From a virus: a stretch of 64,000 nucleotides of DNA. Below, piece by piece: positions 1 through 64,000 of the stretch; positions within the stretch are counted from its first letter, which is position 1, and each line of letters begins with the position of its first letter. The stretch is from positions 82,706-146,705 of IMG/VR virus record IMGVR_UViG_3300021197_001752. One strand, 5' to 3'. The position numbers were made by a program, and so were the translations under genes. The notes beneath the pieces are model-generated. The model worked only from the letters and a program-made list of their open reading frames with translations. It was not told the origin of the DNA and did not search any database.

Positions 1-95
1 TCTTACATGCTTCCGACACGAGGCGTAAGTTCCCTCAATTATGGTCGTGTGTCGGGCTTATAATAAATAGCACGTTACTTGTGCAAATGTTAAAT

Positions 96-566
96 TTATT
101 TACCCCAGTTAGGGAATCTTTTTTTATAATATATTCTTAGTCGGTTGACCTTGTTGGCGTAAGCTAATATTTTATCTTTGTTCTTTGAAACTTTCCACCC
201 TGGTCCGCCATTATAGCAGGCAGGAAGATTTAGTCCTTGGCATGTTTTATACCTTCTCATTTCTTTCAGGACAACCATCGCTGCAACCGTTGCATGGTAA
301 GGATTAGACATGTCTTTATAAAATGTTTTTCTGTCTTTATATTCCCACTCTCTGCCCCAGAAAGACCAGTTGATTTGAAATAGACCATAGTCATTAGTTT
401 TAGATATACTGAATGGATTTAGTCTAGATTCTACCCACGCTATTGAAACCAGTAGGTATGGGTCTTCTCCAACGGGTCTAGCCTTTTCAATTATTGTATG
501 AGCCATAGACGTCTGTTGTACCGTGAAGTACGACGGGAAACTTAAAGATAATAATAACCACAACAT
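96..566 (-). CDS. Soluble lytic transglycosylase (SLT) domain protein with N-terminal hydrophobic segment
   Basis: ES catalytic motif (WVESRLNP), GLFQIN and CYNGGPG motifs. Confidence 0.85.
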   Translation of the reverse strand: MLWLLLSLSFPSYFTVQQTSMAHTIIEKARPVGEDPYLLVSIAWVESRLNPFSISKTNDYGLFQINWSFWGREWEYKDRKTFYKDMSNPYHATVAAMVVLKEMRRYKTCQGLNLPACYNGGPGWKVSKNKDKILAYANKVNRLRIYYKKRFPNWGK

Positions 567-576
567 AATGATCTAA

Positions 577-759
577 CTAGAAGCCACAGCATTCATCGGG
601 AAACATATTATTTGAAACTCCCGACTGATTAAAACTAGCAGCATCCTTTGGCACCTCATAAAACTCCATGTCGATCATGAAGGTTTCTAGGGCATCCTGA
701 ATGGTGGGTGCCCAGATTGTAAAGGTCATACCACGGACTTCGATTTGAAAGCAGTTCAT
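577..759 (-). CDS. Hypothetical protein
   Basis: ORF coupled to neighbours (ATGA overlap). Confidence 0.55.
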   Translation of the reverse strand: MNCFQIEVRGMTFTIWAPTIQDALETFMIDMEFYEVPKDAASFNQSGVSNNMFPDECCGF

Positions 760-974
760 TTGTTATCCTTTCGAGAACGCTTATTACGCATATACCGATA
801 TTGTTCCCTCTGCAATCTTTGCAGAGTTAATATTCTTTCTTCTTTTATCCTCTTCAACAATTCTCTCTGCTTCTCTGCGTGCTTTGATTTCAGCCAGGCG
901 ATGAACATTATAGTTCCACCAGGCAAAAGCAGGGCTAACAGAATACCAGCCAGTAGAGTAATCGATGGAAACAC
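756..974 (-). CDS. Small membrane protein
   Basis: Hydrophobic N-terminus, basic tail. Confidence 0.6.
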   Translation of the reverse strand: MFPSITLLAGILLALLLPGGTIMFIAWLKSKHAEKQRELLKRIKEERILTLQRLQREQYRYMRNKRSRKDNK

Positions 975-985
975 TCATAACATCC

Positions 986-1306
986 TTATACGTCTTCAAA
1001 CAAAAATGGCTCACCATCTTCGTCAAACTGGACAATCAAAGAGAAGTCGTTTTCAATAGTTGTTTTAAACATTTTACTTTTCTTTCCGCTTGATTTTCCA
1101 TTGTTGAGCCAGTAAACCATGTAACTACATGTTTTTTCACCAGCAAGATTCTCGTTTGTTACGTCATGGGCCTCTGTCACCACACCCCAAAGAGAAGGAT
1201 CTTTATAATGTTTTACCCAAGTACCATACGGCAGAGCGTGCTCTGGACGGTCCTCTTTGAGTTTATCGATAATATCACCTAGAATCTCTTTGAAGTGATC
1301 AGACAT
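986..1306 (-). CDS. Hypothetical protein (SH3-like beta domain)
   Basis: ORF with GTWV...WGVV...YMVYW pattern. Confidence 0.6.
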   Translation of the reverse strand: MSDHFKEILGDIIDKLKEDRPEHALPYGTWVKHYKDPSLWGVVTEAHDVTNENLAGEKTCSYMVYWLNNGKSSGKKSKMFKTTIENDFSLIVQFDEDGEPFLFEDV

Positions 1307-1780
1307 CTACGCCTTCTTTCTGCTTCTTTTGGTAGACCGCTTTTTAGTTGTTGCCTTAGTAGCGGTCTTACTAGCAGTTCTTGTTTTAGTTACAGTCTTT
1401 GCTTTAGGTTCAGTAGTCGTCTTTTTGACAACTGGGGTGGTTGTAACTTCTGTCGTCACCTTAGTAGTCTTAGCAGTCACTGGCGTGGTCGTAGTGGTCG
1501 TCGCAGCAGTCGTTTCAACTTCCACTGGAGTTGCTTTGGCTTTAACTTCTACAGGGGTAGACGTGGTTGTGGCGCTACCACCAAAAAGTGTTTCCTGAAA
1601 TACCTTATGGTGTTCTTCCTTATCATAACGTGCTTCTGCATCAGCTTTACGAAGAGCCTTCTTTACCTCAACTTCCGTTAGTACTTTAGCACGCTCTAGT
1701 GGCAGGGTGGGATCATCCTGCATCATTTCCCTCATACGATTTATGAATGCCAATCGTCTTCTTTTTCTTCTCTTAGCCAT
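1307..1780 (-). CDS. Basic, Thr/Lys-rich low-complexity protein
   Basis: GGAGG RBS; Arg-rich N-terminus, TTT/KT-rich histone-H1-like tail. Confidence 0.7.
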   Translation of the reverse strand: MAKRRKRRRLAFINRMREMMQDDPTLPLERAKVLTEVEVKKALRKADAEARYDKEEHHKVFQETLFGGSATTTSTPVEVKAKATPVEVETTAATTTTTTPVTAKTTKVTTEVTTTPVVKKTTTEPKAKTVTKTRTASKTATKATTKKRSTKRSRKKA

Positions 1781-1816
1781 TTTATGTAACCTCCTTATTG
1801 GTTTTATTAAATAGTT

Positions 1817-2008
1817 CTAATCAATAATCACGCCACCAGTCATGTCTTCGTTCATATCAATAATACAAATGCCACGATCAGAACCTGTAGGTGCTGTGGT
1901 AGACTCTTCATATATTTCATTATGCTGTGGTACTGGTAACTCTAATTCCTGTTCTTTGTAACGTTCCTTACGGCGTCGTTTGTCGGGCAAGTATGGATAA
2001 ATTTTCAT
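1817..2008 (-). CDS. Hypothetical protein
   Basis: ORF with RBS. Confidence 0.55.
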   Translation of the reverse strand: MKIYPYLPDKRRRKERYKEQELELPVPQHNEIYEESTTAPTGSDRGICIIDMNEDMTGGVIID

Positions 2009-2058
2009 GATGGAATATCCTCATGTTAAAGTTTATGACCCCTTATAATAGTTATACC

Positions 2059-2478
2059 TTAAAAATCATTATTGTCAAGAGAATAAAAACTTTGATATGT
2101 CACAGATGACTCATGTTTAGTATTTCTTTTATACCAGCCAGTGCTCTGAACATAATAATCACCACGACCTAAAGCCTGACCATACTGACCACAGCAGAAC
2201 TTGATAGTGACTTCATAGTTATGTTTTTCAGACATCCTCTCATTGATCAGGTCAAGTTGCAAATTGGTTCCCGCTAAATTTTTTAGATAGTCATATTCAA
2301 ATCGCATAGCCGCAAAATGATTCATACCGCTTTGTGCAGCCATCGCCGCTTGGTTATGCCTACGTTTATTACCAGCGATCATCATTTCTAAATTGGTGGA
2401 TTGGAAAAGCATGATTGCTAATCCAGTAAGCAGCATACCCATAGTAACAGCTACAATTAGTGCGAACCCTTTCCTCAA
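2059..2478 (-). CDS. PilX-like type IV minor pilin
   Basis: MRKG|FALIV prepilin leader lacking Glu5, followed by PilX_N-like 'STNLEMMIAGN...QAAMAAQSG'. Confidence 0.75.
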   Translation of the reverse strand: MRKGFALIVAVTMGMLLTGLAIMLFQSTNLEMMIAGNKRRHNQAAMAAQSGMNHFAAMRFEYDYLKNLAGTNLQLDLINERMSEKHNYEVTIKFCCGQYGQALGRGDYYVQSTGWYKRNTKHESSVTYQSFYSLDNNDF

Positions 2479-2837
2479 TATACTACCCTAATATTCCTAG
2501 GCATCGATCGGTTCGGCGGAGGGGCTACTCCACCTGCCTCAACCCAGTTGCGGGGCAGCGCCAGATTTTGTGCAACCCAAGCAGCAGTTGCTTCCTTACA
2601 CCGCTCCCTAGCCTGCCGAGTGAAAGCCCTCTCTAGACAGTTGCGCTCTTCTGTCATCACTCTATTACAAAAGCAAGCTACACGTTGCAGTAGCTCATCC
2701 TCTTGTGAAAGGTTGACGCCCGCAGGTAACGGGGTCTCACTACCAGGCAGAACTCGTGGGCAATCGATTTGCGGGCTAGCAAGTAAAATATTAATTATCA
2801 ATAAAGTCATCATAATACTCCGAGTAGTCATCGACAA
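2475..2837 (-). CDS. Secreted Cys-containing protein
   Basis: Signal-peptide-like N-terminus, paired Cys. Confidence 0.55.
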   Translation of the reverse strand: MSMTTRSIMMTLLIINILLASPQIDCPRVLPGSETPLPAGVNLSQEDELLQRVACFCNRVMTEERNCLERAFTRQARERCKEATAAWVAQNLALPRNWVEAGGVAPPPNRSMPRNIRVVY

Positions 2838-3048
2838 TCACTTTGATCGAGCCCTCAAGATTTCCAGTGCCGAGGTACCACTCAAGGTTGTACTCAGTCA
2901 GCACGTCCAATACAATATCTCGCATGGCGCTACTATGACCAGTGACGACCTCAAGAATACTCGCTCGCCGCAGATTTTTTTCGATAAAGCTCGCCGTTAA
3001 ATTTTTTGCCTCATCATGAGGTGCGCCATGTAAGTCTAGCTTGTTCAC
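2791..3048 (-). CDS. Stand-alone Smr/MutS2 domain protein
   Basis: LDLHG and VVTGHS motifs. Confidence 0.8.
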   Translation of the reverse strand: MNKLDLHGAPHDEAKNLTASFIEKNLRRASILEVVTGHSSAMRDIVLDVLTEYNLEWYLGTGNLEGSIKVIVDDYSEYYDDFIDN

Positions 3049-3181
3049 TAGTTCTTCTCCTTTTTGTTTGGCAGTCCAAAGAAAGCCGATGCAATAACAA
3101 ATGTAATTACCGTACTAAAACCAACCCAGGCTATAAATGCAAATAGTCCCATTACAATCGATTCAGTCATATAGTTCTCTC

Positions 3182-3487
3182 CTAACTTGATGATACCACA
3201 ATTAGTTCATTATGATAATGATATTTTTTAAAATCATCAAGATCGCTAGCGGGCGCTAAAACATAACAAAATGTATAATGCTCTGCCCTATGGTCATTTA
3301 GTTCGTACGGGCTCATAGGCTCCAAACCTACCACAATATAAAGGTCTTCTTGTTCATCAAAGTCGGCGTAGTGCTTAATGCGAACCAGAGAGCCGAGTGG
3401 TATTTTCTTTATTCTTGGAGACAATCTCATATTCCTCAGGGAAGATCCACCACTTAGGTCCTTTGGGCAGCCAGTGCACATGTACAT
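3182..3487 (-). CDS. Hypothetical SH3-like protein (true start probably downstream)
   Basis: LGSLVRIK...YIVV pattern. Confidence 0.5.
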   Translation of the reverse strand: MYMCTGCPKDLSGGSSLRNMRLSPRIKKIPLGSLVRIKHYADFDEQEDLYIVVGLEPMSPYELNDHRAEHYTFCYVLAPASDLDDFKKYHYHNELIVVSSS

Positions 3488-3824
3488 TAAATGATGACAT
3501 GTCCACTACGATCCCCAGGGTACCCCTTTCGATACTAACGCTTGACCCGCCGTAAATTTCATCCAGCATGTCGGCGTAAATTTTTGGTGAACTCGTGCCG
3601 ATGCCTTGCTTCCCAGCACTACTGCACCCTGGCCCAGAACCATAAGAAGCTTCATAACCGTCCATCGTAAACGCAGGTCCATAAATAACAAACTTTGATT
3701 CCACCAAATCGCCAATAGAAGTTTCCGTAATTTTTTTTATAAGCCGCTGTCTTAAAGGCGGCGCAAGTTTTTCGTAGGCTAGCTGCGCCCTAAGGGCGTC
3801 TGATCCGCTGTGGTTTCCTTCCAT
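3375..3824 (-). CDS. Hypothetical SH3-like protein
   Basis: IGDLV...GTLGIVV...VHW pattern. Confidence 0.55.
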   Translation of the reverse strand: MEGNHSGSDALRAQLAYEKLAPPLRQRLIKKITETSIGDLVESKFVIYGPAFTMDGYEASYGSGPGCSSAGKQGIGTSSPKIYADMLDEIYGGSSVSIERGTLGIVVDMSSFNVHVHWLPKGPKWWIFPEEYEIVSKNKENTTRLSGSH

Positions 3825-3987
3825 ATAGTAGGTAGGCTACCGCAGACTCCTTGGTCACTTCTTTTTTTCTTATAGTTTCCGCTTAAATGGCTAGCTTTGG
3901 TAAACAACATGCTTTACAGACACATAGGTAGGGCTACCGTAGGCTAAAGGTTTTTTTATTGCAGAAACGCAAAAAGTGTTTTCAAGT

Positions 3988-4203
3988 TTAAGGCGCAGTC
4001 GAGAACAATATAAAGTCGTCCTCGTGATAAAGCATTGCCTCCGTATTGCCGTAGTGCGATGGGTGTGCATTATGTACGTACACAAAGCCCCCTTTGTGCT
4101 GCCTTACGACAATGTAGAGATTACCCCCAACACCACCCAGTAGATGATTAGGCGGAAACTTTACAAGGTCACCTATTTTGAACTTGTCGCCTTGAGCGGG
4201 CAC
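3988..4203 (-). CDS. Small SH3-like protein
   Basis: FKIGDLVKF motif. Confidence 0.6.
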   Translation of the reverse strand: MPAQGDKFKIGDLVKFPPNHLLGGVGGNLYIVVRQHKGGFVYVHNAHPSHYGNTEAMLYHEDDFILFSTAP

Positions 4204-4552
4204 TGGCTAGTCTCCTTAGATCTTCCCACATGGCTTCTTCAGTGGGATCACTTGCATCGTAGTCCTTAAGGACAACATTTTTTTTCCTAAGGACCCCAAG
4301 CGTAAACTGGATTTTTGGTAGGGACTCTACTGGAATAGGGGAATCCTCCTCGTGCGCAAGGCGGCAGGTCCCGCCACCCATGGCTTCATACGACGCCTTG
4401 AACTGCTCAACGCTGTCACACGCTTGCCAAAGCTGGATGAAACTCTCATGGGTCAGCTTAGCTAAGTAAAAGTAATGCTCTTCCCCGATTTTTGCTACAT
4501 GCTTGTAGTCCCAACCAGGGTTCTCTAAAGTTACAATATTCTCTTGGCTCAT
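4169..4552 (-). CDS. Hypothetical protein
   Basis: ORF with GGAGG RBS. Confidence 0.6.
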   Translation of the reverse strand: MSQENIVTLENPGWDYKHVAKIGEEHYFYLAKLTHESFIQLWQACDSVEQFKASYEAMGGGTCRLAHEEDSPIPVESLPKIQFTLGVLRKKNVVLKDYDASDPTEEAMWEDLRRLASARSRRQVQNR

Positions 4553-4785
4553 TTAGCCTCCTTTAAATCATGTTGATAATACCAAAGCTTCTTACCTCGG
4601 TCTGGTCCTTTGAACCAGTCCACTTTGTACTGCGGTAGTGCGCCTGGTTCTTTAAGTTCATTTACAATCAAACCTAAAGTCGATGAGACGACTTGGCCGC
4701 TATGGAGCCCACCACGGATTGCTTGTTGTACTAAGGAACCGATGCCCATTCTTAGCTCACCAATTTTAAGTCTGTTAGCATACAA
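4549..4785 (-). CDS. Small SH3-like protein
   Basis: IGSLV...LGLIV...YKVDW. Confidence 0.55.
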   Translation of the reverse strand: MYANRLKIGELRMGIGSLVQQAIRGGLHSGQVVSSTLGLIVNELKEPGALPQYKVDWFKGPDRGKKLWYYQHDLKEAK

Positions 4786-4949
4786 TATTCTCTACCCCCG
4801 CCATTTAGCAGCACCGTGCAAATGTACTTGCCGATGTTGCCTTCCCAAGCCATCGGTTGAATCACTTCTACAATGCCCACTAGATCTGGTACATCGCCTG
4901 CCTCCTGGGGTACGCATATTTGCACCATGCTGCCCAACTGGATATTCAT
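4752..4949 (-). CDS. Small SH3-like protein
   Basis: LGSMVQI...VGIV. Confidence 0.55.
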   Translation of the reverse strand: MNIQLGSMVQICVPQEAGDVPDLVGIVEVIQPMAWEGNIGKYICTVLLNGGGREYCMLTDLKLVS

Positions 4950-5113
4950 TCCTCAATGGTGCCTTCCTTGAGCATTAGATAAGCTCGTCGCCCATAGTGC
5001 CCTTGAAGTTCCCACACGATGCCTGTCTCATAAAGCTCTTGGTACAACTCAACCACTTGGCTGTCGTCAAGAGCGTTTTTCTCATAGGCGCTAATCTTCT
5101 CTGCTAAGTCCAT
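4946..5113 (-). CDS. 55-aa phage protein (not in ORF track): MDLAEKISAYEKNALDDSQVVELYQELYETGIVWELQGHYGRRAYLMLKEGTIEE
   Basis: Translated by hand; GGAGG RBS; WxLQGHYGR motif recalled from small phage proteins; ATGA overlap with next gene. Confidence 0.75.
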   Translation of the reverse strand: MDLAEKISAYEKNALDDSQVVELYQELYETGIVWELQGHYGRRAYLMLKEGTIEE

Positions 5114-5123
5114 GGTAGCCTCC

Positions 5124-5306
5124 TTATTGTAAGGTATCCGATTTTATAATACTTTTCTCTATTAGTTCAGCCTTTTCTTCTAACAAAACCACTCTTTCTT
5201 TAATATCGGTTGTCAGAGAGTACAGGGCTGTTACTGCACGTTCTAATGTTAGGAACGCTCTTACGAATTGTTCTAGTTCTAAGTTAGTCAATTTATTCTT
5301 TTCCAA
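5124..5306 (-). CDS. Small coiled-coil protein
   Basis: ORF, heptad pattern. Confidence 0.45.
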   Translation of the reverse strand: MEKNKLTNLELEQFVRAFLTLERAVTALYSLTTDIKERVVLLEEKAELIEKSIIKSDTLQ

Positions 5307-5400
5307 AAAAGTCTCATTTTTTTAATTTACAATTTTTCAAGTTTTCTAAATTCTACAGAAATTTCATACACATCGTTAATGTCCTTAGGCGGCTTATATA

Positions 5401-5475
5401 CCCTCCCTGCCCCCTAGGGACATACTTCCCGTAGGGAGAGGGCCCATGGGTACCCCAGGGGGGTGGGGGCCCCTA
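5401..5475. repeat. GC-rich patch of overlapping palindromes and G-runs (G-quadruplex-type)
   Basis: CCCTAGGG, GGGCCC, CCCATGGG, GGGTACCC, GGGGCCCC; five G>=3 runs at 5434-5469. Confidence 0.7.
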
Positions 5476-5503
5476 GTGTATCACAGTTGGCTACAGCAGG
5501 CTG

Positions 5504-5746
5504 TCAGGCGTTGCCTAGCCTATGCCAGGTGGGCAGTCTGCTGAACTCATTGTGTGTAGGGTATTCCCAGTAGGCATCGTTAGCCATTAGGTAACCGTAG
5601 GCTTTGTCAATGTCCTCTGGTATACTACTCCACCAGTGTTCGGTCACTAGGATACTATCCTCTAGGTTAATAATGTTTACTCTCTGCCGCCCGAAGGGTG
5701 AATGCATAGCGTCAAACTCCTGTCGCTTTTTTTCAAGGGGTGTCAA
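5504..5746 (-). CDS. Hypothetical protein
   Basis: ORF abutting vWA gene. Confidence 0.5.
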   Translation of the reverse strand: MTPLEKKRQEFDAMHSPFGRQRVNIINLEDSILVTEHWWSSIPEDIDKAYGYLMANDAYWEYPTHNEFSRLPTWHRLGNA

Positions 5747-6985
5747 TTAGTCTACAGCGATCACTCGCTCATTGGTTTGGAAGTAGGGACGGCTAGCACC
5801 ACGGCTGTCCGTTAGCCACAGGCGTTGCGCCTTGCAGGCTTTAGGCTTGGGTGCCTCCATGTCCGTAAGGATAATGATACCATCCACGCTGTTGTTGTTA
5901 GCCCAGTCGGTAGGAGCATCGAAGCAGGTACCGCCACACATAACACGCTCAGCCTTTTGGCTCTTGCCCTTCTTCCAGACGTAGACCTTATCAGCATCGA
6001 CCTGGGTATCGAAGGGTACCACGGTAAACTCAGCGAGCTTAGCCAGGTTATTCAACTCAGCGAAGAAGGCTTCTAGCATCTCATCACTGACACTACCAGA
6101 CTGGTCAATGGCAATAGCAATCTTAGCTTGCCGCCGTACCTTCTTGCCTGGGTGGATGTAGGGGTAACGCTTATCAATACGCTTTACCGTGCTGCTCTTG
6201 CTGGCACGCTGGCTGGTCTTGATGAAGTACCTGAGTACCTTGCGCCAGTCTACCTTGGTCTCAAGGCGCTTCATGATCTCTTTGCGTACCCCACCTGACA
6301 CTGAGCCCCAGCCACTGGAAGACTGAGCAGCCTCTTGCGCAGCTTCCTTGATGGCGTTCTTGAGTCGCTCCTTAGCCATCTGGGCTACCTCACTACTGGC
6401 AGCTTCTTCCCAGCCAGAGTGATCATCAAAGTTACCAGGGCTTCCAGAGCCATTACTATTATTTTCTTCTTGCCCGCCAGAGTCGTCACCGCCAGATGAC
6501 TCACCCTCACCGTCGCCCTCTCCATCACCGTCTTGGCTCTCGCCCTCACCCTCGGACTCTTGGTCTTCAGGCATGTTGGCTAAGTACCACTCAGCAGACT
6601 CACCCTTGGGCATGTCTTCAAAGGGAGCGACACCAGGCATACAGCAGTTGTCAGGTAGCTCACCAACCAAGTGGCTATTGATAGCCAGGTCAGCAGCGAT
6701 GTTCCACTTCTGATGAGGGACACCTTCAGGCTTACGGCTGGTAACATGATCAAAGATCAAGTGGTAGAACTCATGTTTGAGTACCCCAGCTTTCTCTACA
6801 TCACTCAGGCTTTCAAAGAAGTCTGGGTTGTAAGCCATCTCAAAGTGACCATTCTCTGGATTGACTCTGACACCCGCAGTAGGGATACCATAGTTTTCCT
6901 TCTTTTCAATCTTACGACTTAGTGCAGCAAAGAAAGGCTCTTTGAGCAGCAAGCGATAAGCATGTAGTCTTAGATCAAAACTCAT
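5747..6985 (-). CDS. Metallopeptidase-like + vWA domain protein (DUF2201 type), MoxR partner
   Basis: HEFYH zinc motif, acidic linker, MIDAS DQSGS, GGT and TD motifs. Confidence 0.9.
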   Translation of the reverse strand: MSFDLRLHAYRLLLKEPFFAALSRKIEKKENYGIPTAGVRVNPENGHFEMAYNPDFFESLSDVEKAGVLKHEFYHLIFDHVTSRKPEGVPHQKWNIAADLAINSHLVGELPDNCCMPGVAPFEDMPKGESAEWYLANMPEDQESEGEGESQDGDGEGDGEGESSGGDDSGGQEENNSNGSGSPGNFDDHSGWEEAASSEVAQMAKERLKNAIKEAAQEAAQSSSGWGSVSGGVRKEIMKRLETKVDWRKVLRYFIKTSQRASKSSTVKRIDKRYPYIHPGKKVRRQAKIAIAIDQSGSVSDEMLEAFFAELNNLAKLAEFTVVPFDTQVDADKVYVWKKGKSQKAERVMCGGTCFDAPTDWANNNSVDGIIILTDMEAPKPKACKAQRLWLTDSRGASRPYFQTNERVIAVD

Positions 6986-6991
6986 TTCATC

Positions 6992-7039
6992 TCTTCCTTA
7001 CAATTTATAGTACCACACTATGGCTACCTGTCAAGTAAA
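6992..7039 (-). promoter_or_regulatory. Early sigma70-like promoter/leader cassette 1
   Basis: TTGACA-16bp(TGG)-TACTAT-AAATTGTAAGGAAGA. Confidence 0.8.
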
Positions 7040-7067
7040 CTACTATATTTATTTGCCCTTTAAAAGC

Positions 7068-7093
7068 AAAAGCCCACCATTACTTCGGTGGGC
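7068..7093 (-). terminator. Intrinsic terminator after MoxR gene
   Basis: GCCCACC/GGTGGGC stem followed by U-tract on minus strand. Confidence 0.7.
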
Positions 7094-7136
7094 CCTGCCG
7101 ATCTCAAGGGAACCTTAGTTTGTGTAAGGTAGAGAA

Positions 7137-8189
7137 TCAGGCTCCCAAGATCTTTGCCAGGTACCCAGCGACGGAATCACCGCCAGCAAGCTCAGCAGCA
7201 TGAAACAGCTTCACTTTGGGTTGTGGCATCCGAGCGACAACTTGCCACAGCTTCATGGCAGCTTCGCTAGGAAGGGTAACGAAGTACTTAGCCAGGTTCA
7301 CAACCTGTTCTTCACTAAGGTCTTCTTCATTGAGTTTTCCAGAAGCGTCAAGCTTCTCAATCAAAGCACAGTTATCATTCAAGGAGAACCCAGCAAGGGC
7401 TTCCGAACGCTCACCGTTGAGCAACTGATCAACCGTAACCTGCCGCTCGTAGTTGGCAGCGAAGTCGTTGAAGGAAACAGCAGCTTCAAAGCCCACGAAG
7501 GACTGAGCAAGGGCGAACATCTGGGGACCTGGGGACTCCAGAAGCTCAGCTTTAGCCAGCACTTGGTTCAACCGATCCCAGCTACGACGGCTAGGGTACC
7601 GCTTGTTAGGCTCGATGTCACCATTATGCTCAAGGTGATCACGATTCTGGTTGATGAAGTCCCAAACCAGGGAGTCAACATTGTCTTTTGCCCAAGACAA
7701 CCAGTCCTCTACCGTGGGCTCAATGTCCCAAACCGACCAACGGTCAAGTTCAGCAGGGTCCATCTCATTGACTTGGTACTGCTCACCGTGCTCACCGCCA
7801 TTGATGGCAGCAAATACGATCGTATCAGCATGAAGGTAGTGCCCGTTGAGCTTTCGGCTGTCCGTCAACTCAAAGATACCCTGGCGAACTTCCAAGGTGG
7901 CACGGTCAACTTCGTCCAAGAAGAGAACAACGGGCTCTTCACAAGCCTGCTTGAACCAATCTGGGGGATTGAAGCTGGTACGGTTGCCTTCAATGCTAGG
8001 CAAGCCAACCAAGTCACCCTCGGTCATCTGGCTGGCACGACGCTCCACTACTGGAAGCTCCATGCCCTTAGCAATCTGGTAAACAACTTGGCTCTTACCC
8101 ACACCGTGGCGACCACGAAGCAGGACAGGCAGGCGAGCGGCAGATACCGCAGGCGCTAAGTTCACAAAGGTTTTGAAGTCTACACTCAT
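7137..8189 (-). CDS. MoxR-family AAA+ ATPase
   Basis: Walker A GRHGVGKS, Walker B LFLDE, sensor N, DPAELDR, PSRRSW. Confidence 0.92.
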   Translation of the reverse strand: MSVDFKTFVNLAPAVSAARLPVLLRGRHGVGKSQVVYQIAKGMELPVVERRASQMTEGDLVGLPSIEGNRTSFNPPDWFKQACEEPVVLFLDEVDRATLEVRQGIFELTDSRKLNGHYLHADTIVFAAINGGEHGEQYQVNEMDPAELDRWSVWDIEPTVEDWLSWAKDNVDSLVWDFINQNRDHLEHNGDIEPNKRYPSRRSWDRLNQVLAKAELLESPGPQMFALAQSFVGFEAAVSFNDFAANYERQVTVDQLLNGERSEALAGFSLNDNCALIEKLDASGKLNEEDLSEEQVVNLAKYFVTLPSEAAMKLWQVVARMPQPKVKLFHAAELAGGDSVAGYLAKILGA

Positions 8190-8196
8190 ATCAATC

Positions 8197-8246
8197 TCTC
8201 TCCCTTACATCTTATAGTACCATGTATACGCTGGGAGTCAAGGAAA
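8197..8246 (-). promoter_or_regulatory. Early sigma70-like promoter/leader cassette 2
   Basis: TTTCCTTGACT-16bp(TGG)-TACTAT-AAGATGTAAGGGAGA. Confidence 0.8.
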
Positions 8247-8288
8247 CTGCTAAACTTTTTTCACTTTATTTCTCCCTGCGAAAACTGT

Positions 8289-8317
8289 TTAACAACCATT
8301 AGTATATGGTGTATAAT
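8289..8317 (+). promoter_or_regulatory. Divergent sigma70-like promoter facing a region with no long ORF
   Basis: TTAACA-17bp-TATAAT. Confidence 0.5.
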
Positions 8318-8587
8318 GAGAGTTTATTCCCCTTAGCCTGCTAAATAATCCGCTTGACGCCTTTACATCATCTATGTATTAGGTCCCTCCGCACTTCAAG
8401 GCAGACCAGACATTGGTGTCATACCACTGCCTATTTTATAATCAAAACCTTATTTTTGCACAATTAATAAGCAAACCTCCTGCATAAAAAGTAGGCACCC
8501 CTATGACTTTGCTGTCAACTTGAAAAAAAGCGCCCATTTATTGTCACTCCTAAACACAACTATGCACAAATATTAGGCAAAGCTTCT

Positions 8588-8995
8588 TTAAACACGAGAG
8601 GCCTCAACGGCGGCGACCCTGGCGGCTCTTCTTCTCTTGTTCCGTCGTATCCTCAATTGGCTAATCGACACATCGGTCACTCCGTACTCACCCTTGGCAG
8701 CAAGTCCTTCTCTGCCATGCCACATTCGGCTGAAAGCACTACCACTGTACTCATTACCTACTTCATCATAAAAGCCTAACTTATATAACTCTCTTGTAAC
8801 ATGACTATAGAAGTTTCTGTGTGTAGTAATCAACTTAACCCAACCTTCGATATCCTCCATAGAAGCAAACCAGTTACCTGGGGTTCTCCATTCTGTCTCT
8901 CCATTAGGATCATCTATGTTCTTCTGGATGTACTCATCTGCAATCCTATAGATGTGTTCAATCATTTCTTCACTAGGGTCTTCTAATTCAAACAT
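8588..8995 (-). CDS. Hypothetical protein
   Basis: ORF. Confidence 0.6.
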   Translation of the reverse strand: MFELEDPSEEMIEHIYRIADEYIQKNIDDPNGETEWRTPGNWFASMEDIEGWVKLITTHRNFYSHVTRELYKLGFYDEVGNEYSGSAFSRMWHGREGLAAKGEYGVTDVSISQLRIRRNKRRRAARVAAVEASRV

Positions 8996-9020
8996 TATTA
9001 TTTGTCGCCCGCTGCTTATA

Positions 9021-9209
9021 TTATAGGATCAAACTTAGCAGCACCAAAAGGCTTAGGATACCTAGCTTCATTTGGGTGCGCTTGTGGTTCTGCTCTAACA
9101 ACTCGACCTTGGATTCTGCATTGATTACTCTTGTATACAATCCCTCTACGTCGTTAGCGAAAATAGAGATTGTCTTGTTGAGCTTCTGCTCTATGTGATA
9201 GTTTGCCAT
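9021..9209 (-). CDS. Small coiled-coil protein with C-terminal TM anchor
   Basis: Hydrophobic C-terminus. Confidence 0.55.
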   Translation of the reverse strand: MANYHIEQKLNKTISIFANDVEGLYTRVINAESKVELLEQNHKRTQMKLGILSLLVLLSLIL

Positions 9210-9227
9210 TGTTCTTATGTTCCTTTG

Positions 9228-9416
9228 CTAGTAGATCTTTGGCTCGAAATAGGAAGCGGGCGCTCTGTTGTACCACTCCTCTTCTGTTTGTTCTTGTGTG
9301 GCTCGTTTGTATAATCTCATATACTCTTTGGTCCAAGACTTGCCTCTGTTGCTCCATCTCTTATGTTCTGCTAGGGCGTCGGTCCATGCTGGGTATCTAT
9401 CATATCGCTTATGCAT
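9228..9416 (-). CDS. Hypothetical protein
   Basis: ORF. Confidence 0.5.
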   Translation of the reverse strand: MHKRYDRYPAWTDALAEHKRWSNRGKSWTKEYMRLYKRATQEQTEEEWYNRAPASYFEPKIY

Positions 9417-9715
9417 TAGTGTCTGTCCCTGTCATCATCAAAGCTTTCCATTAGATCTAAGAACCAATCAAAGAACTTATAGAGGTATCTGTTTATTACG
9501 ATGCCTGCTGCAAATGCTACAATCATTGTCGCTACTACTTTTAACGTATACAACTTATAAGTCCTCTAGTATTGATTCTTTTATTTTTGTTACGTCGCCC
9601 AATGTTGCTCCGCCTTGGCTGATAAGCAGGTCGAGTAGAACAAGGGCAGCTTCTGCGCCTGGATGCTCGTCGCTATTCAACTGGTAGCGGATCAACCTGA
9701 TTACCTCTGCTCTCT

Positions 9716-10417
9716 TCATCGCTTCAATTGGGCAATGCCACTGGGGGAGTCTAAGCTAATCGGTGACTTACCCTTGAACTTTAGTCGTGCCTGGGCCCGC
9801 AACAAACCGCTGACTCGCCGAACGCCTGCGGCGTTTAGTGTAGAGCCACTGCGCCCCGCTCGTAACTCAATGTCAATCTCGCCTTCGAGCTTGGGTACGG
9901 GTAGGTTCGCTGGGTTCTCACCCAAATAGAATAAGCCTGCTCCACCAATCTGCATATAGTGGATGCCCTTCTTCTTGTAGTGGTCAATAATAAAAGAAGC
10001 GTCCTCTTTGATTTTAGCGTTGATAGGTTTTAATAATCCTTTTTGCTTTGCTGCCGTCCAAGTGTACTTGTCGCAAGTGGTAGGGAACTTCTCTCCACCA
10101 ATGGCTGAGAGTAGTCGCTCAATAGCATCTACCTTTTGACCTAGTGCTGTGATGATTAGCTCTGCTGTGTTGCCATCTACGGCTTCACTTACCATCTCAA
10201 AGCCACCATTATCGTAGCGTACAGAGGTGCCTCCCATTTGTGCGTGGGAGTCCTGCTTCACTTCTAATAAATATTTTTTACCGCCGACAAAAAAATCTGC
10301 GTCGGCAAGTGTTGCCGATGCGCCTGCCCCCTCCTGAATATCGCCTGCGACCCCTGCCGCTTTCAAAGCTTCAATGACCGTTGTCTCGTAAGCAAACCCT
10401 TGTTCGTTATTACTCAT
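9716..10417 (-). CDS. PD-(D/E)XK restriction-endonuclease-like protein
   Basis: N-terminal G..YE helix, AD...EVK catalytic pattern. Confidence 0.65.
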   Translation of the reverse strand: MSNNEQGFAYETTVIEALKAAGVAGDIQEGAGASATLADADFFVGGKKYLLEVKQDSHAQMGGTSVRYDNGGFEMVSEAVDGNTAELIITALGQKVDAIERLLSAIGGEKFPTTCDKYTWTAAKQKGLLKPINAKIKEDASFIIDHYKKKGIHYMQIGGAGLFYLGENPANLPVPKLEGEIDIELRAGRSGSTLNAAGVRRVSGLLRAQARLKFKGKSPISLDSPSGIAQLKR

Positions 10418-12390
10418 TGTGCTTCCATTTCTTCCTTTGAGTTATTCATCTCAACTAACTTCAATCGCTCTTCCTTGAGCTTGCGCTCTCTTGGATTCCT
10501 ACACTCGTTACAGTCCGATTTAACACCATCTAAATGTGACTTAGTGTTGTCTAAGGCATACTCACTCCATGGTATCATTTCGCCTGGCTTGCACTTGCTA
10601 CATTCCTTACCCGCAAAACTAAGCTCTCGATCGGTTAAGAAAAACAAGCGGTTTTCGTACAAATGCTCAAGAAGCAATGCCTTGCCTTCTTTGGGGTATA
10701 CTTTCTCCCAATACTCAAACCAATCAGTTGTTTGTCGTGAATTATTATCTTTAGCTAATACAAGCCAGAAGTTACTCTGATCATCACGACCGCCTCTAGC
10801 AAGGGGGATGTAGTGATCGACCTCACAGCGACCTTCCTCTACATCCTCAAGCTCTACGTTTGGAGCGCAAACGCCAGCATCAAATAACTCCATATGATCC
10901 TGCATACTGCTAGCGGCAGTTCGCCTGCACTTGATAGCTTGACTAGCTAACCACTGTGTTTCCCTCTTAGCGTCGTCAGCTTGTAAATAATCAAGCATAT
11001 ATTCAAGGCGCTTATTCATGCCCTTGATACGCCAGGCTGATTTCTTACTGTGTGCCCAAGAATAGATTTTTGGATTCTTTAGTTTTTTAGCCTTTTTCTC
11101 AGCAGCGTCTGCTGCTTTATCCCACTGCCTCACCCTGGTCTCTGAGAATGTGTATTTCTTATCCATCCGATCCTGCATTTTCTCATACATGGACCAGAAA
11201 GCCGAGGCGTCGTTTAGTTCAAAGCCCTGCTTATCAAATGCAACAAGTAAGCTCAAGATATCTGAACGATCGCTTTGATCCATATCACCAATAGGTTCAC
11301 CATCAGTTTTGACGTTTGCATTCCAGATCTTAACAAATTGAGCCCACACAGTGTTAGAAAACCTAGGGTAGTAGTGAACCACATCAGCAGACCTAATGTA
11401 CATGTCTTTAAGCCTGTGCTTATTGTTAATAGTGCTAGGTGTCTGCACCTTACCACCAGTAATCTCTCCAGAAACTCTTGCTTCGTGGTATTTCTCATAC
11501 TGCTGATAATCAGCGTACATACTGAATGCACAAGCAATCAACTCATCGTTGGAGTAACGATAGCAATTTGGATAAATGTCTTTATCCTTACTGCTGACCT
11601 TGAAGTACCTCACTGGTGCTGGGGCGTTATGTTCCGCCTTGTATGCCTTCCAAGTATTATATTCTTCTGCTGCATCGTCACGGGCCAGTATGCAAATCTG
11701 TGTATTTGACGCATTGCGATCTTCGGCATCATTTGTGGTCCCTGTAGAGTGCCAGCGACCGAAAGTCATGTAAATCTCTGGATTGGTGTAGCCAGCGAAA
11801 ACATCGACCGAAAAGGTGAAGTTATTAAGGTAATTCCTATGGTCAATCGTAAGTTCTGAGTAAAGAGCACCGTCAGGATACAGCTTTTTATGCTCGGGGT
11901 CGGTTGGATACCACTTAAATTCATCAGCGACGTATGCTGCGCCTGTCTCTACTCTGTTGTTACAGTCAAAAGACATCAACTCAAAAAGATCTTTAATTTT
12001 TTGATCAAGCTCCCCTCTGTCTTCGCCCTGGATCAAGTAGGCCCCATTAGCGTCTTTTGCCTGAAACTGTAACACCAGACTAACCAAAGTAAACGGCTGC
12101 AAGGGGATGCCACGCATTACCGAATCCATGTAAAAGCTCCGAGTTGCCTTATCCCAAAATCCTCGTCGCTGAAATCCCAAGTTCAGCCAGATCTTTTTAT
12201 AGATCGGCTCGACAGCAGGAACTATTACGCCTGATGGCAACGTCTCGGCAGGGGAACCGATAAACACCTGCCTAAAGGTCGGTCGATAAGTGGTTTGATG
12301 CCTGACCTGCCCACTCGATAGTGTAGCGATCTGGGCGTGATGCGTTGGTTTGATACCTTCATCCCATGTTGGTCTTACTGTGTTTGACAA
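10414..12390 (-). CDS. GmrSD-like DUF262 + HNH endonuclease with C-terminal Cys4 zinc finger
   Basis: FQR...W, SVMRGIP, DCNNR (DGQQR-like); EVDHYIPLARGG...N...N; CSKC...CNEC. Confidence 0.7.
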   Translation of the reverse strand: MSNTVRPTWDEGIKPTHHAQIATLSSGQVRHQTTYRPTFRQVFIGSPAETLPSGVIVPAVEPIYKKIWLNLGFQRRGFWDKATRSFYMDSVMRGIPLQPFTLVSLVLQFQAKDANGAYLIQGEDRGELDQKIKDLFELMSFDCNNRVETGAAYVADEFKWYPTDPEHKKLYPDGALYSELTIDHRNYLNNFTFSVDVFAGYTNPEIYMTFGRWHSTGTTNDAEDRNASNTQICILARDDAAEEYNTWKAYKAEHNAPAPVRYFKVSSKDKDIYPNCYRYSNDELIACAFSMYADYQQYEKYHEARVSGEITGGKVQTPSTINNKHRLKDMYIRSADVVHYYPRFSNTVWAQFVKIWNANVKTDGEPIGDMDQSDRSDILSLLVAFDKQGFELNDASAFWSMYEKMQDRMDKKYTFSETRVRQWDKAADAAEKKAKKLKNPKIYSWAHSKKSAWRIKGMNKRLEYMLDYLQADDAKRETQWLASQAIKCRRTAASSMQDHMELFDAGVCAPNVELEDVEEGRCEVDHYIPLARGGRDDQSNFWLVLAKDNNSRQTTDWFEYWEKVYPKEGKALLLEHLYENRLFFLTDRELSFAGKECSKCKPGEMIPWSEYALDNTKSHLDGVKSDCNECRNPRERKLKEERLKLVEMNNSKEEMEAQ

Positions 12391-12462
12391 GCGTAATACC
12401 TCCTCTGTATTTCTATTGTAAGATTATATTATATTATTTTTTGATATGCGTTAAGGTTTTAT

Positions 12463-12909
12463 TTAAAACTCTTCGCAATGAATTTCTGCTGGGTCGCAGT
12501 CTAACTTTAGCCGCCAGCCTTTCTCGACTGGGTTATCGACAACATAGCTGCGAACTTTATAATAATGCTGCTCGTCTGAAACTGAGATCAAGTCTTGGTC
12601 CGTCTCTACATTGAAAACAAATTTGCAAACTCGAACAGCTTCTTGCGCACCTTTACGCACGCCAGAGCCAACCGCCTTGATGTTCTCACTGTTGGCTAAG
12701 AATACCGCAACCTTGCAGTATCGACCAAACTTGTCCATCTCTTTAGTATGCAGGTTGACTCTTTCGCAACACTTGCGAATATCTGCTGGTGATTTCTTAT
12801 AGAATTTCATAGAGCAGCCGCTCATAGCTCCGAAGACTAACAGCAAGCTAGCTAGGATTCCTAAGTAAGTAACCACGTCAATGGTACTAAGATTCTTTAA
12901 CTTCTTCAT
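12463..12909 (-). CDS. Cys-rich putative lipoprotein
   Basis: Hydrophobic segment ending AMSGC lipobox. Confidence 0.6.
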   Translation of the reverse strand: MKKLKNLSTIDVVTYLGILASLLLVFGAMSGCSMKFYKKSPADIRKCCERVNLHTKEMDKFGRYCKVAVFLANSENIKAVGSGVRKGAQEAVRVCKFVFNVETDQDLISVSDEQHYYKVRSYVVDNPVEKGWRLKLDCDPAEIHCEEF

Positions 12910-13087
12910 CCTGTTTTTCGCTTTCTAATTCTAGTTTGTGTCCGCAAAGGGGACAATTCCAATTACCAACTTCTCTAAATGCATATCGGAAGCCGCAAGC
13001 CTCAAGTAGCTTGTTGTTGCGACCAGGCCCCGAAGGGCAAGCATAAAGATAAGTCTTTTTATTTATCTTTGTTCGCACCGAATTCAT
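12887..13087 (-). CDS. Zinc-ribbon protein
   Basis: CP...CG...CPLCG. Confidence 0.55.
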   Translation of the reverse strand: MNSVRTKINKKTYLYACPSGPGRNNKLLEACGFRYAFREVGNWNCPLCGHKLELESEKQDEEVKES

Positions 13088-13411
13088 ATCCTATCCAAAA
13101 GGTAACAACCATACATGCCAATACAAGTCCAACTTGTGCCATGTCATGAACGCTCATAATCTTTTATTAACTTTGTTTTTATACAGCCTGTTACCAATTG
13201 ATTGGTGCAGCTTATCAAGCAATAACACGGTCATTACACTGGTGCCGACGGCGAGTGTGGCAAATCCAAGTCCAGTCCAGCTAGTCACGCTTTCTCACTC
13301 CAATTTTGATAAGCACTAAGATACCCTTGTTCTGGAACCATTGTCCAGCAAGGTGACCACGAGATAACAAAACCCTCGCTAACCAGAAGTATAATCTTGC
13401 TAGTAGTGGTT

Positions 13412-13585
13412 TCATTTCTTGCGGCTCCTTTTCTTCTTAGCTTTCTTGACTTGCACGATATCTGACTTGATCGTGGCGATCTCTGCCTCTAAGCTGTCAA
13501 GTCTGAGGTTTGTCGTATAATAAAATCCCACCAGTGGGATCAACAAGGTAGCAATCGTAACGATTACTTTGACGTCAATCTTCAT
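13412..13585 (-). CDS. 57-aa single-pass membrane protein with basic tail (not in ORF track)
   Basis: Hand translation MKIDVKVIVTIATLLIPLVGFYY...KKKRSRKK; ATGA overlaps at both ends. Confidence 0.65.
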   Translation of the reverse strand: MKIDVKVIVTIATLLIPLVGFYYTTNLRLDSLEAEIATIKSDIVQVKKAKKKRSRKK

Positions 13586-13758
13586 TCTTTATTCAAAGTT
13601 TCTTTGACAAGTCCTGAAGTTAGTGTCTTGAGCCTGCGAAGTTCTTTGCGTACACGAACGCCAGCAGCCTTGTTGCCACTTGCGGACTTGCCCATATCTA
13701 CTTCCAGCATATCAATAAGATTTTTGATTTCAGCCCAGTTATTTAAAATGTTATTCAT
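13582..13758 (-). CDS. Histone H1-like Hc1 family protein, 58 aa (not in ORF track)
   Basis: Hand translation contains GNKAAGVRVRKELRRLK; AGGAGG RBS. Confidence 0.8.
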   Translation of the reverse strand: MNNILNNWAEIKNLIDMLEVDMGKSASGNKAAGVRVRKELRRLKTLTSGLVKETLNKE

Positions 13759-13839
13759 TATCGTAACCTCCTAATGGTTATTCTTTATCTAATATATACT
13801 ATGTTCAAGCAAGTGTTTAGCTATTTTATTGTAAAAAAC

Positions 13840-14070
13840 TCAATCACCAAACATATCTTTAGCTAAATCATTAGATGCTTTCTCGACTACGCTCTTCAAA
13901 GCTTCTAGTGCAGCATGAGCCTTGTACATATCAACATAGCTAGTGCAGCCACTGTCATACTCATGTGCATAGTCCATAGCCTTCTCGGCCCAATCCATGG
14001 CATCTTGAATCCTGCCTGCTGTCTCTTCAAAGCTTGTAATTGTTTTATCAATTTTAGTTGCCCAACCCAT
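13840..14070 (-). CDS. Hypothetical helical protein
   Basis: ORF with RBS. Confidence 0.6.
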   Translation of the reverse strand: MGWATKIDKTITSFEETAGRIQDAMDWAEKAMDYAHEYDSGCTSYVDMYKAHAALEALKSVVEKASNDLAKDMFGD

Positions 14071-14085
14071 GTAGATTCCTTTCTC

Positions 14086-14997
14086 TTAGTCTTGCGACCA
14101 GTTGCTGACCTGGCTGATAAGCTGATTGATCTCTGGCTCAAGGCTAGCGTCAACAAGCCGCTCTCCCGAGTCGTCATCTTTGGTAACGACCCAGTGATAA
14201 ACACCAGAGCATTCGGGACTGATAAGGGTCACATTGTCACCCTTCCATCCGCTGTCCTTATTGACAGGACCGCCAACATAACCGCTGACCAAGCCGTGCC
14301 CGTCTGGCTCTTTCGCATAGTAGCGGTAGTGGCTTTGCTGCTTGAGGTCCTGAGGAATCCGAAGCATACCCTCTTGACCGTCAGGCTTGCGAACCTTGAT
14401 GATGGCTCCCTTGAACCAGTCGTTGAAATCACGTGGAATGCCCGACTCGTCGTCATAATTAGGCTGGGCAACCGCTTCCCAGTTGACACCCGTGACCATG
14501 CACATCACATTTTCATAGTCTTCAATCTTCCAGTTGTACTCTCTGAGCCGCATCAAAGCGCCTGGGACGACGCCAGCATTACTCAAGCAGGCAGCGAGAA
14601 CTCGATGAGCCAGACCTTGCATAGCGTCAGCATCAAGACGATGCTGCTTCTTGGCTGGGCAGGTACGAGCATTGTGTCCATGCTCACCGCAGAAGCCACA
14701 CTGGCGACCACGAGCATTCTTCTTGACCTGAGCAATCTTGCGCTCTTCAATCTCTTCCCAGAGCCAGCGGTCACGCCAGGAGATTTCGTCCTCATCGGCG
14801 TCTTGAATCTTAGCAGCCTCGTTGATCCTGCTGATCCAAGAGGTGGAAGCATAAGCAAGCTCATCTTCCGAGCGGTAAACGCCATACTTCTCAGCAAGTC
14901 TTTCAACTCTGGCGTGTGCTTCTTTGATTTGCGGGCAACCACGACGGTTGTGTCCGTATTGACCACAGTGTTGACATTGATTGGAACGATAGCCCAT
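14086..14997 (-). CDS. Early protein with two CCHC zinc knuckles
   Basis: CQHCGQYGHNRRGC and CGFCGEHGHNARTC (CX2CX4HX4C). Confidence 0.8.
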   Translation of the reverse strand: MGYRSNQCQHCGQYGHNRRGCPQIKEAHARVERLAEKYGVYRSEDELAYASTSWISRINEAAKIQDADEDEISWRDRWLWEEIEERKIAQVKKNARGRQCGFCGEHGHNARTCPAKKQHRLDADAMQGLAHRVLAACLSNAGVVPGALMRLREYNWKIEDYENVMCMVTGVNWEAVAQPNYDDESGIPRDFNDWFKGAIIKVRKPDGQEGMLRIPQDLKQQSHYRYYAKEPDGHGLVSGYVGGPVNKDSGWKGDNVTLISPECSGVYHWVVTKDDDSGERLVDASLEPEINQLISQVSNWSQD

Positions 14998-15004
14998 ATC
15001 TGTA

Positions 15005-15052
15005 TCTCCCTTACAATTTATATTACCACGGATAGGGGATACGTCAAGGAAA
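15005..15052 (-). promoter_or_regulatory. Early sigma70-like promoter/leader cassette 3
   Basis: TTTCCTTGACG-16bp(TGG)-TAATAT-AAATTGTAAGGGAGA. Confidence 0.8.
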
Positions 15053-15077
15053 CTGGCAAATATATTTTATTATTATT

Positions 15078-15662
15078 TTACCTGTCGCCCGTTGAGCCTA
15101 GTGCACCATCGCCTCTGCTTGTGTCGTCGTCATAAATATTATCTGATTCTACCAGGCTGATATTTGTTTCAACCTTTACGAAGACCGCCTGGGCAATCTT
15201 GTCGCCGTCGTGGAGAGTCTGGTTGCGGTGGGTAACGTTGTGAAGGTTCACGAAGATCTCACCAGTATACCCTCGGTCAACAACACAAGCACCCACAAGC
15301 AAGCCACGCTTACTAGCAATACCTGACTTGTTCTTGATCTCCAGCATGTAACCCTCAGGAACTTCGATCCTTAACCCAGTTGGGATTACGGATGAACCAA
15401 ACGGTAGCACGGTTTCAATCTGAGAATCTAGCTCGGGCTTTGGCGTCGGGCAAAAGAACAAGTCCATACCCGCATCAGTGCTGTGGGCCCTCACTGGCAT
15501 CTTAGCATTTTCATGAACTCGCTGTACTCTTACTTGCATATTCTTTTTCTCTACTTTCATTTTATTCCCTGGTCGGTCTGCGCAGGCTGGCTTCAAGTCA
15601 CACCCGCAGTCATAACATTCATCACTAACATTAAATAAATTACTTTGGTCACTGACTGACAA
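15078..15662 (-). CDS. dut: Trimeric dUTPase (true start probably downstream)
   Basis: AGMDL, KSG, VDRGYTGEI, IAQ, RGDGALGSTG motifs. Confidence 0.95.
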   Translation of the reverse strand: MSVSDQSNLFNVSDECYDCGCDLKPACADRPGNKMKVEKKNMQVRVQRVHENAKMPVRAHSTDAGMDLFFCPTPKPELDSQIETVLPFGSSVIPTGLRIEVPEGYMLEIKNKSGIASKRGLLVGACVVDRGYTGEIFVNLHNVTHRNQTLHDGDKIAQAVFVKVETNISLVESDNIYDDDTSRGDGALGSTGDR

Positions 15663-16218
15663 AATCTAACTCCACATCTGCTTCAACTTCATTGCCATGC
15701 ACGTCCCAGCCATCGGCGGCGGTTCTGGCAAACATTTCTAACTTGGCTTGTTCTGGGAACATCTCTTCAATTCTCTTTCTTACTTCCTCTGGCTTGGCGC
15801 TGTGTTTCCCTCTCATCACTGAGACCATCTGCCGAATGTTGCGGGCACCTCGTGGTTTTGGGATCTTGCCTCGCTTGCCAATCAAACAAAGCTCGACTTG
15901 GCTCATGGTATAAAACCCTGGGTTGACCTTTTGCTTATCCCAGACAAACCCCACAGTTGCCCAGGAGAACCCCCAGGCCTTCAATAGTTCAATCGCTTGA
16001 TCAAGGTGCGGACTCGTTGCCCACATAAACATCAAGCAGTCGTCGTCGCACAAACTTGGTACATCTAACTTCTTTAGATCCTTGAGCTTCATACAGCCGT
16101 AGTGCTTGGTTGCGCCGCCGCTGTCGCTACCACCCTGACCCGTATGCTGAAGCTGCCCCTTATAATCCCAAGGCGGATCTGCATAGATAATCTGATATTT
16201 CTTTACTTCGTCTTGCAT
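15649..16218 (-). CDS. MT-A70 family adenine methyltransferase
   Basis: ADPPW, HSAKP, LEMFAR, GNE. Confidence 0.92.
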   Translation of the reverse strand: MQDEVKKYQIIYADPPWDYKGQLQHTGQGGSDSGGATKHYGCMKLKDLKKLDVPSLCDDDCLMFMWATSPHLDQAIELLKAWGFSWATVGFVWDKQKVNPGFYTMSQVELCLIGKRGKIPKPRGARNIRQMVSVMRGKHSAKPEEVRKRIEEMFPEQAKLEMFARTAADGWDVHGNEVEADVELDFVSQ

Positions 16219-16946
16219 AGAACCTCTAACCTTTCGAGGGATTTATTAATATACTCTTCATCAAATTCACAGCCCCTAAACGATCGACCTGTATTTGAAC
16301 AGGCAATCATCGTTGATCCTGAGCCGCTAAAACAGTCTACCACAGTATCGCCAGGTTGTGTATGAGCTTTTATGATTCTCTCTAGCAATGAGATGGGTTT
16401 CTGGGTAGTGTGCCAGCCTGCATATTCCTTGCTTGTGGTGTGGTTGTTCTTAGTCCAAACATCAGTCGGTATCTTGCCCAGCGGATTGTTGCTGGCAGTG
16501 GCACGAACATTCTTCTTCATCTTGTAGGGCACTCGGATATCATCAGCATGAAATGGAAACTCTTTACCTTTGGAATACATTAATATATCTTCATGCTTAC
16601 GGGGAAACTTCTTCTTTGTTCTGCCGCCCCAGTCGTAAGCCCAAATAATCCAGTTTTGATAATGGGCGTCTGGTATCTCGTTGAGAACGTTCAGTTTATA
16701 CCTTAGGAACGTGTCTGTCTTCGTTGTGCCCCAAACATAAAAGCAGGCACCTGGCTTCATGATACGGAAACATTCCTCAGTCCAAACCTTGCACCAATCT
16801 AGATACTCTTGCTCAGAGTCCCACTGGTTATCCCAAGCATCTTTGACAATCTCAAAGTAGGGCGGATCAACCACAACAAGGTCGGCTGATTCATCATCAA
16901 GGGTGCGAAGATATTCCAAACAATCTGCGTGCTTCAAATCAATCAT
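16203..16946 (-). CDS. N6A/N4C DNA methyltransferase (beta class)
   Basis: DPPY, HTTQKP, DCFSGSGST. Confidence 0.93.
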   Translation of the reverse strand: MIDLKHADCLEYLRTLDDESADLVVVDPPYFEIVKDAWDNQWDSEQEYLDWCKVWTEECFRIMKPGACFYVWGTTKTDTFLRYKLNVLNEIPDAHYQNWIIWAYDWGGRTKKKFPRKHEDILMYSKGKEFPFHADDIRVPYKMKKNVRATASNNPLGKIPTDVWTKNNHTTSKEYAGWHTTQKPISLLERIIKAHTQPGDTVVDCFSGSGSTMIACSNTGRSFRGCEFDEEYINKSLERLEVLCKTK

Positions 16947-16953
16947 ATTTTCT

Positions 16954-17424
16954 CTACCTCGTGAACATGTCTGCTATGTCTGCTGCCCAGGCGTTCGGCT
17001 TACAGATAGGCTCAAAGCCCATGCCCTGGATCATACCTTCAACAGTTGCAAGCATTTTATTACTTTCGGTTTCATCTTTGACATTGACATCTGCGTGTAC
17101 CAACGGAGATCTACCAGTGATGTCTTCTATCATTTGCGCCACTGCGATTGATTCCGTTGTCTCAAATAAAAGTCTCTCTGCTAGTGACTTAAAATTGTCA
17201 ACCTTTACTCTTCGATAGGCCACCAAAACCCCTGAGCCCTTTTGTCGCAGGCATATAGCCGTGCTAACAATTGTATAATCTGTAAACGGCTTACTGTCGG
17301 TACCAACATGGAACGTATACTTATCAGTTGCGCTGGTCTTCTCCAGGGTTGTCTTCAGACAAGGCACAAGCCTACCGCCAAGGAACCTCCACTTACCACC
17401 AGTAGGTAATCGTTTACTCCCCAT
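16954..17424 (-). CDS. RNase H-like YkuK/DUF458 protein
   Basis: VGTDS, RL..E, HADVN, KP.AWAA. Confidence 0.75.
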   Translation of the reverse strand: MGSKRLPTGGKWRFLGGRLVPCLKTTLEKTSATDKYTFHVGTDSKPFTDYTIVSTAICLRQKGSGVLVAYRRVKVDNFKSLAERLLFETTESIAVAQMIEDITGRSPLVHADVNVKDETESNKMLATVEGMIQGMGFEPICKPNAWAADIADMFTR

Positions 17425-17671
17425 CGTGAACCACTAGCTCTACATCAGTATTTTCTGTGTCTGTCTCGACCCAAACACGAGCACCACAGCTTAGTGGCTT
17501 GTGTGGGCTGTATACAACCCTGGCTAGTTCTACACCCTCTTTGGTCATGATGATGGCTTCATGGGCATAGTTGTTCTCTTTGTATGTCTTTACTGTTAAG
17601 ACTGGCTCAAAGGTTTTGTTCTTTGTGTTCCTTCGGATGACGTGTTGGTTGACATGAATTATCTTTTTCAT
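17414..17671 (-). CDS. Conserved phage hypothetical protein
   Basis: IHVNQHVIR...PLSCGARVW. Confidence 0.7.
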   Translation of the reverse strand: MKKIIHVNQHVIRRNTKNKTFEPVLTVKTYKENNYAHEAIIMTKEGVELARVVYSPHKPLSCGARVWVETDTENTDVELVVHDGE

Positions 17672-17928
17672 TGTTCCTCTTCTTCTACGAAAGGATTGAT
17701 CACTGGTGATCGAAGACCGCCACGAGTAAGATCCATAATGATGCCTCTATACAAGATGTCTCTTGCCCCCAGGGCGATTTCTTCGTGGGTAACCATATCG
17801 CTGCTAGTGAACAATGTCTCTACGATACAATCAATTGCTGTCTGATCAAGAGACACTGTGAACTTCATTGTTCCTGATAGGCCACTGTACTCAACGTCAC
17901 CGATCTCTACTTTTAGTTTACTACTCAT
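17668..17928 (-). CDS. Hypothetical protein
   Basis: Coupled ORF. Confidence 0.55.
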   Translation of the reverse strand: MSSKLKVEIGDVEYSGLSGTMKFTVSLDQTAIDCIVETLFTSSDMVTHEEIALGARDILYRGIIMDLTRGGLRSPVINPFVEEEEQ

Positions 17929-17938
17929 CCTAAATCCT

Positions 17939-18223
17939 TTACTTTACTTTGGGAATTCCACCGAAGTCGTACATCATATCAAGATACCAGTCATTAAAAG
18001 AACTAGCCTTGGGTCGCTTACGTTTCTTAGCTGGCTTGACTGGAGCCCACTTCATCTGGCGGAGAACCTCACGTAAAACTCGTGGGTCTGTCCGCTTCAG
18101 GTAATTCGTTATTTGATTAGCATGGCGCTGCACCTGGGGCTTGTCCATGTAAGGGCGCTTGTTGCCATGGCTTGGCGCTGCCAAGGTTGTGACTAAAGCA
18201 GTTGCTAAGATAATCTTAATCAT
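17939..18223 (-). CDS. Secreted basic protein
   Basis: Signal peptide. Confidence 0.55.
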   Translation of the reverse strand: MIKIILATALVTTLAAPSHGNKRPYMDKPQVQRHANQITNYLKRTDPRVLREVLRQMKWAPVKPAKKRKRPKASSFNDWYLDMMYDFGGIPKVK

Positions 18224-18530
18224 ATTTCACTTTCTTTGGGTCCATGTTTTCAATCTCTTCGTCAGAAACATCTTCGTCAATAAGGTCGTAAATAGAAACT
18301 TTATCCTCTTTCTTGTGCATCTTCCCAGTTAGTATCCCGTGTACTAGCGATGGGCTGATCTTAATTTGATAGTGATTCTTCTTAGCGAACCACTTGGCTA
18401 TCTCTCTCACGCTCATCTTACCTTTTTGCGATCTAATCATTTCTACCTGGCGCTCGGTCAGCTTATGCGAACCCTTCTTAGCTCGCAGTCGATTCTTCCT
18501 CGGTGGTGTCTTTTTATTTTCTTCGCTCAT
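18216..18530 (-). CDS. HTH-like DNA-binding protein
   Basis: KLTERQVEMIR...SVREIAK...ISPSLVHGILTGK. Confidence 0.6.
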   Translation of the reverse strand: MSEENKKTPPRKNRLRAKKGSHKLTERQVEMIRSQKGKMSVREIAKWFAKKNHYQIKISPSLVHGILTGKMHKKEDKVSIYDLIDEDVSDEEIENMDPKKVKYD

Positions 18531-18567
18531 GATACTATTAATAACACACTTTCCTGATGCCGTAAAG

Positions 18568-18576
18568 CTATTTATA
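18568..18576 (+). promoter_or_regulatory. Late-type motif CTATTTATA directly before a plus-strand gene
   Basis: Same motif as the minus-strand copies, oriented with its gene. Confidence 0.55.
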
Positions 18577-18578
18577 AT

Positions 18579-19247
18579 ATGAGTAATATTAATAAAAGAT
18601 CTAAGATGAAAAACAAAAGACTCAGATCGAAGTACGGGTGGGTTAAAAGCGAAGAGGAGTATACAAGTGACTGCTGCGCTGAAGGCGATAGAGATATGAA
18701 ATCTTCAGATCTTTGGCGTAAGCTTATGGAGTCACGAGGCATATACAGTGGGTATGGTCCTGGGGAGGAGGAGGGCGATGAGCCTGGTGGTCCTATTTCA
18801 ACAGAGGTCAACGATGATGCTAACATATTTGATACCCCAGAAGACCTAGGCCATAACGATGACCCAGATGATGGCGAGGATGTTGAAGCCAGTAAATCAG
18901 CCAAAGACCCCAACGCAAAAAAGCTTTTTAGGAAACTGATAGAAAAAACACACCCAGATAAAACCAACTCAAATGATAACGTAGAAGACTTCTTCAAAGC
19001 TAGAGAAGCATATGAAAACAGCAACCTAGCTGAACTTGTAGCTTTGTGCATGAAGTATAACATTGAAGTGCCTGAGTACTTAGTGGAAGCCGAGAACATA
19101 TCTTTGGAGCAATCTATTAAAGAGATGGAGCAATCTATCAACAGCAAACAGAGTACGCTTGGTTATCTATGGTTCATGGCGAATAGCGACGAGGAAAAGC
19201 AAAGACTACTAGATATGGTGATGGCTCAGTACGGTGACCGCTTCTAG
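18579..19247 (+). CDS. J-domain (DnaJ-like) protein
   Basis: KKLFRKLIEKTHPDK...F...REAYE. Confidence 0.75.
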   Translation: MSNINKRSKMKNKRLRSKYGWVKSEEEYTSDCCAEGDRDMKSSDLWRKLMESRGIYSGYGPGEEEGDEPGGPISTEVNDDANIFDTPEDLGHNDDPDDGEDVEASKSAKDPNAKKLFRKLIEKTHPDKTNSNDNVEDFFKAREAYENSNLAELVALCMKYNIEVPEYLVEAENISLEQSIKEMEQSINSKQSTLGYLWFMANSDEEKQRLLDMVMAQYGDRF

Positions 19248-19580
19248 GGGGTCAGTCGTCATATGCCGATGAAGCACATAGTCTTGTGCGATATACTTTG
19301 TACCCTCGATAAAAATCTCATATATTCCTTTTGAATCCTTACCTTTCGGCGCTTTGGCTCTAGTAATTATCCCTGAGGTGCCATGGTAGTGCTTGTAATT
19401 ATGCAACACAGGATCAACAATGCTCTTTAGCGATTTAAGTTCTGGTTGAAGAAAGGGGTGATTCGATGTCTGGCTAACCCAGTGGTCTGGTCCATAAGAG
19501 CACATGACAAACCTCTCCTCTTCAGAGGGTTGGTCTGCACAAAACACTAGGTCACCTACAGCAAACTGCATTCTAGACAT
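19209..19580 (-). CDS. Hypothetical SH3-like protein
   Basis: VGDLV...GII...YEI. Confidence 0.55.
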   Translation of the reverse strand: MSRMQFAVGDLVFCADQPSEEERFVMCSYGPDHWVSQTSNHPFLQPELKSLKSIVDPVLHNYKHYHGTSGIITRAKAPKGKDSKGIYEIFIEGTKYIAQDYVLHRHMTTDPLEAVTVLSHHHI

Positions 19581-19855
19581 TACTTTGTTTCGTTGAAGCT
19601 GTTGATACGGTTCCTGACCTGATCAATATCTTCAGCCGCATCTTTGATCTGAGCCAGAGAATCTAAGAGAAGGTCTGTGCAGATGTCTTTATCCAAAAGG
19701 ATGTGATCCTTAAACTGTGTTGCACAGGTCTCGATCAGGTCACTCACTAATGATCTCTGTTCCAGTGGTAAGTCCCAGTATCGATCTGCCAACCCAGCAG
19801 CATCTTTAATATGAGACGATAAGTTGTAGTAAATTTGCTCGTCAGATAGCATCAT
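19580..19855 (-). CDS. Hypothetical helical protein
   Basis: Coupled ORF. Confidence 0.55.
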   Translation of the reverse strand: MMLSDEQIYYNLSSHIKDAAGLADRYWDLPLEQRSLVSDLIETCATQFKDHILLDKDICTDLLLDSLAQIKDAAEDIDQVRNRINSFNETK

Positions 19856-20300
19856 TTTTTTCCTCAGTTAGAAGTTGGTGTAGTTTACTTGGAGATAAGT
19901 CAGACAATTCATATACTGGTCCGATAATATTGGTTAGCCTTAGTGCATATATGATCCACTCTGAGCAGTACCACTTGCTCACGCATTTTACAAAGTAATT
20001 CGGTAACGCTTGGCTTACCAACATTCCAACCCAGTCATATTTTTGTCCTTTGGTTTTGCTATAAAATCTTAAGAATATCTTTTTTTGCTCTTCTGTTATG
20101 TGGAATGAAATAAAATCCCATTCACTTTCAACATAATTGCATTTAGTTTTTCTAACGCCTTCAACTATAAACGGCTCTATTGTGTAACATTCTTCATCTA
20201 TTACTAGTTCAGCGTGTGAATACTTGCTCCTGGTCCAATACCTTATGAAGCGATTATGCCATCGACCTTTTCCTTTATAGAAAGCGACCTTGGCTTCCAC
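19842..20300 (-). CDS. Permuted papain-like (NlpC/P60, YiiX-type) amidase
   Basis: YSHAELV, G.KYD, WYCSE. Confidence 0.8.
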   Translation of the reverse strand: MEAKVAFYKGKGRWHNRFIRYWTRSKYSHAELVIDEECYTIEPFIVEGVRKTKCNYVESEWDFISFHITEEQKKIFLRFYSKTKGQKYDWVGMLVSQALPNYFVKCVSKWYCSEWIIYALRLTNIIGPVYELSDLSPSKLHQLLTEEKNDAI

Positions 20301-20310
20301 TGAACCCCCT

Positions 20311-20523
20311 TCAGGTTCCTATGAAATATCCCATAAGAGCCCCGCCTAAGAAAAATATTGGGTTTAGATAGCGATGCATTTCCCGTTGCTGGTGGCATTG
20401 GGCTAACTGAACCGCTAAAGAACCTACTAATTTATCTATGTCTGTCCTAGAGTTTTTAATCAGCAATTGTCCTACAAATGCGATATCATCCTTAGATATA
20501 TTGGGTTTGAAGGGATTATTCAT
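20311..20523 (-). CDS. Small protein with C-terminal TM
   Basis: ORF. Confidence 0.5.
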   Translation of the reverse strand: MNNPFKPNISKDDIAFVGQLLIKNSRTDIDKLVGSLAVQLAQCHQQREMHRYLNPIFFLGGALMGYFIGT

Positions 20524-20875
20524 CTTTATGGAGCCACTTTGGGTTAGAAACCCTTGCCTTGTGCATAACGATACGTAGATGCTTAGCGATAGGCAATGCT
20601 TGCCAAGCCTCTACGGTAAAACACCCTTCAGTTTCGCCATCCTGCGTCACCTCACAACCGAACTTATCGATGAGGCGCTTCTTAAGGTATGTGTACTGTG
20701 TTTTTGTTTCTCTCTGCACATAGATACCAACGATGCCTTTTCCAAAACCGTCAAAGAACTGATCGTTCTTCCACTTCCCAGAAGACACAGCAACTGCATG
20801 TGAATCCTCTGCTAGCCGATAACGAAGACGATTGCTTTCGCAAAACGTTTTAAACCAAGACTTTTCCTCATTCAT
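20516..20875 (-). CDS. Hypothetical protein
   Basis: ORF, QDGETEG motif. Confidence 0.6.
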   Translation of the reverse strand: MNEEKSWFKTFCESNRLRYRLAEDSHAVAVSSGKWKNDQFFDGFGKGIVGIYVQRETKTQYTYLKKRLIDKFGCEVTQDGETEGCFTVEAWQALPIAKHLRIVMHKARVSNPKWLHKDE

Positions 20876-20878
20876 ACT

Positions 20879-21127
20879 CTAACCTTTCATCCTTCTATGG
20901 ATGTTACTGATTACGTCGATCATGGACATACGGCCCGTTACAACACTATTTACGTACATTCTATTATCCTGCAACATGGGTATATAAAGATTCTTCCACA
21001 AATCTATAGTTGGTGGTGATATCTCGGTCAGACCCAATCGAGCAACGTTAGCTTTTGATTGCTCTACACTATCGCCGCCCATCATACTTCTAAGGAAAAC
21101 TAATTCTGCTTTAGTATGCAAGCTCAA
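20879..21127 (-). CDS. Hypothetical protein
   Basis: ORF. Confidence 0.5.
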   Translation of the reverse strand: MSLHTKAELVFLRSMMGGDSVEQSKANVARLGLTEISPPTIDLWKNLYIPMLQDNRMYVNSVVTGRMSMIDVISNIHRRMKG

Positions 21128-21246
21128 TTCTACCTATCTCCAATTCGTTCAGCGACCAGTATGACTGCTATCACTCCCAAGAACGCAAAGCCCAATGCTG
21201 CGTTGACTATGGTATGTCTATATTCTATTACATTTTGCAGCATTTG

Positions 21247-21588
21247 TTAATGCTCTTTGAAAGAAATATGATATTTTTTTAGAGTTATTAACCTGTCGTT
21301 GACCATCTCACTATGAAGCTTCATGGTATCGACCTCTTCTGTGGATACTGGTACCACGCCATCTTTTGGTCTTCTCATTATCAATTCCTCCATCACCCAA
21401 TCAATTTGCCCTGTGACTGTACTGACAAACGCACAAAGATCCCTGAGCATCTCTTTGGTATAGAACTCTTCGTCTTCTTCAAAATTTAGTAGAATAGATT
21501 CTGCATAATTTCTTATCTGCATCAAGTATTCGACGGTAGAGATAACAGTATTTACTTTTATCCCGTAGGTCTTTTTATCGTCAGCCAA
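21247..21588 (-). CDS. Hypothetical protein
   Basis: ORF. Confidence 0.55.
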   Translation of the reverse strand: MADDKKTYGIKVNTVISTVEYLMQIRNYAESILLNFEEDEEFYTKEMLRDLCAFVSTVTGQIDWVMEELIMRRPKDGVVPVSTEEVDTMKLHSEMVNDRLITLKKYHISFKEH

Positions 21589-21589
21589 A

Positions 21590-21844
21590 TCATCCCCTTA
21601 GCAGCGTCTTACCCGTCTTGAGATGCTCTCGAAGATCAGTGTAACCACCGATAAACCTAGTTCCACTTGGGGTTACTTCGGTTATGATGGGAACAGTCTG
21701 CCAATTATAATTAGACTTCATTTCCTGTAAAAGTTCAGGGTTGCTATCAACTGACGTCACCTGATAGGCTAAGCCACTCTCTCTCAATAGTTCAATTGCC
21801 GATACGCAATAAGGACATGTTGTCCTGGCTACTACATTATACAT
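21590..21844 (-). CDS. Glutaredoxin
   Basis: CPYC, TVP, FIGG. Confidence 0.92.
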   Translation of the reverse strand: MYNVVARTTCPYCVSAIELLRESGLAYQVTSVDSNPELLQEMKSNYNWQTVPIITEVTPSGTRFIGGYTDLREHLKTGKTLLRG

Positions 21845-22826
21845 TATTTCTAACTACCTCCAATTGTACGGGATGAATATCCTCGTATACTAAATCACCA
21901 AATTTCACGGTGTATGATTCTTGCCCATTAGATAGAAAGTGGCTTGGCACTGGATCTTTTCTAAGAACAAGCCCCAATGGAAAAATACAATCTTTACTAT
22001 CTCTACACCAGTTTACAAATTCCACATAAGCTGGTTCTTGATTCTCCGAGATGCCATGAAAAGAAGAGGAGCCTTTTAGAAACTTTAATAACTTCACTCT
22101 CCTTGGGTGCAACTCTTCGTACTCCAATTTATCACAATATTTCTCAGCCATAGTGATCAAAAGATTTTTTCGATATTTGAAATCAGGTGCGAATAGTCCC
22201 ATCCTAACTTCCACTAAAGATCCAACCTTTATTTGTGCGTCATCCTGCACTCGCCTAATGAAGTCGCTTTCTGTCTCGCCAGTCTCGCTAGTCTGGTACA
22301 TTAGACTGAGACATCTATTAGCCCCAAAAGGGTTACCAAAGCAAGAAAAGGCTAATCTATGACTAAGCATAAAGAAGTGATGATTTGGGTTGATATACTG
22401 ATCATCCTCTAGGAACAGCGTGTGCTTCTCACTAACCATAAATCTTTTTGACTCGCCATGTAGGTTGAATGACAACATCCTACCCTGCGAAGGACGGACC
22501 CCTTCGTATTTTATATTATAGGCCCAGACTGGTCTGCCGTCTTTGTGGCAGAGTCTTTTATATCCTGGCTCGTCATGCAGGAGCGTCCTTAGGAATACAA
22601 GCCGCACTCTGTTAGGGTCCTTCTTGCCAGAAGATACCTGATTAAATCTACGATTAGTTATAGGCTCATAGAATGGATTGTTATATGGTCCCCCAGGCTG
22701 ATCTGAATCGTACCAAAAGTCAATAGGGATCAGGTGGTTGGTAGCATAAAAATCATATAGATTCAGCCAGGTGTTTGGCTTAGTAATCCTCATGTCATGA
22801 AACAGCTTTCTTCCTGAACGCACCAA
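21837..22826 (-). CDS. Hypothetical protein
   Basis: 329-aa ORF. Confidence 0.65.
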   Translation of the reverse strand: MVRSGRKLFHDMRITKPNTWLNLYDFYATNHLIPIDFWYDSDQPGGPYNNPFYEPITNRRFNQVSSGKKDPNRVRLVFLRTLLHDEPGYKRLCHKDGRPVWAYNIKYEGVRPSQGRMLSFNLHGESKRFMVSEKHTLFLEDDQYINPNHHFFMLSHRLAFSCFGNPFGANRCLSLMYQTSETGETESDFIRRVQDDAQIKVGSLVEVRMGLFAPDFKYRKNLLITMAEKYCDKLEYEELHPRRVKLLKFLKGSSSFHGISENQEPAYVEFVNWCRDSKDCIFPLGLVLRKDPVPSHFLSNGQESYTVKFGDLVYEDIHPVQLEVVRNNV

Positions 22827-23020
22827 AGTTCTCCTTCATACAAAATCTCTACCCTGCCACGCCCAAGACCACGATTGTAGACAACATCTCTCGGCTCTTT
22901 TGTGTAGCAAATAGTATTTGCCACGCCTGCCGAATCATATTTTGTTAGCGATGTTTTAGCTGGCAAATAAACCAAGTCACCTTGAGCCAGGAAACTACTG
23001 ATATTAGACTTCCCCATCAT
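22790..23020 (-). CDS. Small SH3-like protein
   Basis: GDLVYLP. Confidence 0.5.
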   Translation of the reverse strand: MMGKSNISSFLAQGDLVYLPAKTSLTKYDSAGVANTICYTKEPRDVVYNRGLGRGRVEILYEGELWCVQEESCFMT

Positions 23021-23405
23021 CAGGATTCTCCTCGGGCTCTTCTACCACTTGGTCTGAGATCTTCTCTAGGAAGCTATTGAACCTCTCAGCTTCAACCAGG
23101 CGGCTCTCGATACTTGATTTGAGCCTCGTTGCCTCAACCTCAGCATCGGTCTCTTCACGGTTATGATAGCCATTAAGAATATTGCCAGCTTGGGCTAGCA
23201 TCATGTCAACGTCTGCCAGGTGCTCCCGAAGTTCATCAAGGTTACCTAAAACTTCTCCTAGTCTGTCTTCGTCAAGTGGGGTCATAATACTTTCGTTGTA
23301 CCCCTTGATCATGTCAAGCAACCGCTGACCCTCGTTTGCTAATAGAGATCTAGATAATGATCTTACCTGATCAATATGGATATTCAAATTGATATTTGCA
23401 CGCAT
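23004..23405 (-). CDS. Coiled-coil hypothetical protein
   Basis: ORF. Confidence 0.6.
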   Translation of the reverse strand: MRANINLNIHIDQVRSLSRSLLANEGQRLLDMIKGYNESIMTPLDEDRLGEVLGNLDELREHLADVDMMLAQAGNILNGYHNREETDAEVEATRLKSSIESRLVEAERFNSFLEKISDQVVEEPEENPDDGEV

Positions 23406-23407
23406 AC

Positions 23408-24184
23408 TTATTTTCTCCCTTTGCTGTATACAGATTTTATAATCTCAACCGTTTCCTGCGGTCCAGATACTTCGTGATATGTTTTACACAAAACAGCTAT
23501 GTCGCTGTCATTTCCGTTCCCGTCGATGCGATCGCCAAAGAACACACACTCCTCTGGTTTCTCATGCATGTTCCTGAAAGCGTAGGACTTATCCCAGCCC
23601 TTGCGGGTGATGTCGATAGAGATCTGTCCGCCCTTCCTGAAGGATAGTCCCCAGCCCTGGAAGGTCTTCTCAAGTTGCTCAATCGCTTTATCTCTTTCAC
23701 CTGATTTACTGTCCCACTTGGCGTAATCATCTCGCTGCTCAAGAGTACAGTTCCTGCCAATCAGAGAGAAGTTGATCAGGGGATCTCGCCACTCGACAAA
23801 CGTACCCGTTTTAAATTTCGTATGATTATCAGCCGCCAGTTTAAGCAGGGTGCTGGTAATATGATTTAGGTCAGCCTGGGAGTAATGATCTGTTAGGCTG
23901 ACCTTGTGAATCAGTTCAGGCACAGGTGGCAAGTTTTCGTCATCCATGTCTAAATTACAGTTCCAGACTCTAGTCCCGTTACATGCATAGATGCGCTCGA
24001 ATGTGCTCAAGATAAAATCATTATCAAGCTGTTCCGCAACCTTGCCAAGGTCAGATCCCGTAACTAAATACAGCTTAGCTGGCACTAGGCTCTTGATCGC
24101 CTTAGCTGTTGTGTCCATGATATGACGACGGGACTCAGTTAAGGTCCCGTCCATGTCAAATATGTATGCTTTTGCTTTGTTCAA
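23408..24184 (-). CDS. HAD-IIB eukaryote-type phosphomannomutase
   Basis: DMDGTLT, VTGSD, GTFVEWR, GGQISID, WDK, FFGD...GND. Confidence 0.88.
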   Translation of the reverse strand: MNKAKAYIFDMDGTLTESRRHIMDTTAKAIKSLVPAKLYLVTGSDLGKVAEQLDNDFILSTFERIYACNGTRVWNCNLDMDDENLPPVPELIHKVSLTDHYSQADLNHITSTLLKLAADNHTKFKTGTFVEWRDPLINFSLIGRNCTLEQRDDYAKWDSKSGERDKAIEQLEKTFQGWGLSFRKGGQISIDITRKGWDKSYAFRNMHEKPEECVFFGDRIDGNGNDSDIAVLCKTYHEVSGPQETVEIIKSVYSKGRK

Positions 24185-24255
24185 ATCAGCAACCTCTTCA
24201 GTATTATGTATCTTCTTTTACCACATTATTACCCTGACTGTATAATTTATTATTA

Positions 24256-24879
24256 CTATTTGGCAACCTTTAGACAACGGTCTTCAAGTTTGACCTTGTG
24301 ACCATTCACCAGCACGGTCGATTTAGCGTGGAGTCCGATCGGATGGTTAGCCAAAACAAGCGCAACTTGGTTATGTAAGTCACGCTGCGGCACCAAGTTA
24401 GCGTTAGCACGGATCTTACAGAGCGCACCGATAGGGAAGGCGGCTGGCTCAGTCGCAGTAGCAATAACCTTCTGGGCGTACTTGTTTTTGGTCATGGCAA
24501 CAAACTGACGCTCAGTAGGAATAAACTCCTCGTCTAAGAGAATCTTGCTGGCAAGATCTCGGAAGTACTGAGTGGTGCGATAGTAGCGAGCCACGATGAT
24601 AGCGGTCTCACGGTGGTCAGACTTGTAGGACTGAGCCCACTGCTCACGCCTCAACACAGACTCGTCAGAGTAGCGTTGTTCCATACGTTCAATACACTCA
24701 ATCTGCTTGGCGCTCAAATCGCCTTTGTCCTCAAACTGCTTCTTGAGAGACTCAGCGAACCTACGGTCCCCCTCCGATAACTTCTTAGCCATCAGGGACT
24801 CAAAGCGAGCATCGCCGTTCTGAACTTCAAGGCGCTCTGCTCGTTGAGGGCGGCGGTACATCTGGGACCAGTAACTCAT
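24256..24879 (-). CDS. Early hypothetical protein (LSxKQ motif, C-terminal SH3-like)
   Basis: FAESLKKQF...LSAKQ; preceded by early cassette. Confidence 0.75.
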   Translation of the reverse strand: MSYWSQMYRRPQRAERLEVQNGDARFESLMAKKLSEGDRRFAESLKKQFEDKGDLSAKQIECIERMEQRYSDESVLRREQWAQSYKSDHRETAIIVARYYRTTQYFRDLASKILLDEEFIPTERQFVAMTKNKYAQKVIATATEPAAFPIGALCKIRANANLVPQRDLHNQVALVLANHPIGLHAKSTVLVNGHKVKLEDRCLKVAK

Positions 24880-24885
24880 ATCTAT

Positions 24886-24933
24886 TCTTCCTTACAATTT
24901 ATAATACCACATATTAGGTATTGGTCAAGGAAA
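24886..24933 (-). promoter_or_regulatory. Early sigma70-like promoter/leader cassette 4
   Basis: TTTCCTTGACC-16bp(TGG)-TATTAT-AAATTGTAAGGAAGA. Confidence 0.8.
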
Positions 24934-25007
24934 TATTATAAATAAATTACACCACCGAGCATAGCAAGAGCCAGCAGTATTAAAATTTCAATTGCGTTTA
25001 GTCGCAC

Positions 25008-25349
25008 TTAGATATCCCGTCCTTCGTTTGCGCCTGGCAATGCCTTTTCGATCTTTAGTTTATAGAGATCAGTGTTAGGGATAACAAGCTTCCTATCGGT
25101 GTCTAATAAGTGGAAGACAGTTTTGACTGGTGTTTGGCGCATGATCCTTGCTTTCTTTTTGCCATCAATCCACACTAAGTCGTCAACATCAAAGTCGGAC
25201 CCAAACATAAATCTAAGACCTGCTGCAAAGTTCGTAACAAAGTCTCTGAACATGAAAGTAAGAAACGCCGCTACAAACAAAATACCATAGCCGCCAACTA
25301 GGTGTTCTGCTAACTTAACTAATTCATCTGCTAGGCCTTGGTGATTCAT
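25008..25349 (-). CDS. Minimal MscS-like channel protein
   Basis: TM helix + RD.VTNFAAGL...F.VDDLV.I...IPN. Confidence 0.65.
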   Translation of the reverse strand: MNHQGLADELVKLAEHLVGGYGILFVAAFLTFMFRDFVTNFAAGLRFMFGSDFDVDDLVWIDGKKKARIMRQTPVKTVFHLLDTDRKLVIPNTDLYKLKIEKALPGANEGRDI

Positions 25350-25675
25350 TTAAGGTACTCCTTAGCGTAGCCTTCTTGAATGAGCCAGCCATTTATGTTT
25401 TCATCATCAATAAAAACTTCGCCGAGCCAACGACCATACTTACCTTTCTTATCCTTAAACGTCCTAATGACTACTACCTTATTTAATATTCTTTTACGTA
25501 AAGCATCTCGGGACTTGATGCCTTCAGGCTTGCTCTTGCCTCTGACCTCTGGAGTGTTGATGCCGAGGAGCCTTATCTTCTGAGACTTTATTATAATCCC
25601 GAAGCCAAGGTGGAAGTCTACCGTGATGGTGTCGCCGTCATATACTTTTGTGACCATGGCTTTGTACTCATACAT
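25346..25675 (-). CDS. Thermonuclease (SNase) family
   Basis: VYDGDTI, IRLLGINTPE, KYGRWLG. Confidence 0.9.
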   Translation of the reverse strand: MYEYKAMVTKVYDGDTITVDFHLGFGIIIKSQKIRLLGINTPEVRGKSKPEGIKSRDALRKRILNKVVVIRTFKDKKGKYGRWLGEVFIDDENINGWLIQEGYAKEYLK

Positions 25676-26027
25676 TGTAATTATATATCCACTGATATCT
25701 CTTTCTTTTCTCTAAGTAACTTGATTTAAAATCTCTGCCATACGCCTCTTGCTCTGCTCTAATGCGACGGTAAGCCTTTGCACCATCTCTGTACTTGATG
25801 TAACCCCAAGCATAATCCCAAAGATACAATAGCAAGAAGCCGATGACCAGAGTCTCCAGCATTTGCTGGAAGTGGATAGTTTCGTGCCGTTGGGTTCTTT
25901 TATTTATTTCTCCACGGCTAAACACCAGAAAGAAAAGTGTTATGGCACCAATGTTGATCGGAGCAAGGTATGATAACCAGACAGGTATTTTACTGTTCTC
26001 TATAAAAATTGGTTTCCAATTCTTCAT
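25668..26027 (-). CDS. Membrane HExxH zinc-metalloprotease-like protein
   Basis: RHETIHFQQ...EQEAY. Confidence 0.65.
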   Translation of the reverse strand: MKNWKPIFIENSKIPVWLSYLAPINIGAITLFFLVFSRGEINKRTQRHETIHFQQMLETLVIGFLLLYLWDYAWGYIKYRDGAKAYRRIRAEQEAYGRDFKSSYLEKRKRYQWIYNYNV

Positions 26028-26165
26028 TTTATTCTCCCCAGTCTTGCCATTGCCAGCGGGTTTCCATATGCTGGCTGAGCTTCTTCTCTGCTTGCCTTAG
26101 TTTGATACGATAATAAACAGTAGGGATTGAAAACACAATTGCTATTATTATAATTGTGGCAAGTA

Positions 26166-26624
26166 TCATCTCATCATCAGGTCGGCTAAGTTCTTGACCC
26201 ACAAGCCGCCTGCTGCGGTTGCAAGGAGCCAGATAACTTTCTGCATCCCATCTCTCCAGTCTTGAAGCTTAGATACTTCAAGGTGTAGACGCTCGACCTC
26301 TTCAAGATCTTTGTCTGCTCTAACTTTCCAAACTTGAAGCTCTTTAGCAAATTCAAGTGCTGGTTTTGAATCCTTAACATACTGAAGACGGCTCTTGGAT
26401 TCTGTTTCTAATTGCTTTATGCGACTGTACAAACCAGAGTCTGGCTCATAAAGACTTTGCTTGATACCACGGACGGAATCTAGTATTTCAGTCTGGGCCT
26501 GTTTGATGTGATCTACCTCGGACAGTAGCTTATCAAAGCCGCCATTCATCGCAGGAGAGTTAACTACTTTGTGTTCAACCTTTTCTAACTTCTCTAATAA
26601 AAGTTTAAGTATTTCATCACTCAT
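26166..26624 (-). CDS. Coiled-coil protein with C-terminal TM (holin/XhlA-like topology)
   Basis: GL..RI..LE coiled coil and hydrophobic C-terminus. Confidence 0.55.
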   Translation of the reverse strand: MSDEILKLLLEKLEKVEHKVVNSPAMNGGFDKLLSEVDHIKQAQTEILDSVRGIKQSLYEPDSGLYSRIKQLETESKSRLQYVKDSKPALEFAKELQVWKVRADKDLEEVERLHLEVSKLQDWRDGMQKVIWLLATAAGGLWVKNLADLMMR

Positions 26625-26641
26625 TATTTTTCACCTCGTAG

Positions 26642-26676
26642 AAAAAAATAAAGCCCAGGCAAATGCTGGGCTTTAT
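26642..26676 (-). terminator. Intrinsic terminator after groEL
   Basis: ATAAAGCCCAG/CTGGGCTTTAT stem + U-tract. Confidence 0.75.
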
Positions 26677-26717
26677 AGTTTTATGGAACTATCAGTAAAT
26701 AGTTTTCAGGTTGTCTT

Positions 26718-28301
26718 TTATTCCACTTGTTCCCGTAAAACCGAGCAGTTTGTAGTAATTAAAATACCCGCTGCTGAGGAAGCGTTTGTAACTGCTGATT
26801 TTGTTACTTTCACTGGGTCTATAACACCCACCTCGATCAAGTCCTCGAAGCGACCTGAGCGGACATTGAAACCTATCAACTCAGTGCCCTCCTCTGTAGG
26901 GATCGAGTTGATAACAACGTCACTAGAGATGCCAGCATTATCTAAGATCTGTCGTAGCGGTGAGTAGCAAGCTGTGATCAAGGTTTGATACCCAAGCAAC
27001 TCACCCCGAGTCTCAAAGTTTCTCTCTGGTAAAGCCATTGCCGCTCTGATCAGACTGATGCCGCCGCCTGGTACTACACCTTCTTCTTGGGCGCTGCGCA
27101 CAGCCTCAAGCGCATCTTCAAATCGATGCTTCTTCTCTTCGACCTCTACCTCTGTTGCACCGCCGACCTGTAGCAGAGACACCCCTGATGCAAGACGGGT
27201 GATCCTTTCCTGTATCTTACCTGCCTGATGAAGATCTTCCGTAGCCTCAACTTCGTTCTTCAAGGTCTCCACTAAAGAATCCATCTCCTCAAAGTTGGTG
27301 TTGCCGCCAACAAAGGTTGTCCTAACCTTAAGGATCTCTACACTCTTACATGTACCTAAGTGCTCTAACTTGATATCGCTTAGACGGATGCCACTGTCAC
27401 GACTGATAAATGTGCCTCCTGTTGTCGTAGCAATATCAGATAAGATAGCTCGGCGCTCCTCGCCGTATTCAGGTACCTTGATTGCAGCGATCTTCATTCC
27501 GTTACGCATACGGTTGATAATCAAGGCTGCCAGCAATTGACCAGAGATCTCTTCGGCGGCAATGATACAAGGCCTTCCATCTCTAGCGATGACCTCAAGT
27601 ACTGGTAGCATCTCCTCCAGTGAATCAAGCTCGTGATCTGTTGTCAGCACTAAAGCATTATTATATTCTACTGCATTTCTTCTGTGGTCAGTAACAAACT
27701 TAGCTGAAACATAACCTGCTGCAACTTTGAAACCCTCAATGACGTCTAGCTTGGTCTCTAACGACCTGCTCTCTTCAATCTTAACTGCTCCGTCCTTACC
27801 TGCTGCAACTACCGCTGATGCGACTAGCTTACCAATAGTGCTGTCCCCATTCGCTGAGACTGTGGCAACATGCTGGATGTCTTCCTCTGACGAAATAGGA
27901 CTAGACATAGTATCTAGCGTACTCAGGATATCCTCAGTAGCCATGTCAATGCCACGTTTCATCTCAACGCCTGAAACACCTACCGCTAATTGTTTCTGAG
28001 CTTCCTTGAGCAAGTCACGGGCAATCACGACAGTCGTAGTCGTGCCATCGCCACTAGCCTTCTCCGTTTCCATGCTAGCCTGGCGAACCACGTCAATCCC
28101 TGCCTGCTCAAAGTCATCCTCCACTTGCACTACTCGTGCGACACTGACGCCATCCTTAGTTACAATGGGTGGTGCCCCTCGTTGATACAGGATAACATTC
28201 TGTCCTGCTGGTCCGAGCGTTGAGCTAACAGCGTTTGCTAGCTTGTTCACCCCTGCCAATAATTTGTTCTGTGTCTCTGCGCCAAATAATATATTTGCCA
28301 T
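26718..28301 (-). CDS. groEL: Chaperonin GroEL
   Basis: TLGP, TKDGVSVA, GDGTTT, GVVPGGG, VIDPVKV. Confidence 0.97.
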   Translation of the reverse strand: MANILFGAETQNKLLAGVNKLANAVSSTLGPAGQNVILYQRGAPPIVTKDGVSVARVVQVEDDFEQAGIDVVRQASMETEKASGDGTTTTVVIARDLLKEAQKQLAVGVSGVEMKRGIDMATEDILSTLDTMSSPISSEEDIQHVATVSANGDSTIGKLVASAVVAAGKDGAVKIEESRSLETKLDVIEGFKVAAGYVSAKFVTDHRRNAVEYNNALVLTTDHELDSLEEMLPVLEVIARDGRPCIIAAEEISGQLLAALIINRMRNGMKIAAIKVPEYGEERRAILSDIATTTGGTFISRDSGIRLSDIKLEHLGTCKSVEILKVRTTFVGGNTNFEEMDSLVETLKNEVEATEDLHQAGKIQERITRLASGVSLLQVGGATEVEVEEKKHRFEDALEAVRSAQEEGVVPGGGISLIRAAMALPERNFETRGELLGYQTLITACYSPLRQILDNAGISSDVVINSIPTEEGTELIGFNVRSGRFEDLIEVGVIDPVKVTKSAVTNASSAAGILITTNCSVLREQVE

Positions 28302-28307
28302 CTTACT

Positions 28308-29327
28308 CTACTCCCCACGTTCTTTCGGATAGGACAAGCCTACCTTTTTTGGATTATTATCATTGAACAACTTGTATAGTTGTTTTGTTTCTTTCTTTGT
28401 TCTGCCTAAGATAAAACAGTACTTGTGCTTCGGTGGCACGACACGCCACTCACAGCTTTCTCGGTACTGTTTCTCTTTGGCTTTGAGCTTGTCTTTCAAG
28501 CCAGGGGTAGTAACTTCCATTTCTTTCCATTTGGGAGTATACTTACCCATGTATTTCTTCCATTCGCTAGCACCTATGCCTAATGACTCAGCATAGCGTT
28601 TATATTTAGATTTCTTGCGAAAATCTCTATCACTAAACCAACCTCGGGCTTTGTCCTTAGGATCACGATATACTTTCGCTGTGCCCGACGTTTGACCAAG
28701 GTAGGTCCAGTTGAGTGCCTGGTAGATTGTCCCTAACTCTTTAGCAAGAGGATCACTGTAGGCTTCAAACGCTCTGAACCTTGTGTTCTGAACCATCCAC
28801 TTACACGATCTGGATACAATCCAAGATCCCAAATTCTTAGGAGCCCAACTGATAGACGCACCTCGTGATACTAGCTTGACCATGTTCTTGTTATCTTTAC
28901 CGATCAGGTGGCTGAAGGTATTAGGAACTGCCATAACCACAACGCCTGCTAACTCGCCTGTCTTTTTCATCCTAGCTGTGAACCTGTGGGTTGGTCGATT
29001 AGGGAGACAACCTAGGAACTCGTGGCGAATAATAAAGTCTCTGACCTCATCGCATTGTTCTTTGTACTTCTTGACGTCGGCTCTGTATTCCTTATGTTTC
29101 TTCTTATACACTTTTTCAGTATAACAATGTGGCAGCATCAGCTTAGCGGGTTCCGCAACAGCCACAAAGTCAAAGTCAGTAGTGCGTAGAGACTCAGCCC
29201 ATGCCAAGTCCTTACCTATCTCTTGTAGGTCTTCTTGCATGTTGCGAAGCCTAACTTCGTATTGCCAACAATGCTCTGCTTCTAAATCTTTGAATCGCTC
29301 AAAGGGGTCAGCTTTCTTAGCTTTCAC
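28308..29327 (-). CDS. Mom-family (GNAT-like) DNA adenine modification protein
   Basis: PKN..S...S, AYSDP...GTIYQALNWTYLG, KHKY. Confidence 0.75.
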   Translation of the reverse strand: MKAKKADPFERFKDLEAEHCWQYEVRLRNMQEDLQEIGKDLAWAESLRTTDFDFVAVAEPAKLMLPHCYTEKVYKKKHKEYRADVKKYKEQCDEVRDFIIRHEFLGCLPNRPTHRFTARMKKTGELAGVVVMAVPNTFSHLIGKDNKNMVKLVSRGASISWAPKNLGSWIVSRSCKWMVQNTRFRAFEAYSDPLAKELGTIYQALNWTYLGQTSGTAKVYRDPKDKARGWFSDRDFRKKSKYKRYAESLGIGASEWKKYMGKYTPKWKEMEVTTPGLKDKLKAKEKQYRESCEWRVVPPKHKYCFILGRTKKETKQLYKLFNDNNPKKVGLSYPKERGE

Positions 29328-29340
29328 CGAGCCTCACTTT

Positions 29341-31332
29341 CTATGGGATCTTAATTGTCATCTTACCTTTGTTGCCAGTAGCAAAGTAGTTCTTGCCACC
29401 GTCAACTCGGATCTCGCCATCAAACTTAGCTGGGTAGATAATATCTAATGGTCCCGACTTTATGCCTGTATCACCCTCTGCCACATAAGCTCCCCTCTTT
29501 GCGTAGATCTGTACTAAAGGTAATCTATTATACATCGCTTTAGCAAAGTTTGTAAAGATCTTTTCTCCATTTTTATCTTGCGCATTATTGACTGTCTGTT
29601 GTGCAAGTTTTGCCATGCCAGCAATAATATGGAGCGCCTCGCTATAATCAGACTTGCCTGTGTTGGGATTGAAGAGTGCCTTGAACTTATCAAGTTTGGC
29701 TTTTATATTTTTGTCTGCTACTGGTGCCATCTCTCTAGGCCATCTCTTAGCTTTTTCAGCCTTCATCAACTCTCTAATTTGGTTGTACTGATCCCCTGTC
29801 AGATTGTAGTCGCCTGCTATTTCAACATGCATCCGTATAACTAAATCCCACCAACTATATCTTTTGTCAGCCATCATATCCACAATGCCTGGGTCTTCTG
29901 TATTGCCAGTGTATAAGTTTATCCCTGAAGGGTTGCCTGGTCCATACAATTCTATTAGCTGCTGCTTCTCTTCCTGCTCTATATCCGCCAACTCTGCATA
30001 GAGTTCTGCCACGCTTGGGTTAGCACCTTTCCCAGCCTTTGAACTAACCATGATATCTTGCTTATCACCAAAGTGAACATAGCTATCTTTTAGCTTTTCG
30101 TTCTTAGACATGGGCCATGATACACCGTCGCTCTCAGTCCAGTTGTTAACGCCTCGTGGCTTGAGTAAATTCTCTAGGGCACTGTCGAGTACAGCGTCGT
30201 TACCCAAGTATGTCTTGTTGCCTGCGGCTAAGAATATTGGACCTGTGACTTCGCTTAGGTATTTGAAAATTGATGGTAAGTACTGATCTCTGTTTTCCTC
30301 TGACTCGAATTGCAGAACAGGTAAGGCTTGCCCAGCCACTGCTGCTTTGAGATAAGCAGGAAGACTTCTTGCTAAAGCGGTGTCTATCTTGCTCAACACG
30401 GACTCATCAAGTGAGCCTGGAACTGAATCAAGAGCCATCTTTTGATCACGGCTGCCGCCCAGTAAACTAGGACCTACCTCTTGAATCTCTTTGCCAGCCT
30501 GTGTGGTCTTAGAGCCGAAGCCTGTCTGTTGTCGAAATTGTGTTTGCTGCCATGGTGGTCCTGGGCTTGTCTGCCCGCTGCCATATTTTATAAAAGCGTA
30601 CACCTCTTTTCCCAGAGCCTTTCCTTTATCTGCCTTAGCAAAGAGAATCTGGACTGACTTAACTCTGGAGGGTAATTTATCCTCTTGCCCTTCGGCGCTG
30701 TTATACAGGACAAGCTTACTGAGCTTGCTGTTAGACAGGGCTGACTTCAAGTCGTTGGGGGTGGGAATTTTATTTTGCTTGGCTATAAGTTGATAAACAG
30801 CTAGAGCGAGTTGCGCTTGATTTGTTATTGTTTCGGGCTCGCCTATCTTAATAAACTGTTGCCCGACTGTCTCAATCGCTTGACCTTCCTTGTTGGTAAG
30901 CTTAAGTCCAACGGTGTCTGGGTGCATCACACCCCTGCCTTCTTGAATAATCTCGTTAATACATTGCTCTATGAGAAATTCTAGCCCCATCTCTATGGTT
31001 CTTGTTTGCGTCTCTCTCATGCTATGTTGGGTATCTTTTATCCCAGCCATCAGAGTGGGGCAAGTTTGACGTAGGTCATCTACCATATCAGGGCAGTCAC
31101 AATTATTATGACCAAACTCAACATAATCATCGATACTGTCGGCTTGCTCAGGGCTGACAAATAACCCCATAGTAAATATATAACGCTGCTTATCGTTCAT
31201 GGCGTCAAAGTCTCGATCGTAATTATATCCATTGACGTTTAGTCGCTGGTTCAATTGGTTGATCTTATTCTTGTATTCCATCGCCACGTTAGGATCTGAC
31301 GCTAGAGATTGGTAGGGATTGTGCCCTGGCAT
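29341..31332 (-). CDS. Large hypothetical protein, possibly a virion-carried nuclease-like protein
   Basis: Co-transcribed with leader-bearing gene; WP...LKDS...VSSKAGKG resembles a PD-(D/E)XK variant. Confidence 0.6.
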   Translation of the reverse strand: MPGHNPYQSLASDPNVAMEYKNKINQLNQRLNVNGYNYDRDFDAMNDKQRYIFTMGLFVSPEQADSIDDYVEFGHNNCDCPDMVDDLRQTCPTLMAGIKDTQHSMRETQTRTIEMGLEFLIEQCINEIIQEGRGVMHPDTVGLKLTNKEGQAIETVGQQFIKIGEPETITNQAQLALAVYQLIAKQNKIPTPNDLKSALSNSKLSKLVLYNSAEGQEDKLPSRVKSVQILFAKADKGKALGKEVYAFIKYGSGQTSPGPPWQQTQFRQQTGFGSKTTQAGKEIQEVGPSLLGGSRDQKMALDSVPGSLDESVLSKIDTALARSLPAYLKAAVAGQALPVLQFESEENRDQYLPSIFKYLSEVTGPIFLAAGNKTYLGNDAVLDSALENLLKPRGVNNWTESDGVSWPMSKNEKLKDSYVHFGDKQDIMVSSKAGKGANPSVAELYAELADIEQEEKQQLIELYGPGNPSGINLYTGNTEDPGIVDMMADKRYSWWDLVIRMHVEIAGDYNLTGDQYNQIRELMKAEKAKRWPREMAPVADKNIKAKLDKFKALFNPNTGKSDYSEALHIIAGMAKLAQQTVNNAQDKNGEKIFTNFAKAMYNRLPLVQIYAKRGAYVAEGDTGIKSGPLDIIYPAKFDGEIRVDGGKNYFATGNKGKMTIKIP

Positions 31333-31333
31333 G

Positions 31334-31618
31334 TTATTCTCCGCTTAAGGCTGCTAATATTTCCTGTCGGATCATAGCTTCAAGTTCCAAACTTTCGTTC
31401 TTCTCTTCTTCTTCCTCATCGGCGTCACCGCCTTCTTTATCAATGATAGCTTTCTGAAGACCGTCGGGTAACTCGTCTTGATCACCCTTGAGTTTAGGAT
31501 TATCGTCATACTTCTTAGTTGATTTTTCTTCTAAGCCCTGGCTCTCTTCATCGAGCTTCTGCTGCTCCTCTTTGATGATTTCCTTAAGCCTAGCCTTAGT
31601 AATTTGAAATGTGTTCAT
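31334..31618 (-). CDS. Acidic protein with ITKARLKEIIKEE leader
   Basis: Leader motif; C-terminal MIRQEI repeat. Confidence 0.75.
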   Translation of the reverse strand: MNTFQITKARLKEIIKEEQQKLDEESQGLEEKSTKKYDDNPKLKGDQDELPDGLQKAIIDKEGGDADEEEEEKNESLELEAMIRQEILAALSGE

Positions 31619-31640
31619 GGTAAAAAAGTACTCCTCAATG

Positions 31641-31651
31641 TATAAATAGTT
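31641..31651 (-). promoter_or_regulatory. Late-type motif AACTATTTATA
   Basis: Recurs upstream of leader-bearing genes. Confidence 0.6.
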
Positions 31652-31653
31652 TT

Positions 31654-32367
31654 CTAACTGGCAAAATCCCGCTCTTCAAACAGAGTATAGGTAAATGAAT
31701 TACCAAATGCTTTAGCCGAGTTGTTGCAAATCTCAATAAATGTATTATAATCATCCACCTTTTGGAACACCTGGCAGCCAGCCGACCACCTCTCAACTAA
31801 GTAAGATTGTGTCCTAGGGTTGCTCCTATGAATGTTGATTCCGAATAGGCCTTCTTGTGTTTCTTCGCAGCCATAATCCAAGATGTCATCCTTGTTGTTA
31901 TCTCGCCAAACACGAACTGGCTTTCTCTGGCATAGAGCTTCGTATTTACCCTGGTGCTTAGCTAGCTTCCAAGTCGAACGATATTGACCTGGGATGAGAA
32001 TAGCTGTGCCCTTTGGGCTCAATGGGTTTTCTAACCAGTGCTTGCCTGGGTCTGTAGTCGCACTCCAGACATGGTGTCTCCACTCTCCATTCTCTCGGTA
32101 GACGGCACAGATGTAGTCATCGAAACGATTACTCTCTGGGTTGTCTACTCTGACTCCAAAGATATTGACATTATAATCTTTATTGCCGTCAAAAAACATA
32201 TAGCCTTTTTTCTCGTAAGCAGCAACGACCGCATCTTTGTCAGCAATAATTTCTTCTAAGTTCATCACTTCTATCTCCTGCTTATTCTGGGACATCCCAG
32301 AAAGACTGGTCGAGGATTCTGTCGGCAATACCATACTCAATAGCTTGTTTAGCATTAATATAAACAT
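31654..32367 (-). CDS. L,D-transpeptidase-like (YkuD) peptidoglycan enzyme, putative endolysin (likely start MNLEEII)
   Basis: TTDPG, PGQY, GINIH...WSAGCQV catalytic His/Cys. Confidence 0.65.
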   Translation of the reverse strand: MFILMLNKLLSMVLPTESSTSLSGMSQNKQEIEVMNLEEIIADKDAVVAAYEKKGYMFFDGNKDYNVNIFGVRVDNPESNRFDDYICAVYRENGEWRHHVWSATTDPGKHWLENPLSPKGTAILIPGQYRSTWKLAKHQGKYEALCQRKPVRVWRDNNKDDILDYGCEETQEGLFGINIHRSNPRTQSYLVERWSAGCQVFQKVDDYNTFIEICNNSAKAFGNSFTYTLFEERDFAS

Positions 32368-33034
32368 TTGTTTTCCGCTCCATCATCTTCTTGATCATTC
32401 TCTTATTCATGTTGGTGACACTAGCTAAAGCCTCTACGTATTGATCTTGTAACCACTTTGTTTCTTCATACTCAGTTTCAAGCTCGTGCATAGCACCATG
32501 GTGACCTGCTCGTAGAGAATGGATCATCACTCTGGTATTCTTGCCAATGAACCTACAGCCTTCCGCACCTGATGCTAACAGTAGAACACCTGCTGACATA
32601 ACCTTGCCGAGCCCTACTGTTTCGATAGGCGTTGATGATCTCATCGATAACATCAAATCATGGATACCAAACATGTCGGCAGCGTTACCGCCAAAGGTTG
32701 AAATATAAAACTGCATTGGCTTGACTGCCATGTACTGTTTTGTTTTTTCTGTATTTATTAGAACAAGACTATTGTTGTAGTTGTGATAAATCAATGCTGA
32801 GATAATAGCAGATGCTGACTCCTCATCAAGATTACCACAAAAGTTAATTGCTCGTGGAGTACGTTTCTCGGTGGGCACCTCAACCAAGGTTGGCACCACT
32901 TCTCTTATCTCGTCTTCGGTCATGTCTTCAATAGAGACAACCTCTAAAGCAATGTCAAGGTCAGCTTCGGTTTCTGGTACCAGAACCTCGACCTCTTCTT
33001 TGCTACTCTTCCTCTTCGTCTTCTTCGTTGGCAT
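32282..33034 (-). CDS. clpP: ClpP-like protease
   Basis: ISTFGG, VMSAG (Ser), MIH (His), A.EYGIAD. Confidence 0.88.
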   Translation of the reverse strand: MPTKKTKRKSSKEEVEVLVPETEADLDIALEVVSIEDMTEDEIREVVPTLVEVPTEKRTPRAINFCGNLDEESASAIISALIYHNYNNSLVLINTEKTKQYMAVKPMQFYISTFGGNAADMFGIHDLMLSMRSSTPIETVGLGKVMSAGVLLLASGAEGCRFIGKNTRVMIHSLRAGHHGAMHELETEYEETKWLQDQYVEALASVTNMNKRMIKKMMERKTNVYINAKQAIEYGIADRILDQSFWDVPE

Positions 33035-33386
33035 AAGTATTTCTTCCTTCTTCGGGTAATAGGTCTTTCATAAGATCGCTTTGCCTAAATTGGCTAGCGT
33101 ACTTACTGTATATAGATTGCTCCTGGCGTGTAAAGTATACCTTATCTTCACCAGTTTGTTCATCAAATTCAAATCTAAATTCAAGTTGATCATCTCGATA
33201 CTCGATCAATGCTTGAATATATTGGGTTAGATCCCCTACTTGCATAGCACCTTTCTCAATCTGGTCATATGCAAAGTTGAGTACTCTGCTGGCAACAAAA
33301 AGCTTTTCAGCAGAGACTACCTTATCATCGTCACTAACTTTAGTAAACTTTAGCAGCGTTAGAATATCTTTTACTCTCGCTCTCAT
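33003..33386 (-). CDS. Hypothetical protein
   Basis: ORF. Confidence 0.6.
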   Translation of the reverse strand: MRARVKDILTLLKFTKVSDDDKVVSAEKLFVASRVLNFAYDQIEKGAMQVGDLTQYIQALIEYRDDQLEFRFEFDEQTGEDKVYFTRQEQSIYSKYASQFRQSDLMKDLLPEEGRNTYANEEDEEEE

Positions 33387-33410
33387 AACTTCCTAATTCT
33401 TTAGGGCTAA

Positions 33411-33451
33411 ATAAAAAAAGATGTAGACCAAGTTGCCCTGGCCTACATCTT
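33411..33451 (-). terminator. Intrinsic terminator
   Basis: AAGATGTAG/CTACATCTT stem + U-tract. Confidence 0.7.
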
Positions 33452-33482
33452 ACTTTATAAATGACAAAGTGTAAAGCTTTCT

Positions 33483-34067
33483 TTACTTCTTGTTAAGGAT
33501 GCGCTCAAGAACTCTCTTGAGTACGGCTTCTGTTAAAGCCTCTTCATCTACAACCTCTACGACGGTATCGTCTTTGCGGTTATAGTGATCGCCCATGCCA
33601 TGATCCATTGCTGGATCTGCCATTGCTGGGTCTTCGTGTGCCATGGCAGCATCCCCTTCATCACCAGCTTCCATTTCTGGCATTGGTGACTCTTCCCCTT
33701 CATCATCTTCCTCAGTCTCAACACCGAATGGCTCAAGAGCTTTTAAGATAGCTTGGACAACATCCATGCCGTCGGCATCGGATGCTCCGTCCTCTTCCAT
33801 CTCGACTTCCATATCACCTTCTTCCTCGCCCTCTTCGTGAGCCTCTTCTTCGATGGCGTTTTCCCCAGTAGCGGCTTCCAATTCGGTTACCGTTTCTGTT
33901 TCGGTCTCATCTTCATCAGTTTCGTCTGTCTTGGAGTTCTCCGTGACAGTCTCCTCTGTTACTTCTTCTTCTTCTGTGAAGAATGTTTCGCTGATGACGC
34001 TAACGTCAGCTAACTTAGCCCATCTGCGGATGGTCTGTTCATTTAGTAGTTTATCTTGCTTTGTCAT
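33483..34067 (-). CDS. Highly acidic prohead core/scaffold-like protein
   Basis: LLNE..IRRWAKLA N-terminus, many [LIV]xE sites, basic C-terminal helix. Confidence 0.6.
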   Translation of the reverse strand: MTKQDKLLNEQTIRRWAKLADVSVISETFFTEEEEVTEETVTENSKTDETDEDETETETVTELEAATGENAIEEEAHEEGEEEGDMEVEMEEDGASDADGMDVVQAILKALEPFGVETEEDDEGEESPMPEMEAGDEGDAAMAHEDPAMADPAMDHGMGDHYNRKDDTVVEVVDEEALTEAVLKRVLERILNKK

Positions 34068-34124
34068 TTATTCAACTCCTTAAAAATCAGATATACTTAG
34101 ATGACGTCATTCGTCAACTGTTAG

Positions 34125-34133
34125 TAAATAGTT
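34125..34133 (-). promoter_or_regulatory. Late-type motif AACTATTTA
   Basis: Recurrent motif upstream of scaffold-like gene. Confidence 0.55.
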
Positions 34134-34145
34134 GTGTAAAAAGTA

Positions 34146-34412
34146 TTATTCCTCCATGAAATCAAAAAGTCCTCTTTTACCTGCTTTTTCCATCGCTTTA
34201 TCTTGAATTTGTTTGACTCTAGGGAAGCTAATCTGCAATCGATCTGCCACATCTCGCAAGCTAAGACCACCTGGATTTTTATTCGCACAAACGACAGAGC
34301 AGTTGCTATCACCCTCATAATCAATCCAGTGCCTACACTCTTGCTTATCACAAGATTTACTGAGCCTGTCAAAGAAGTCAAAGCAAATGCTACCGTTTTC
34401 TAATTTATACAA
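34146..34412 (-). CDS. Stand-alone sigma70 region-4 HTH protein with N-terminal Cys cluster
   Basis: LSLRDVADRLQISFPRVKQIQDKAMEK. Confidence 0.75.
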   Translation of the reverse strand: MYKLENGSICFDFFDRLSKSCDKQECRHWIDYEGDSNCSVVCANKNPGGLSLRDVADRLQISFPRVKQIQDKAMEKAGKRGLFDFMEE

Positions 34413-34413
34413 T

Positions 34414-35460
34414 TTATTTTCTCCGACCGTTTTGTGCAGTCATGATATGTGTTCCACTTTCCATTAGTCCAGCAGAAGTTTGACGGGCCCATTCTACTTT
34501 GTGTTGCAACTCGGCAACAGTGCGTGCACCAGAGTAAGATAAGCCACTCCTGATGCCACCGTCAAGATCCTTAAGAATGTCAACAGCACTACCCTTGAAT
34601 GGGATATAAGAAGCAACACCCTCTGGCGTGGATGATTTGCTGCGCCAGTCCATCTGGGCATCCTTAGAAGCCATGCCACGGTATTCCTTCACTCGACTAT
34701 TATCAGGCAGAGTAATAATATCCCCTGGACTTTCCGTGGTGCCCGCTAACATAGAGCCACACATCACAAAGTCAGCGCCTGCGGCTAAAGCCTTGACCAT
34801 ATCGCCAGAGTTCTTGAGTCCACCGTCAGCGATGATGGCAACGTCTCTATCAGTTCTAGCACAATCAAAAATAGTTTGTAGTCCTGGGAGTCCATGACCA
34901 GTCACTAACCGAGTGCTACAGATGGAGCCGCCGCCAATGTTGCAGCGAACTGCATTAGCGCCCCAGTCGGCTAAGTCGTTGATGCCCTCAAGCGTGCAGA
35001 CATTGCCTGCTATGATATAAACATGATTTCCATATTCTTCCCGCAGAGTCGTAAGAGCATTCTTCATCAGGGAGTGGTGACCGTGGGCTACGTCTACACA
35101 AAGGATATCTACCCCAGAAGCGATTAGAGCTTCTGAGCGTTCTAGGTAATCTCCCGTCACACCAATCGCAGCAGCGAGTTTCTTCTCGACCCATTCAATA
35201 GAGTTGGCTGCTTCGATCGCCATCTTCTGCTGCTCTGCAATAGAGTTATAACGATGGAGCACAGCTAAGCCACCAGCCTTACTCATGGTAACCGCCATCT
35301 GTGCTTCAGACACTGTGTCCATTGGCGATGCTATGATAGGCAGAGTGAACTCCCTGTGTCCTAGGTAGCTCGTTGCATCCACCTCGCTTCTGCTTTCGAT
35401 GTCGCTATATTGCGGCACGATTAGCATGTCGTCATAAGTGACAGCTTCTTTAAACTTCAC
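34414..35460 (-). CDS. IMP dehydrogenase / GMP reductase family (no CBS domains)
   Basis: [34 protein letters not shown]. Confidence 0.93.
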
Positions 35461-35728
35461 CTTCTTCTCCTACTAGTTGATTAACTTTATCTTGGCATTC
35501 TGGGCAGAACAAGCGAACCATTTCGTTCTTAGCTCTAACCACGACTTTCCAACTCATGTGTGCCTCCCTTGTCTTAGGAAATTCTATACTACAAGTAGAA
35601 CATGTTTTGGGTAGTTTGTCAAACAAATTAATTTGTTTTTGCATACGTTGCTGGGCTTCGTCTGACGCCTGCTTTTGTTTTTTGGTTTTAGCCTTACGCT
35701 TAAGGCGCTTCTTCTGCTTCTTGTCCAT
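35450..35728 (-). CDS. Basic zinc-finger protein
   Basis: CSTC...CPEC. Confidence 0.65.
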   Translation of the reverse strand: MDKKQKKRLKRKAKTKKQKQASDEAQQRMQKQINLFDKLPKTCSTCSIEFPKTREAHMSWKVVVRAKNEMVRLFCPECQDKVNQLVGEEGEV

Positions 35729-35782
35729 TGCATCCCCTTCTCTATAAGGATACCATACCTACACTATTTGTAAAGGATTTAT

Positions 35783-36700
35783 TTATTCTTCTTCTGAAGA
35801 TTCTTCTGAAGGTGCATCACCTGAAGTGTCCTTAGCAGCAAGCTGTACGTTCATCCAAGATTGACCCAATGGGTTTTCAACTGGGGCTTCGGCGAATCTC
35901 TGCACTGATCTTGTCGATTCCTTGGTTGGTGGTACTGGCTCGTTGTTGACAACGATTGTAAAGTTATTGGCACCAAATAACTCTTGATAGTTTTCTTTAT
36001 TGTCCTGAACTTGTTGCCACATCTTCTCTACTTCTTCAGGGTCTAGCTTTCTTTCTCTCTTGGCATTTTGTTTTAGTGCACGTTCAAGCGAGGTGTCCAC
36101 AAAGATCATGTAGGTGTCGTAGCCAAGATCAATTAGGCGTTGGCGCTTTTTCACCATCTTGCTATAATCTTTACCAGTGCCGTCAATCAGCATCCCCAGG
36201 CGACCTGCGGCATAATAGCCCTGAAGCTTTGCTAACTTACCTTTAGCGACGGCTCGGGTAGAATCGCTTCGGTCGCCCAATAGGCCGATCTGGGCTGCAA
36301 GTTCTGCTGCATCCTGACCTTTATACTCGCCTGCTTCTTTAGCAAGCTGAGAGATGGCACCCAAGTCAGCAAGTGGGATACCCATCTTCTTTAGCCCGAT
36401 CTCGAATAGGTTATCACTGTTAACATATTTAAGCCCATAGCGACCCACGAAAGAAGAAGCGTCGAAGGTCTTAGCCTGACCAGCTTCTCGGGCATCAAAC
36501 ATTACATCAGCCACATAAGACTTGCCACTGCCTGGTCCGCCCGCCGTAAATACAGCTTTGAGAATGCCCTTATCGTAGACACCCTCATCCAGTAGTTCTT
36601 CGTTGACTACCCCAGGATGATCAAGTAAATAACTTTGACGCTCCTGTAGCATCTCGCCCTGTGCTTCTTTGATTAGTTGCTTAAGTTGTTTGATATCCAT
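35783..36700 (-). CDS. P-loop kinase (zeta-toxin/AAA_33-like) with IKQLKQLIKE leader
   Basis: GGPGSGKS, VNSD, IDGTG, lid-like KQNAKRER. Confidence 0.8.
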   Translation of the reverse strand: MDIKQLKQLIKEAQGEMLQERQSYLLDHPGVVNEELLDEGVYDKGILKAVFTAGGPGSGKSYVADVMFDAREAGQAKTFDASSFVGRYGLKYVNSDNLFEIGLKKMGIPLADLGAISQLAKEAGEYKGQDAAELAAQIGLLGDRSDSTRAVAKGKLAKLQGYYAAGRLGMLIDGTGKDYSKMVKKRQRLIDLGYDTYMIFVDTSLERALKQNAKRERKLDPEEVEKMWQQVQDNKENYQELFGANNFTIVVNNEPVPPTKESTRSVQRFAEAPVENPLGQSWMNVQLAAKDTSGDAPSEESSEEE

Positions 36701-36705
36701 GCTAC

Positions 36706-37632
36706 TTATTTACTTCCCATTTCTAACAAGACATTCCTAAATTCTTCTTGAATGATTTTGTTTAGAGCACTGTTTGTCATTTTGATATGACGTTGCTTGC
36801 TTTCGCCAAATGGTAGCTCGCCCTGACCTTCTGGCTCGGCTGCCAAACCTTTGGTCTGACTCTTATAAAGGCTGCCGCCTTGCGCCAATAGATTCAACAC
36901 ACCCTTTACGCTGCCGATGTTTCCATGACCACCTCTTAGTTTCTTGAGGGCATCATATTTCTCGTCTTCGAGCTTATCATCACCAAAGGGGAACTGTACA
37001 CTAAGGTTGAATGCGGTTTTAGATGTGTCGCCTCGGTTTGGAATAGCCTTGAGTTCTATCTCAATATGCTCTGGGTAGAATATATCATACCTCAAAACAC
37101 CTGTGGTGATTGACTCTATGTGAGCAATTGGCTTGTTCTTCATATCTGGAATAATATTTGCCAGCACTTTAGCTAAGTGATCTTCATACTCTACAGCAGC
37201 TTTGACCAATGCATCATAAAGGTCGTTGTCTCTACCACGATCTAGCAAGCCAGCGTGGATGGCCTTGTTCGTCGCCGCCAGGTTCATCTCGCCTTGGGTT
37301 TCTTCTGCTAGCTCTTGTCTAATAATATTTTGTAGTTGTTGTTTTGTGATTTTCATTTTATTCTCCCTTTCATCTAGACCGCCATACATTGTGACTATCT
37401 GTACCGCAGCCTTGTTTACGAGGTCAAAAGGTATCTTATCAAATCTACTCTGGAGATTTTTGATAGTGTATTGTATCTTTTCTTCTTTGTTGTTGCCTTT
37501 GGTAAACTTCTTAATTTTGTCAACACCACCAAATTGCTTAATATAAACGTCAACCATTTTCTGCACGTCCGCTTCGTCGGTGCTGAGCGCCTCTCTAATC
37601 ATTTGACGTATTTGATCTTTGGTAATCTTCAT
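36706..37632 (-). CDS. Protein with three copies of the MKITK..II.EE leader
   Basis: Copies at aa 1, aa 93 (own RBS at ~37362-37367) and the C-terminus. Confidence 0.8.
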   Translation of the reverse strand: MKITKDQIRQMIREALSTDEADVQKMVDVYIKQFGGVDKIKKFTKGNNKEEKIQYTIKNLQSRFDKIPFDLVNKAAVQIVTMYGGLDERENKMKITKQQLQNIIRQELAEETQGEMNLAATNKAIHAGLLDRGRDNDLYDALVKAAVEYEDHLAKVLANIIPDMKNKPIAHIESITTGVLRYDIFYPEHIEIELKAIPNRGDTSKTAFNLSVQFPFGDDKLEDEKYDALKKLRGGHGNIGSVKGVLNLLAQGGSLYKSQTKGLAAEPEGQGELPFGESKQRHIKMTNSALNKIIQEEFRNVLLEMGSK

Positions 37633-37636
37633 TTTG

Positions 37637-37810
37637 CTATCCTTCGCTATCTACCAGTCTGTCTAGGATAGCTTGCAGTCTTTCATATTGGGACTTATGT
37701 GCCTGCACGGCTTTCTTAAGCTCTGCTATAACATCATTCATCGTGTCTTTGTCACTATCTGAGATTTCTTCCCTAATAATCTTTCTTAGCTCGCCTTTGC
37801 TAATCTTCAT
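37637..37810 (-). CDS. 57-aa leader-family protein (not in ORF track): MKISKGELRKIIREEISDSDKDTMNDVIAELKKAVQAHKSQYERLQAILDRLVDSEG
   Basis: Hand translation; TAATG coupling with upstream gene. Confidence 0.85.
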   Translation of the reverse strand: MKISKGELRKIIREEISDSDKDTMNDVIAELKKAVQAHKSQYERLQAILDRLVDSEG

Positions 37811-38058
37811 TAGTTCTTGCCGTCTTCATTTGCTATTGCTTGCATTATCATACGCAGTGAATCGGCGTCCTCCTGAAGCGGGTGATAATCGCCTTCTTGG
37901 TTTTCAATATACTCCGTAAGAGCATTATAGCCGTCTTCCAGAAGATCAAGGGCTCTGGCGAGAGGACCGCCGTAGGAGTCATAAGGGGCATCACCCTCAA
38001 ACTCTTTGAGTAACTCTTCTTTAATAATCTTTTGTAGTTCTTGTTTGGTGATTTTCAT
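37810..38058 (-). CDS. Leader-family protein
   Basis: MKITKQELQKIIKEELLKE. Confidence 0.85.
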   Translation of the reverse strand: MKITKQELQKIIKEELLKEFEGDAPYDSYGGPLARALDLLEDGYNALTEYIENQEGDYHPLQEDADSLRMIMQAIANEDGKN

Positions 38059-38246
38059 TTTCTATCTGCTCCCCTGGATAAGGTGTTTAGAGCATTATAA
38101 ATTTCTTTCATCCGAGAATCCTCAAAACTAAGTTCGTTACTTGTGTCATCCACAATGTCTTGTAAAGCGCCCTGTGCGCTGGCTAGCACCTGTGAAGTAT
38201 ACGCTTCTTTGATTATGCTTCGTAGCTCTTCTTTAGTGATTTTCAT
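38055..38246 (-). CDS. Leader-family protein
   Basis: MKITKEELRSIIKEA. Confidence 0.85.
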   Translation of the reverse strand: MKITKEELRSIIKEAYTSQVLASAQGALQDIVDDTSNELSFEDSRMKEIYNALNTLSRGADRK

Positions 38247-38249
38247 TTC

Positions 38250-38621
38250 TTAGCCCCAGTCGTCTTCGTCTGGTAGACGGCGACCTGACTCTTTGGTTAG
38301 CATCTGAGCGGCTTCCACAGCTATTTGCTCGTCTGCGCCTTGGTCCTCTAGTTCCTTCTTGAACTCCATAAACACACCAGTGGTTGCTTTAAAACGTTCA
38401 TCGCTCAGCATCGCCTTTTGACCGTCGCTGAGAGTCTTGCCTAGAGCCACAGCCCTAAGGACATAAGTGTATTGGTATGTCTCTTTGTCAGTCATTTCTT
38501 CCTTATCCAAGCCAAGCTCCTTGAGGATTGCTTTGACAACCTCGTCTCGACGCTCAAGCTGGTTACCTTTATATGTGACTTCTGTAATATACTTGCGCCA
38601 CTCTGATAATAATTCTTTCAT
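38250..38621 (-). CDS. Protein with second-type leader MKELLSEWRKYITE
   Basis: Start at 38621 gives TGATG coupling. Confidence 0.75.
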   Translation of the reverse strand: MKELLSEWRKYITEVTYKGNQLERRDEVVKAILKELGLDKEEMTDKETYQYTYVLRAVALGKTLSDGQKAMLSDERFKATTGVFMEFKKELEDQGADEQIAVEAAQMLTKESGRRLPDEDDWG

Positions 38622-38722
38622 CAACATGCCCCTTCGCAGCTAGCGCAAGCGCAACAGCCGCAGCAGCAGCAACAGTGGCTGCTATTGAATAGATTAACTA
38701 ATTTGTGTAATAGGTTTTTCAT
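38621..38722 (-). CDS. 33-aa Cys-rich micropeptide MKNLLHKLVNLFNSSHCCCCCGCCACASCEGAC (not in ORF track)
   Basis: Hand translation; ATGA overlap upstream and TGATG overlap downstream. Confidence 0.75.
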   Translation of the reverse strand: MKNLLHKLVNLFNSSHCCCCCGCCACASCEGAC

Positions 38723-38988
38723 GAGTCCATCTCCAAGGCTAACATGATCTCGTCCATTGCCTTAGAGATGCTCCTAGCAGCATCATCAAGATAACTCTGC
38801 GCATCTTGGATTGGAACACTGCCACCCATCTTATCAACAAGGTCGTTTGAAAGTGAACCGATCTTTTGACGCATCTCCATTAAAGCTGCAACATGTGGCT
38901 GGTCTGCGTGAGGGTTTTTACCAAGGTCAGCGTAGCGCCCGACCTCTTCTTTGATAATCTGCCTTAGCTTTGCTTTGGTGATCTTCAT
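38719..38988 (-). CDS. Leader-family protein
   Basis: MKITKAKLRQIIKEEV. Confidence 0.85.
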   Translation of the reverse strand: MKITKAKLRQIIKEEVGRYADLGKNPHADQPHVAALMEMRQKIGSLSNDLVDKMGGSVPIQDAQSYLDDAARSISKAMDEIMLALEMDS

Positions 38989-38989
38989 T

Positions 38990-39229
38990 CTAGACGTCCA
39001 TCTTGCTCATATCGATATCGCCAGCAGGCTCACCGCTTGGCTTCGTTCCGCCATGGCGATTCTGCATAGCCAGAAGATCATCCATAATCTCTGGTGTTCC
39101 GCCCATCTCTTGGGCTACTCGCATAAGCTCTTGGAACAGCACTTCCATTTGTGTGCTGTACTCTTCGTTGAGTTCTTTAGCAACTTCTTCTTTAATGATT
39201 TCTTTGAGTTGTTCTTTAGTAATCTTCAT
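38990..39229 (-). CDS. Leader-family protein
   Basis: MKITKEQLKEIIKEEVAKELNEE. Confidence 0.85.
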   Translation of the reverse strand: MKITKEQLKEIIKEEVAKELNEEYSTQMEVLFQELMRVAQEMGGTPEIMDDLLAMQNRHGGTKPSGEPAGDIDMSKMDV

Positions 39230-39272
39230 TTAGTAAATCCCCTTTGGGCACCATGTGGGTGCGGTAATACAA

Positions 39273-39283
39273 TATAAATAGTT
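39273..39283 (-). promoter_or_regulatory. Late-type motif AACTATTTATA heading the leader-family operon
   Basis: Identical to the 31641 copy. Confidence 0.6.
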
Positions 39284-39291
39284 GCTATATG

Positions 39292-42200
39292 TTATAAAAG
39301 CCTAAGATTATGCTTGATACTATAGGTACTAAATCCCCATCGTGGTTCGTGCTTGAGCTTGCCAACGTAAATACGATTAGTTTTAATGATGTCCGTGTCT
39401 TTCACACCCCAGCATTTGATCTGCTCATCCGCCCCGTTGTGATCGGTGACTGACACAATATAATATTTCTTACCGTGCTTTGTCTTCTTGACTTTAATCT
39501 CTCTTGGGATGAACCAACAAAGAATCAATTCTGGATCATACTCGGAAATCGGTGGGCAGCCTTTGTTCATAAGAGACTCCCGTGTAAAGTCATCCATGAT
39601 AAGGTCAATAGGATAGATACCTGTTAGAGTCGTTAGATGCTCTATCTTTTCTTCCTTTGTGAAGCTACCTTCATCTTTATATGTTTCGATATTTTCATTT
39701 AGGTTCTTCTCCTTGCGTGGACGATCGACAGCCACAGAAGACCAAAAGTGCTTCATGCCTGTGAAGCGATCATCCATCAACTCATTGAGCGCCTGGCTGC
39801 GCACTAGGACGTCCAACGCCTTCTTGTTGAGCTTGGAGTACGTAATGTCTTCATTGAAAATAAACTCTTCAATCTTGTTGAAGGGTCGATTATCTAGGAT
39901 CTGCTGAATGGCTGTTGAGCCCAAGCCCTTGATCGCAGTCAATGGTTGGATCAAGTTCTTGCCGTCGGCGTCAATCTCCCAAACCATCCCTGACTTGTTG
40001 ATGCTAGCAGGAACAATATTGAACCCAAACTTCTTAGCTGTGTTGATTGCTGCCATCTTGCGCTTTTCTGGTTCTTTATCTAAGAACGCTGCGATCCACT
40101 CGGTCGGATAGTAATGTGCCAACCAAGCGCACTGGAACGACACTGCCCCATACGAAACTGCGTGTGACAGGTTGAAGCCATAGCCTGAGAAGAATACCAT
40201 CTTTGCCCAAAGGTCTTTAGCAACCTGCTCCGATAGTCCCTTATCATTACAACCTTTGAGGAACTTAGCATAGATCTTCTCTCTTACACTGTCCTTGCCC
40301 GTACCACGCTTAGTAAGAACTTTGCGGAGGAGGTTCCCTTCGTCTAGTGTGATGTTGTCTCCCAGCTTGTGAGCCAGCATAGCCAACTGCTCTTGGAACA
40401 CTAACAGTCCGTATGTATCCCCTAGCACTTCTTCAATAAGCGGGTGCTTATATACTACCTGATCTGGATTACTCTTGTTGGCGATATACATCTGATCTGC
40501 TTTTGCCGACAAAGGTCCTGGTCTAAAGATCGCCGTGATGGCTGCAAAGTCCATAAGTGACTCTGGCTTGGCTTCTTGACAGAAGGCCTGTGCAGGTCCA
40601 CTAGTCATTTGAAAGACGCCTGCCCACTTGCCCTTATGGAAGATGTTCTCCCAGACTGCCTGGTCATCAAAGTCAATCACATTAGGATGAAGTTGCTCGT
40701 CGTAGAAGGCACGTACCTGCTCAAACGTTGGATCTTCAATACCGTGGTGGCGCTTCAAGACGTGGCGAATTGCTCCCGAGATCATGCGGAGAGTTGATAG
40801 CCCAAGCAAGTCAAACTTAATAAACCCTAGCGGTTCCAAGTGTCGAACGTTCTGACCCTCGCTCCATGGAGTCTGCATCACGCCACCTGAGTTGATCAAT
40901 GGCATATGCTTATCTAGATTCTCTGCCACTACGATACCGCCTGCGTGCCTACTAACACTGCGGACATTACCAAACAGGTTATCAACATGTGTAGCAATAT
41001 GCGGATACTTATCAAAGAACTCCTGAAGCGTTTCGCTATATTCTTTTACCTCATCAAACGTTGGAACATAAACGCCCGCTGTTTGTCCGTGCGCTGCCTT
41101 AGCCTTGGGGGTAGCCTCGCTCATCATGACGCCCGTAACTTTATTCACCTCTGCAAAGGGGACGCCATAGAACTTGCCAATGTCCTTGATAAGTGAGCGC
41201 AACTGTAGTGTATTGAAGTTGCTAATTGGTACGACGTTGACGCCGAGCTTGCCCCACTCTTCTGCTAGCTGCTCCTTGAGTTGCATTGGCTCCTCAACAT
41301 CGAAATCAATATCGGGATAGCCTTTGCCGCCCTTGGTCAAGAACCTCTCGAACTGAAGGCTGTACTTGATCGGATCAACCTGGGTAATGTCTAGGACGTA
41401 GGATAGCAACGATCCTGCTGCCGAGCCTCGCCCGAGACCAACAAGCATCTCCTCTTGTGCCCTATCGCTAATAGCCTTCATAGTCAAAAAGTATTGGGCG
41501 AAGCCACGGTCCTTGATGACAGACAACTCATACTTGAGCCGCTCGACATACTCTGGATCTTTTAGGTCTTTCTCCTTTAGTCCCTTCAAAGCCTGCCTTG
41601 TTAGTGTTTCCATCGCTGTCGTGCCCTCTGGAACAACAAAGTCTGGCAACCGCACCTGACTATCTGGAAGGAAGTCTTCAATCCGATCGTATGCAATATG
41701 ATGTGTGCGCTCGATGCTGGCACGGACAAAGCTGTCATCATACTCAATCTTAGATCGCCCTGCATATTTCTCATATGCCTCCCACATCTGATCACCGTTG
41801 CGAGGATACAACTCGTAGCCGATCTCCTCTACCGATTCTGGTAGTCGATGGGCGTCCTGATCTTCATAAGGAGCTTTACCTCCCCACCCAATGCGGCGAT
41901 ACATCTCACGGTCCTTCCACAACTCTGGTCGTGGGTAGTGACTGTCGGATGTACTGATAACCTCTGCGCCCATCTCTGTGCAAGCTTGGATGATTAGATC
42001 GTTGACAATGTGCTGCTCGGAAATATCGTTCCACTGGATCTCCCCATAGAACCTATCACCAAAGATGTCTTGAAACTCACCGATCGTCTGGCGCATCGAT
42101 GCTAAAACCATATCTGCGTCGTACTCGTGTGTGACTGGATCACGGTGTTTCCAAAAGTCCCCAAAGAGCGGTCCCGACATGCAAGCACTGCTGACGATCA

Positions 42201-42726
42201 ACCCCTCATTATGCTTGTCCAACATCTCAAAGTCAATGCGGGGGTAACGGTAAAAATTCTCGGGACGGTAACTGTCCGATACAAGCTTGAATAGATTATT
42301 CAAACCGACTTGGTTCTGCGCTAGGATGACCAAGTGCCTGCGGATGTTGAGGGGGTTGAACTTCTTTTGCCTGTTCTCATCCTCGACAACCATAGCAAAC
42401 TCTTCTTTCTTCTGGCGCTTGCTGTTGGCTTTATGTTCTTCGTACTGCTGCCGCCACTTCTTATGCGACTTAATAAAGTAAGCCTCGCAACCGTAGATGG
42501 CTTTGAACTCCTTACCTTCCTCACGCATCTTCTTAAGATGCTCAACCTGAAATGATAGCCCGTTCATATGACCATGGTCTGTGAGCGAGTGGGCGTTCAT
42601 CCCATTCTCAAAGGCGAAGTCCATATGTTCGCCTGGCATACCTAAGCCATCAAACGGGGAAAGTCCTGAGTGGGCGTGGAGTCCCACAAAAGGAATCTTG
42701 CTCTCGATTCGTTTTGTCATGTGCAA
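39292..42726 (-). CDS. dnaE: DNA polymerase III alpha subunit
   Basis: PHP motifs HAHS/TDHG/DSHY, GRGSAAGS, PDIDFD, KFDLLGL, YGFNLSH. Confidence 0.97.
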   Translation of the reverse strand: MHMTKRIESKIPFVGLHAHSGLSPFDGLGMPGEHMDFAFENGMNAHSLTDHGHMNGLSFQVEHLKKMREEGKEFKAIYGCEAYFIKSHKKWRQQYEEHKANSKRQKKEEFAMVVEDENRQKKFNPLNIRRHLVILAQNQVGLNNLFKLVSDSYRPENFYRYPRIDFEMLDKHNEGLIVSSACMSGPLFGDFWKHRDPVTHEYDADMVLASMRQTIGEFQDIFGDRFYGEIQWNDISEQHIVNDLIIQACTEMGAEVISTSDSHYPRPELWKDREMYRRIGWGGKAPYEDQDAHRLPESVEEIGYELYPRNGDQMWEAYEKYAGRSKIEYDDSFVRASIERTHHIAYDRIEDFLPDSQVRLPDFVVPEGTTAMETLTRQALKGLKEKDLKDPEYVERLKYELSVIKDRGFAQYFLTMKAISDRAQEEMLVGLGRGSAAGSLLSYVLDITQVDPIKYSLQFERFLTKGGKGYPDIDFDVEEPMQLKEQLAEEWGKLGVNVVPISNFNTLQLRSLIKDIGKFYGVPFAEVNKVTGVMMSEATPKAKAAHGQTAGVYVPTFDEVKEYSETLQEFFDKYPHIATHVDNLFGNVRSVSRHAGGIVVAENLDKHMPLINSGGVMQTPWSEGQNVRHLEPLGFIKFDLLGLSTLRMISGAIRHVLKRHHGIEDPTFEQVRAFYDEQLHPNVIDFDDQAVWENIFHKGKWAGVFQMTSGPAQAFCQEAKPESLMDFAAITAIFRPGPLSAKADQMYIANKSNPDQVVYKHPLIEEVLGDTYGLLVFQEQLAMLAHKLGDNITLDEGNLLRKVLTKRGTGKDSVREKIYAKFLKGCNDKGLSEQVAKDLWAKMVFFSGYGFNLSHAVSYGAVSFQCAWLAHYYPTEWIAAFLDKEPEKRKMAAINTAKKFGFNIVPASINKSGMVWEIDADGKNLIQPLTAIKGLGSTAIQQILDNRPFNKIEEFIFNEDITYSKLNKKALDVLVRSQALNELMDDRFTGMKHFWSSVAVDRPRKEKNLNENIETYKDEGSFTKEEKIEHLTTLTGIYPIDLIMDDFTRESLMNKGCPPISEYDPELILCWFIPREIKVKKTKHGKKYYIVSVTDHNGADEQIKCWGVKDTDIIKTNRIYVGKLKHEPRWGFSTYSIKHNLRLL

Positions 42727-42746
42727 CCTTTACTTTGCTTTTTTAT

Positions 42747-42775
42747 ATTATACTATTCTTCTTCGGATTTGTCAA
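42747..42775 (-). promoter_or_regulatory. Consensus sigma70 promoter for dnaE
   Basis: TTGACA-17bp-TATAAT. Confidence 0.85.
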
Positions 42776-43130
42776 GCTCTTCTTTTTTACCGAAGACTTC
42801 TTTGGTGCCATCTTGATATGTGATGATCGTCTGATTGGCTGGATGTGGTTCAATGTGAACCTTCACGAAGTCGCTCATACTATCAAAGATAGCGATACCG
42901 CCACGGGGTGGAGGATAAAGCCAATGGACAACACATTGACCTGTTGCCATCTTCACTCCCTCGATTACCACGCCTTCGCCTGAGACTCCTGTTTCGTCTG
43001 CCTGGCGATATACTGTGAAACTAGTAATCCCTCTAGGTGCCAACTTTGAAGGTGGCTTAGGAATTAAGTCATCTGGCAATTCTTCGTCCGATACTTTATT
43101 TTCTTCATCTGACATTTTCATTTCCTCCAT
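42753..43130 (-). CDS. Conserved phage hypothetical protein
   Basis: R..DETGVSGEGVV.EGV. Confidence 0.7.
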   Translation of the reverse strand: MEEMKMSDEENKVSDEELPDDLIPKPPSKLAPRGITSFTVYRQADETGVSGEGVVIEGVKMATGQCVVHWLYPPPRGGIAIFDSMSDFVKVHIEPHPANQTIITYQDGTKEVFGKKEELDKSEEE

Positions 43131-43134
43131 GGGT

Positions 43135-43371
43135 CTACAACAAAGCAGCAGTAACGATTTTGTTTAATCTGTTCTTGCAAACTGTTCTGACCTCATCTCC
43201 TCGGTAAATTTCTTTCCTGTGTTCGGGCTGATTCCAATACTCATACATATCGTCTTCCACCCAATCTATCCTAAGGCTAGACCATGAGTCATCGCCCTCT
43301 GCAATACTTTTAATTATGCCGAGTCTCAATAAACCGTTATGGTCTTGCCAAACAACGTCGCCGATGTTCAT
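43135..43371 (-). CDS. Small SH3-like protein
   Basis: IGDVV...LGII...IDW. Confidence 0.6.
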   Translation of the reverse strand: MNIGDVVWQDHNGLLRLGIIKSIAEGDDSWSSLRIDWVEDDMYEYWNQPEHRKEIYRGDEVRTVCKNRLNKIVTAALL

Positions 43372-43372
43372 G

Positions 43373-44173
43373 TTATCCGATCAACCTTCCTATGTCCGAA
43401 GTGATTGCTAATGCCATTATTCCTACCACAAATGCTAAACCGACATAGGACAACCAAGTACGAGTTTTGTACTTGACCTTTCGCCCCATGACTGCCTCTG
43501 TTATAGAGAATACCACATGTCCGCCATCTAGTAAAGGGATTGGTAACAAATTAATTAAACCTAAGTTAATACTCAAGAAAGCTATCCACTGATATATAAA
43601 GCCATTGTCTTTAGTTTGGGTTGATCTTGCCTGTGCCTGCTCTGTGATCTCATAGATAGCTACGGGTCCGCCAACGTCTTTTACTGACACCCCTCTTTCC
43701 TTGATCACATCTATTGCCTTGTATATAGTATAATACATCTTGTGTGTTGTGTCAACACTTGCTTTCCAAGCGTATGGCGCACTAACCGTGCCCACGTTTG
43801 AACCATCTGGTGCCTTCACATCTGGCCAAGGCATTCCCCAAAGGTACAAAAAGAATATAGCATAAGGTAGGGCGAGGTTAGTGACGGGTCCTGCTAAAGC
43901 AGTTATCATTCTTTTAAGTGGGTGTACCGCCCAAAAGGATCTAGGATTCCTTGTTGCATTATTATAATCCTCTTCTCCCTCGAACTTAACATAGCCGCCA
44001 AGAGGCAATATACCAAGAGACCACTTGTTGCCAAATGCATTGAATGAAAAAATTTTCGGTCCAAAGCCCACTGAGAACTCTTTGATGCCGATGCCGCATA
44101 ATCGACCGACAACATAATGCCCCAACTCATGAATGAAAACTAATGATAATATTATTACTAATAAGAGAAGCAT
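43373..44173 (-). CDS. RseP-like M50 site-2 intramembrane protease lacking PDZ
   Basis: HELGH, FSVGFGP, PLGGYV, AGP..N, GPV, NLLPIPLLDGGH. Confidence 0.92.
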   Translation of the reverse strand: MLLLLVIILSLVFIHELGHYVVGRLCGIGIKEFSVGFGPKIFSFNAFGNKWSLGILPLGGYVKFEGEEDYNNATRNPRSFWAVHPLKRMITALAGPVTNLALPYAIFFLYLWGMPWPDVKAPDGSNVGTVSAPYAWKASVDTTHKMYYTIYKAIDVIKERGVSVKDVGGPVAIYEITEQAQARSTQTKDNGFIYQWIAFLSINLGLINLLPIPLLDGGHVVFSITEAVMGRKVKYKTRTWLSYVGLAFVVGIMALAITSDIGRLIG

Positions 44174-44640
44174 TGAAAGTCACCATACCTTTGTATTTTA
44201 TTTTTGTCATCTTTTCGCACAGGTATTTCGGGTAGCCCGTAACCTGGTATTATCCATCTTTCTTTTGGCTTACATTCAATTGGCTGCCAAAACTTCAGAT
44301 GATTATGAATTTTCTTATTCTCTTCTTTTAGTTTATTTATATCATTGCTCTGCTGAGTGATTACTCTCTCCAGATTAAGCACTGCGTGGCTTGCAGCTTT
44401 ATGCAAATTCTCTTCTAAATTTATCTGATTATAAAGATAAAGCAAGAATCCCATAAAAACAGCACAAACTATTATGGCTACTACTGATGTCCACATAGCC
44501 GCAGAAAGATAGTTTGGCTTTGATACTGGCTCTGGTGTGACGTCATAAAACTGTGGCTCTTGATCTTGAACAGAAGCATAAGCGTTCTCTTTCATCCTTC
44601 TGTAAGCTTCCCGTTCTCTATCGTTCATGGGCGGCATCAC
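44158..44640 (-). CDS. Single-pass membrane protein with C-terminal coiled coil
   Basis: ~45-aa soluble N-terminus, one TM, heptad region. Confidence 0.65.
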   Translation of the reverse strand: MMPPMNDREREAYRRMKENAYASVQDQEPQFYDVTPEPVSKPNYLSAAMWTSVVAIIVCAVFMGFLLYLYNQINLEENLHKAASHAVLNLERVITQQSNDINKLKEENKKIHNHLKFWQPIECKPKERWIIPGYGLPEIPVRKDDKNKIQRYGDFQCFSY

Positions 44641-45515
44641 GGTCTCGGGGGCTCAATGGTTTTTATTTCTGTAGAGTCCAAGCTCATGTTCTTTCTTGCC
44701 CACAGGTCCATTTCCGAAGAGACTACTGTATCAATCACAAATGTACGTATTGAATTCAGGTTCGATCCTAGACCTACACTCTCCATAGCTGGGAAGCCTG
44801 CAAAGATCATTGACACCAATTCACCCTTTGCATTAAGGATAGGTGACCCACTAGACCCTGGCTTTGTGGGTAATGTGAAAAACATATAACTTTTGTATCC
44901 TACGCCAGCATAATAGCCATCGAACATAAGCAGCATCCCTGGTCCAAATATGCCCCTTGGTGCTGCTGGGTTGTATACCTTCTCGCCCATTCTTGGCATC
45001 TTCTTAGAGATTGGTATTACCCTAGGGCGATGGCGAGCCTTGTAACCAGTAACCTTCAGCACGCATACATCAGCGGTCATATCATATGCAACAATCTCTG
45101 CCCCCTTTAGAACACCCCGATAAGATAGTGTAACGTATGTACTAGCCACTGTAGTCAAGGAGAAGCCATCAATTTTCTTATCTTTTATTTTCTTCTGACA
45201 AGAGTGACCCGCTGTCAAAGCATACGCTATCGTAGGGTCTACATCACTATGACCTATGATAGCCCCTGAGGAAGTATATCTAACAGCACCGACTGTGCAT
45301 TTCTCACCTTTTTTGCCATCCTTGTCTGTTATCGTCTGACATGCTTGAATGGCATGGGTAGCCTCTACACGCACGAATGAAGCAAATGGCATTCTCTCGT
45401 TAGGCTGGGCAGTTTCTGTAAGGGATTGCTTGGTAGAATAGCATCCACCCATGCAACCCATTTGAAATAACACCAGCAGAGTGGCTAATCTTAGTATTGG
45501 TATTTTTACTCTCAT
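44637..45515 (-). CDS. Trypsin-like (S1) serine protease, exported/lipoprotein
   Basis: LTAGH, DVCVL, PGSSGSP triad; signal segment with Cys. Confidence 0.88.
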   Translation of the reverse strand: MRVKIPILRLATLLVLFQMGCMGGCYSTKQSLTETAQPNERMPFASFVRVEATHAIQACQTITDKDGKKGEKCTVGAVRYTSSGAIIGHSDVDPTIAYALTAGHSCQKKIKDKKIDGFSLTTVASTYVTLSYRGVLKGAEIVAYDMTADVCVLKVTGYKARHRPRVIPISKKMPRMGEKVYNPAAPRGIFGPGMLLMFDGYYAGVGYKSYMFFTLPTKPGSSGSPILNAKGELVSMIFAGFPAMESVGLGSNLNSIRTFVIDTVVSSEMDLWARKNMSLDSTEIKTIEPPRP

Positions 45516-45604
45516 GTAGTAAATATGAGGCATTTTGGTGTTTTGTTGACTAGTTACGAATGTTTATGACACTTCTGTGTTCAAAGGTGGGATTCTAACA
45601 AGTT

Positions 45605-45901
45605 ATGAAATTACTATCAATCATATCAATAATATCGTTTTTACTACTGGCTCCTTCGGCTTCTCTCGGGAATAACGTCAGTGTCGCTAACCAGAAGAGG
45701 GCTTCTTTGGTTATTGAACAGGCTTGGAAAGAGGCTACTGAGGGTCGTTGGAAATATACCAAAGACGATGTAAATATTACCAAGCAAGTTCTAGTTACTC
45801 TTGTAAAGGGTGTGAAGTTTATGGATATAGAAACTCACAAACCCCTACATAAGGAGATAACTAAACTTCCTTTCGTAACCTATGCTGGGGAAGCAAAGTA
45901 A
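45605..45901 (+). CDS. Secreted hypothetical protein
   Basis: Signal peptide. Confidence 0.65.
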   Translation: MKLLSIISIISFLLLAPSASLGNNVSVANQKRASLVIEQAWKEATEGRWKYTKDDVNITKQVLVTLVKGVKFMDIETHKPLHKEITKLPFVTYAGEAK

Positions 45902-45910
45902 CATGCAAGG

Positions 45911-46378
45911 ATGTCTAAAAGAACAAAAGTATTAGCTCTAACACTTTTTCTAATCTCTTTTGGGACTCTATTATCTTTTCTTATTTTTGCCGAACCTACT
46001 CCGCAAATTATAATTCCTAAACAAACAACATATTATTTAGAAGGTCAGCAACGTAATTGTTTGTGGGTTATCCAGACCCTAGACACCTTAGATACTGGTG
46101 ATAACGTCATGACCCGTATTGCCATTGGGATACCATCAGCTACTAAAGTCGGGGTCATCAAAGGCGTAATACAAGCCTCAAAAGGAAACCAATTACTTTT
46201 AGCATTCGCAATGCCAGGAATGGAGGCAAACCCTCCTATTATATTAAGTGCGGACATTCCCGATACCCTACCAGCAAAACAATTATCTTTTAGCTGGCTT
46301 GGTAGTGAGATGTTCAAAATGAAACTTTTTTATGACCAGAAGGCTTGCTTAGAGAGCGTAGCCGAATGGATAAAGTAA
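45911..46378 (+). CDS. Membrane-anchored hypothetical protein
   Basis: N-terminal TM. Confidence 0.65.
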   Translation: MSKRTKVLALTLFLISFGTLLSFLIFAEPTPQIIIPKQTTYYLEGQQRNCLWVIQTLDTLDTGDNVMTRIAIGIPSATKVGVIKGVIQASKGNQLLLAFAMPGMEANPPIILSADIPDTLPAKQLSFSWLGSEMFKMKLFYDQKACLESVAEWIK

Positions 46379-47619
46379 CTAAACTATTACTGATAGTTCT
46401 ACTAAGCTCCTGCCAGGCGTGCATTGAGGACGAGGAACTAGTACCACTTGAGTGTCGCCCTGGTGAACAAGTATTGTGTAACCATGAAGGGATAGATTAT
46501 CCTCAAGCTGACACAGACCCCGTACCCGATCGAGCAGGTCAGTGCTCCTACGGCTTGAGGACATGCGATTTTCGTGGCTGGTCTGAATGCGTTGGAGCTA
46601 TGGGACCCTCAGAAGAAGTTTGTGATGGGATAGACAATGATTGTGATTCCGTAATAGATGAGACTTATCCCGAGGAGAGTCAGTTATGCGGCTTTGTAGA
46701 GGGTGCAAACTATGGGGTAGGCATATGCAACATTGGGGTCATGACTTGCGATAATGGAACTGTTTATTGTAGTGGGCACGTTGGTCCTTCTGATGAAATC
46801 TGTGATGGTTTAGATAATAATTGCAACGGGACAACAGATGAGGGAATAGCAAATTCTACAGCCATCGTATGTTACGAAGGCCCAGAAGGTACAATGGCAG
46901 TAGGCGAGTGCCGTGCTGGTGTTCGATATTGTACGGATGGAAGCTTCAATGTTCCCTGTGATGGACAGATACTACCTAGTATTGAAATTTGTGATAACAG
47001 GGATAACGATTGCGATGGGGTAGTCGATGAGGGGTTCGATACTCGTGGTGTAGATTTGGTTTTTGTTATCGACGTATCTGGCTCATTTGACCAAGAGATA
47101 GAGTCAATGATACAGGGTATCGCTCCCCTTTTAGACGACCCAATAACGAGCACATTTCGATTTGGACTGGTTGCTGTAGGTACCGCAGGCAATGGCGAGA
47201 TAAGACCTGCTCATCAGTATGCAAGGATGGTTTCTGATTTTGTCGCTGCTGATGAATTCCTGGAGATCTTAGAAGCCGCCAGGATGATACAGAGTTCTGG
47301 GGTGGAGCCAACCATTGACACAATGTTCTGGTCGATGACTCTCTACCCTTTCAACTGGAGGGCTGAAGCACAAAAGGTAATTATAACGATGACTGATGAG
47401 GTAGCTCAATCTGTCTTAGGAAAAGACTGTGCAGAGATCTCTGCGATTGCCCAAGACGATCTTTTTGAGCTTTTTGTTTTTGCCCTACGACCACACCAAA
47501 ACACATTCCTAGCTTGTGTTCACGGAGAGCACCGAAGGCTATTCACTCCCGCTGTCAACTCTGAGACAGTGTTCTTGCAGATAAGGCAAATATTTGACGA
47601 TCTATGTATGGGCGATTAG
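46366..47619 (+). CDS. Lipoprotein with MopE-type Cys/Asp repeats and vWA domain
   Basis: Three E.CD..DN.C(D/N)...DE repeats; DLVFVIDVSGS MIDAS; TDE. Confidence 0.85.
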   Translation: MDKVTKLLLIVLLSSCQACIEDEELVPLECRPGEQVLCNHEGIDYPQADTDPVPDRAGQCSYGLRTCDFRGWSECVGAMGPSEEVCDGIDNDCDSVIDETYPEESQLCGFVEGANYGVGICNIGVMTCDNGTVYCSGHVGPSDEICDGLDNNCNGTTDEGIANSTAIVCYEGPEGTMAVGECRAGVRYCTDGSFNVPCDGQILPSIEICDNRDNDCDGVVDEGFDTRGVDLVFVIDVSGSFDQEIESMIQGIAPLLDDPITSTFRFGLVAVGTAGNGEIRPAHQYARMVSDFVAADEFLEILEAARMIQSSGVEPTIDTMFWSMTLYPFNWRAEAQKVIITMTDEVAQSVLGKDCAEISAIAQDDLFELFVFALRPHQNTFLACVHGEHRRLFTPAVNSETVFLQIRQIFDDLCMGD

Positions 47620-47873
47620 CCAGTAACACAAACCACACGATTCTCTAACAACAGATGGTATTGCCTGCCCTCATAGTGAATAATTTCTGGGTCGGTACTG
47701 TGCGCAACCACTACATCACCCACGTTCAACCCTAGACTACAATCAGTAGAGGTAGCGGTAATTTTATAAGCTATATGAGACTTCTCTTGGTATTCTTCTG
47801 GAATGATAAATGATCCCGTGTCTTGTTGCTCTTCGTAGGGTTCTACCATCAGTCTTCTGTTAACTGGCTTCAT
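47616..47873 (-). CDS. groES: Co-chaperonin GroES-like
   Basis: MKPVNRRLMVEP...GSFIIP...VGDVV...YHLLLE..V. Confidence 0.75.
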   Translation of the reverse strand: MKPVNRRLMVEPYEEQQDTGSFIIPEEYQEKSHIAYKITATSTDCSLGLNVGDVVVAHSTDPEIIHYEGRQYHLLLENRVVCVTG

Positions 47874-48103
47874 GATAATTCTCTCCATTGCTCGGTAAGC
47901 ATTATAAATTGTGTCTGTGTTACTGTGCTCCATTCACGCTCGTTGCAGTGCTTGCAGTAGCACTCTACAGCAACATTGCCCTCTGGGAGAGCACGAGTGC
48001 GCCCAGAGGGAAGCCAGCTATGCTTGATCTTGTTCTGCTTTGGTTGGCGTGCACAAAAACCTTCTTTCAGGCTTTCAGGCATAATAAAGTTTAGGGTAGC
48101 CAT
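47870..48103 (-). CDS. Small zinc-binding protein
   Basis: C..H...CKHC. Confidence 0.55.
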   Translation of the reverse strand: MATLNFIMPESLKEGFCARQPKQNKIKHSWLPSGRTRALPEGNVAVECYCKHCNEREWSTVTQTQFIMLTEQWRELS

Positions 48104-48152
48104 AACGGGCTCCTTTCTATATTTTATATATTACTTTACTCTGATTAGAATG

Positions 48153-50078
48153 TTAAGTAATTTCACACTGTCCGCCTGCACAAGCTGCCTCACCCTTGAG
48201 ATCTGTGTTGTCGTCAAACTCAACAATTTTAGTGAGGTCCAAAGAGGTTAGAGACTTGACCATTTCTTCATACTGTTCCTTAGTGCAATTCTCGAATGGT
48301 GCCTGGACATAAGAGCCACCGTCGTCAGGTAAAACGCTTAGGCCATTATAGCTAACATTGTTTTTCCACATCCATTCGCCGACCTCTTCCCATTCATCAT
48401 TCTTGATTGAGATAGTTGCCGAAACATTGTGAGTGTTCTGCCCTGTTCGGTGCCCAGGGCGAATCCATTCTTTTGTCACCTTCTTGACTCTTTTCAACAA
48501 ATCCAATGCTGACTCTGTTCTTAGGATTGATCCATCAGGGGCTTTTTGTGGGATACTGATAACGGCTGTATCGTGAGGTCTAAAGTAATCATCCTCCACA
48601 AGCTCAGGGTGATGAACTGATAGGTGCGTATAAATTGCTTCATTTTTACCCACACGAAGCCGCCGAATATAATAATCGTTGTGCCAGGCGTGGATGCCAC
48701 TGGAGGTTCCCAGGGTCAAACTCGTGGTGCCAGCAGGCTTTACACAGGTGGTGCGAGACGCCGAGCGAATACCAATAAGTTCGGCTACCCTAACGTTCTC
48801 TTTCTTTACATTCTGAGATGCTTCTTTTAGGGATATACCGTCTGCAAGCACACGACCTGAAGCGATGCCAGTCAGGGAAACACCAACAAGTGCGTCTCTT
48901 TCCGTGTTGCGTTGCCAGACTGGTCGTAGATAATGAAAGTCCGTATAGCCTGCTTGGAGCGTGCCGATGAAGGCTGCTGCCTGGACTCTTTCATTTAGAT
49001 CTTCTTGGCTTTTGATATTGCTAGCATTAACCTCTGTTAGATTACAGAACTGGTGTGGTCGAAGAGCAATTTCACAGCATGGGTTTGTACCCCAGTCTTT
49101 ATCGTTCGAGAGATAAAAACCAGGCTCTCCTGCGCCTGATGCCTTGATCCTTTCCCATAGATTCATAAAATACTCTTTATCAACCTTGTGCCGCAATAAA
49201 ACGACGGAGTTGTTCGCTCTACCTCGCTGTGGGTTAATCTCCCACCAGTTGCCTGACTTCGCTGCGATCATCTCGTCATCGTCGGCTGAGAACAGAGAAA
49301 TCAAGGCGGCTCGACGGATTCCGCCTGCCAATACAGCGTCAGCCACATGGCAAATGATATCATGTACCTCAATCGAGCTTAAATTATCGCCGTCGCTCTT
49401 CTCACTCAATAAGCCCTCAATCTTCACTAGGCACTCACGTAAAGGCTGCGGTCCTGGGGCTTTACCGCCAGATGTTACAAGGCGAGCACCCTTAGGGCGA
49501 ATATCACTAAAATCAAATCGTAATTTCGAGCCGCCATAGAAGTAGCTACGCATAAGATATTTAACGGCATCAGCCCATCCTTCAATACTATCATTGATCA
49601 AGTACCTCCGAGTTCTTTTTGGGTTAGGTTTACGAATTTCTGGTAGTTCCTCAATGTGGTGATTTTGGACTGAAAAGCCCACACCAGTGCCACCCAATAG
49701 GAGAAACATTGTCTCGCCAAAAGCACGCCAATCATTTATTGGTGTATAGGCACAGTTGAAGATCCTGTTGGGAGCGATCTCAATTGGTCTCCCCCCAAAC
49801 TGCATAGAGCGCATCGATGGAAGAACCTTCTTGTCATAAACAAGCTGATACTTCTCACGAATCTCACCCTCCAGTTTAGGATACTTCTTGATGTGCATAT
49901 TCATGTTCCGAGTAACTAACTCTGACCATGTTTCCCTACGTTGATCTTCAGGTAAAAACCTGGCGTACTTCATGTAAACTGTTATATCAGATAGGATCTT
50001 GTTTGATAATTCTGGCTCGGGCATCGATGTGTCACTCCTTGTTATAATATATTTATTGGGTTGCTTGCTTGTTAGCAA
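48153..50078 (-). CDS. nrdJ: Class II (B12-dependent) ribonucleotide reductase
   Basis: TNPCCEI, FCNL, KPAGT, C-terminal CAGGQC. Confidence 0.93.
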   Translation of the reverse strand: MLTSKQPNKYIITRSDTSMPEPELSNKILSDITVYMKYARFLPEDQRRETWSELVTRNMNMHIKKYPKLEGEIREKYQLVYDKKVLPSMRSMQFGGRPIEIAPNRIFNCAYTPINDWRAFGETMFLLLGGTGVGFSVQNHHIEELPEIRKPNPKRTRRYLINDSIEGWADAVKYLMRSYFYGGSKLRFDFSDIRPKGARLVTSGGKAPGPQPLRECLVKIEGLLSEKSDGDNLSSIEVHDIICHVADAVLAGGIRRAALISLFSADDDEMIAAKSGNWWEINPQRGRANNSVVLLRHKVDKEYFMNLWERIKASGAGEPGFYLSNDKDWGTNPCCEIALRPHQFCNLTEVNASNIKSQEDLNERVQAAAFIGTLQAGYTDFHYLRPVWQRNTERDALVGVSLTGIASGRVLADGISLKEASQNVKKENVRVAELIGIRSASRTTCVKPAGTTSLTLGTSSGIHAWHNDYYIRRLRVGKNEAIYTHLSVHHPELVEDDYFRPHDTAVISIPQKAPDGSILRTESALDLLKRVKKVTKEWIRPGHRTGQNTHNVSATISIKNDEWEEVGEWMWKNNVSYNGLSVLPDDGGSYVQAPFENCTKEQYEEMVKSLTSLDLTKIVEFDDNTDLKGEAACAGGQCEIT

Positions 50079-51552
50079 GTTTTCTAAATTCTTCTTTACT
50101 CAGACTAGAATGCTTGCCAGTGTTGCTTTGGGCCTTCTGGCTTTCATTTGCATCACTCAGCTTCCTCTTCTTAGTTTTATACTTTTGATACTTATCTTGA
50201 AGATGTTGCTTTTGTTCCGCCTGGGTCCTTGAGACTACCGAGTTGAGATCCGAACCTTCTTGAGCTTTCAGAACCCTAAGCTTGACTCTGCTAGTATCAA
50301 TTTCCATAGGGAACACGATGCCGTCAGGACCATTCCTGTTTTTCGCAATGAACATTCGTCCACCGTTTTCAACCTTATCTTCTGCTGTTCTGGAGATGGT
50401 GCAAATGAAATCAGCGACAAAGCATTTATTGAAAGCCTCACTAATTGATTCCATTGTAATAACCTCCGCATTCAACCCACTTCGATTGGTCTGGCTGGCT
50501 GTCCAGACTGGTAGGTCAAACTTTTGAGCGATGCCTCTCAGTTCTTCATAAATACCTTCGATATTATGGCGGTGCTCGCTCCTGTAATTAGTAGTCACAG
50601 GGCGCAATAGATCAGCATAATCGACAATAACCAGTTCAGGTTCAATGCCTCTTTGTCGGAGCCTTTCTAGGGACGACTCCAAAGTCTTTGTAGTTGCAGA
50701 CTTTGTAGGATATTCTTTAATAACTAGCTGCCCATCTAGAGTAGTAATTTTTTCTTTAATCTTATCTTTGTGGTCATGAAGGTTCGACAGTGGAATCGTA
50801 GTAAGACAAGAGTCATAGCGCATACCGACTACACCTTCAGCCAATTCTAGCGTATAGTGCATAACAGTTTTGCCCATAGCAACTGCCATAGCTCCAAGGT
50901 GAACCAAAGCCATTGATTTGCCAGCGCCTGTTGGGGCAATAACCACACCAAGCTCACGCTTACCAAGACCACCTCTGGTGATATTATCAACCTCTTCCCA
51001 GGCGGTAATAACAGGATCTCTGGCTTTCATGATATATCTTTGTTCAAAATCCTGAACGAAGTCGTGACCATGGCTGTCATCTAGACCGAGCTTGAGTGCC
51101 GTATCAATAACCTTATGAATCTCGTTGAAAGAAGATGTTTGCAACAAGCCGACCGATTTAAGAATGGCTTCTTTGAGCTTTTGCTTCTTGCAGAAGTCAA
51201 GTGACTTCTCTTTTACAAAGTCAGAATCTTCATCACTTATTTGATCAGTTTTGAGCTTAGATAGGTATTCAATCACCTGCTTGCGTACCACATCAGGATA
51301 ATCGTCCATCTCAGTTCTAATCACCGAAACCATAGTTTCAAATGTAGGATGAACCCCATACTTCTCTTTGTACTGAAAGACTAGCTCTACGAATGCTTGC
51401 AAGTAGCGAAGCTCTAAAAACTTGATATCTAGTACTTCGGTCATTTGATTGGCAAAGGAGCGATCAAGCAAGACCAGCTTACCTAACTTTTCTTGGAAAC
51501 TTTTCCCAAACTTAGAAAAACTATCTTCTTCTGTTAACCTTTGGTCGGTCAT
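50053..51552 (-). CDS. Replicative DnaB/gp41-like helicase
   Basis: APTGAGKS, TLE, IVDYADLL, TASQTNR, KNRNG. Confidence 0.93.
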   Translation of the reverse strand: MTDQRLTEEDSFSKFGKSFQEKLGKLVLLDRSFANQMTEVLDIKFLELRYLQAFVELVFQYKEKYGVHPTFETMVSVIRTEMDDYPDVVRKQVIEYLSKLKTDQISDEDSDFVKEKSLDFCKKQKLKEAILKSVGLLQTSSFNEIHKVIDTALKLGLDDSHGHDFVQDFEQRYIMKARDPVITAWEEVDNITRGGLGKRELGVVIAPTGAGKSMALVHLGAMAVAMGKTVMHYTLELAEGVVGMRYDSCLTTIPLSNLHDHKDKIKEKITTLDGQLVIKEYPTKSATTKTLESSLERLRQRGIEPELVIVDYADLLRPVTTNYRSEHRHNIEGIYEELRGIAQKFDLPVWTASQTNRSGLNAEVITMESISEAFNKCFVADFICTISRTAEDKVENGGRMFIAKNRNGPDGIVFPMEIDTSRVKLRVLKAQEGSDLNSVVSRTQAEQKQHLQDKYQKYKTKKRKLSDANESQKAQSNTGKHSSLSKEEFRKLANKQATQ

Positions 51553-51590
51553 GCTATTCTCCTGGGTATACTACAATACCCCAAATGCTA

Positions 51591-52577
51591 CTATTTGTTT
51601 ACTACAATTTGCATACAAGCTTGAAATAAGTTATCTACGCTAATACCGCTGATCCCATGTTTCAACAAAGACATTCTAAAATCATTCTTTTGTAGTTCTG
51701 GTGTAAAATCGCTGACTGCTTCTGATAATCTTTGTTGACCCTGAAGGGAAATCATCGGCTCATACAACTGTACAATATCATAATTGTCTTTTAGTGTTCC
51801 TGAACATTCCAAGATAGTGCCATAAACCTGTGGCTGTTTCGTGGACTCTCTTGCCTTCTCTTCACAGAAGTCAAACACCTGTTGTAAAATATAATCTTTA
51901 TCCTCACACAGGAACGGGAACCTCTTTGCCACGGTGGCCATACCGACTCGTGGAGCACCCATGATGTTGTCTGACTTGTCCCCAGCGATTGCTTTAGCGA
52001 TAGCAAAATTCCTAGGGTGGATCTTAAACTCCTCCACAATGGAGTTTTTATTGTGAACCTTTTTAGCTGTAGGGCTGTATAAGATAGTCTTATCATCGCA
52101 TAGCTGAAGGAAATCTTTATCGTTTGAGTAGATAATTTTCTGATATTCTGCGTAGTGATTAGACTTTGTAGCCCAAGCTATAACGTCATCCGCTTCGATA
52201 TCGTCTAGCGACAACTGTAATACTGGCAGCTTCTCAAGATATTCAATCAGCATGAGAAGTTGTTGTAACTTATTTTCTGCCTCTTCCTCGGCAGTGAATT
52301 TATATTCTCGATTGAGACGTGGTGGCTTACGTCCCGCCTTATAATCTTTATTTATTTCTTTACGCTTACGAGAGCCGTTAGCGCCTTCCCACGCTATGAT
52401 TACAGCGTCAGGTTTGGTTTCAGACATAGCTTTCTTGAGTGAATTGATGAACCCCACCATTCCACCAATATGGGAACCGTTAGCATCTAAGCTAGGATTC
52501 ACCACATAAGATCTAATAAAGTTGTTCATGCCATCGATTAGTAATAATCTTTTATGCGTCACGTCGATCATCTTCAT
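51591..52577 (-). CDS. 5'-3' exonuclease / flap endonuclease (T4 RNase H-like)
   Basis: LIDG, YKAGR, EADD, DKDFLQL, GDKSDNI. Confidence 0.93.
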   Translation of the reverse strand: MKMIDVTHKRLLLIDGMNNFIRSYVVNPSLDANGSHIGGMVGFINSLKKAMSETKPDAVIIAWEGANGSRKRKEINKDYKAGRKPPRLNREYKFTAEEEAENKLQQLLMLIEYLEKLPVLQLSLDDIEADDVIAWATKSNHYAEYQKIIYSNDKDFLQLCDDKTILYSPTAKKVHNKNSIVEEFKIHPRNFAIAKAIAGDKSDNIMGAPRVGMATVAKRFPFLCEDKDYILQQVFDFCEEKARESTKQPQVYGTILECSGTLKDNYDIVQLYEPMISLQGQQRLSEAVSDFTPELQKNDFRMSLLKHGISGISVDNLFQACMQIVVNK

Positions 52578-52709
52578 ACTCCAAATTTGCTACTATGTTC
52601 CAAGCTCGGTCTCTCATGTTTTTCAATGTAAATGCGCAAATCTGCCCATCGTCTTCAATTGGTACCGCAATCTTGATATGCCTTGGCATCTCCAGCATAA
52701 TAAAACCCT

Positions 52710-53120
52710 TCATTCTTCACCTCCAAAATATATTACTCCATGATCGTGCTCTGTTGTAAACACTGCCTTGCGAAAGCCGTGCGCTTCTAAAGCTCTTTGG
52801 CACATACTGCACGGTAGCGACATGCCAATCTGATCACTTCTGCCTTTCCTGGCGACATAGATAGTAGCACCTTTAAGCTGCTCTTTATTCTTCACTCTGG
52901 AGATAGCGTCCATCTCGGCATGTATAGACTTGCAGACCATCTCGCCGTCTTCGTCTTCCACCACAGCATTAGGATGCGTCTTGATCCTGTTTACCCCAGA
53001 AGATAAAACTCTTCCCCCTCTGACAATAACGGCAGCATGTCTGTGCTGGACGCTATAATCAGAGTTGGAAGAGTCTATCTTTCTGATAGCTGCGCTAAGA
53101 AACTTATTTCGGCGACACAC
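52710..53120 (-). CDS. Cytidine/dCMP deaminase-family protein
   Basis: HAE...PCSMC. Confidence 0.85.
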   Translation of the reverse strand: MCRRNKFLSAAIRKIDSSNSDYSVQHRHAAVIVRGGRVLSSGVNRIKTHPNAVVEDEDGEMVCKSIHAEMDAISRVKNKEQLKGATIYVARKGRSDQIGMSLPCSMCQRALEAHGFRKAVFTTEHDHGVIYFGGEE

Positions 53121-54204
53121 TGGTGTCTACACTTTGATCATATCCAATAATAAGTTCATTGTGTAGAACGTCAAGGATTCTACTGCGAAATCTTTCATCT
53201 TTTATTAGGCGTGGATAGTCAGTTTTCTGAAACTTCTTCTCCTCACCGTCAGTATACTTTAGTGTATACCATGCGCCCGCTCGGGTACAGCCATCTGTAC
53301 CAGCAACAACCTTGAGCCAAGAACCCTCGTCATCAACACCAACTTTATTATTTGCCAGGTCGAATAACACATCAAACTCGCAGGTCCTGTTAGGTGGTCC
53401 AAACCGATTCTTTACAATCTGGGCTGAGGTTCTGTAGCCGATAAGTGCTCCTTGGTCATTGGTGATAATCCCGTTAGCTTTACCTGTGTGCCTAGTAAGC
53501 CATACACGGGCAGAGGCCTGGTAGGGTAGTCCCTTACCGCCTGGTTCAACTCTCGTATCTCCAAACATTTGTCCAATGTTTGTCTTGAGTTGATTAGTCA
53601 AAACAAGAGCGATCTTCTGTTGACCAATCATCTCGGTAATCTTGCGTAGACCACGAGCGATAACTCGTGCTGATACACCGATTTGAGAGTTGGGGTCATA
53701 GCTGCCCTCGACCTCTGCCCGTGCTGGGGTTGCCGCCACGCTATCCCATACAATACAAACCAAACGATCTGGAGCCTTCTGTCTTACATTAGCAATAACA
53801 TTTTCAATTGCCTGGAAGGTGTCCTCTAGGGTTTGTGTTTGCAGGTATAGGAAATCCTCGTCAGTACTAAGACCTAGGTTCACCATCCACCCAGGATCAC
53901 TAGCGTTCTCGGTATCAATATAGATAGCGATTCCACCCTTCTTCTGGGTGTTTGCTAAGATATGTGTCGCAATTAAGCTTTTACCGCTCTGCGATTCGCC
54001 TGCAATAGTAGTGATCTTTCCTACTGGTACCCCACCGTCTGCTCGGTTAGAGATAATTAAATCGAGGACTGTAGACCCTGTAGAGATCCAAGTCTTGACT
54101 TCTGTGGGATTTTCACCGTGTAAGTCATAAGCGATTGTATGCTTTGCTTGTTTATTGAGGGAGTTCCTCAAATCATTTACAAGTACATTAGTTTTTGCCA
54201 TCAT
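53104..54204 (-). CDS. recA: RecA/UvsX-like recombinase
   Basis: ISTGS, GESQSGKS, IDTE, DSVAA, TNQ, PGG, KNRFGPP. Confidence 0.93.
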   Translation of the reverse strand: MMAKTNVLVNDLRNSLNKQAKHTIAYDLHGENPTEVKTWISTGSTVLDLIISNRADGGVPVGKITTIAGESQSGKSLIATHILANTQKKGGIAIYIDTENASDPGWMVNLGLSTDEDFLYLQTQTLEDTFQAIENVIANVRQKAPDRLVCIVWDSVAATPARAEVEGSYDPNSQIGVSARVIARGLRKITEMIGQQKIALVLTNQLKTNIGQMFGDTRVEPGGKGLPYQASARVWLTRHTGKANGIITNDQGALIGYRTSAQIVKNRFGPPNRTCEFDVLFDLANNKVGVDDEGSWLKVVAGTDGCTRAGAWYTLKYTDGEEKKFQKTDYPRLIKDERFRSRILDVLHNELIIGYDQSVDTSVSPK

Positions 54205-54228
54205 ACCTCCTAGTACTGATATTATACA

Positions 54229-54648
54229 CTAAGATTCTACTGCTGTAATTTCAAAGTTAAGGTTCTTGCCAGCCATCGGATGATTGAAGTCAAGAGTTAC
54301 CTTAGTATCTTCAACGTTGACAATCTGTGCAGTTACAGGTTCTCCATTCTCCCCTTGGCCAGACACATACTCACCAACCTGAAAGTTGAAGTTCTCGTCA
54401 AACGATTCTTTACCAACTTCTTGAATAAGAGTTGGGTTAGTGGGTCCATAAGCTTCTTCTGGTCGAAGACGAATCTTCTTAGTTTGACCGACCTTCATAT
54501 CTGAAACAGCCTTCTCAAAGCCTGGGATTAGTTGCCCAGTGCCAACTTCGACTTGCAGTGCAGCGCCTCTGCTCTTTGAATCATCAAAGACCGCTCCGTC
54601 ATCGAAAGTGCCAACGTAGTGAACGTTGATTGTTTTACTAGTAGTCAT
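54229..54648 (-). CDS. FKBP-type peptidyl-prolyl isomerase (SlyD/FkpB-like)
   Basis: VHYVG...FD.S, LIPGFE, PEEAYG, DFNHPMAGK. Confidence 0.95.
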   Translation of the reverse strand: MTTSKTINVHYVGTFDDGAVFDDSKSRGAALQVEVGTGQLIPGFEKAVSDMKVGQTKKIRLRPEEAYGPTNPTLIQEVGKESFDENFNFQVGEYVSGQGENGEPVTAQIVNVEDTKVTLDFNHPMAGKNLNFEITAVES

Positions 54649-54676
54649 TATACTATTCTCCTTTATAAAGTATTAT

Positions 54677-54736
54677 CCCCGAAGGGTGAGGCACCTGTAA
54701 TCCCGTGCCTCCCTGCGGATTAGCGAAGGTCAACTA
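54677..54736 (-). promoter_or_regulatory. Structured RNA element after ssb stop: predicted H-type pseudoknot + cUUCGg hairpin
   Basis: UAAUCC/GGAUUA and GAGGCAC/GUGCCUC stems interleaved; CCC-UUCG-GGG. Confidence 0.55.
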
Positions 54737-55483
54737 CGCCAGAAGCTCGTCAAAAGCCTTATCGATGTCGTTGGTTTCCGTCTCAGCCTTACCGCCATAC
54801 TTGGTAGTGCCCTCTGAAACGTCCGTGCTGCCACCCTCAAGCGTCTGATCGAGAAGCTTTTGTGCATCCTCAGTCGAAGTCTCTGGGAAGACTTCAGCGA
54901 AGACAGGCATGGTTTCCAAGATCGTATCGATCTCCTTGTCAGTCTTCATAAGCTTAGACGTCTTGCGCATTGGGCGGATCTCCGTGGTAGGATACATTTG
55001 TCCTGCCTTCTTGCCATACTCTAAACGAAGATCAGTACCCGAATGTGGATCAGTGATATCACCATAGTCTGGATCAAGCACGACGTTCAACAAAGACTCA
55101 TAAGTGGTCTTTGAGAAGCCCCAAATACGAACACCCTTTTCTTCTTCGCCACGAACGACGACGGGTGCAAATACTCGCATACGAGGGAAGAAGTTCCGAG
55201 CCTCTTGCTTGGAAGCTTCCGTGCCTTCGTTCCACAACTGATTGCCGAACTCAGCGATCGGATCGACCCGACCAAAGGTGCGTGGGCTAATCATGCTGGT
55301 GTTGTTATCAGCGCCCATGCGGTAATGGAAGAGGTAGTCACGGAATGGATCGCCATCCTTCGGACAAACGATACGAATAGTCTGTGTCCCCTCTTCTGGT
55401 TTCCAAAAGGTGTCGTTTGAACCGCCACCCTTATTAGTCAAGGCAGAGTGCTTCTGCCGCATCTTACTTAAGTCAATACCCAT
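54734..55483 (-). CDS. Single-stranded DNA-binding protein (gp32-like)
   Basis: FWKP..G...IRI, V.IWGF, YGDITD...G.D, acidic C-tail DKAFDELLA. Confidence 0.85.
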   Translation of the reverse strand: MGIDLSKMRQKHSALTNKGGGSNDTFWKPEEGTQTIRIVCPKDGDPFRDYLFHYRMGADNNTSMISPRTFGRVDPIAEFGNQLWNEGTEASKQEARNFFPRMRVFAPVVVRGEEEKGVRIWGFSKTTYESLLNVVLDPDYGDITDPHSGTDLRLEYGKKAGQMYPTTEIRPMRKTSKLMKTDKEIDTILETMPVFAEVFPETSTEDAQKLLDQTLEGGSTDVSEGTTKYGGKAETETNDIDKAFDELLA

Positions 55484-55520
55484 TGTATTTCTCCTTTACT
55501 GGTTAGTTGACCTTGAGACC

Positions 55521-55549
55521 ATATTAGCACACTTTTTACGGTGTGTAAC
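55521..55549 (-). promoter_or_regulatory. Extended -10 promoter for ssb
   Basis: GTTACA-17bp-TAATAT with TG at -15/-14 and A-rich upstream region. Confidence 0.55.
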
Positions 55550-55587
55550 GCTTTTAAAATCTTTTTTTGTTTTTACTGGCAATGCAG

Positions 55588-55797
55588 TTAGTTGTAGTGA
55601 TCGTTGTCTTCAAGAAGCTGACGCACAGCCTTGAGTCTGTATATAAAATAGAATATGGCAAAGATGTATCCAAAGGTAAATCCCGTGACTTCAGTTACTA
55701 CTATGTCATAAAAAATGCAAGCTGTCAAGAAAATAAGTATAAAATAATACCCACTAAGAAATGCCATAGCTCGCTTTGTTAGTTTACCGTTTTCCAT
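55588..55797 (-). CDS. Small two-TM membrane protein
   Basis: Hydrophobic; upstream TTTACA-17-TATACT. Confidence 0.6.
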   Translation of the reverse strand: MENGKLTKRAMAFLSGYYFILIFLTACIFYDIVVTEVTGFTFGYIFAIFYFIYRLKAVRQLLEDNDHYN

Positions 55798-55862
55798 ATA
55801 GTAAGTATACTTCAGGTTGTTCTCTTTGTAAAGAGAAATATATTCTTATTGTTATAATAGTT

Positions 55863-56282
55863 TTAGTCGAATTTGATTTCGAGTATCTTCTCTAGGATCA
55901 CTGGGATTGCCTTGAGGGCATTACCGTGTGAAACTATAACATGACTTCTATATTTTTCCCAGTCCAGCTTTAGGTGCTTGCCACGCTGGCCGCCGTGCTC
56001 TGCTTCGATAGCGAGGTTGAGCCCGTTGATCGTATAAAGAGTATTAGTCTTCTTCTTGCGATGTACTCTGATGGTGTAATATTCATTCTTGATGACTGCT
56101 TGTCCCTGCAAGGATGAATTATATGTTATGATTTTCTTTTTAGGATCAGACTTTTGCGACAGCACAAAGATAAATTTATTCGTCAAAGAGACCGTATCTA
56201 ATATTTTCTCTATTGCTTTGTCTATCTCTTCTTCTTCGCCACGTACAAACGTAGCTAGCAAAACTCCTCTATCCATTATCAC
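55863..56282 (-). CDS. Conserved phage hypothetical protein
   Basis: VHRKKKTNTLYTIN.LN. Confidence 0.7.
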   Translation of the reverse strand: MIMDRGVLLATFVRGEEEEIDKAIEKILDTVSLTNKFIFVLSQKSDPKKKIITYNSSLQGQAVIKNEYYTIRVHRKKKTNTLYTINGLNLAIEAEHGGQRGKHLKLDWEKYRSHVIVSHGNALKAIPVILEKILEIKFD

Positions 56283-56315
56283 TTTACCTCTTATATGTTG
56301 AGACTTCTCGCTCTT

Positions 56316-57146
56316 TTATAAATAGGGTGTGGATTGTGGAATATCCGTTAAGTACAAAGAATACCTAACACTCGTATCGCCTTTCATAGAGTATGCTTTG
56401 AAGTATGTGTTGGGATTCTGAGCTAATTTAAGAGTCTGGTGGTTCTTTATTTCCATGAGTACGGACGTTGTAAAGTCTTCCTCTGGGATTCCAAAGTAGT
56501 ATATCCTCTCCTTTACATCGGACTCTTCAAGTGGGTAAAGAAGGTGATCCTCTCCCGCATCAGAAAAATAACCCAAGCTCGCAATTCTAGTGGATTGCCT
56601 AGTGACCTCATAATTTGATCGATCAGGAGTTACGTGATCCATGTATATCAACATGCTAATCAGAGAATATATTTTATTGTTTAGTTCTGACTCTATTTCC
56701 TTGAGGGAAACCTTTTCTATATGCTTCTCCATCTCCTCCATAGAAATCATGTAAAACCGTTCAAATTGACCAGAGCGAGTCATCTCCTGTAGGACACCAA
56801 ATGTTATCTTATTGTTTATTTTTTCTGTTGGGCTGCACCAAGTCAAGCTCGGAGAAAGGAAAAGTATTGAACATGAACAACGCTTGATCATCTCCGCAAC
56901 CCTCAAGAAGCTTCCGTTAGATGCAGATGAGCCATTGATGATGATCATTACTTCATCATTCTTCCTATATTTTCTAAAAACTTTTGTCAAATTCTTAGAA
57001 TCAAACTTCTTTTCGTATGTCTCCATATCAGCATGACCACCTAGTGCTTCATCGCTGATTGTGTCAACCAAATAGTTCTTTTCGCTCTTAAAAGCTTCTG
57101 CTGTTTTACAAGCTGCGTCACCCAATCCTAGTATTCTATAAGCCAA
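56316..57146 (-). CDS. Divergent tubulin/FtsZ-like protein
   Basis: N-terminal ILGLG.AAC..A (T1 loop-like); degenerate GSSASNGS at T4-loop position; P...E and LN..I elements. Confidence 0.45.
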   Translation of the reverse strand: MAYRILGLGDAACKTAEAFKSEKNYLVDTISDEALGGHADMETYEKKFDSKNLTKVFRKYRKNDEVMIIINGSSASNGSFLRVAEMIKRCSCSILFLSPSLTWCSPTEKINNKITFGVLQEMTRSGQFERFYMISMEEMEKHIEKVSLKEIESELNNKIYSLISMLIYMDHVTPDRSNYEVTRQSTRIASLGYFSDAGEDHLLYPLEESDVKERIYYFGIPEEDFTTSVLMEIKNHQTLKLAQNPNTYFKAYSMKGDTSVRYSLYLTDIPQSTPYL

Positions 57147-58353
57147 GTTTTGTCTTCCTCATATCACCATAGTTTTTGCCAACACTAACATTGACTCCAT
57201 ACTGACCATATCTAGTTTGCGCCATTGTATTCATCATTTTTTCTATCAGTGGGCGATCAGCTAGCGATAGGTCTATGACAATAGCATCATGTAGGACGAA
57301 CGCCACTTCGCTGCTGCTGCCCTTGACAATATCCCAAACCTTCCTAAACTGCTCGTAACATAAGTCAGCAGTTGTAGATTGTATTAGGTAGTTGGTAAAT
57401 AAACGCTCGCTGACTGGTATCTCTCTGTGGTAGGGAGTCATAATTAAATTAACATCTAAGTGTTTAGATTTCAGTGCTTTGGTATCATAAACCTTTGCTA
57501 GCGAATTTCTCCACTTTTTCAGTTCTTCCGAGTTAGACCCATACAGCCAGGAAAAGAACAATACTTTTGATTCTTCTCGTGAAACTTGGCTATCAAAAAC
57601 GTTTTTTACGTTCCAATCGTGGACATCACCAGTTGGTTGCTCCTGCCCGCTGAGTGCCAACAGTGTCCGCAACTCAGCACCATTGAAGTCTAGCTCAACA
57701 AAAAGATCATTTGAGGGTACGATGATCTCTCGATGTTGTTTCTTCAGGGTGAATATCGGGAATGATCTCTGAGTACACGTTAGCCTACCAGTCCTAGTAG
57801 AGAAAAGATTGTACTTGATTTTAGTGTAACCCCTGTTGAGTCTCTCAAGAACCAATCTAGCACTTGGCTCATTTTTTATAGCCCGCACCTTCATCGGATC
57901 AATACTGATATCATAGGCCTCAACGTCACGAAGCATCTCTAGGGTAGATAACAGATGTCTGTAATTCGGCGGGCGCTTAGTGTTCTCTATGACCCAATTG
58001 CTAATTAGATTTTTCATGTTACAGAGATCTTTTAGGAATTTCTCTGGGATTAGCTCAAACAAGCAGTGCTGAGAGGTACTTATCTTGGCAGTAGCGTTTG
58101 CCTTAAAGAAGGCTTGCATCCTTTCCTTTACGATCTTCCACTCATCCGCCAGATGTTCAGGGCAAATCTCATCAAGGGTCTGACCTAAAACATATATCTC
58201 TGCATAGTCTACCCCTCGATAACCTTCCATGGATGCTGTGTACTTCCATGTTCTCGTTAGGTTTTCAGGAAACTCTTTTGGGTTGTACGTCATACTGCCA
58301 CCGTGAAAGATGCCAGAACACTCTTTTTTATCGTCTATGGTTTGGAATAACAT
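57136..58353 (-). CDS. Short family-A DNA polymerase (polymerase domain)
   Basis: TGRL, motif A DFNGAELR, motif B R...K...F...YG, NYLIQSTTAD, motif C LHDA. Confidence 0.85.
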   Translation of the reverse strand: MLFQTIDDKKECSGIFHGGSMTYNPKEFPENLTRTWKYTASMEGYRGVDYAEIYVLGQTLDEICPEHLADEWKIVKERMQAFFKANATAKISTSQHCLFELIPEKFLKDLCNMKNLISNWVIENTKRPPNYRHLLSTLEMLRDVEAYDISIDPMKVRAIKNEPSARLVLERLNRGYTKIKYNLFSTRTGRLTCTQRSFPIFTLKKQHREIIVPSNDLFVELDFNGAELRTLLALSGQEQPTGDVHDWNVKNVFDSQVSREESKVLFFSWLYGSNSEELKKWRNSLAKVYDTKALKSKHLDVNLIMTPYHREIPVSERLFTNYLIQSTTADLCYEQFRKVWDIVKGSSSEVAFVLHDAIVIDLSLADRPLIEKMMNTMAQTRYGQYGVNVSVGKNYGDMRKTKLGL

Positions 58354-58391
58354 AATCCCTTTCTACCACATAATTTATGTTTTGTTCAATT

Positions 58392-59678
58392 TTAATAGTT
58401 TGGAATCAATGAAGATGGATCAAAATCCTCGTCATCCTGCACATTCGTAGGTAGCGGAGCAAAAGGTCCAATTATTTCATTCTCTATGGTTCTGACCGCC
58501 TCTTTGTACCCTCTTGCAGTGGGCGCACCATGGGGCGTCATTGCGTCCATAATGTTATATAAATGCCGAAGTCTTTTCTTATCTTTATAAAGTTCTATTT
58601 TTATGCCTCGCTCGAACATCCTCATATAATAATGACCTCTTACAGCCCAGCGGTATTTATATTTACCCGTTACAAACGACTCATCCATCGTAGCGTCGCC
58701 TATTTGGTCTCTTTCGTATACCTTGCTAACTGAACCGCACTTATAATTTTCTTTTATGATCTGTTCAAACAAGTACGGATTTCTTTCTACGTAAGCATTG
58801 TACATATCTTTAAGGTACGCCGCTAAAATGTTCATATCAACAGGGCTAGTTATCTTATACATCGAATCTTGAATTATTGCAATGTTTTCTGTTATATTAT
58901 CTGTTAATTCTAGACCGCTTTTTGCTGCATAACGTTGCATAGCAGCAGAGCCCAAATTAGCGACCAAGCGCCAGGGTGCGTTCCTGTCAATTAAAAATCC
59001 AAACTGTTTTACGGTATCAGCAAAGAATAGGAAGTTTGGATCATTGATATACACTGAAGACTTCTCAAAATCATCCGAATAGTCACCTCTGCCTATATCA
59101 ATCACTAATCCTGTCGTGTATGGAGTGCAATAAGTGCTTTCAACGAATCCTGTCCTCGTAAGTGGCAATAATTTACCTAAATGCTTTGAAAAGCCGCCAA
59201 AAACTTCTAAAAATCCAGAAAAACCCTTTATTCTCTTGTTTTGCTTGCTAAAAATAAGAAATTGCTCTACAAAGACACTAAAAATCTTATCTTTCATAAA
59301 TCTATCGTATTCTTGGTTGACGCTACTCCAACCACGGGTCACTTCTAGGTTAGCAAACGGACCTCTAGGTACTATCTTGCCCTCTTTCAGGCAAGCGTCT
59401 AATTTATCAACCAAATCACCAAAAGCATCAGCTATAAAGCCTGGTGCGAACATGGCAGCGTTGTTTTTAGTGGCTTTTAGCGGCGAAAGAGTGCTTTCCC
59501 TAAGGGCTATAACCTCATTGTCGGTGTTCACTCTGCCGTACAACCTGTTGTCATCCCACAGAGATATATGGTTTGGAATAAGATCCTCAGGGAAAACCTG
59601 TTCATAGTAAGCCTTCTTCTCCCTAAAGCTGTCTGTTGAGCCAAGCGAGTTATTTCCAAAAGACACTGGTCTGGTCAT
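58392..59678 (-). CDS. Hypothetical protein in baseplate cluster
   Basis: 428-aa ORF coupled to hub gene. Confidence 0.65.
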   Translation of the reverse strand: MTRPVSFGNNSLGSTDSFREKKAYYEQVFPEDLIPNHISLWDDNRLYGRVNTDNEVIALRESTLSPLKATKNNAAMFAPGFIADAFGDLVDKLDACLKEGKIVPRGPFANLEVTRGWSSVNQEYDRFMKDKIFSVFVEQFLIFSKQNKRIKGFSGFLEVFGGFSKHLGKLLPLTRTGFVESTYCTPYTTGLVIDIGRGDYSDDFEKSSVYINDPNFLFFADTVKQFGFLIDRNAPWRLVANLGSAAMQRYAAKSGLELTDNITENIAIIQDSMYKITSPVDMNILAAYLKDMYNAYVERNPYLFEQIIKENYKCGSVSKVYERDQIGDATMDESFVTGKYKYRWAVRGHYYMRMFERGIKIELYKDKKRLRHLYNIMDAMTPHGAPTARGYKEAVRTIENEIIGPFAPLPTNVQDDEDFDPSSLIPNY

Positions 59679-62338
59679 TTGTTATTGCTCCTCTTGCTGG
59701 TACTCTTTGGGGCAATTTCTTTATATGCCTGCCAGCGACAATCAAGCGTGGTTTTGAAGTCACCACCATTTAAATCATGAGTTACCTTGGTAATAAAATA
59801 ATAACCACCGATTCCAATTTTTATAGAGGCGTTCTCCATAGCATAATCAGCATCTATGTATACCATTTGGCCCTGCCAAAAGTGCGGGGCACCAACTAAA
59901 TCAACTGTAGCGTTTTGTGGCACTGTTGGGAAGTCTGCCGATCCGTCACGAATATTCATTGTCCTGATGTGCTCTGACACATCCATCTCGCTAAACTTGA
60001 TAGATTTTACAGGTCCTCTGCCAGCCGCTAAAACTAAGTGGTATATGCCCCTACCATTATCGACCTTTTCTTCGCCTGGAAGTGAGGGGTTCTGGACTAA
60101 GGAAAGAATCAAATAGTTGTTCAAGTCTTCCATATTGATGCTGCCCTCGGCTTCTCTTTTGACGGAAAATCCTCTTGGGTTTGTGGTATTCGTGTTGAAC
60201 TCTATTGATGATTTCGTATATTCTATTCCAGGCTTCAGTGCTTTACCGTTGACATTGGGTGCTGTAAAGGGGACAATGAATGGCTCAAATTTAGATTTAC
60301 CTTCACCAGTTAGACCTGCGTTCGACATCTCAGCAGCTACAAATTTCATGAAATCATCTATAAAGCCACGAAGGGGTATGTTGGTTACGTTTCTTTTTAC
60401 ATATTTCTCAAAAAAGAAGTATTCAAATGCCGCTAGCTGAATTGGTATATCAGCTATGCTAAAAGGGGTAAGTCCTTTGGCATTTGGCAAGTCAAGGAGG
60501 ATTGTGTCTAAGACTATTCTAAATGTTCCCTCTTTCTTATTTAAGTTATGAGTAAAGAATCCCGAACTATGGAATGCAGTATCTAGTATATCCCCAAGTC
60601 GAACAAATGTAATCGGCACCATGAAGGCGCTGTTTCCATCCTTGTCTTTATTTTTAGCTGCTGCGGCTGAAATTGTAAAGGGCACGCCAGAAGCTAAGCC
60701 GCCTCTTTGGTTTTTTCTCGACTCCTTGCTCGATGCACCAGCAGCGTCAAAAACTGCTGAACTGATTGAGGCTGCCAAAAAGGTTGGTGGGCTAGATAAG
60801 CCCCGTCCTCTTGATGCAGTTGTTTCAACAGAGGAAGATACTGATTCTTTGTCTGTATTTTCATCATTGAGTTCAGCAGAGATTCCAAGCTCAGAAGCTC
60901 TGACCTGGAAGGACATCACTCCCCCAGTTGCCTCAAGACGCTCTAAGAAATTCCTATAGACATTGCCCTTGATAGCATCACCAATTTTCTTATGTATCTT
61001 CTTAAACTTACTCAAAGTTTCACGAAGATGATTAAGTTCCTTACCGCTATCTGCTGATGATTGTAGCTTGACTATTTCAATATCTTTTTTGGTGATGTTA
61101 ATTAGGTGCTGCGTAATATCAGGATCTAAACGTATCCTAGCTTTATTCTTCGATAGTGCAGTTGCATTCTTAAGACCATTCCTCTTTTGCTGTATGAGGC
61201 TATAAAAGTACCCATCCTTTACACCTGCGTTTCTAATCCTCGGCAACTCTGCAAGTATGACCTCATGAATTGGCTTACCGAATATCTCCGTAACAGGCAG
61301 CAAGTTTTTTGACTTTGTGCTCGTCACACCAATTGGGTCGCCTTTACGATTCTTAATGTTATGGTGTGGTGTTGATCTTTGCACTTTCCATGGGTTTGTA
61401 AAAATGTTAGATTCATTTGCAGACATGGTATCATCAGCATAACCAGTCATCTCTATGGATAGCTTTATCTCACCTTGGTCACCAAAATCAATACTGTATT
61501 TATTAACGTTGAGTAGCAGCGTAAGGGCTGACCTTTCTAAGAAATTATATAAGTTTTTAGTTGGCACATTACCAGTGCGATCTTGTGGCAAATCTGCGCC
61601 CTTATTTGTAGCCCAGCCAATCACAGCTTTGAGTGGTGCTGGATCTATGCGCTTGGCGACAGGTCTTATCTTCTCTTCTGGTAATAACTTTATTCGCCCA
61701 GCCTTGTCTGGCTTTAGCCTAGCTGCCATTGCTTTGCGCTCTTGTGCTAAGGCTTGCATTTGTGTCTTGGGGTTATCTTGCCCACCTTTATTGTAAGCCT
61801 CACTCTTCTTCATCAGTTTTATCAAATGTAAGTAAGGACCCTGCGATAAGTCTGCCATGTTCTTAAAATACAATTCCATACTGGCTTGGACTGATTTGAA
61901 CTTGAATTTATTGTCGATCGATACATGGAACCTAGTGATGCCCACATCTCGACCCTTGGCTTGGCTAGCGAATATATCTAAATTGCCGCCCTCAGTTGCC
62001 TGGCTATATGTGGCTGATGTGTGACCGCTAAAGTGAACTGGCACATCTGGTCTAGGCTTTCCGTCAGTACCTTCACCCTGCCTCAAGAATAATCTTATCT
62101 TTGGCATCAGCCCACTCAACTGTGCTGGTAGTGCTCTCATATAAGCATCGATACCTGTAGTTTTATTAAATTGAGAGACAAGCTCACAAGGATCAAATTT
62201 AGTATGGATAAGATGCTTAGTGAACTTTGTGCCATTACTCTTATGAATTGCAGGCTCAAGGATCTTCAGGCTATTTATCAAATAAGCCTGTACGTTACCT
62301 CTTAGTACTGCATTATCTTGTTTATCATTGCTGGCCAT
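59675..62338 (-). CDS. Putative baseplate hub / late control D-like protein
   Basis: C-terminal G.P....GQ.VYID...GYYFITKVTH...FKTTL pattern; context. Confidence 0.6.
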   Translation of the reverse strand: MASNDKQDNAVLRGNVQAYLINSLKILEPAIHKSNGTKFTKHLIHTKFDPCELVSQFNKTTGIDAYMRALPAQLSGLMPKIRLFLRQGEGTDGKPRPDVPVHFSGHTSATYSQATEGGNLDIFASQAKGRDVGITRFHVSIDNKFKFKSVQASMELYFKNMADLSQGPYLHLIKLMKKSEAYNKGGQDNPKTQMQALAQERKAMAARLKPDKAGRIKLLPEEKIRPVAKRIDPAPLKAVIGWATNKGADLPQDRTGNVPTKNLYNFLERSALTLLLNVNKYSIDFGDQGEIKLSIEMTGYADDTMSANESNIFTNPWKVQRSTPHHNIKNRKGDPIGVTSTKSKNLLPVTEIFGKPIHEVILAELPRIRNAGVKDGYFYSLIQQKRNGLKNATALSKNKARIRLDPDITQHLINITKKDIEIVKLQSSADSGKELNHLRETLSKFKKIHKKIGDAIKGNVYRNFLERLEATGGVMSFQVRASELGISAELNDENTDKESVSSSVETTASRGRGLSSPPTFLAASISSAVFDAAGASSKESRKNQRGGLASGVPFTISAAAAKNKDKDGNSAFMVPITFVRLGDILDTAFHSSGFFTHNLNKKEGTFRIVLDTILLDLPNAKGLTPFSIADIPIQLAAFEYFFFEKYVKRNVTNIPLRGFIDDFMKFVAAEMSNAGLTGEGKSKFEPFIVPFTAPNVNGKALKPGIEYTKSSIEFNTNTTNPRGFSVKREAEGSINMEDLNNYLILSLVQNPSLPGEEKVDNGRGIYHLVLAAGRGPVKSIKFSEMDVSEHIRTMNIRDGSADFPTVPQNATVDLVGAPHFWQGQMVYIDADYAMENASIKIGIGGYYFITKVTHDLNGGDFKTTLDCRWQAYKEIAPKSTSKRSNNK

Positions 62339-62339
62339 C

Positions 62340-62684
62340 TTATGCCCTCATAATTCTTAAGACTTGTTCCAATGGTAGGGGTATATATACTGTCTCACCC
62401 AATACAAAATGAGCTTCTGTAGGCTTTTGATTGAATAATGCGATTACCCACCAAAGGGAAGGATCATTGTAATATTTGTTAGCTAGATTGAATAGCCTAG
62501 CTTTCGAGTCCCAAATGACTTCTATTATCTGAAGCTGCGCTATCTCATCGGTATCTGGGTATCTGAACACAGGAGTATCATAATGATTGAGCACTTTAGC
62601 ATCACGTTTGTTGTCTAGAAATTCTCTTTTATAGTTCTCATCATCATTCCTAATGACTTCTCTCTGGAAATATCTATTCTTCAT
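62340..62684 (-). CDS. Baseplate wedge/LysM-like (gp53-type) protein
   Basis: RL.NLA.KYYNDPSLWWVIA.FN...G..VYIP. Confidence 0.75.
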   Translation of the reverse strand: MKNRYFQREVIRNDDENYKREFLDNKRDAKVLNHYDTPVFRYPDTDEIAQLQIIEVIWDSKARLFNLANKYYNDPSLWWVIALFNQKPTEAHFVLGETVYIPLPLEQVLRIMRA

Positions 62685-62700
62685 TGCTGCCTCCTACGTC

Positions 62701-63621
62701 CTACTTTGGTCGATACATGCCCACACGACCTTGTGGGGTTAGTGCAGAGCTTGTAACCTTATTCTTTTTAGCTGCCTTTATCTTGTCAGCTTTCCTGTTT
62801 TTACTATCGGGCGAGACGCCATCGGCGTTGGCATCCGTGCTAGGTGTACCTGACTGGTTATTGGTAGAATTTGAATCCGCCTGGCTTGGCTGTCCTGGGG
62901 GTGTTTGGAAAGCTGCGCCGTGTGGCAGGTTACGATCATATGGGTATTGCCCGTTCTTATCGCCTCGCCATTTCCAGTTTTCTCCATCCTTAAACCACCC
63001 AAGTTCATGTTCATGAAGAACATTGAATGTTATATTCATGGTATAACCTTTTGGATACATTTTGCCCTCTTTGTCTATAACAAAGCCGTGCTCGAAGTTT
63101 GGTGCAGTGTTGACAACGTTTATATACCCTAGAAGACCTTCTGCATTAGATCCCTGTATGAGGTTGCCAAATTTTATCCTCATCAAAGGAGCGGCTGAAA
63201 TTGTGCTTGTTCCAGTTTCACCGCTGCCATCATATGCTGGATACATAAAACTCTCAAGACGACTTATTTTCCCAAGGTTGAAAAGTGCATCGACTTCATC
63301 TTCTGCTACAATATCAAACGAAAAGTTAATTAATCTAGTGGTGCCCGTGTAGACAGCGATCTGGTCCATGCGACCATAAACTTTTGTGCCTTGGAACTCT
63401 GCATTGAAACTATCATCAAAGCTGGTTACCATAGCGGCAAATGTAACAGAGTAGCTAGTTGGTACGTGAGTAAACGTTATTCTTAGACCCTGATTGTATA
63501 GAGATGAAATTGCACCTCCTAGATCATTTGGAACATCCAGAACACCCTGTAAGGATTTTTGTTGCCTATCTGCCTGCGAATCTGGTTTAGGTAGATCAGT
63601 AGGTTTCTTAGTATTACTCAT
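62701..63621 (-). CDS. Tail tube initiator / baseplate protein
   Basis: YGRMD...Y.GTTR.I.FSF, YPAY, APLMRIKFGNL. Confidence 0.65.
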   Translation of the reverse strand: MSNTKKPTDLPKPDSQADRQQKSLQGVLDVPNDLGGAISSLYNQGLRITFTHVPTSYSVTFAAMVTSFDDSFNAEFQGTKVYGRMDQIAVYTGTTRLINFSFDIVAEDEVDALFNLGKISRLESFMYPAYDGSGETGTSTISAAPLMRIKFGNLIQGSNAEGLLGYINVVNTAPNFEHGFVIDKEGKMYPKGYTMNITFNVLHEHELGWFKDGENWKWRGDKNGQYPYDRNLPHGAAFQTPPGQPSQADSNSTNNQSGTPSTDANADGVSPDSKNRKADKIKAAKKNKVTSSALTPQGRVGMYRPK

Positions 63622-63643
63622 AATAGTTTACTGTGTCTCCATA

Positions 63644-64000
63644 TTAAGTAGCAACACTCATCTTTTCTTCTACCAAGTCGCCAACGACCTTACCAAGATT
63701 TATTCTATCTAACATCAAATTCACAGTCGAGGGCCCGCTAGCAACCTGGGCTGCTGGGGCTGGTGCTCTTTGCTGGCTGCTTGCTGCATTGTTTGCAGCT
63801 ATCCCTGTTCTCTGATTCGCCGCCGTGGACACCATATCGTTTGCAAACTGAACATTAGTTCCTGCTATGATTGTGTCTCCATCGTTAAGAGCAACAAGGT
63901 CGCCCTTGTCAAATAACATTCTTTCACCATAAGATGAGGTTGAAGCTTTGCCGCTAGAAACATAATCGTTGGCTCTACCCACTGACACATAATCGTCTGC
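63644..64000 (-). CDS. C-terminus of probable tape measure protein (truncated by window)
   Basis: Position upstream of tube initiator; LNDGDTIIAGTN and V.L.LD...LG ending. Confidence 0.5.
   Translation of the reverse strand, partial: ADDYVSVGRANDYVSSGKASTSSYGERMLFDKGDLVALNDGDTIIAGTNVQFANDMVSTAANQRTGIAANNAASSQQRAPAPAAQVASGPSTVNLMLDRINLGKVVGDLVEEKMSVAT

Follow-up and report, generated by a model that had tools for sequence, protein, structure and literature searches.

Two N-terminal leaders shared by unrelated proteins of an uncultured marine T4-type phage are candidate capsid-targeting propeptides

Introduction

The closest described system is the capsid-targeting sequence (CTS) of the T4 internal proteins IPI, IPII and IPIII, together with the gp21-cleaved propeptide of Alt (Mullaney and Black 1996; reviewed in PMC9026906 and PMC3012670). 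The internal proteins bear targeting propeptides of 10-19 residues and gp21 cuts after L/I-x-E; the longest propeptide in the reviewed range has 65 residues, and packaging of leader-GFP has been demonstrated for T4 (PMC9026906). Among giant phages, the phiKZ-like group and SPN3US have inner-body and ejection proteins with propeptides that diverged gp21 homologues cleave (PMC9026906, PMC5694885). Polyvalent proteins, for their part, are predicted to be packaged and injected, and their domain types include ARTs, peptidases and ParB-like domains (PMC5512222).

Here we analyse a stretch of 64,000 nucleotides (the window) from a 146.7-kb IMG/VR record, an 81% fragment of a viral genome. The original prediction was that about ten copies of one leader in the window address dissimilar proteins to the prohead and are cleaved at IxE. 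Judged from its genes, this uncultured marine T4-type phage tags about 20 unrelated small proteins, counted in the 81%-complete genome, with one of two predicted leaders. As in T4, the peptide is N-terminal, falls within 10-19 residues and is common to otherwise unrelated proteins.

Results

In the interval 31334-39229, eight ORFs on the minus strand open with the class-1 consensus MK[IT][TS]KxxLxxII[KR]E[EA] (Table 1). An HMM search of the 146.7-kb record, translated in all six frames, gives strong copies (28-36 bits, E-values of 1e-7 to 1e-9) that start at 39229, 38988, 38246, 38058, 37810 and 37632, and an internal one at 37356. Over the whole record, all 13 class-1 matches with E<0.01 lie on the coding strand, nearly all of them at residue 1 of an ORF. 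The coordinates first given for the roughly ten class-1 copies are all confirmed, on the minus strand; the copy at 36700 is weak (9 bits), and the one at 31618 (18 bits) is real but sits five residues into its ORF, the leader running from 31603. Two additional internal copies had been assigned to the protein starting at 37632; that at 37356 is strong, whereas the other, near residue 290, reaches a marginal 2.5 bits. The N-terminus at 38621, formerly taken for a variant of the same leader, belongs instead to a separate class 2 with the consensus MK.LLTEWRK[YF][LI]xE (HMM, 30 bits).

Table 1 Genes and sequence elements of the leader array, in window coordinates
Feature	Position	Strand	Remarks
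ACTATTTAT, putative late promoter element	39274..39282	-	52 nt upstream of first array gene
79-aa class-1 leader protein, acidic two-helix body	38990..39229	-	33.5 bits
89-aa class-1 leader protein	38719..38988	-	35.7 bits
33-aa Cys-rich ORF without leader	38621..38722	-	overlaps both neighbours
123-aa class-2 leader protein (MKELLSEWRKYITE...)	38250..38621	-	29.9 bits; 67% identical in G001
63-aa class-1 leader protein	38055..38246	-	29.7 bits; gene not in G001
82-aa class-1 leader protein	37810..38058	-	30.2 bits; body only 46% identical in G001
57-aa class-1 leader protein (MKISK...)	37637..37810	-	32.6 bits
308-aa two-module protein	36706..37632	-	leaders 31.8 bits and, internal, 28.3 bits
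305-aa P-loop kinase (AAA_33 / Zeta_toxin-like)	35783..36700	-	degenerate leader MDIKQLKQLIKEA, 9.2 bits
Second copy of ACTATTTAC	34124..34132	-	64 nt upstream of 194-aa acidic ORF
194-aa very acidic protein (37% D+E)	33483..34067	-	no leader match
Intrinsic terminator-like hairpin	33418..33451	-	15-bp stem and T run
Third copy of ACTATTTAT	31642..31650	-	31 nt upstream of 94-aa ORF
94-aa class-1 leader protein, five-residue prefix (MNTFQ-ITKARLKEIIKEE), very acidic body	31334..31618	-	

The genes of the array are as tightly packed as had been described, and neighbours are -4 to +5 nt apart; the array adjoins DnaE, a kinase and GMP reductase, and no head genes lie beside it, a setting that counts against a capsid-related role. 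The 79-aa protein has 63 orthologues in marine metagenomes at 49-99% identity, and its AF2 model places the leader in a helix (residues 5-22) of lower confidence than the hairpin of the body (26-58). A colinear relative, G001, with 82-89% nucleotide identity, encodes the 89-aa and 94-aa class-1 proteins at 93% and 97% identity, respectively; the former is missing from the array of L003. The Cys-rich ORF is 87% conserved at the nucleotide level in L003 and L133, where it precedes the first leader gene.

The motif ACTATTTAY precedes the array and the 94-aa gene as well as scaffold, sheath, baseplate hub and adaptor-like genes, and is kept upstream of scaffold genes in at least eight relatives. 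On the coding strand of G001, 11 of 13 ACTATTTA copies stand 10-80 nt upstream of a start, a placement for which 8.6% of positions qualify, and the other strand has only two copies. What had been called a late-type motif is a strand-specific upstream element common to structural genes, and the genes that it precedes make it a putative late promoter. Metatranscriptomes yielded identical short contigs in two libraries, which are possibly DNA-derived and silent on timing. The 194-aa acidic gene is monocistronic and driven by this putative late motif, with the terminator-like hairpin immediately downstream. Its start at 34067 had also been read as a variant leader, a reading that we reject because neither leader HMM matches there at E<=1.

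The bodies behind the leaders are dissimilar, as originally proposed, and do not behave as paralogues. BLASTP among the 16 modules downstream of a leader found nothing better than E 0.08, and on clustering, 178 class-1 ORFs gave 155 clusters and 111 class-2 ORFs gave 48. IMG/VR contains at least 119 class-1 and at least 108 class-2 loci, and the Pfam domains detected as cargo are unrelated to one another: P-loop kinase, FliG_C and EF-hand behind class 1; ART-PolyVal, SAM lyase, C39/C70 peptidases, GNAT, 2H phosphoesterase, RNase T and ParB_N behind class 2. The ART-PolyVal domain of the phage's own genome (7299-7832) begins directly after its class-2 leader. None of nine cultured phages checked carries the leader; variants of it also occur in a 484-kb uncultured phage with a T4-like capsid protein. 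Bodies range from 41 to 360 aa; many of them are at the tiny end (41-75 aa, leader excluded) and are helical and acidic. Those of the window's array have a pI of 4-5. With pI values of 10-11, a cluster at 2-11 kb of this genome is strongly basic. The DNA-associated internal proteins of T4 are basic, so that the acidic bodies of the window count against a T4-type reading.

Comparison of relatives reveals how the modules are joined. The 308-aa protein consists of a leader and module A (residues 1-92), followed by the internal leader at 37356 and module B. G001 encodes module B by itself, in an ORF of 216 aa whose first residues are the leader, and in L003, module A carries a different tail. Also in L003, the body of the 57-aa protein follows a different leader-bearing module in a fusion that joins the two at the KEE of the leader, and the P-loop kinase is fused behind a 170-aa leader-bearing module, so that its own leader is internal; the L003 fusions thus retain internal leaders. 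At the 63-aa gene, homology with G001 stops at 38206, the end of that gene's leader. Both indels between two relatives (G000 and G001) have their breakpoints at leader copies, which agrees with the suggested recombination at the conserved leader start. Three bins holding leader copies stand out in a viral metagenome, where their contig depth exceeds that of the flanks 2- to 8-fold.

Class-1 leaders finish in II[KR]E, and both classes end in [LIVM]xE, the cut motif of gp21. An IxE cut site had been predicted for class 1; class 2 provides independent support, as 108 of its 111 ORFs have [LIVM]xE at residues 11-17, against a background of 7.1% in body windows, and this count is unbiased since the search pattern ended ahead of the cut site. 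The N-termini of T4 IPII and IPIII both read MKTYQEFIAE|A. In the nine related capsid proteins that were aligned, L-[KR]-E is conserved without exception at the column of T4 gp23 E65, which we take to be the end of the 65-residue propeptide of gp23. It is worth noting, as a caveat on cut-site evidence, that [LIVM]xE is a short motif.

Neither Peptidase_S77 nor a T4-type head module is present in the 81% fragment itself. G001, however, holds 28 kb missing from this fragment, with a gp21-type Peptidase_S77 (95.6 bits) and Gp23 (213 bits). Large leader-bearing IMG/VR contigs carry S77 in 16 of 18 cases and Gp23 in 15 of 18, and all four leader-bearing contigs that are at least 90% complete have both, in keeping with the expected T4-type lineage with a gp21 protease. 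Strong leader ORFs are found in the head block of relatives, adjoining the protease gene or elsewhere within the block (L144, 3822-4079; L149, 2612-2998; L145, 10946-11254). A conserved protein of about 130 aa encoded after gp21 also has a leader-like N-terminus, MKKSxLKxxIKxxVKEC.

Discussion

Based on the above data, we propose that the leaders are probably T4-type capsid-targeting propeptides. The array would be a late transcription unit, expressed from the ACTATTTAY promoter at the same time as the genes for head and tail. Through its N-terminal amphipathic helix (MKITKxxLxxII in class 1, MK.LLTEWRK[YF] in class 2), each protein would dock on the prohead scaffolding core, and the gp21-type prohead protease would cleave after the [LIVM]-x-E closing every leader. 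Cleavage would release the mature body within the head, and its ejection into the host alongside the DNA is the probable next step. Recombination between leader copies may fuse, split, insert or delete modules with function kept, because each module has its own leader and cut site; such free recombination would explain the fast turnover of the array.

The leaders might instead direct proteins to the prohead and be cleaved there, with bodies that are expendable core or scaffold accessories, comparable to T4 gp67, gp68 and gp22, and are degraded and expelled ahead of DNA packaging, so that none would remain for delivery as effectors. We regard this as unlikely. The many tiny, helical and acidic bodies do recall T4 gp67 with its acidic tail, some leader ORFs lie beside the protease gene in exactly the position of T4 genes 67 and 68, and the head module includes the conserved protein with a leader-like N-terminus. 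Core parts should, however, be conserved, whereas the bodies split into 155 (class 1) and 48 (class 2) unrelated clusters and come and go from one close relative to the next. Enzymes such as the ART, SAM lyase, peptidases, phosphoesterase and kinase would be senseless as scaffold, and the basic character of the 2-11 kb cluster is a trait of T4 internal proteins.

Nor do we give much credence to a leader helix that serves as a docking or degradation tag for another partner, either the phage's ClpP-like protease, which with a host unfoldase would bring about timed removal, or its GroEL-type chaperonin, leaving the capsid uninvolved. A ClpP-family gene does lie within the late-motif region of the window (32282-33034) and GroEL at 26718-28301, and N-terminal ClpX recognition signals that open with Met-basic-hydrophobic exist. 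Moreover, a ClpP-like protease gene occurs in 13 of 16 related records, including all five that are at least 90% complete, so that finding the leaders together with gp21 does not by itself point to gp21. A degron would nevertheless explain neither the invariant Glu nor the [LIVM]xE that ends two unrelated leaders; it would leave well-kept internal leaders at module junctions without a reason, and the leader ORFs among portal, protease and scaffold genes unaccounted for.

That the array is one fast-evolving paralogous family of small helical proteins, whose N-terminal helix is part of the fold and no address, appears very improbable. The small ORFs are in tandem, the sole modelled member is all-helical, and some members reach 31-46% whole-protein identity across two relatives, over spans that include the leader. 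The range of body lengths and unrelated folds (kinase, FliG_C and EF-hand; ART, GNAT, papain-like peptidases and 2H phosphoesterase), the failure of bodies to match one another within the genome, and the lower AF2 confidence of the leader helix than of the body speak against such a family.

Selection acts on the leader peptide, because synonymous codons vary at conserved residues (K as AAA/AAG, I as ATT/ATC/ATA, T as ACT/ACC/ACA, L as CTA/CTC/CTT, R/K as AGG/AGA/CGA/AAA) and the DNA upstream of the leaders shows no conservation. Conservation at the nucleic-acid level, as an A-rich 5' coding box that aids translation initiation or as a cassette recombination site, is scarcely credible: translational coupling, AAR-rich first codons, indel breakpoints in leader DNA and the raised metagenome depth would suit it, but codon usage varies, conservation extends over 15 codons and is strongest at the hydrophobic positions and the Glu, and recombination at leaders follows from their being repeats and gives no reason for the peptide pattern.

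A broader claim has, in our estimate, an even chance: that a lineage ranging from about 150 kb to jumbo size runs a generalised cargo-addressing system, in which two interchangeable clip-off leaders load hundreds of unrelated protein families into the capsid, to be delivered along with the DNA, multi-leader fusions are cut into separate cargos and new cargo is captured by recombination between leader copies. This uncultured marine T4-type lineage may be abundant. Were the claim true, a 15-residue profile would suffice to list directly, across ocean viromes, the injected proteins that serve host takeover and anti-defence.

Among the known systems, phiKZ-like phages and SPN3US also process many head-internal proteins after Glu by a gp21-related protease, as is predicted here. 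Their propeptides are long and are not known to share a single consensus tag, and their cut motif differs from that of the present leaders. The polyvalent proteins share with class-2 cargo ART-PolyVal, papain-like peptidases and ParB_N (PMC5512222), and the GNAT and phosphoesterase cargo may fit that set too. In these proteins, many domains share a single giant chain, to which MuF or portal domains are frequently joined, whereas the phage described here makes separate small proteins or two-module fusions, each with its own putative removable address.

The likeness to the T4 CTS comprises a short N-terminal peptide on otherwise unrelated proteins of a T4-type phage, which starts with MK and ends in a hydrophobic pair and x-Glu fitting the L/I-x-E of gp21, body genes that differ between relatives, and, as with Alt, an ADP-ribosyltransferase among the carriers. 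The tag further resembles the N-terminus of a head-core protein (MLKEQLIAEA in T4 gp22; here the conserved protein after gp21). With MKTYQEFIAE, the T4 CTS, the leaders share no homology beyond the outline MK...[hydrophobic]-I-x-E, and T4 contains no match to the leader pattern even when three mismatches are tolerated. In T4, a CTS of 10 residues is found on four carriers with basic cargo. The present phage differs in that its leaders have 14-15 residues and fall into two distinct classes within a single genome, and that about 20 carriers are present in the 81% of the genome that is available. Its carriers also stand in tandem and form multi-module fusions in which internal leaders are retained, and the cargo in the window is acidic. 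Known from its genes alone, the system is most likely a CTS-like one for which the T4 CTS is the model.

The leader array and its class assignments

Nine ORFs lie on the minus strand from 39229 to 35783, tightly packed or overlapping, with a DnaE-type polymerase gene (39292-42726) directly upstream. Six of them open with the class-1 leader, MK[IT][TS]KxxLxxII[KR]E[EA]. A profile scan of the six-frame translation of the entire 146.7-kb record, of the kind suggested with the original prediction, gave 18-36 bits for the six ORF starts and the copies at 37356 and 31618; all 13 matches at E<0.01 fall on the coding strand and nearly all coincide with residue 1 of an ORF. Five further class-1 carriers occur at 2-11 kb of the same record. 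The repetition of the leader noted at first is sound at all of these places, and weak for the degenerate copy at 36700 and the marginal third internal one. The leader is a real, widespread and non-random feature. Among the copies of this genome, codons at conserved leader residues vary synonymously and the DNA 5' of each leader start shows no conservation; selection therefore acts on the peptide.

Two ORFs taken at first to carry variants of this leader had been misassigned. The one at 38621 belongs to a separate class 2 (MK.LLTEWRK[YF][LI]xE), which is found on six more ORFs of the same genome at E<=1e-4 and on one weaker one (5.6-9.6 kb), and at no fewer than 108 IMG/VR loci. The N-terminus at 34067 matches neither leader profile; its 194-aa protein (37% Asp+Glu) is encoded by a stand-alone unit (33418-34132, minus strand) of late-type motif, gene and strong terminator with a 15-bp stem. 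This acidic protein may be made in abundance, for the head core or as a DNA mimic. A leaderless 33-aa ORF (38621-38722, minus strand), with ten Cys among its last 17 residues, overlaps both its neighbours. It is conserved at 87% nucleotide identity in two stretches from relatives (L003 and L133), where it stands ahead of the first leader gene and not in third place.

Positions of leader copies and upstream motifs in the window and in related genomes
Feature	Source	Position	Strand
Class-1 leader, first residue of six array ORFs	window	39229, 38988, 38246, 38058, 37810, 37632	-
308-aa protein, second strong class-1 copy	window	internal, 37356	-
308-aa protein, third copy, marginal	window	near C-terminus	-
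P-loop kinase, degenerate copy	window	36700	-
94-aa ORF, good class-1 copy after five extra residues	window	31618	-
85-aa leader ORF	L144	just upstream of gp21	
128-aa and 339-aa leader ORFs	L149	head block	
102-aa leader ORF	L145	after capsid gene	
ACTATTTA motif, ahead of leader array	window	39281	
ACTATTTA motif	window	34131	
ACTATTTA motif, ahead of 94-aa gene	window	31649	
ACTATTTA motif	window	26702	
GGTATTATAAATTGTAAGGGAGA motif, examples	G001	3081, 66570, 77674, 84205, 91780, 92570	

Phage lineage and prevalence of the leaders

The window's record is a fragment, estimated to be 81% complete, in which neither a capsid gene nor a prohead protease gene was found. The relative G001, 174.6 kb long and 95% complete, aligns colinearly with it at 80-90% nucleotide identity and reaches 28 kb past the window's end; this extension encodes terminase, portal, a Peptidase_S77 protease (T4 gp21; L007:13928-14524), an acidic protein resembling a scaffold, and a Gp23 capsid protein. 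Among cultured phages, the nearest capsid proteins come from Flavobacterium phage immuto (45% identity), RM378 and Mel-JY01, which places the lineage on a remote branch within the T4-type group. G001 also holds, ahead of its terminase genes, about 17 tandem ORFs of 53-88 aa with a common GDLV-containing N-terminal motif (L007:2644-6243), absent from the window's record; they form a separate paralogous array. In the jumbo relatives G004 and G010 (L137 and L143; 242 and 293 kb), the gp23-type capsid gene is present twice, as full-length neighbours.

An exact degenerate DNA pattern for class 1, including the II[KR]E ending, occurs in at least 119 IMG/VR stretches, with fewer than one match expected by chance (a hand estimate for uniform base composition). 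Among the matches listed, the class-1 loci yield 178 distinct complete ORFs (29-375 aa), and BLAST sorts their bodies into 155 clusters. The bodies of the 111 class-2 ORFs form 48 clusters, and most ORFs of both classes have no known function. The large class-1 contigs among the matches listed encode S77 in 16 of 18 cases and Gp23 in 15 of 18, among them all four with a completeness of 90% or more. With up to three mismatches allowed, the leader pattern is absent from T4, from the four cultured marine Kyanoviridae phages checked (HTVC008M, Syn9, P-SSM2 and S-PM2) and from the three cultured far-T4 phages immuto, RM378 and Mel-JY01; a 484-kb uncultured phage carries five leader variants. Megablast and tblastn searches of GenBank phages with the region, the 308-aa and 89-aa proteins and a 22-residue consensus returned no match (short low-complexity queries may be filtered), and a literature search for the MKITK leader and for capsid targeting sequences (CTS) in marine phages found no description of it. 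In the viral-fraction metagenome X5, summed contig depth at 37248-37531, 37816-38099 and 38952-39235, bins that hold leader copies, is 2 to 8 times that of the flanks; contigs of other genomes break or jump between leader positions, so leader DNA is common in that virome. Of the 31-letter words sampled from the array stretch, 97% occur in the viral-fraction study P2.

A shared ending and its head-module context

T4 gp21 cleaves after L/I-x-E (PMC9026906), and the N-terminal targeting peptides of T4 internal proteins, 10-19 residues long, bind the scaffolding core and are later removed (PMC9026906; PMC3012670). With Asp in place of the Glu at the cut site, T4 propeptides still direct targeting but escape processing (PMC9026906). 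In the T4 record, IPII and IPIII both begin MKTYQEFIAE, followed by Ala; the class-1 leader ends in II[KR]E. Because the class-1 pattern forced this ending, whereas the class-2 pattern stopped at [YF], class 2 provides an unbiased test of the cut site: 108 of its 111 ORFs have [LIVM]xE within six residues after the pattern, as against 7.1% of equal-size body windows. Judged by sequence, two unrelated leader classes converge on the same ending. The capsid proteins carry a similar signature. When nine related capsid proteins are aligned with T4 gp23 (MAFFT), all of them show a conserved L-[KR]-E at the position of Glu65 (FLTE/AE), which we take to be the end of a 65-residue propeptide; L-[KR]-E is present in all 18 capsid proteins listed, and scaffolds have L-[KR]-E-A near residue 17. 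The longest propeptide reported has 65 residues (PMC9026906).

Relatives have strong leader ORFs within the portal-protease-scaffold-capsid block itself. Moreover, all 16 head modules examined (G001 and 15 relatives) encode a conserved protein of about 130 aa with the leader-like start MKKSxLKxxIKxxVKEC, just 3' of gp21 in most and one or two genes farther in some; this start parallels that of the T4 scaffold gp22 (MLKEQLIAEA), which is close to the CTS. In G001, a ribosomal protein S21 homologue (Pfam, 32 bits; L007:14893-15186) lies between the prohead protease and scaffold genes, a place kept in most relatives. A complex prediction that paired the 89-aa leader protein with the scaffold of G001 (alignment of 15 rows), run without controls, scored zero and speaks neither for nor against binding.

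Less probably, the leader may be a degradation tag for a ClpP-family protease of the same lineage, whose gene is present in 13 of the 16 related records, among them all five that are at least 90% complete. The lineage therefore has both gp21-type (S77) and ClpP-type proteases and, as ClpP is lineage-wide too, its co-occurrence with the leader fails to separate this reading, which leaves unexplained the invariant Glu, the internal leader copies and those in head modules. In the window, the ClpP-family (S14) gene lies at 32282-33034 (minus strand), within the late-motif region.

The bodies behind the leaders

The bodies had been described as dissimilar, and simple paralogy was not found among 16 modules: pairwise BLASTP of the leader-stripped bodies gave no match better than E 0.08. 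For the small bodies of the window, neither Pfam nor PHROG gave anything above threshold, and the protein atlas offered no usable lead for module B of the 308-aa protein. The 94-aa leader gene is followed, from its stop codon on, by the gene of a 663-aa protein of no known family (29341-31332, minus strand); in the protein atlas it likewise gave no usable lead, only virus-only unnamed clusters being similar.

Only two of the 80 longest class-1 ORFs contain a Pfam domain (FliG_C and EF-hand). The 48 class-2 cluster representatives include ART-PolyVal (3), SAM lyase (2), GNAT, C39 and C70 peptidases, 2H phosphoesterase, RNase T and ParB_N; ARTs, peptidases and ParB-like domains also belong to the repertoire described for injected polyvalent proteins (PMC5512222). 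Behind the leaders of the aligned IMG/VR loci (A1 and A4), the FliG C-terminal, EF-hand, SAM lyase, 2H phosphoesterase and AvrRpt2-like peptidase domains mark candidate enzymes of host takeover or anti-defence. The class-2 protein encoded at 7299-7832 of this genome is an ART, its domain beginning at residue 19, directly behind the leader, a counterpart of T4 Alt, the ADP-ribosyltransferase that is packaged, injected and processed by gp21.

T4 internal proteins are basic. The array bodies of the window are acidic (pI 4-5) and the array is set among replication and nucleotide-metabolism genes, both weak points for capsid targeting; the second leader cluster of this genome (2-11 kb) is basic (pI 10-11). 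A structure model of the 79-aa protein (35 orthologues) shows the leader as an N-terminal helix (residues 5-22) that is modelled less confidently than the two helices of the body, which is compatible with a separate, removable element.

Modularity between relatives

At the array, the genome compared in window coordinates (G000) and G001 differ by two indels. At the first, homology breaks off where a leader ends (38206) and picks up again where the next one starts (37811). At the second, G001 lacks module A of the 308-aa protein, and its leader aligns with both flanking leader copies, a double alignment that reads as the footprint of recombination between repeats. Both indels break at leader copies, in line with the proposed recombination there, by which new cargo might be recruited. 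Three fusions in L003, one of them a 170-aa module ahead of the kinase, each keep the module's own leader at the junction. Such fusions, retaining a cut site per junction, would be neutral provided that the protease cuts the modules apart.

Upstream motifs

On the G001 coding strand, ACTATTTA occurs 13 times, in 11 cases 10-80 nt ahead of a start, a zone that takes up 8.6% of positions; the opposite strand has only two copies. The genes behind it include scaffold, adaptor-like protein, tail sheath and baseplate hub, and at least eight diverged relatives keep the motif ahead of their scaffold genes. What had been called a late-type motif is a real, strand-biased element upstream of the array and of structural genes; we infer "late" from the genes that it accompanies. 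The T4 late promoter TATAAATA was rejected, showing no enrichment upstream of coding-strand genes; its plus-strand matches at 39273 and 31641 are the complement of TATTTATA within the real motif. A different motif, GGTATTATAAATTGTAAGGGAGA, precedes other, mostly small genes and probably marks another promoter class; in G001 (L007-L015) it consists of a -10-like box and a fixed ribosome-binding site, 23-25 nt before a separate gene set. Metatranscriptome contigs (X20 and X21) identical to parts of the region come from libraries that may hold DNA and are silent on transcription, start sites and timing; one reaches 39278, inside the putative promoter motif, and so lends no support to a start downstream of it.

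Proposed role and relation to the T4 system

On these data, we think it fairly probable that the leaders constitute a T4-type capsid-targeting propeptide system in new sequence guise. Proteins packed into the T4 head and co-injected with the DNA include IPI*, an inhibitor of a restriction system, and Alt, an enzyme that re-tunes the RNA polymerase of the host; proteins of this kind are difficult to spot by sequence. If the leaders mark injected proteins, a simple profile search would deliver candidate lists across marine viromes. The leaders would also add a second and independent tag with which foreign proteins could be loaded into T4-type capsids, and a removable tag would make gene fusion, fission and cassette exchange nearly cost-free.

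The proposed mechanism is the same as that of the T4 CTS, which has already been suggested as a possible general route for T4-like phages to load varied proteins (PMC9026906). What is new here is the tag sequence, without homology to the T4 tag, the presence of two tag classes within one genome, the scale, with about 20 carriers in each genome and body families that number in the hundreds across viromes, and the architecture of arrays and fusions.

Follow-up and report, generated by a model that had tools for sequence, protein, structure and literature searches.

Does a large phage carry its own regulated intramembrane proteolysis (RIP) cascade? The question is raised by a stretch of 64,000 nucleotides (the window) from an uncultured large marine phage, in which genes for a trypsin-like protease (S1), a single-pass membrane protein (mid) and an RseP-type metalloprotease (M50) follow one another on the same strand. 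An earlier note on this DNA proposed for the three either a self-contained relay like that of DegS, RseA and RseP, or ungated proteases that act on host anti-sigma and membrane defence systems. Site-2 proteases are, to our knowledge, a universal cellular signalling device, and our literature search found no paper describing a phage-encoded one. We find that mid and M50 form a recurrent, translationally coupled pair and that, as judged from sequence comparison, the triad is no single fixed cascade: two modules stand side by side in one clade.

Gene integrity and domain content

The three genes overlap and are co-oriented (Table 1), as the earlier note described and as their open reading frames and junctions confirm. 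The TGA stop of S1 overlaps candidate starts of mid (GTGATG), the mid start at ATG 44628 being the best fit to relatives, and mid and M50 overlap by 16 nt. Against the closest relative, all three have dN/dS values of 0.04–0.08, although dS approaches saturation in two; in comparisons with more distant relatives, synonymous sites are saturated. S1, mid and M50 are real, intact genes under purifying selection. Promoter-like sites around the locus do not exceed shuffled expectation in a consensus scan, so the candidate 5′ of S1 is weak. The neighbours of the locus are dnaE, RNR and groES; it is set among replication genes and outside a lysis cassette. Two small genes sit between M50 and the dnaE promoter, both syntenic in the window clade, and the 125-aa product matches phrog_7499. 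A small SH3-like gene was considered as a constant neighbour of M50 and rejected, the 78-aa, 81-aa and 74-aa proteins sharing no significant similarity.

Table 1. Features of the locus and of the wider window (window coordinates).
Feature	Position	Strand	Description
S1 lipoprotein protease	44637..45533	-	298 aa, trypsin-like, PDZ-less; Pfam Trypsin_2, E 1.9e-11
mid, bitopic protein	44158..44640	-	160 aa; real start probably ATG at 44628; AlphaFold (AF2) model
M50, RseP-type site-2 metalloprotease, PDZ-less	43373..44173	-	266 aa; PF02163, E 1e-56
Sigma-70-like promoter candidate, 5′ of S1	45592..45620	-	TTGATA-17-TAGAAT with TG; consensus scan; weak
Two small genes (78 aa, 125 aa), 3′ of M50, co-oriented	42753..43371	-	ORFs
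p98, p155 and MopE-repeat + VWA lipoprotein; exported-protein module divergent from S1	45605..47619	+	Pfam MopE, VWA
ClpP-fold protease	32282..33034	-	CLP_protease, E 2.5e-27
88-aa Cys-rich protein with sigma-70 region-4 helix-turn-helix	34146..34412	-	PF04545, 23.8 bits, E 5.4e-6; marginal

A blastn search of cultured-phage databases with the locus returned no match, and tblastn with M50 gave partial matches only, mostly to unannotated or fragment records; the few annotated matches are full-length rseP/yaeL and resemble bacterial sequence filed under phage names. With DnaE, tblastn found no relative above 31% identity. DnaJ and a 141-aa exported protein, which adjoin M50 in relatives, were not found in the window's record, which is 81% complete.

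M50 scores 192 bits to PF02163 (cut-off 27.2) and carries the HExxH zinc motif of TM1 (HELGH, residues 15–19) together with the NxxPxxxLDG of TM3, which holds the third zinc ligand (NLLPIPLLDGG, residues 208–218). His15, Glu16, His19 and Asp216 are invariant in 17 sequences with 38–82% identity to the window's M50. The profile match to 7W6Y falls into two pieces, residues 4–125 aligning to 11–139 and 124–264 to 308–443. Since the alignment jumps from 139 to 308, the roughly 170 residues that hold the PDZ tandem are missing. No Pfam PDZ match was found in M50, and its 266 residues compare with 355–458 in cellular relatives, every one of which, among those listed, has one or two PDZ domains. The AF2 model (pLDDT 89.6) contains strands at 30–46 and 49–64 and helices at 132–160 and 170–187 ahead of the last transmembrane (TM) helices; its Foldseek TM-scores, normalised to the phage protein, are 0.79–0.80 to RasP (9A6W), Aquifex RseP (9J82) and E. 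coli RseP (7W6X). The core of Group I site-2 proteases is present, with four TM helices, a membrane-reentrant β-hairpin and the post-PDZ helices; the PDZ domains, which in that group occupy the extracytoplasmic TM2–TM3 loop, are absent. When its PDZ domains are impaired, E. coli RseP cuts full-length RseA without DegS (PMC7728848), which argues that a site-1 step is not structurally required for the phage enzyme.

The only domain found in S1 is Trypsin_2 (residues 90–240), in which His110, Asp155 and Ser228 are invariant among 24 distinct relatives. The N-terminal signal peptide ends at Cys27, which is likewise invariant, and most relatives have a canonical lipobox, L[ST]SC, at this point; S1 is therefore a lipoprotein and not merely exported. 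No PDZ family was detected in S1 or among the 108 S1 relatives listed. Compared with site-1 proteases of the DegS/HtrA (S1C) type, the His-Asp-Ser triad in a chymotrypsin fold is present and the C-terminal, signal-sensing PDZ domain is absent. Four further cysteines (C65, C79, C112 and C157) are invariant, and the family was found in environmental and viral contigs only.

The middle protein belongs to no Pfam family. A search of 1.84 billion representatives gave only 24 matches, each of them environmental or viral, and 185,579 species genomes gave none. The AF2 model predicts a helix at 7–26, a TM helix at 44–72, a second long helix at 75–118 and a disordered tail at 120–160. Conservation peaks at the entry to the TM helix (N-[YW]-x-x-A-x-x-W-T) and at a W-x-P motif after the long helix, with N43, A47, W50, T51, W118 and P120 invariant, and the head and tail are variable. 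The cytoplasmic head of mid, modelled as one helix of some 20 residues, matches no anti-sigma-related Pfam family at E up to 1. Over 18 mids, lysine and arginine total 39 on the N-terminal side against 28 on the C-terminal side, where the flank is acidic; an N-in, C-out (type II) topology is consistent with this distribution, if not strongly indicated by it. Substrates of RseP have that same orientation. Family assignment gave weak and inconsistent matches only, to ASFV_J13L, CcmD_alt, phrog_739 and an FtsL cluster (0.79), across Pfam, PHROGs and the ESM Atlas. The three products have the features that the earlier note ascribed to them: an exported S1 protease with an intact triad and no PDZ, to which the lipobox can be added; a bitopic protein with one TM helix, a predicted cytoplasmic head and a predicted external coiled coil, in keeping with the helix–TM–helix model; and an M50 of RseP type with both motifs and no PDZ, as the PF02163 and two-piece RseP matches indicate.

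Synteny of the protease genes in related phages

The earlier note proposed synteny of the triad across related phages as a check. Among related uncultured marine phages, we compared 44 loci with S1 and 40 with M50; the S1 loci were gathered with an alignment query, a single-sequence scan having matched nothing. S1 divergently adjoins the MopE–VWA gene and p155 at all 44 S1 loci, and p98 at most. p98 has a signal peptide and p155 an N-terminal anchor or signal. Mid and M50 stand behind S1 at only 12 of these loci. All 12 belong to the clade of the window, in which synteny extends over the entire RNR-to-DnaE neighbourhood in any case. The remaining 32 lack a mid gene within 5 kb, and 27 of these lack M50 as well. 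S1 and the mid–M50 pair are 69–74 kb apart in two relatives (G001 and G005), the distance being 74 kb in G005, whose 190-kb record is 100% complete. The triad is not a conserved unit.

What recurs is the pairing of the bitopic protein with M50. Of the 40 loci with a PDZ-less M50, 28 have mid abutting or, in most cases, overlapping it; they reach down to 45% M50 identity and represent three surrounding contexts. The other 12 have no adjacent mid. In one phage, G007, 21 kb separate M50 from a headless mid whose neighbours are not lysis genes. Headless forms account for 5 of the 18 family members; coupling to M50 persists among them, one still overlapping it, and the coupled pairs include a headless mid of 34% identity. 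That forms without a head still abut or overlap M50 argues against release of an RseA-like head as the core function of mid.

M50 abuts the S1 module in two ways, behind S1 (11 loci) or convergent with MopE–VWA (5 loci), a hint that the modules may depend on each other in function. All three genes were present in the larger related records searched and are kept across this family of 150–235 kb marine phages; for that reason co-occurrence cannot separate the models considered below.

A proposed intramembrane-protease pair and its alternatives

We give an even chance to an account in which mid and M50 are a dedicated intramembrane-protease pair while S1 is part of another envelope module, the two modules having been fused into one operon in the window clade. 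Module A would comprise the S1 lipoprotein protease and the divergent exported proteins p98, p155 and the MopE-repeat/VWA lipoprotein. Module B would comprise mid and an RseP-derived site-2 core (TM1–TM4, reentrant β-hairpin and post-PDZ helices) stripped of its PDZ size-exclusion filter. Mid and M50 would insert into the host inner membrane, probably in the early or middle replication phase, and M50 without PDZ domains could take membrane helices whose full ectodomain is still attached. Mid may dock on M50 through the conserved motif at its TM entry and the juxtamembrane helix. It would then serve either as a gate or adaptor that replaces PDZ control, much as SpoIVFA and BofA act on SpoIVFB, or as the enzyme's own substrate; we slightly favour the gate or adaptor. 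S1 would act mainly with Module A in the periplasm, and might or might not trim mid.

The cascade proposed at the outset, in which S1 would trim the mid ectodomain, M50 would cut the TM helix and the released head would either act on the sigma-4 protein or some other target, or be degraded by ClpP, is possible but in our judgement unlikely. It draws on the contiguity and shared orientation of the genes in the window clade, their retention across the family, the two arrangements of M50 at the S1 module, the predicted type II topology of mid and its small invariant Ala47 near the cytoplasmic end of the TM helix. An unrelated lineage of low-GC phages (L119–L121) also packs a ClpP-like gene, an S1 with a TM anchor and an M50 without PDZ domains into 3 kb. 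L120 encodes a single-pass protein of 116 aa between its S1 and M50, with overlapping or abutting junctions throughout the four genes. Conservation of that protein, however, does not extend to L119 or L121; nor does it, or the TM/coiled-coil N terminus of the low-GC S1, show homology to mid (hhalign probability about 1% or less). A search for further members of the lineage gave the same three contigs only. Against the cascade stand the separation of S1 from mid–M50 in most relatives, the dispensable head without anti-sigma similarity and the expectation that an RseP lacking PDZ domains can cut without prior site-1 trimming. The window does hold a ClpP-fold gene, as the earlier note said, but in PHROGs it matches head-maturation proteases best, and the window's record has no unfoldase of the ClpX type (AAA_2) scoring above cut-off, which speaks against the role assigned to it; the stand-alone sigma-4 protein exists as an 88-aa reading frame whose region-4 match is marginal. 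The comparisons support the mid–M50 pair, the retention of all three genes and the low-GC S1–M50 cluster; they do not support the linkage of the triad, the RseA-like head, the need for a site-1 step or the ClpP step.

M50 might instead be ungated and attack host membrane proteins, with mid an adaptor only or serving some unrelated purpose, for instance an FtsL/FtsB-like interference with division. We regard this as a minor but real possibility. Candidate targets would be anti-sigma factors of the RseA/FecR type, small toxins of the membrane, defence proteins anchored in it and remnant signal peptides. [quoted passage not shown] The persistence of the mid–M50 overlap across three genomic contexts argues rather for a specific pair. 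As for division, the ESM Atlas look-alike of mid, the FtsL cluster, scores below the tool's own reliability level and is a lead only. Mid gave no significant match to PF04977 or PF04999, the families of the FtsL, DivIC and FtsB division proteins, with DivIC matching marginally in 3 of 18 members (best E 0.046).

That mid is an Rz-like i-spanin or another lysis component, with the proteases regulating lysis, we consider highly improbable. Its predicted TM helix and periplasmic helix resemble lambda Rz in length, and many mids have a cysteine after the helix and near the C terminus. The window's mid also matches phrog_739 (‘Rz-like spanin’) weakly, at E 2e-4. That match, however, occurs in only 4 of 18 mids, at E 2e-4 or weaker, beside equally weak unrelated matches. 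Moreover, no small lipobox reading frame that could encode an o-spanin was found in any frame between 44000 and 44700, and the gene lies among replication genes outside a lysis cassette; the stand-alone mid of G007 is also flanked by non-lysis genes.

A whole family of 150–235 kb marine phages retains an intact RseP catalytic core minus the only domain known to limit which substrates enter, and usually couples it to a protein found in viruses only. If mid gates or feeds M50, the pair would be a natural minimal solution to the control of a site-2 protease without PDZ domains and a new phage route to the host inner membrane. Synteny implies the units for experiment: mid and M50 together, and S1 with the MopE/VWA exported proteins separately. 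We think it improbable that the locus is the first viral RIP device, a PDZ-stripped RseP core re-gated by a virus-invented mid that the periplasmic S1 lipoprotein protease removes. Were it so, the phage could sense an event in the envelope or set its timing, or could choose the moment at which an ungated site-2 protease is turned on the host's anti-sigma factors, its division proteins or its membrane defences.

Comparison with known systems

Lambda Rz has an N-terminal TM helix followed by a periplasmic helical region, an arrangement predicted for mid too; mid differs in having no o-spanin partner, no lysis context and only weak, inconsistent profile matches. Phage S1 shares the chymotrypsin fold and the GxSGxP around the serine with HtrA/Deg proteases and staphylococcal Spl. 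Its best PDB sequence matches, all very weak (E about 1e-3), are Deg1, SplA and HtrA, and it differs from these groups in its missing PDZ, its lipobox and its four extra invariant cysteines.

The E. coli DegS–RseA–RseP–ClpXP sigma-E cascade likewise combines an S1-clan protease outside the membrane, a bitopic protein, of the type II orientation that is predicted for mid, and an M50 enzyme. DegS, however, is a TM-anchored PDZ protease, whereas phage S1 is a PDZ-less lipoprotein; mid, unlike RseA, has no RseA_N anti-sigma domain and a head that is dispensable in relatives; and the ClpP-fold gene of the window is head-maturation-like, unlike ClpXP. The PDZ filter of E. coli RseP makes the site-1 step necessary (PMC7728848), and the phage M50 has no such filter.

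Group I site-2 proteases (7W6X from E. coli, 7W6Y from Kangiella, 9J82 from Aquifex and RasP of B. subtilis, 9A6W) resemble the phage M50 in motifs and core fold, with profile E values of 2.5e-47 to 5e-42. Unlike them, the phage enzyme lacks the PDZ tandem of about 170 aa, is phage-encoded and is coupled to a virus-only bitopic gene. SpoIVFB of B. subtilis is also a PDZ-less M50, and its gene follows spoIVFA in one operon. The phage M50 is nevertheless RseP-like and not SpoIVFB-like (Foldseek E 0.065 to 8VJL versus 1e-13 to 1e-17 for RseP/RasP) and has no CBS domain, unlike SpoIVFB; mid has no sequence similarity to SpoIVFA or BofA. SpoIVFB is kept inactive by the membrane proteins BofA and SpoIVFA, and the secreted serine proteases SpoIVB and CtpB remove the block (PMC9042235).

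The three-gene locus and its two proteases

The IMG/VR virus record spans 146.7 kb (completeness estimate 81%), the window being its bases 82706–146705, and encodes in the window DnaE, a class II RNR, DnaB, RecA, a gp32-like SSB, GroEL, GroES and a ClpP-fold protease. The locus has relatives in environmental metagenomes, Tara Oceans samples among them. Three co-oriented genes make up the locus: S1, a trypsin-like protease; mid, a single-pass membrane protein; and M50, an RseP-type protease. Candidate starts of mid (GTGATG) overlap the stop codon of S1, and mid and M50 overlap by 16 nt. Since dN/dS against the closest relative is 0.04–0.08 for each, all three are real genes under purifying selection. 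The three overlapping, co-oriented genes described in the earlier note are confirmed. A sigma-70-like promoter candidate lies ahead of S1 and a perfect consensus promoter ahead of dnaE; promoter-like sites in the region show no enrichment over shuffled sequence.

Features of the window (window numbering)
Feature	Coordinates	Strand	Properties
237-aa protein	31654–32367	−	Directly downstream of the ClpP-fold gene, overlapping it; phrog_3000, E 2e-41; also C-terminal part of an 'endolysin' PHROG, E 7e-17
ClpP-fold gene	32282–33034	−	Best scores to head-maturation protease families
Sigma-4 protein	34146–34412		Marginal match; 9 kb from the three-gene locus
Three-gene locus	43373–45533	−	S1, mid, M50
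M50	43373–44173	−	266 aa; Peptidase_M50, E 1e-56
mid	44158–44640	−	160 aa; no family match
S1	44637–45533	−	298 aa; Trypsin_2; without PDZ
p98, p155, MopE-VWA	45605–47619	+	Exported-protein genes

The S1 product was expected to be an exported protease with an intact triad and no PDZ domain, and so it appears: H110, D155 and S228 are retained in 24 of 24 distinct relatives examined, Trypsin_2 is the only domain match, and an invariant Cys27 closes the signal peptide; most relatives have this cysteine in a canonical lipobox (L[ST]SC), which marks S1 as a predicted lipoprotein. Four more cysteines are invariant. All 108 database relatives listed are environmental and PDZ-less, and the nearest solved structures, Deg1, SplA and HtrA, are remote only (E about 1e-3). 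A database form of the window's S1 (P0180; 100% identity, 92% of query) has 274 aa, 24 residues fewer at one end; if these are N-terminal, the start would be Met25 and the signal peptide lost. The 298-aa form is supported by conservation of the hydrophobic N terminus and Cys27 among relatives.

The M50 model is confident (AF2; pLDDT 89.6, pTM 0.85), and its superposition gives TM scores of 0.79–0.80 with RasP, Aquifex RseP and E. coli RseP. Its profile alignment to RseP structures falls into two pieces, the ~170 residues skipped between them being the PDZ tandem, and its catalytic residues are invariant across 17 sequences. Every cellular M50 relative among the matches listed in a large protein search has PDZ domains; the phage forms (266–269 aa, PDZ-less, on contigs up to 172 kb) sit in a separate clade. 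The proposed PDZ-less RseP-type protease is therefore borne out. M50 is predicted to work like a site-2 protease, as a new viral, PDZ-less form of the RseP/RasP-type core; literature searches found no account of phage-encoded site-2 proteases.

Two modules joined in one clade

We examined the synteny of the triad by scanning IMG/VR with S1 (alignment-based; 44 loci, 33–86% identity) and by a second scan centred on M50 (40 PDZ-less loci, at least 37% identity). A MopE-VWA lipoprotein gene and a p155-like gene lie divergently upstream of S1 in 44 of 44 loci, p98 too in most. mid follows S1 in only 12, with M50 next in 11 of these, the twelfth contig ending within mid. These 12 loci are all from the window's clade, and because the whole block from RNR to DnaE is syntenic there, the S1–mid adjacency carries little independent weight. 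Another ~157-aa gene, or no recognized gene, follows S1 in 27 loci, with neither mid nor M50 within 5 kb; in the remaining five, M50 lies on the module's far side, convergent with MopE-VWA and preceded by a DnaJ-like gene, without mid.

Seen from M50, the triad accounts for 11 of 40 loci, mid–M50 without S1 within 5 kb for 17 (two further contexts), DnaJ–M50 convergent with MopE-VWA for five, and M50 near DnaE without adjacent mid for seven. S1, mid and M50 are each present in most larger related records searched. One of these, G005 (190.5 kb, 100% complete), has overlapping mid and M50 at 185.9–187.2 kb and S1 near 111.5 kb; in another, G001, 69 kb separate mid–M50 from S1 and its divergent exported-protein genes; in a third, G007, M50 and a headless mid are 21 kb apart. 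From these counts and distances, the triad is two modules, S1 with the exported proteins and mid with M50, joined in the window's clade only.

Several neighbouring genes were also recorded. The S1-linked module (for example L019:1–1473) comprises p98 (signal peptide), p155 (N-terminal anchor) and the MopE-VWA lipoprotein, with three MopE-type Cys repeats and a VWA domain; it has the look of a phage unit for envelope remodelling or exclusion. The DnaJ-like gene (J domain and CxxCxGxG zinc fingers) takes mid's place before M50 in one clade (L060:1099–2933, L047:1025–2868) and, with GroEL, GroES and the ClpP-fold gene, forms an unusually rich proteostasis set in this phage family. Around mid–M50 in a distant clade (L011, L012), genes open with shared leaders of the MKITKSELQQIIKEE and MKKLLTEWRKFLKE types, each followed by an unrelated body (for example L011:3002, 3781, 4697, 6938, 7845, 8098 and 8484). 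Upstream of the stand-alone headless mid of G007 (L067:1214–1483), ORFs look like tRNA-gene read-through. An unrelated phage lineage of low GC content (29–36%) clusters a ClpP-like protease, S1, peptide deformylase and M50 (for example L120:3279–5615, L121:2271–5639); its S1 is TM-anchored and trypsin-like with a coiled coil, its M50 is PDZ-less (214–232 aa), and L115–L118 keep the deformylase and M50 alone.

A virus-only membrane protein

Exhaustive profile searching among 1.84 billion representatives gave just 24 mid matches, all environmental, and no homologue was found in the 185,579 species genomes searched; mid is a new, virus-only family. The structure model has a short cytoplasmic helix (7–26), a TM helix (44–72), one long helix (75–118) and a disordered tail; the charges counted on the two sides of the TM agree modestly with an N-in, C-out orientation. 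The head is absent from 5 of 18 aligned mids, in which just 6–18 residues precede the TM, and one such protein (P0162; 34% identical) retains the overlap with a PDZ-less M50. Head and tail vary among aligned members, whereas N43, A47, W50 and T51 at the cytoplasmic TM entry and W118 and P120 right after the long helix are invariant. Taken together, the missing heads and this conservation speak against release of an RseA-like effector head as the main function of the family. They would suit a protein that contacts the protease through its TM and juxtamembrane helix, whether as gate or substrate. A spanin is unlikely: the phrog_739 match is weak and confined to 4 of 18 members, an o-spanin ORF is absent, and the gene's surroundings are not those of a lysis cassette. 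The database protein P0159 (312 aa) carries the mid coiled coil and tail behind 218 unrelated N-terminal residues, which open with the leader-like MTKIIKLVKEQIK and lack an evident TM; P0159 may be either a genuine soluble form or a chimera produced by assembly or gene calling.

Proposed mechanism and comparison with cellular systems

M50 would act as an open RseP core within the host inner membrane, with mid as its dedicated partner. A role for mid as gate or adaptor is slightly favoured, given the overlapping, presumably stoichiometric expression, the TM and juxtamembrane conservation and the dispensable head; mid as a dedicated M50 substrate is nearly as likely. The earlier note raised a cascade in which S1 trims mid ahead of the M50 step and ClpP follows. 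This cascade is partly supported: its mid–M50 link holds, while the link of S1 to that pair is specific to the window's clade. Trimming of mid by S1 may still occur, as two facts suggest. M50 adjoins the S1 module in two distinct ways, and in L119–L121 of the low-GC lineage a stretch of 3 kb holds ClpP-like, TM-anchored S1 and PDZ-less M50 genes. L120 has a single-pass protein of 116 aa between S1 and M50, the four genes overlapping or abutting; this protein is neither homologous to mid nor conserved within that lineage. Analogies with ClpP and anti-sigma factors of the RseA cascade are weak. The ClpP-fold protein scores as a head-maturation protease, and the record has no ClpX-type unfoldase above threshold. 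The sigma-4 protein is present, with a marginal match and its gene 9 kb away. S1 probably acts on, or together with, the exported MopE/VWA set.

[quoted passage not shown] Control of SpoIVFB, itself PDZ-less, falls instead to BofA and SpoIVFA, membrane proteins that the secreted serine proteases SpoIVB and CtpB remove (PMC9042235).
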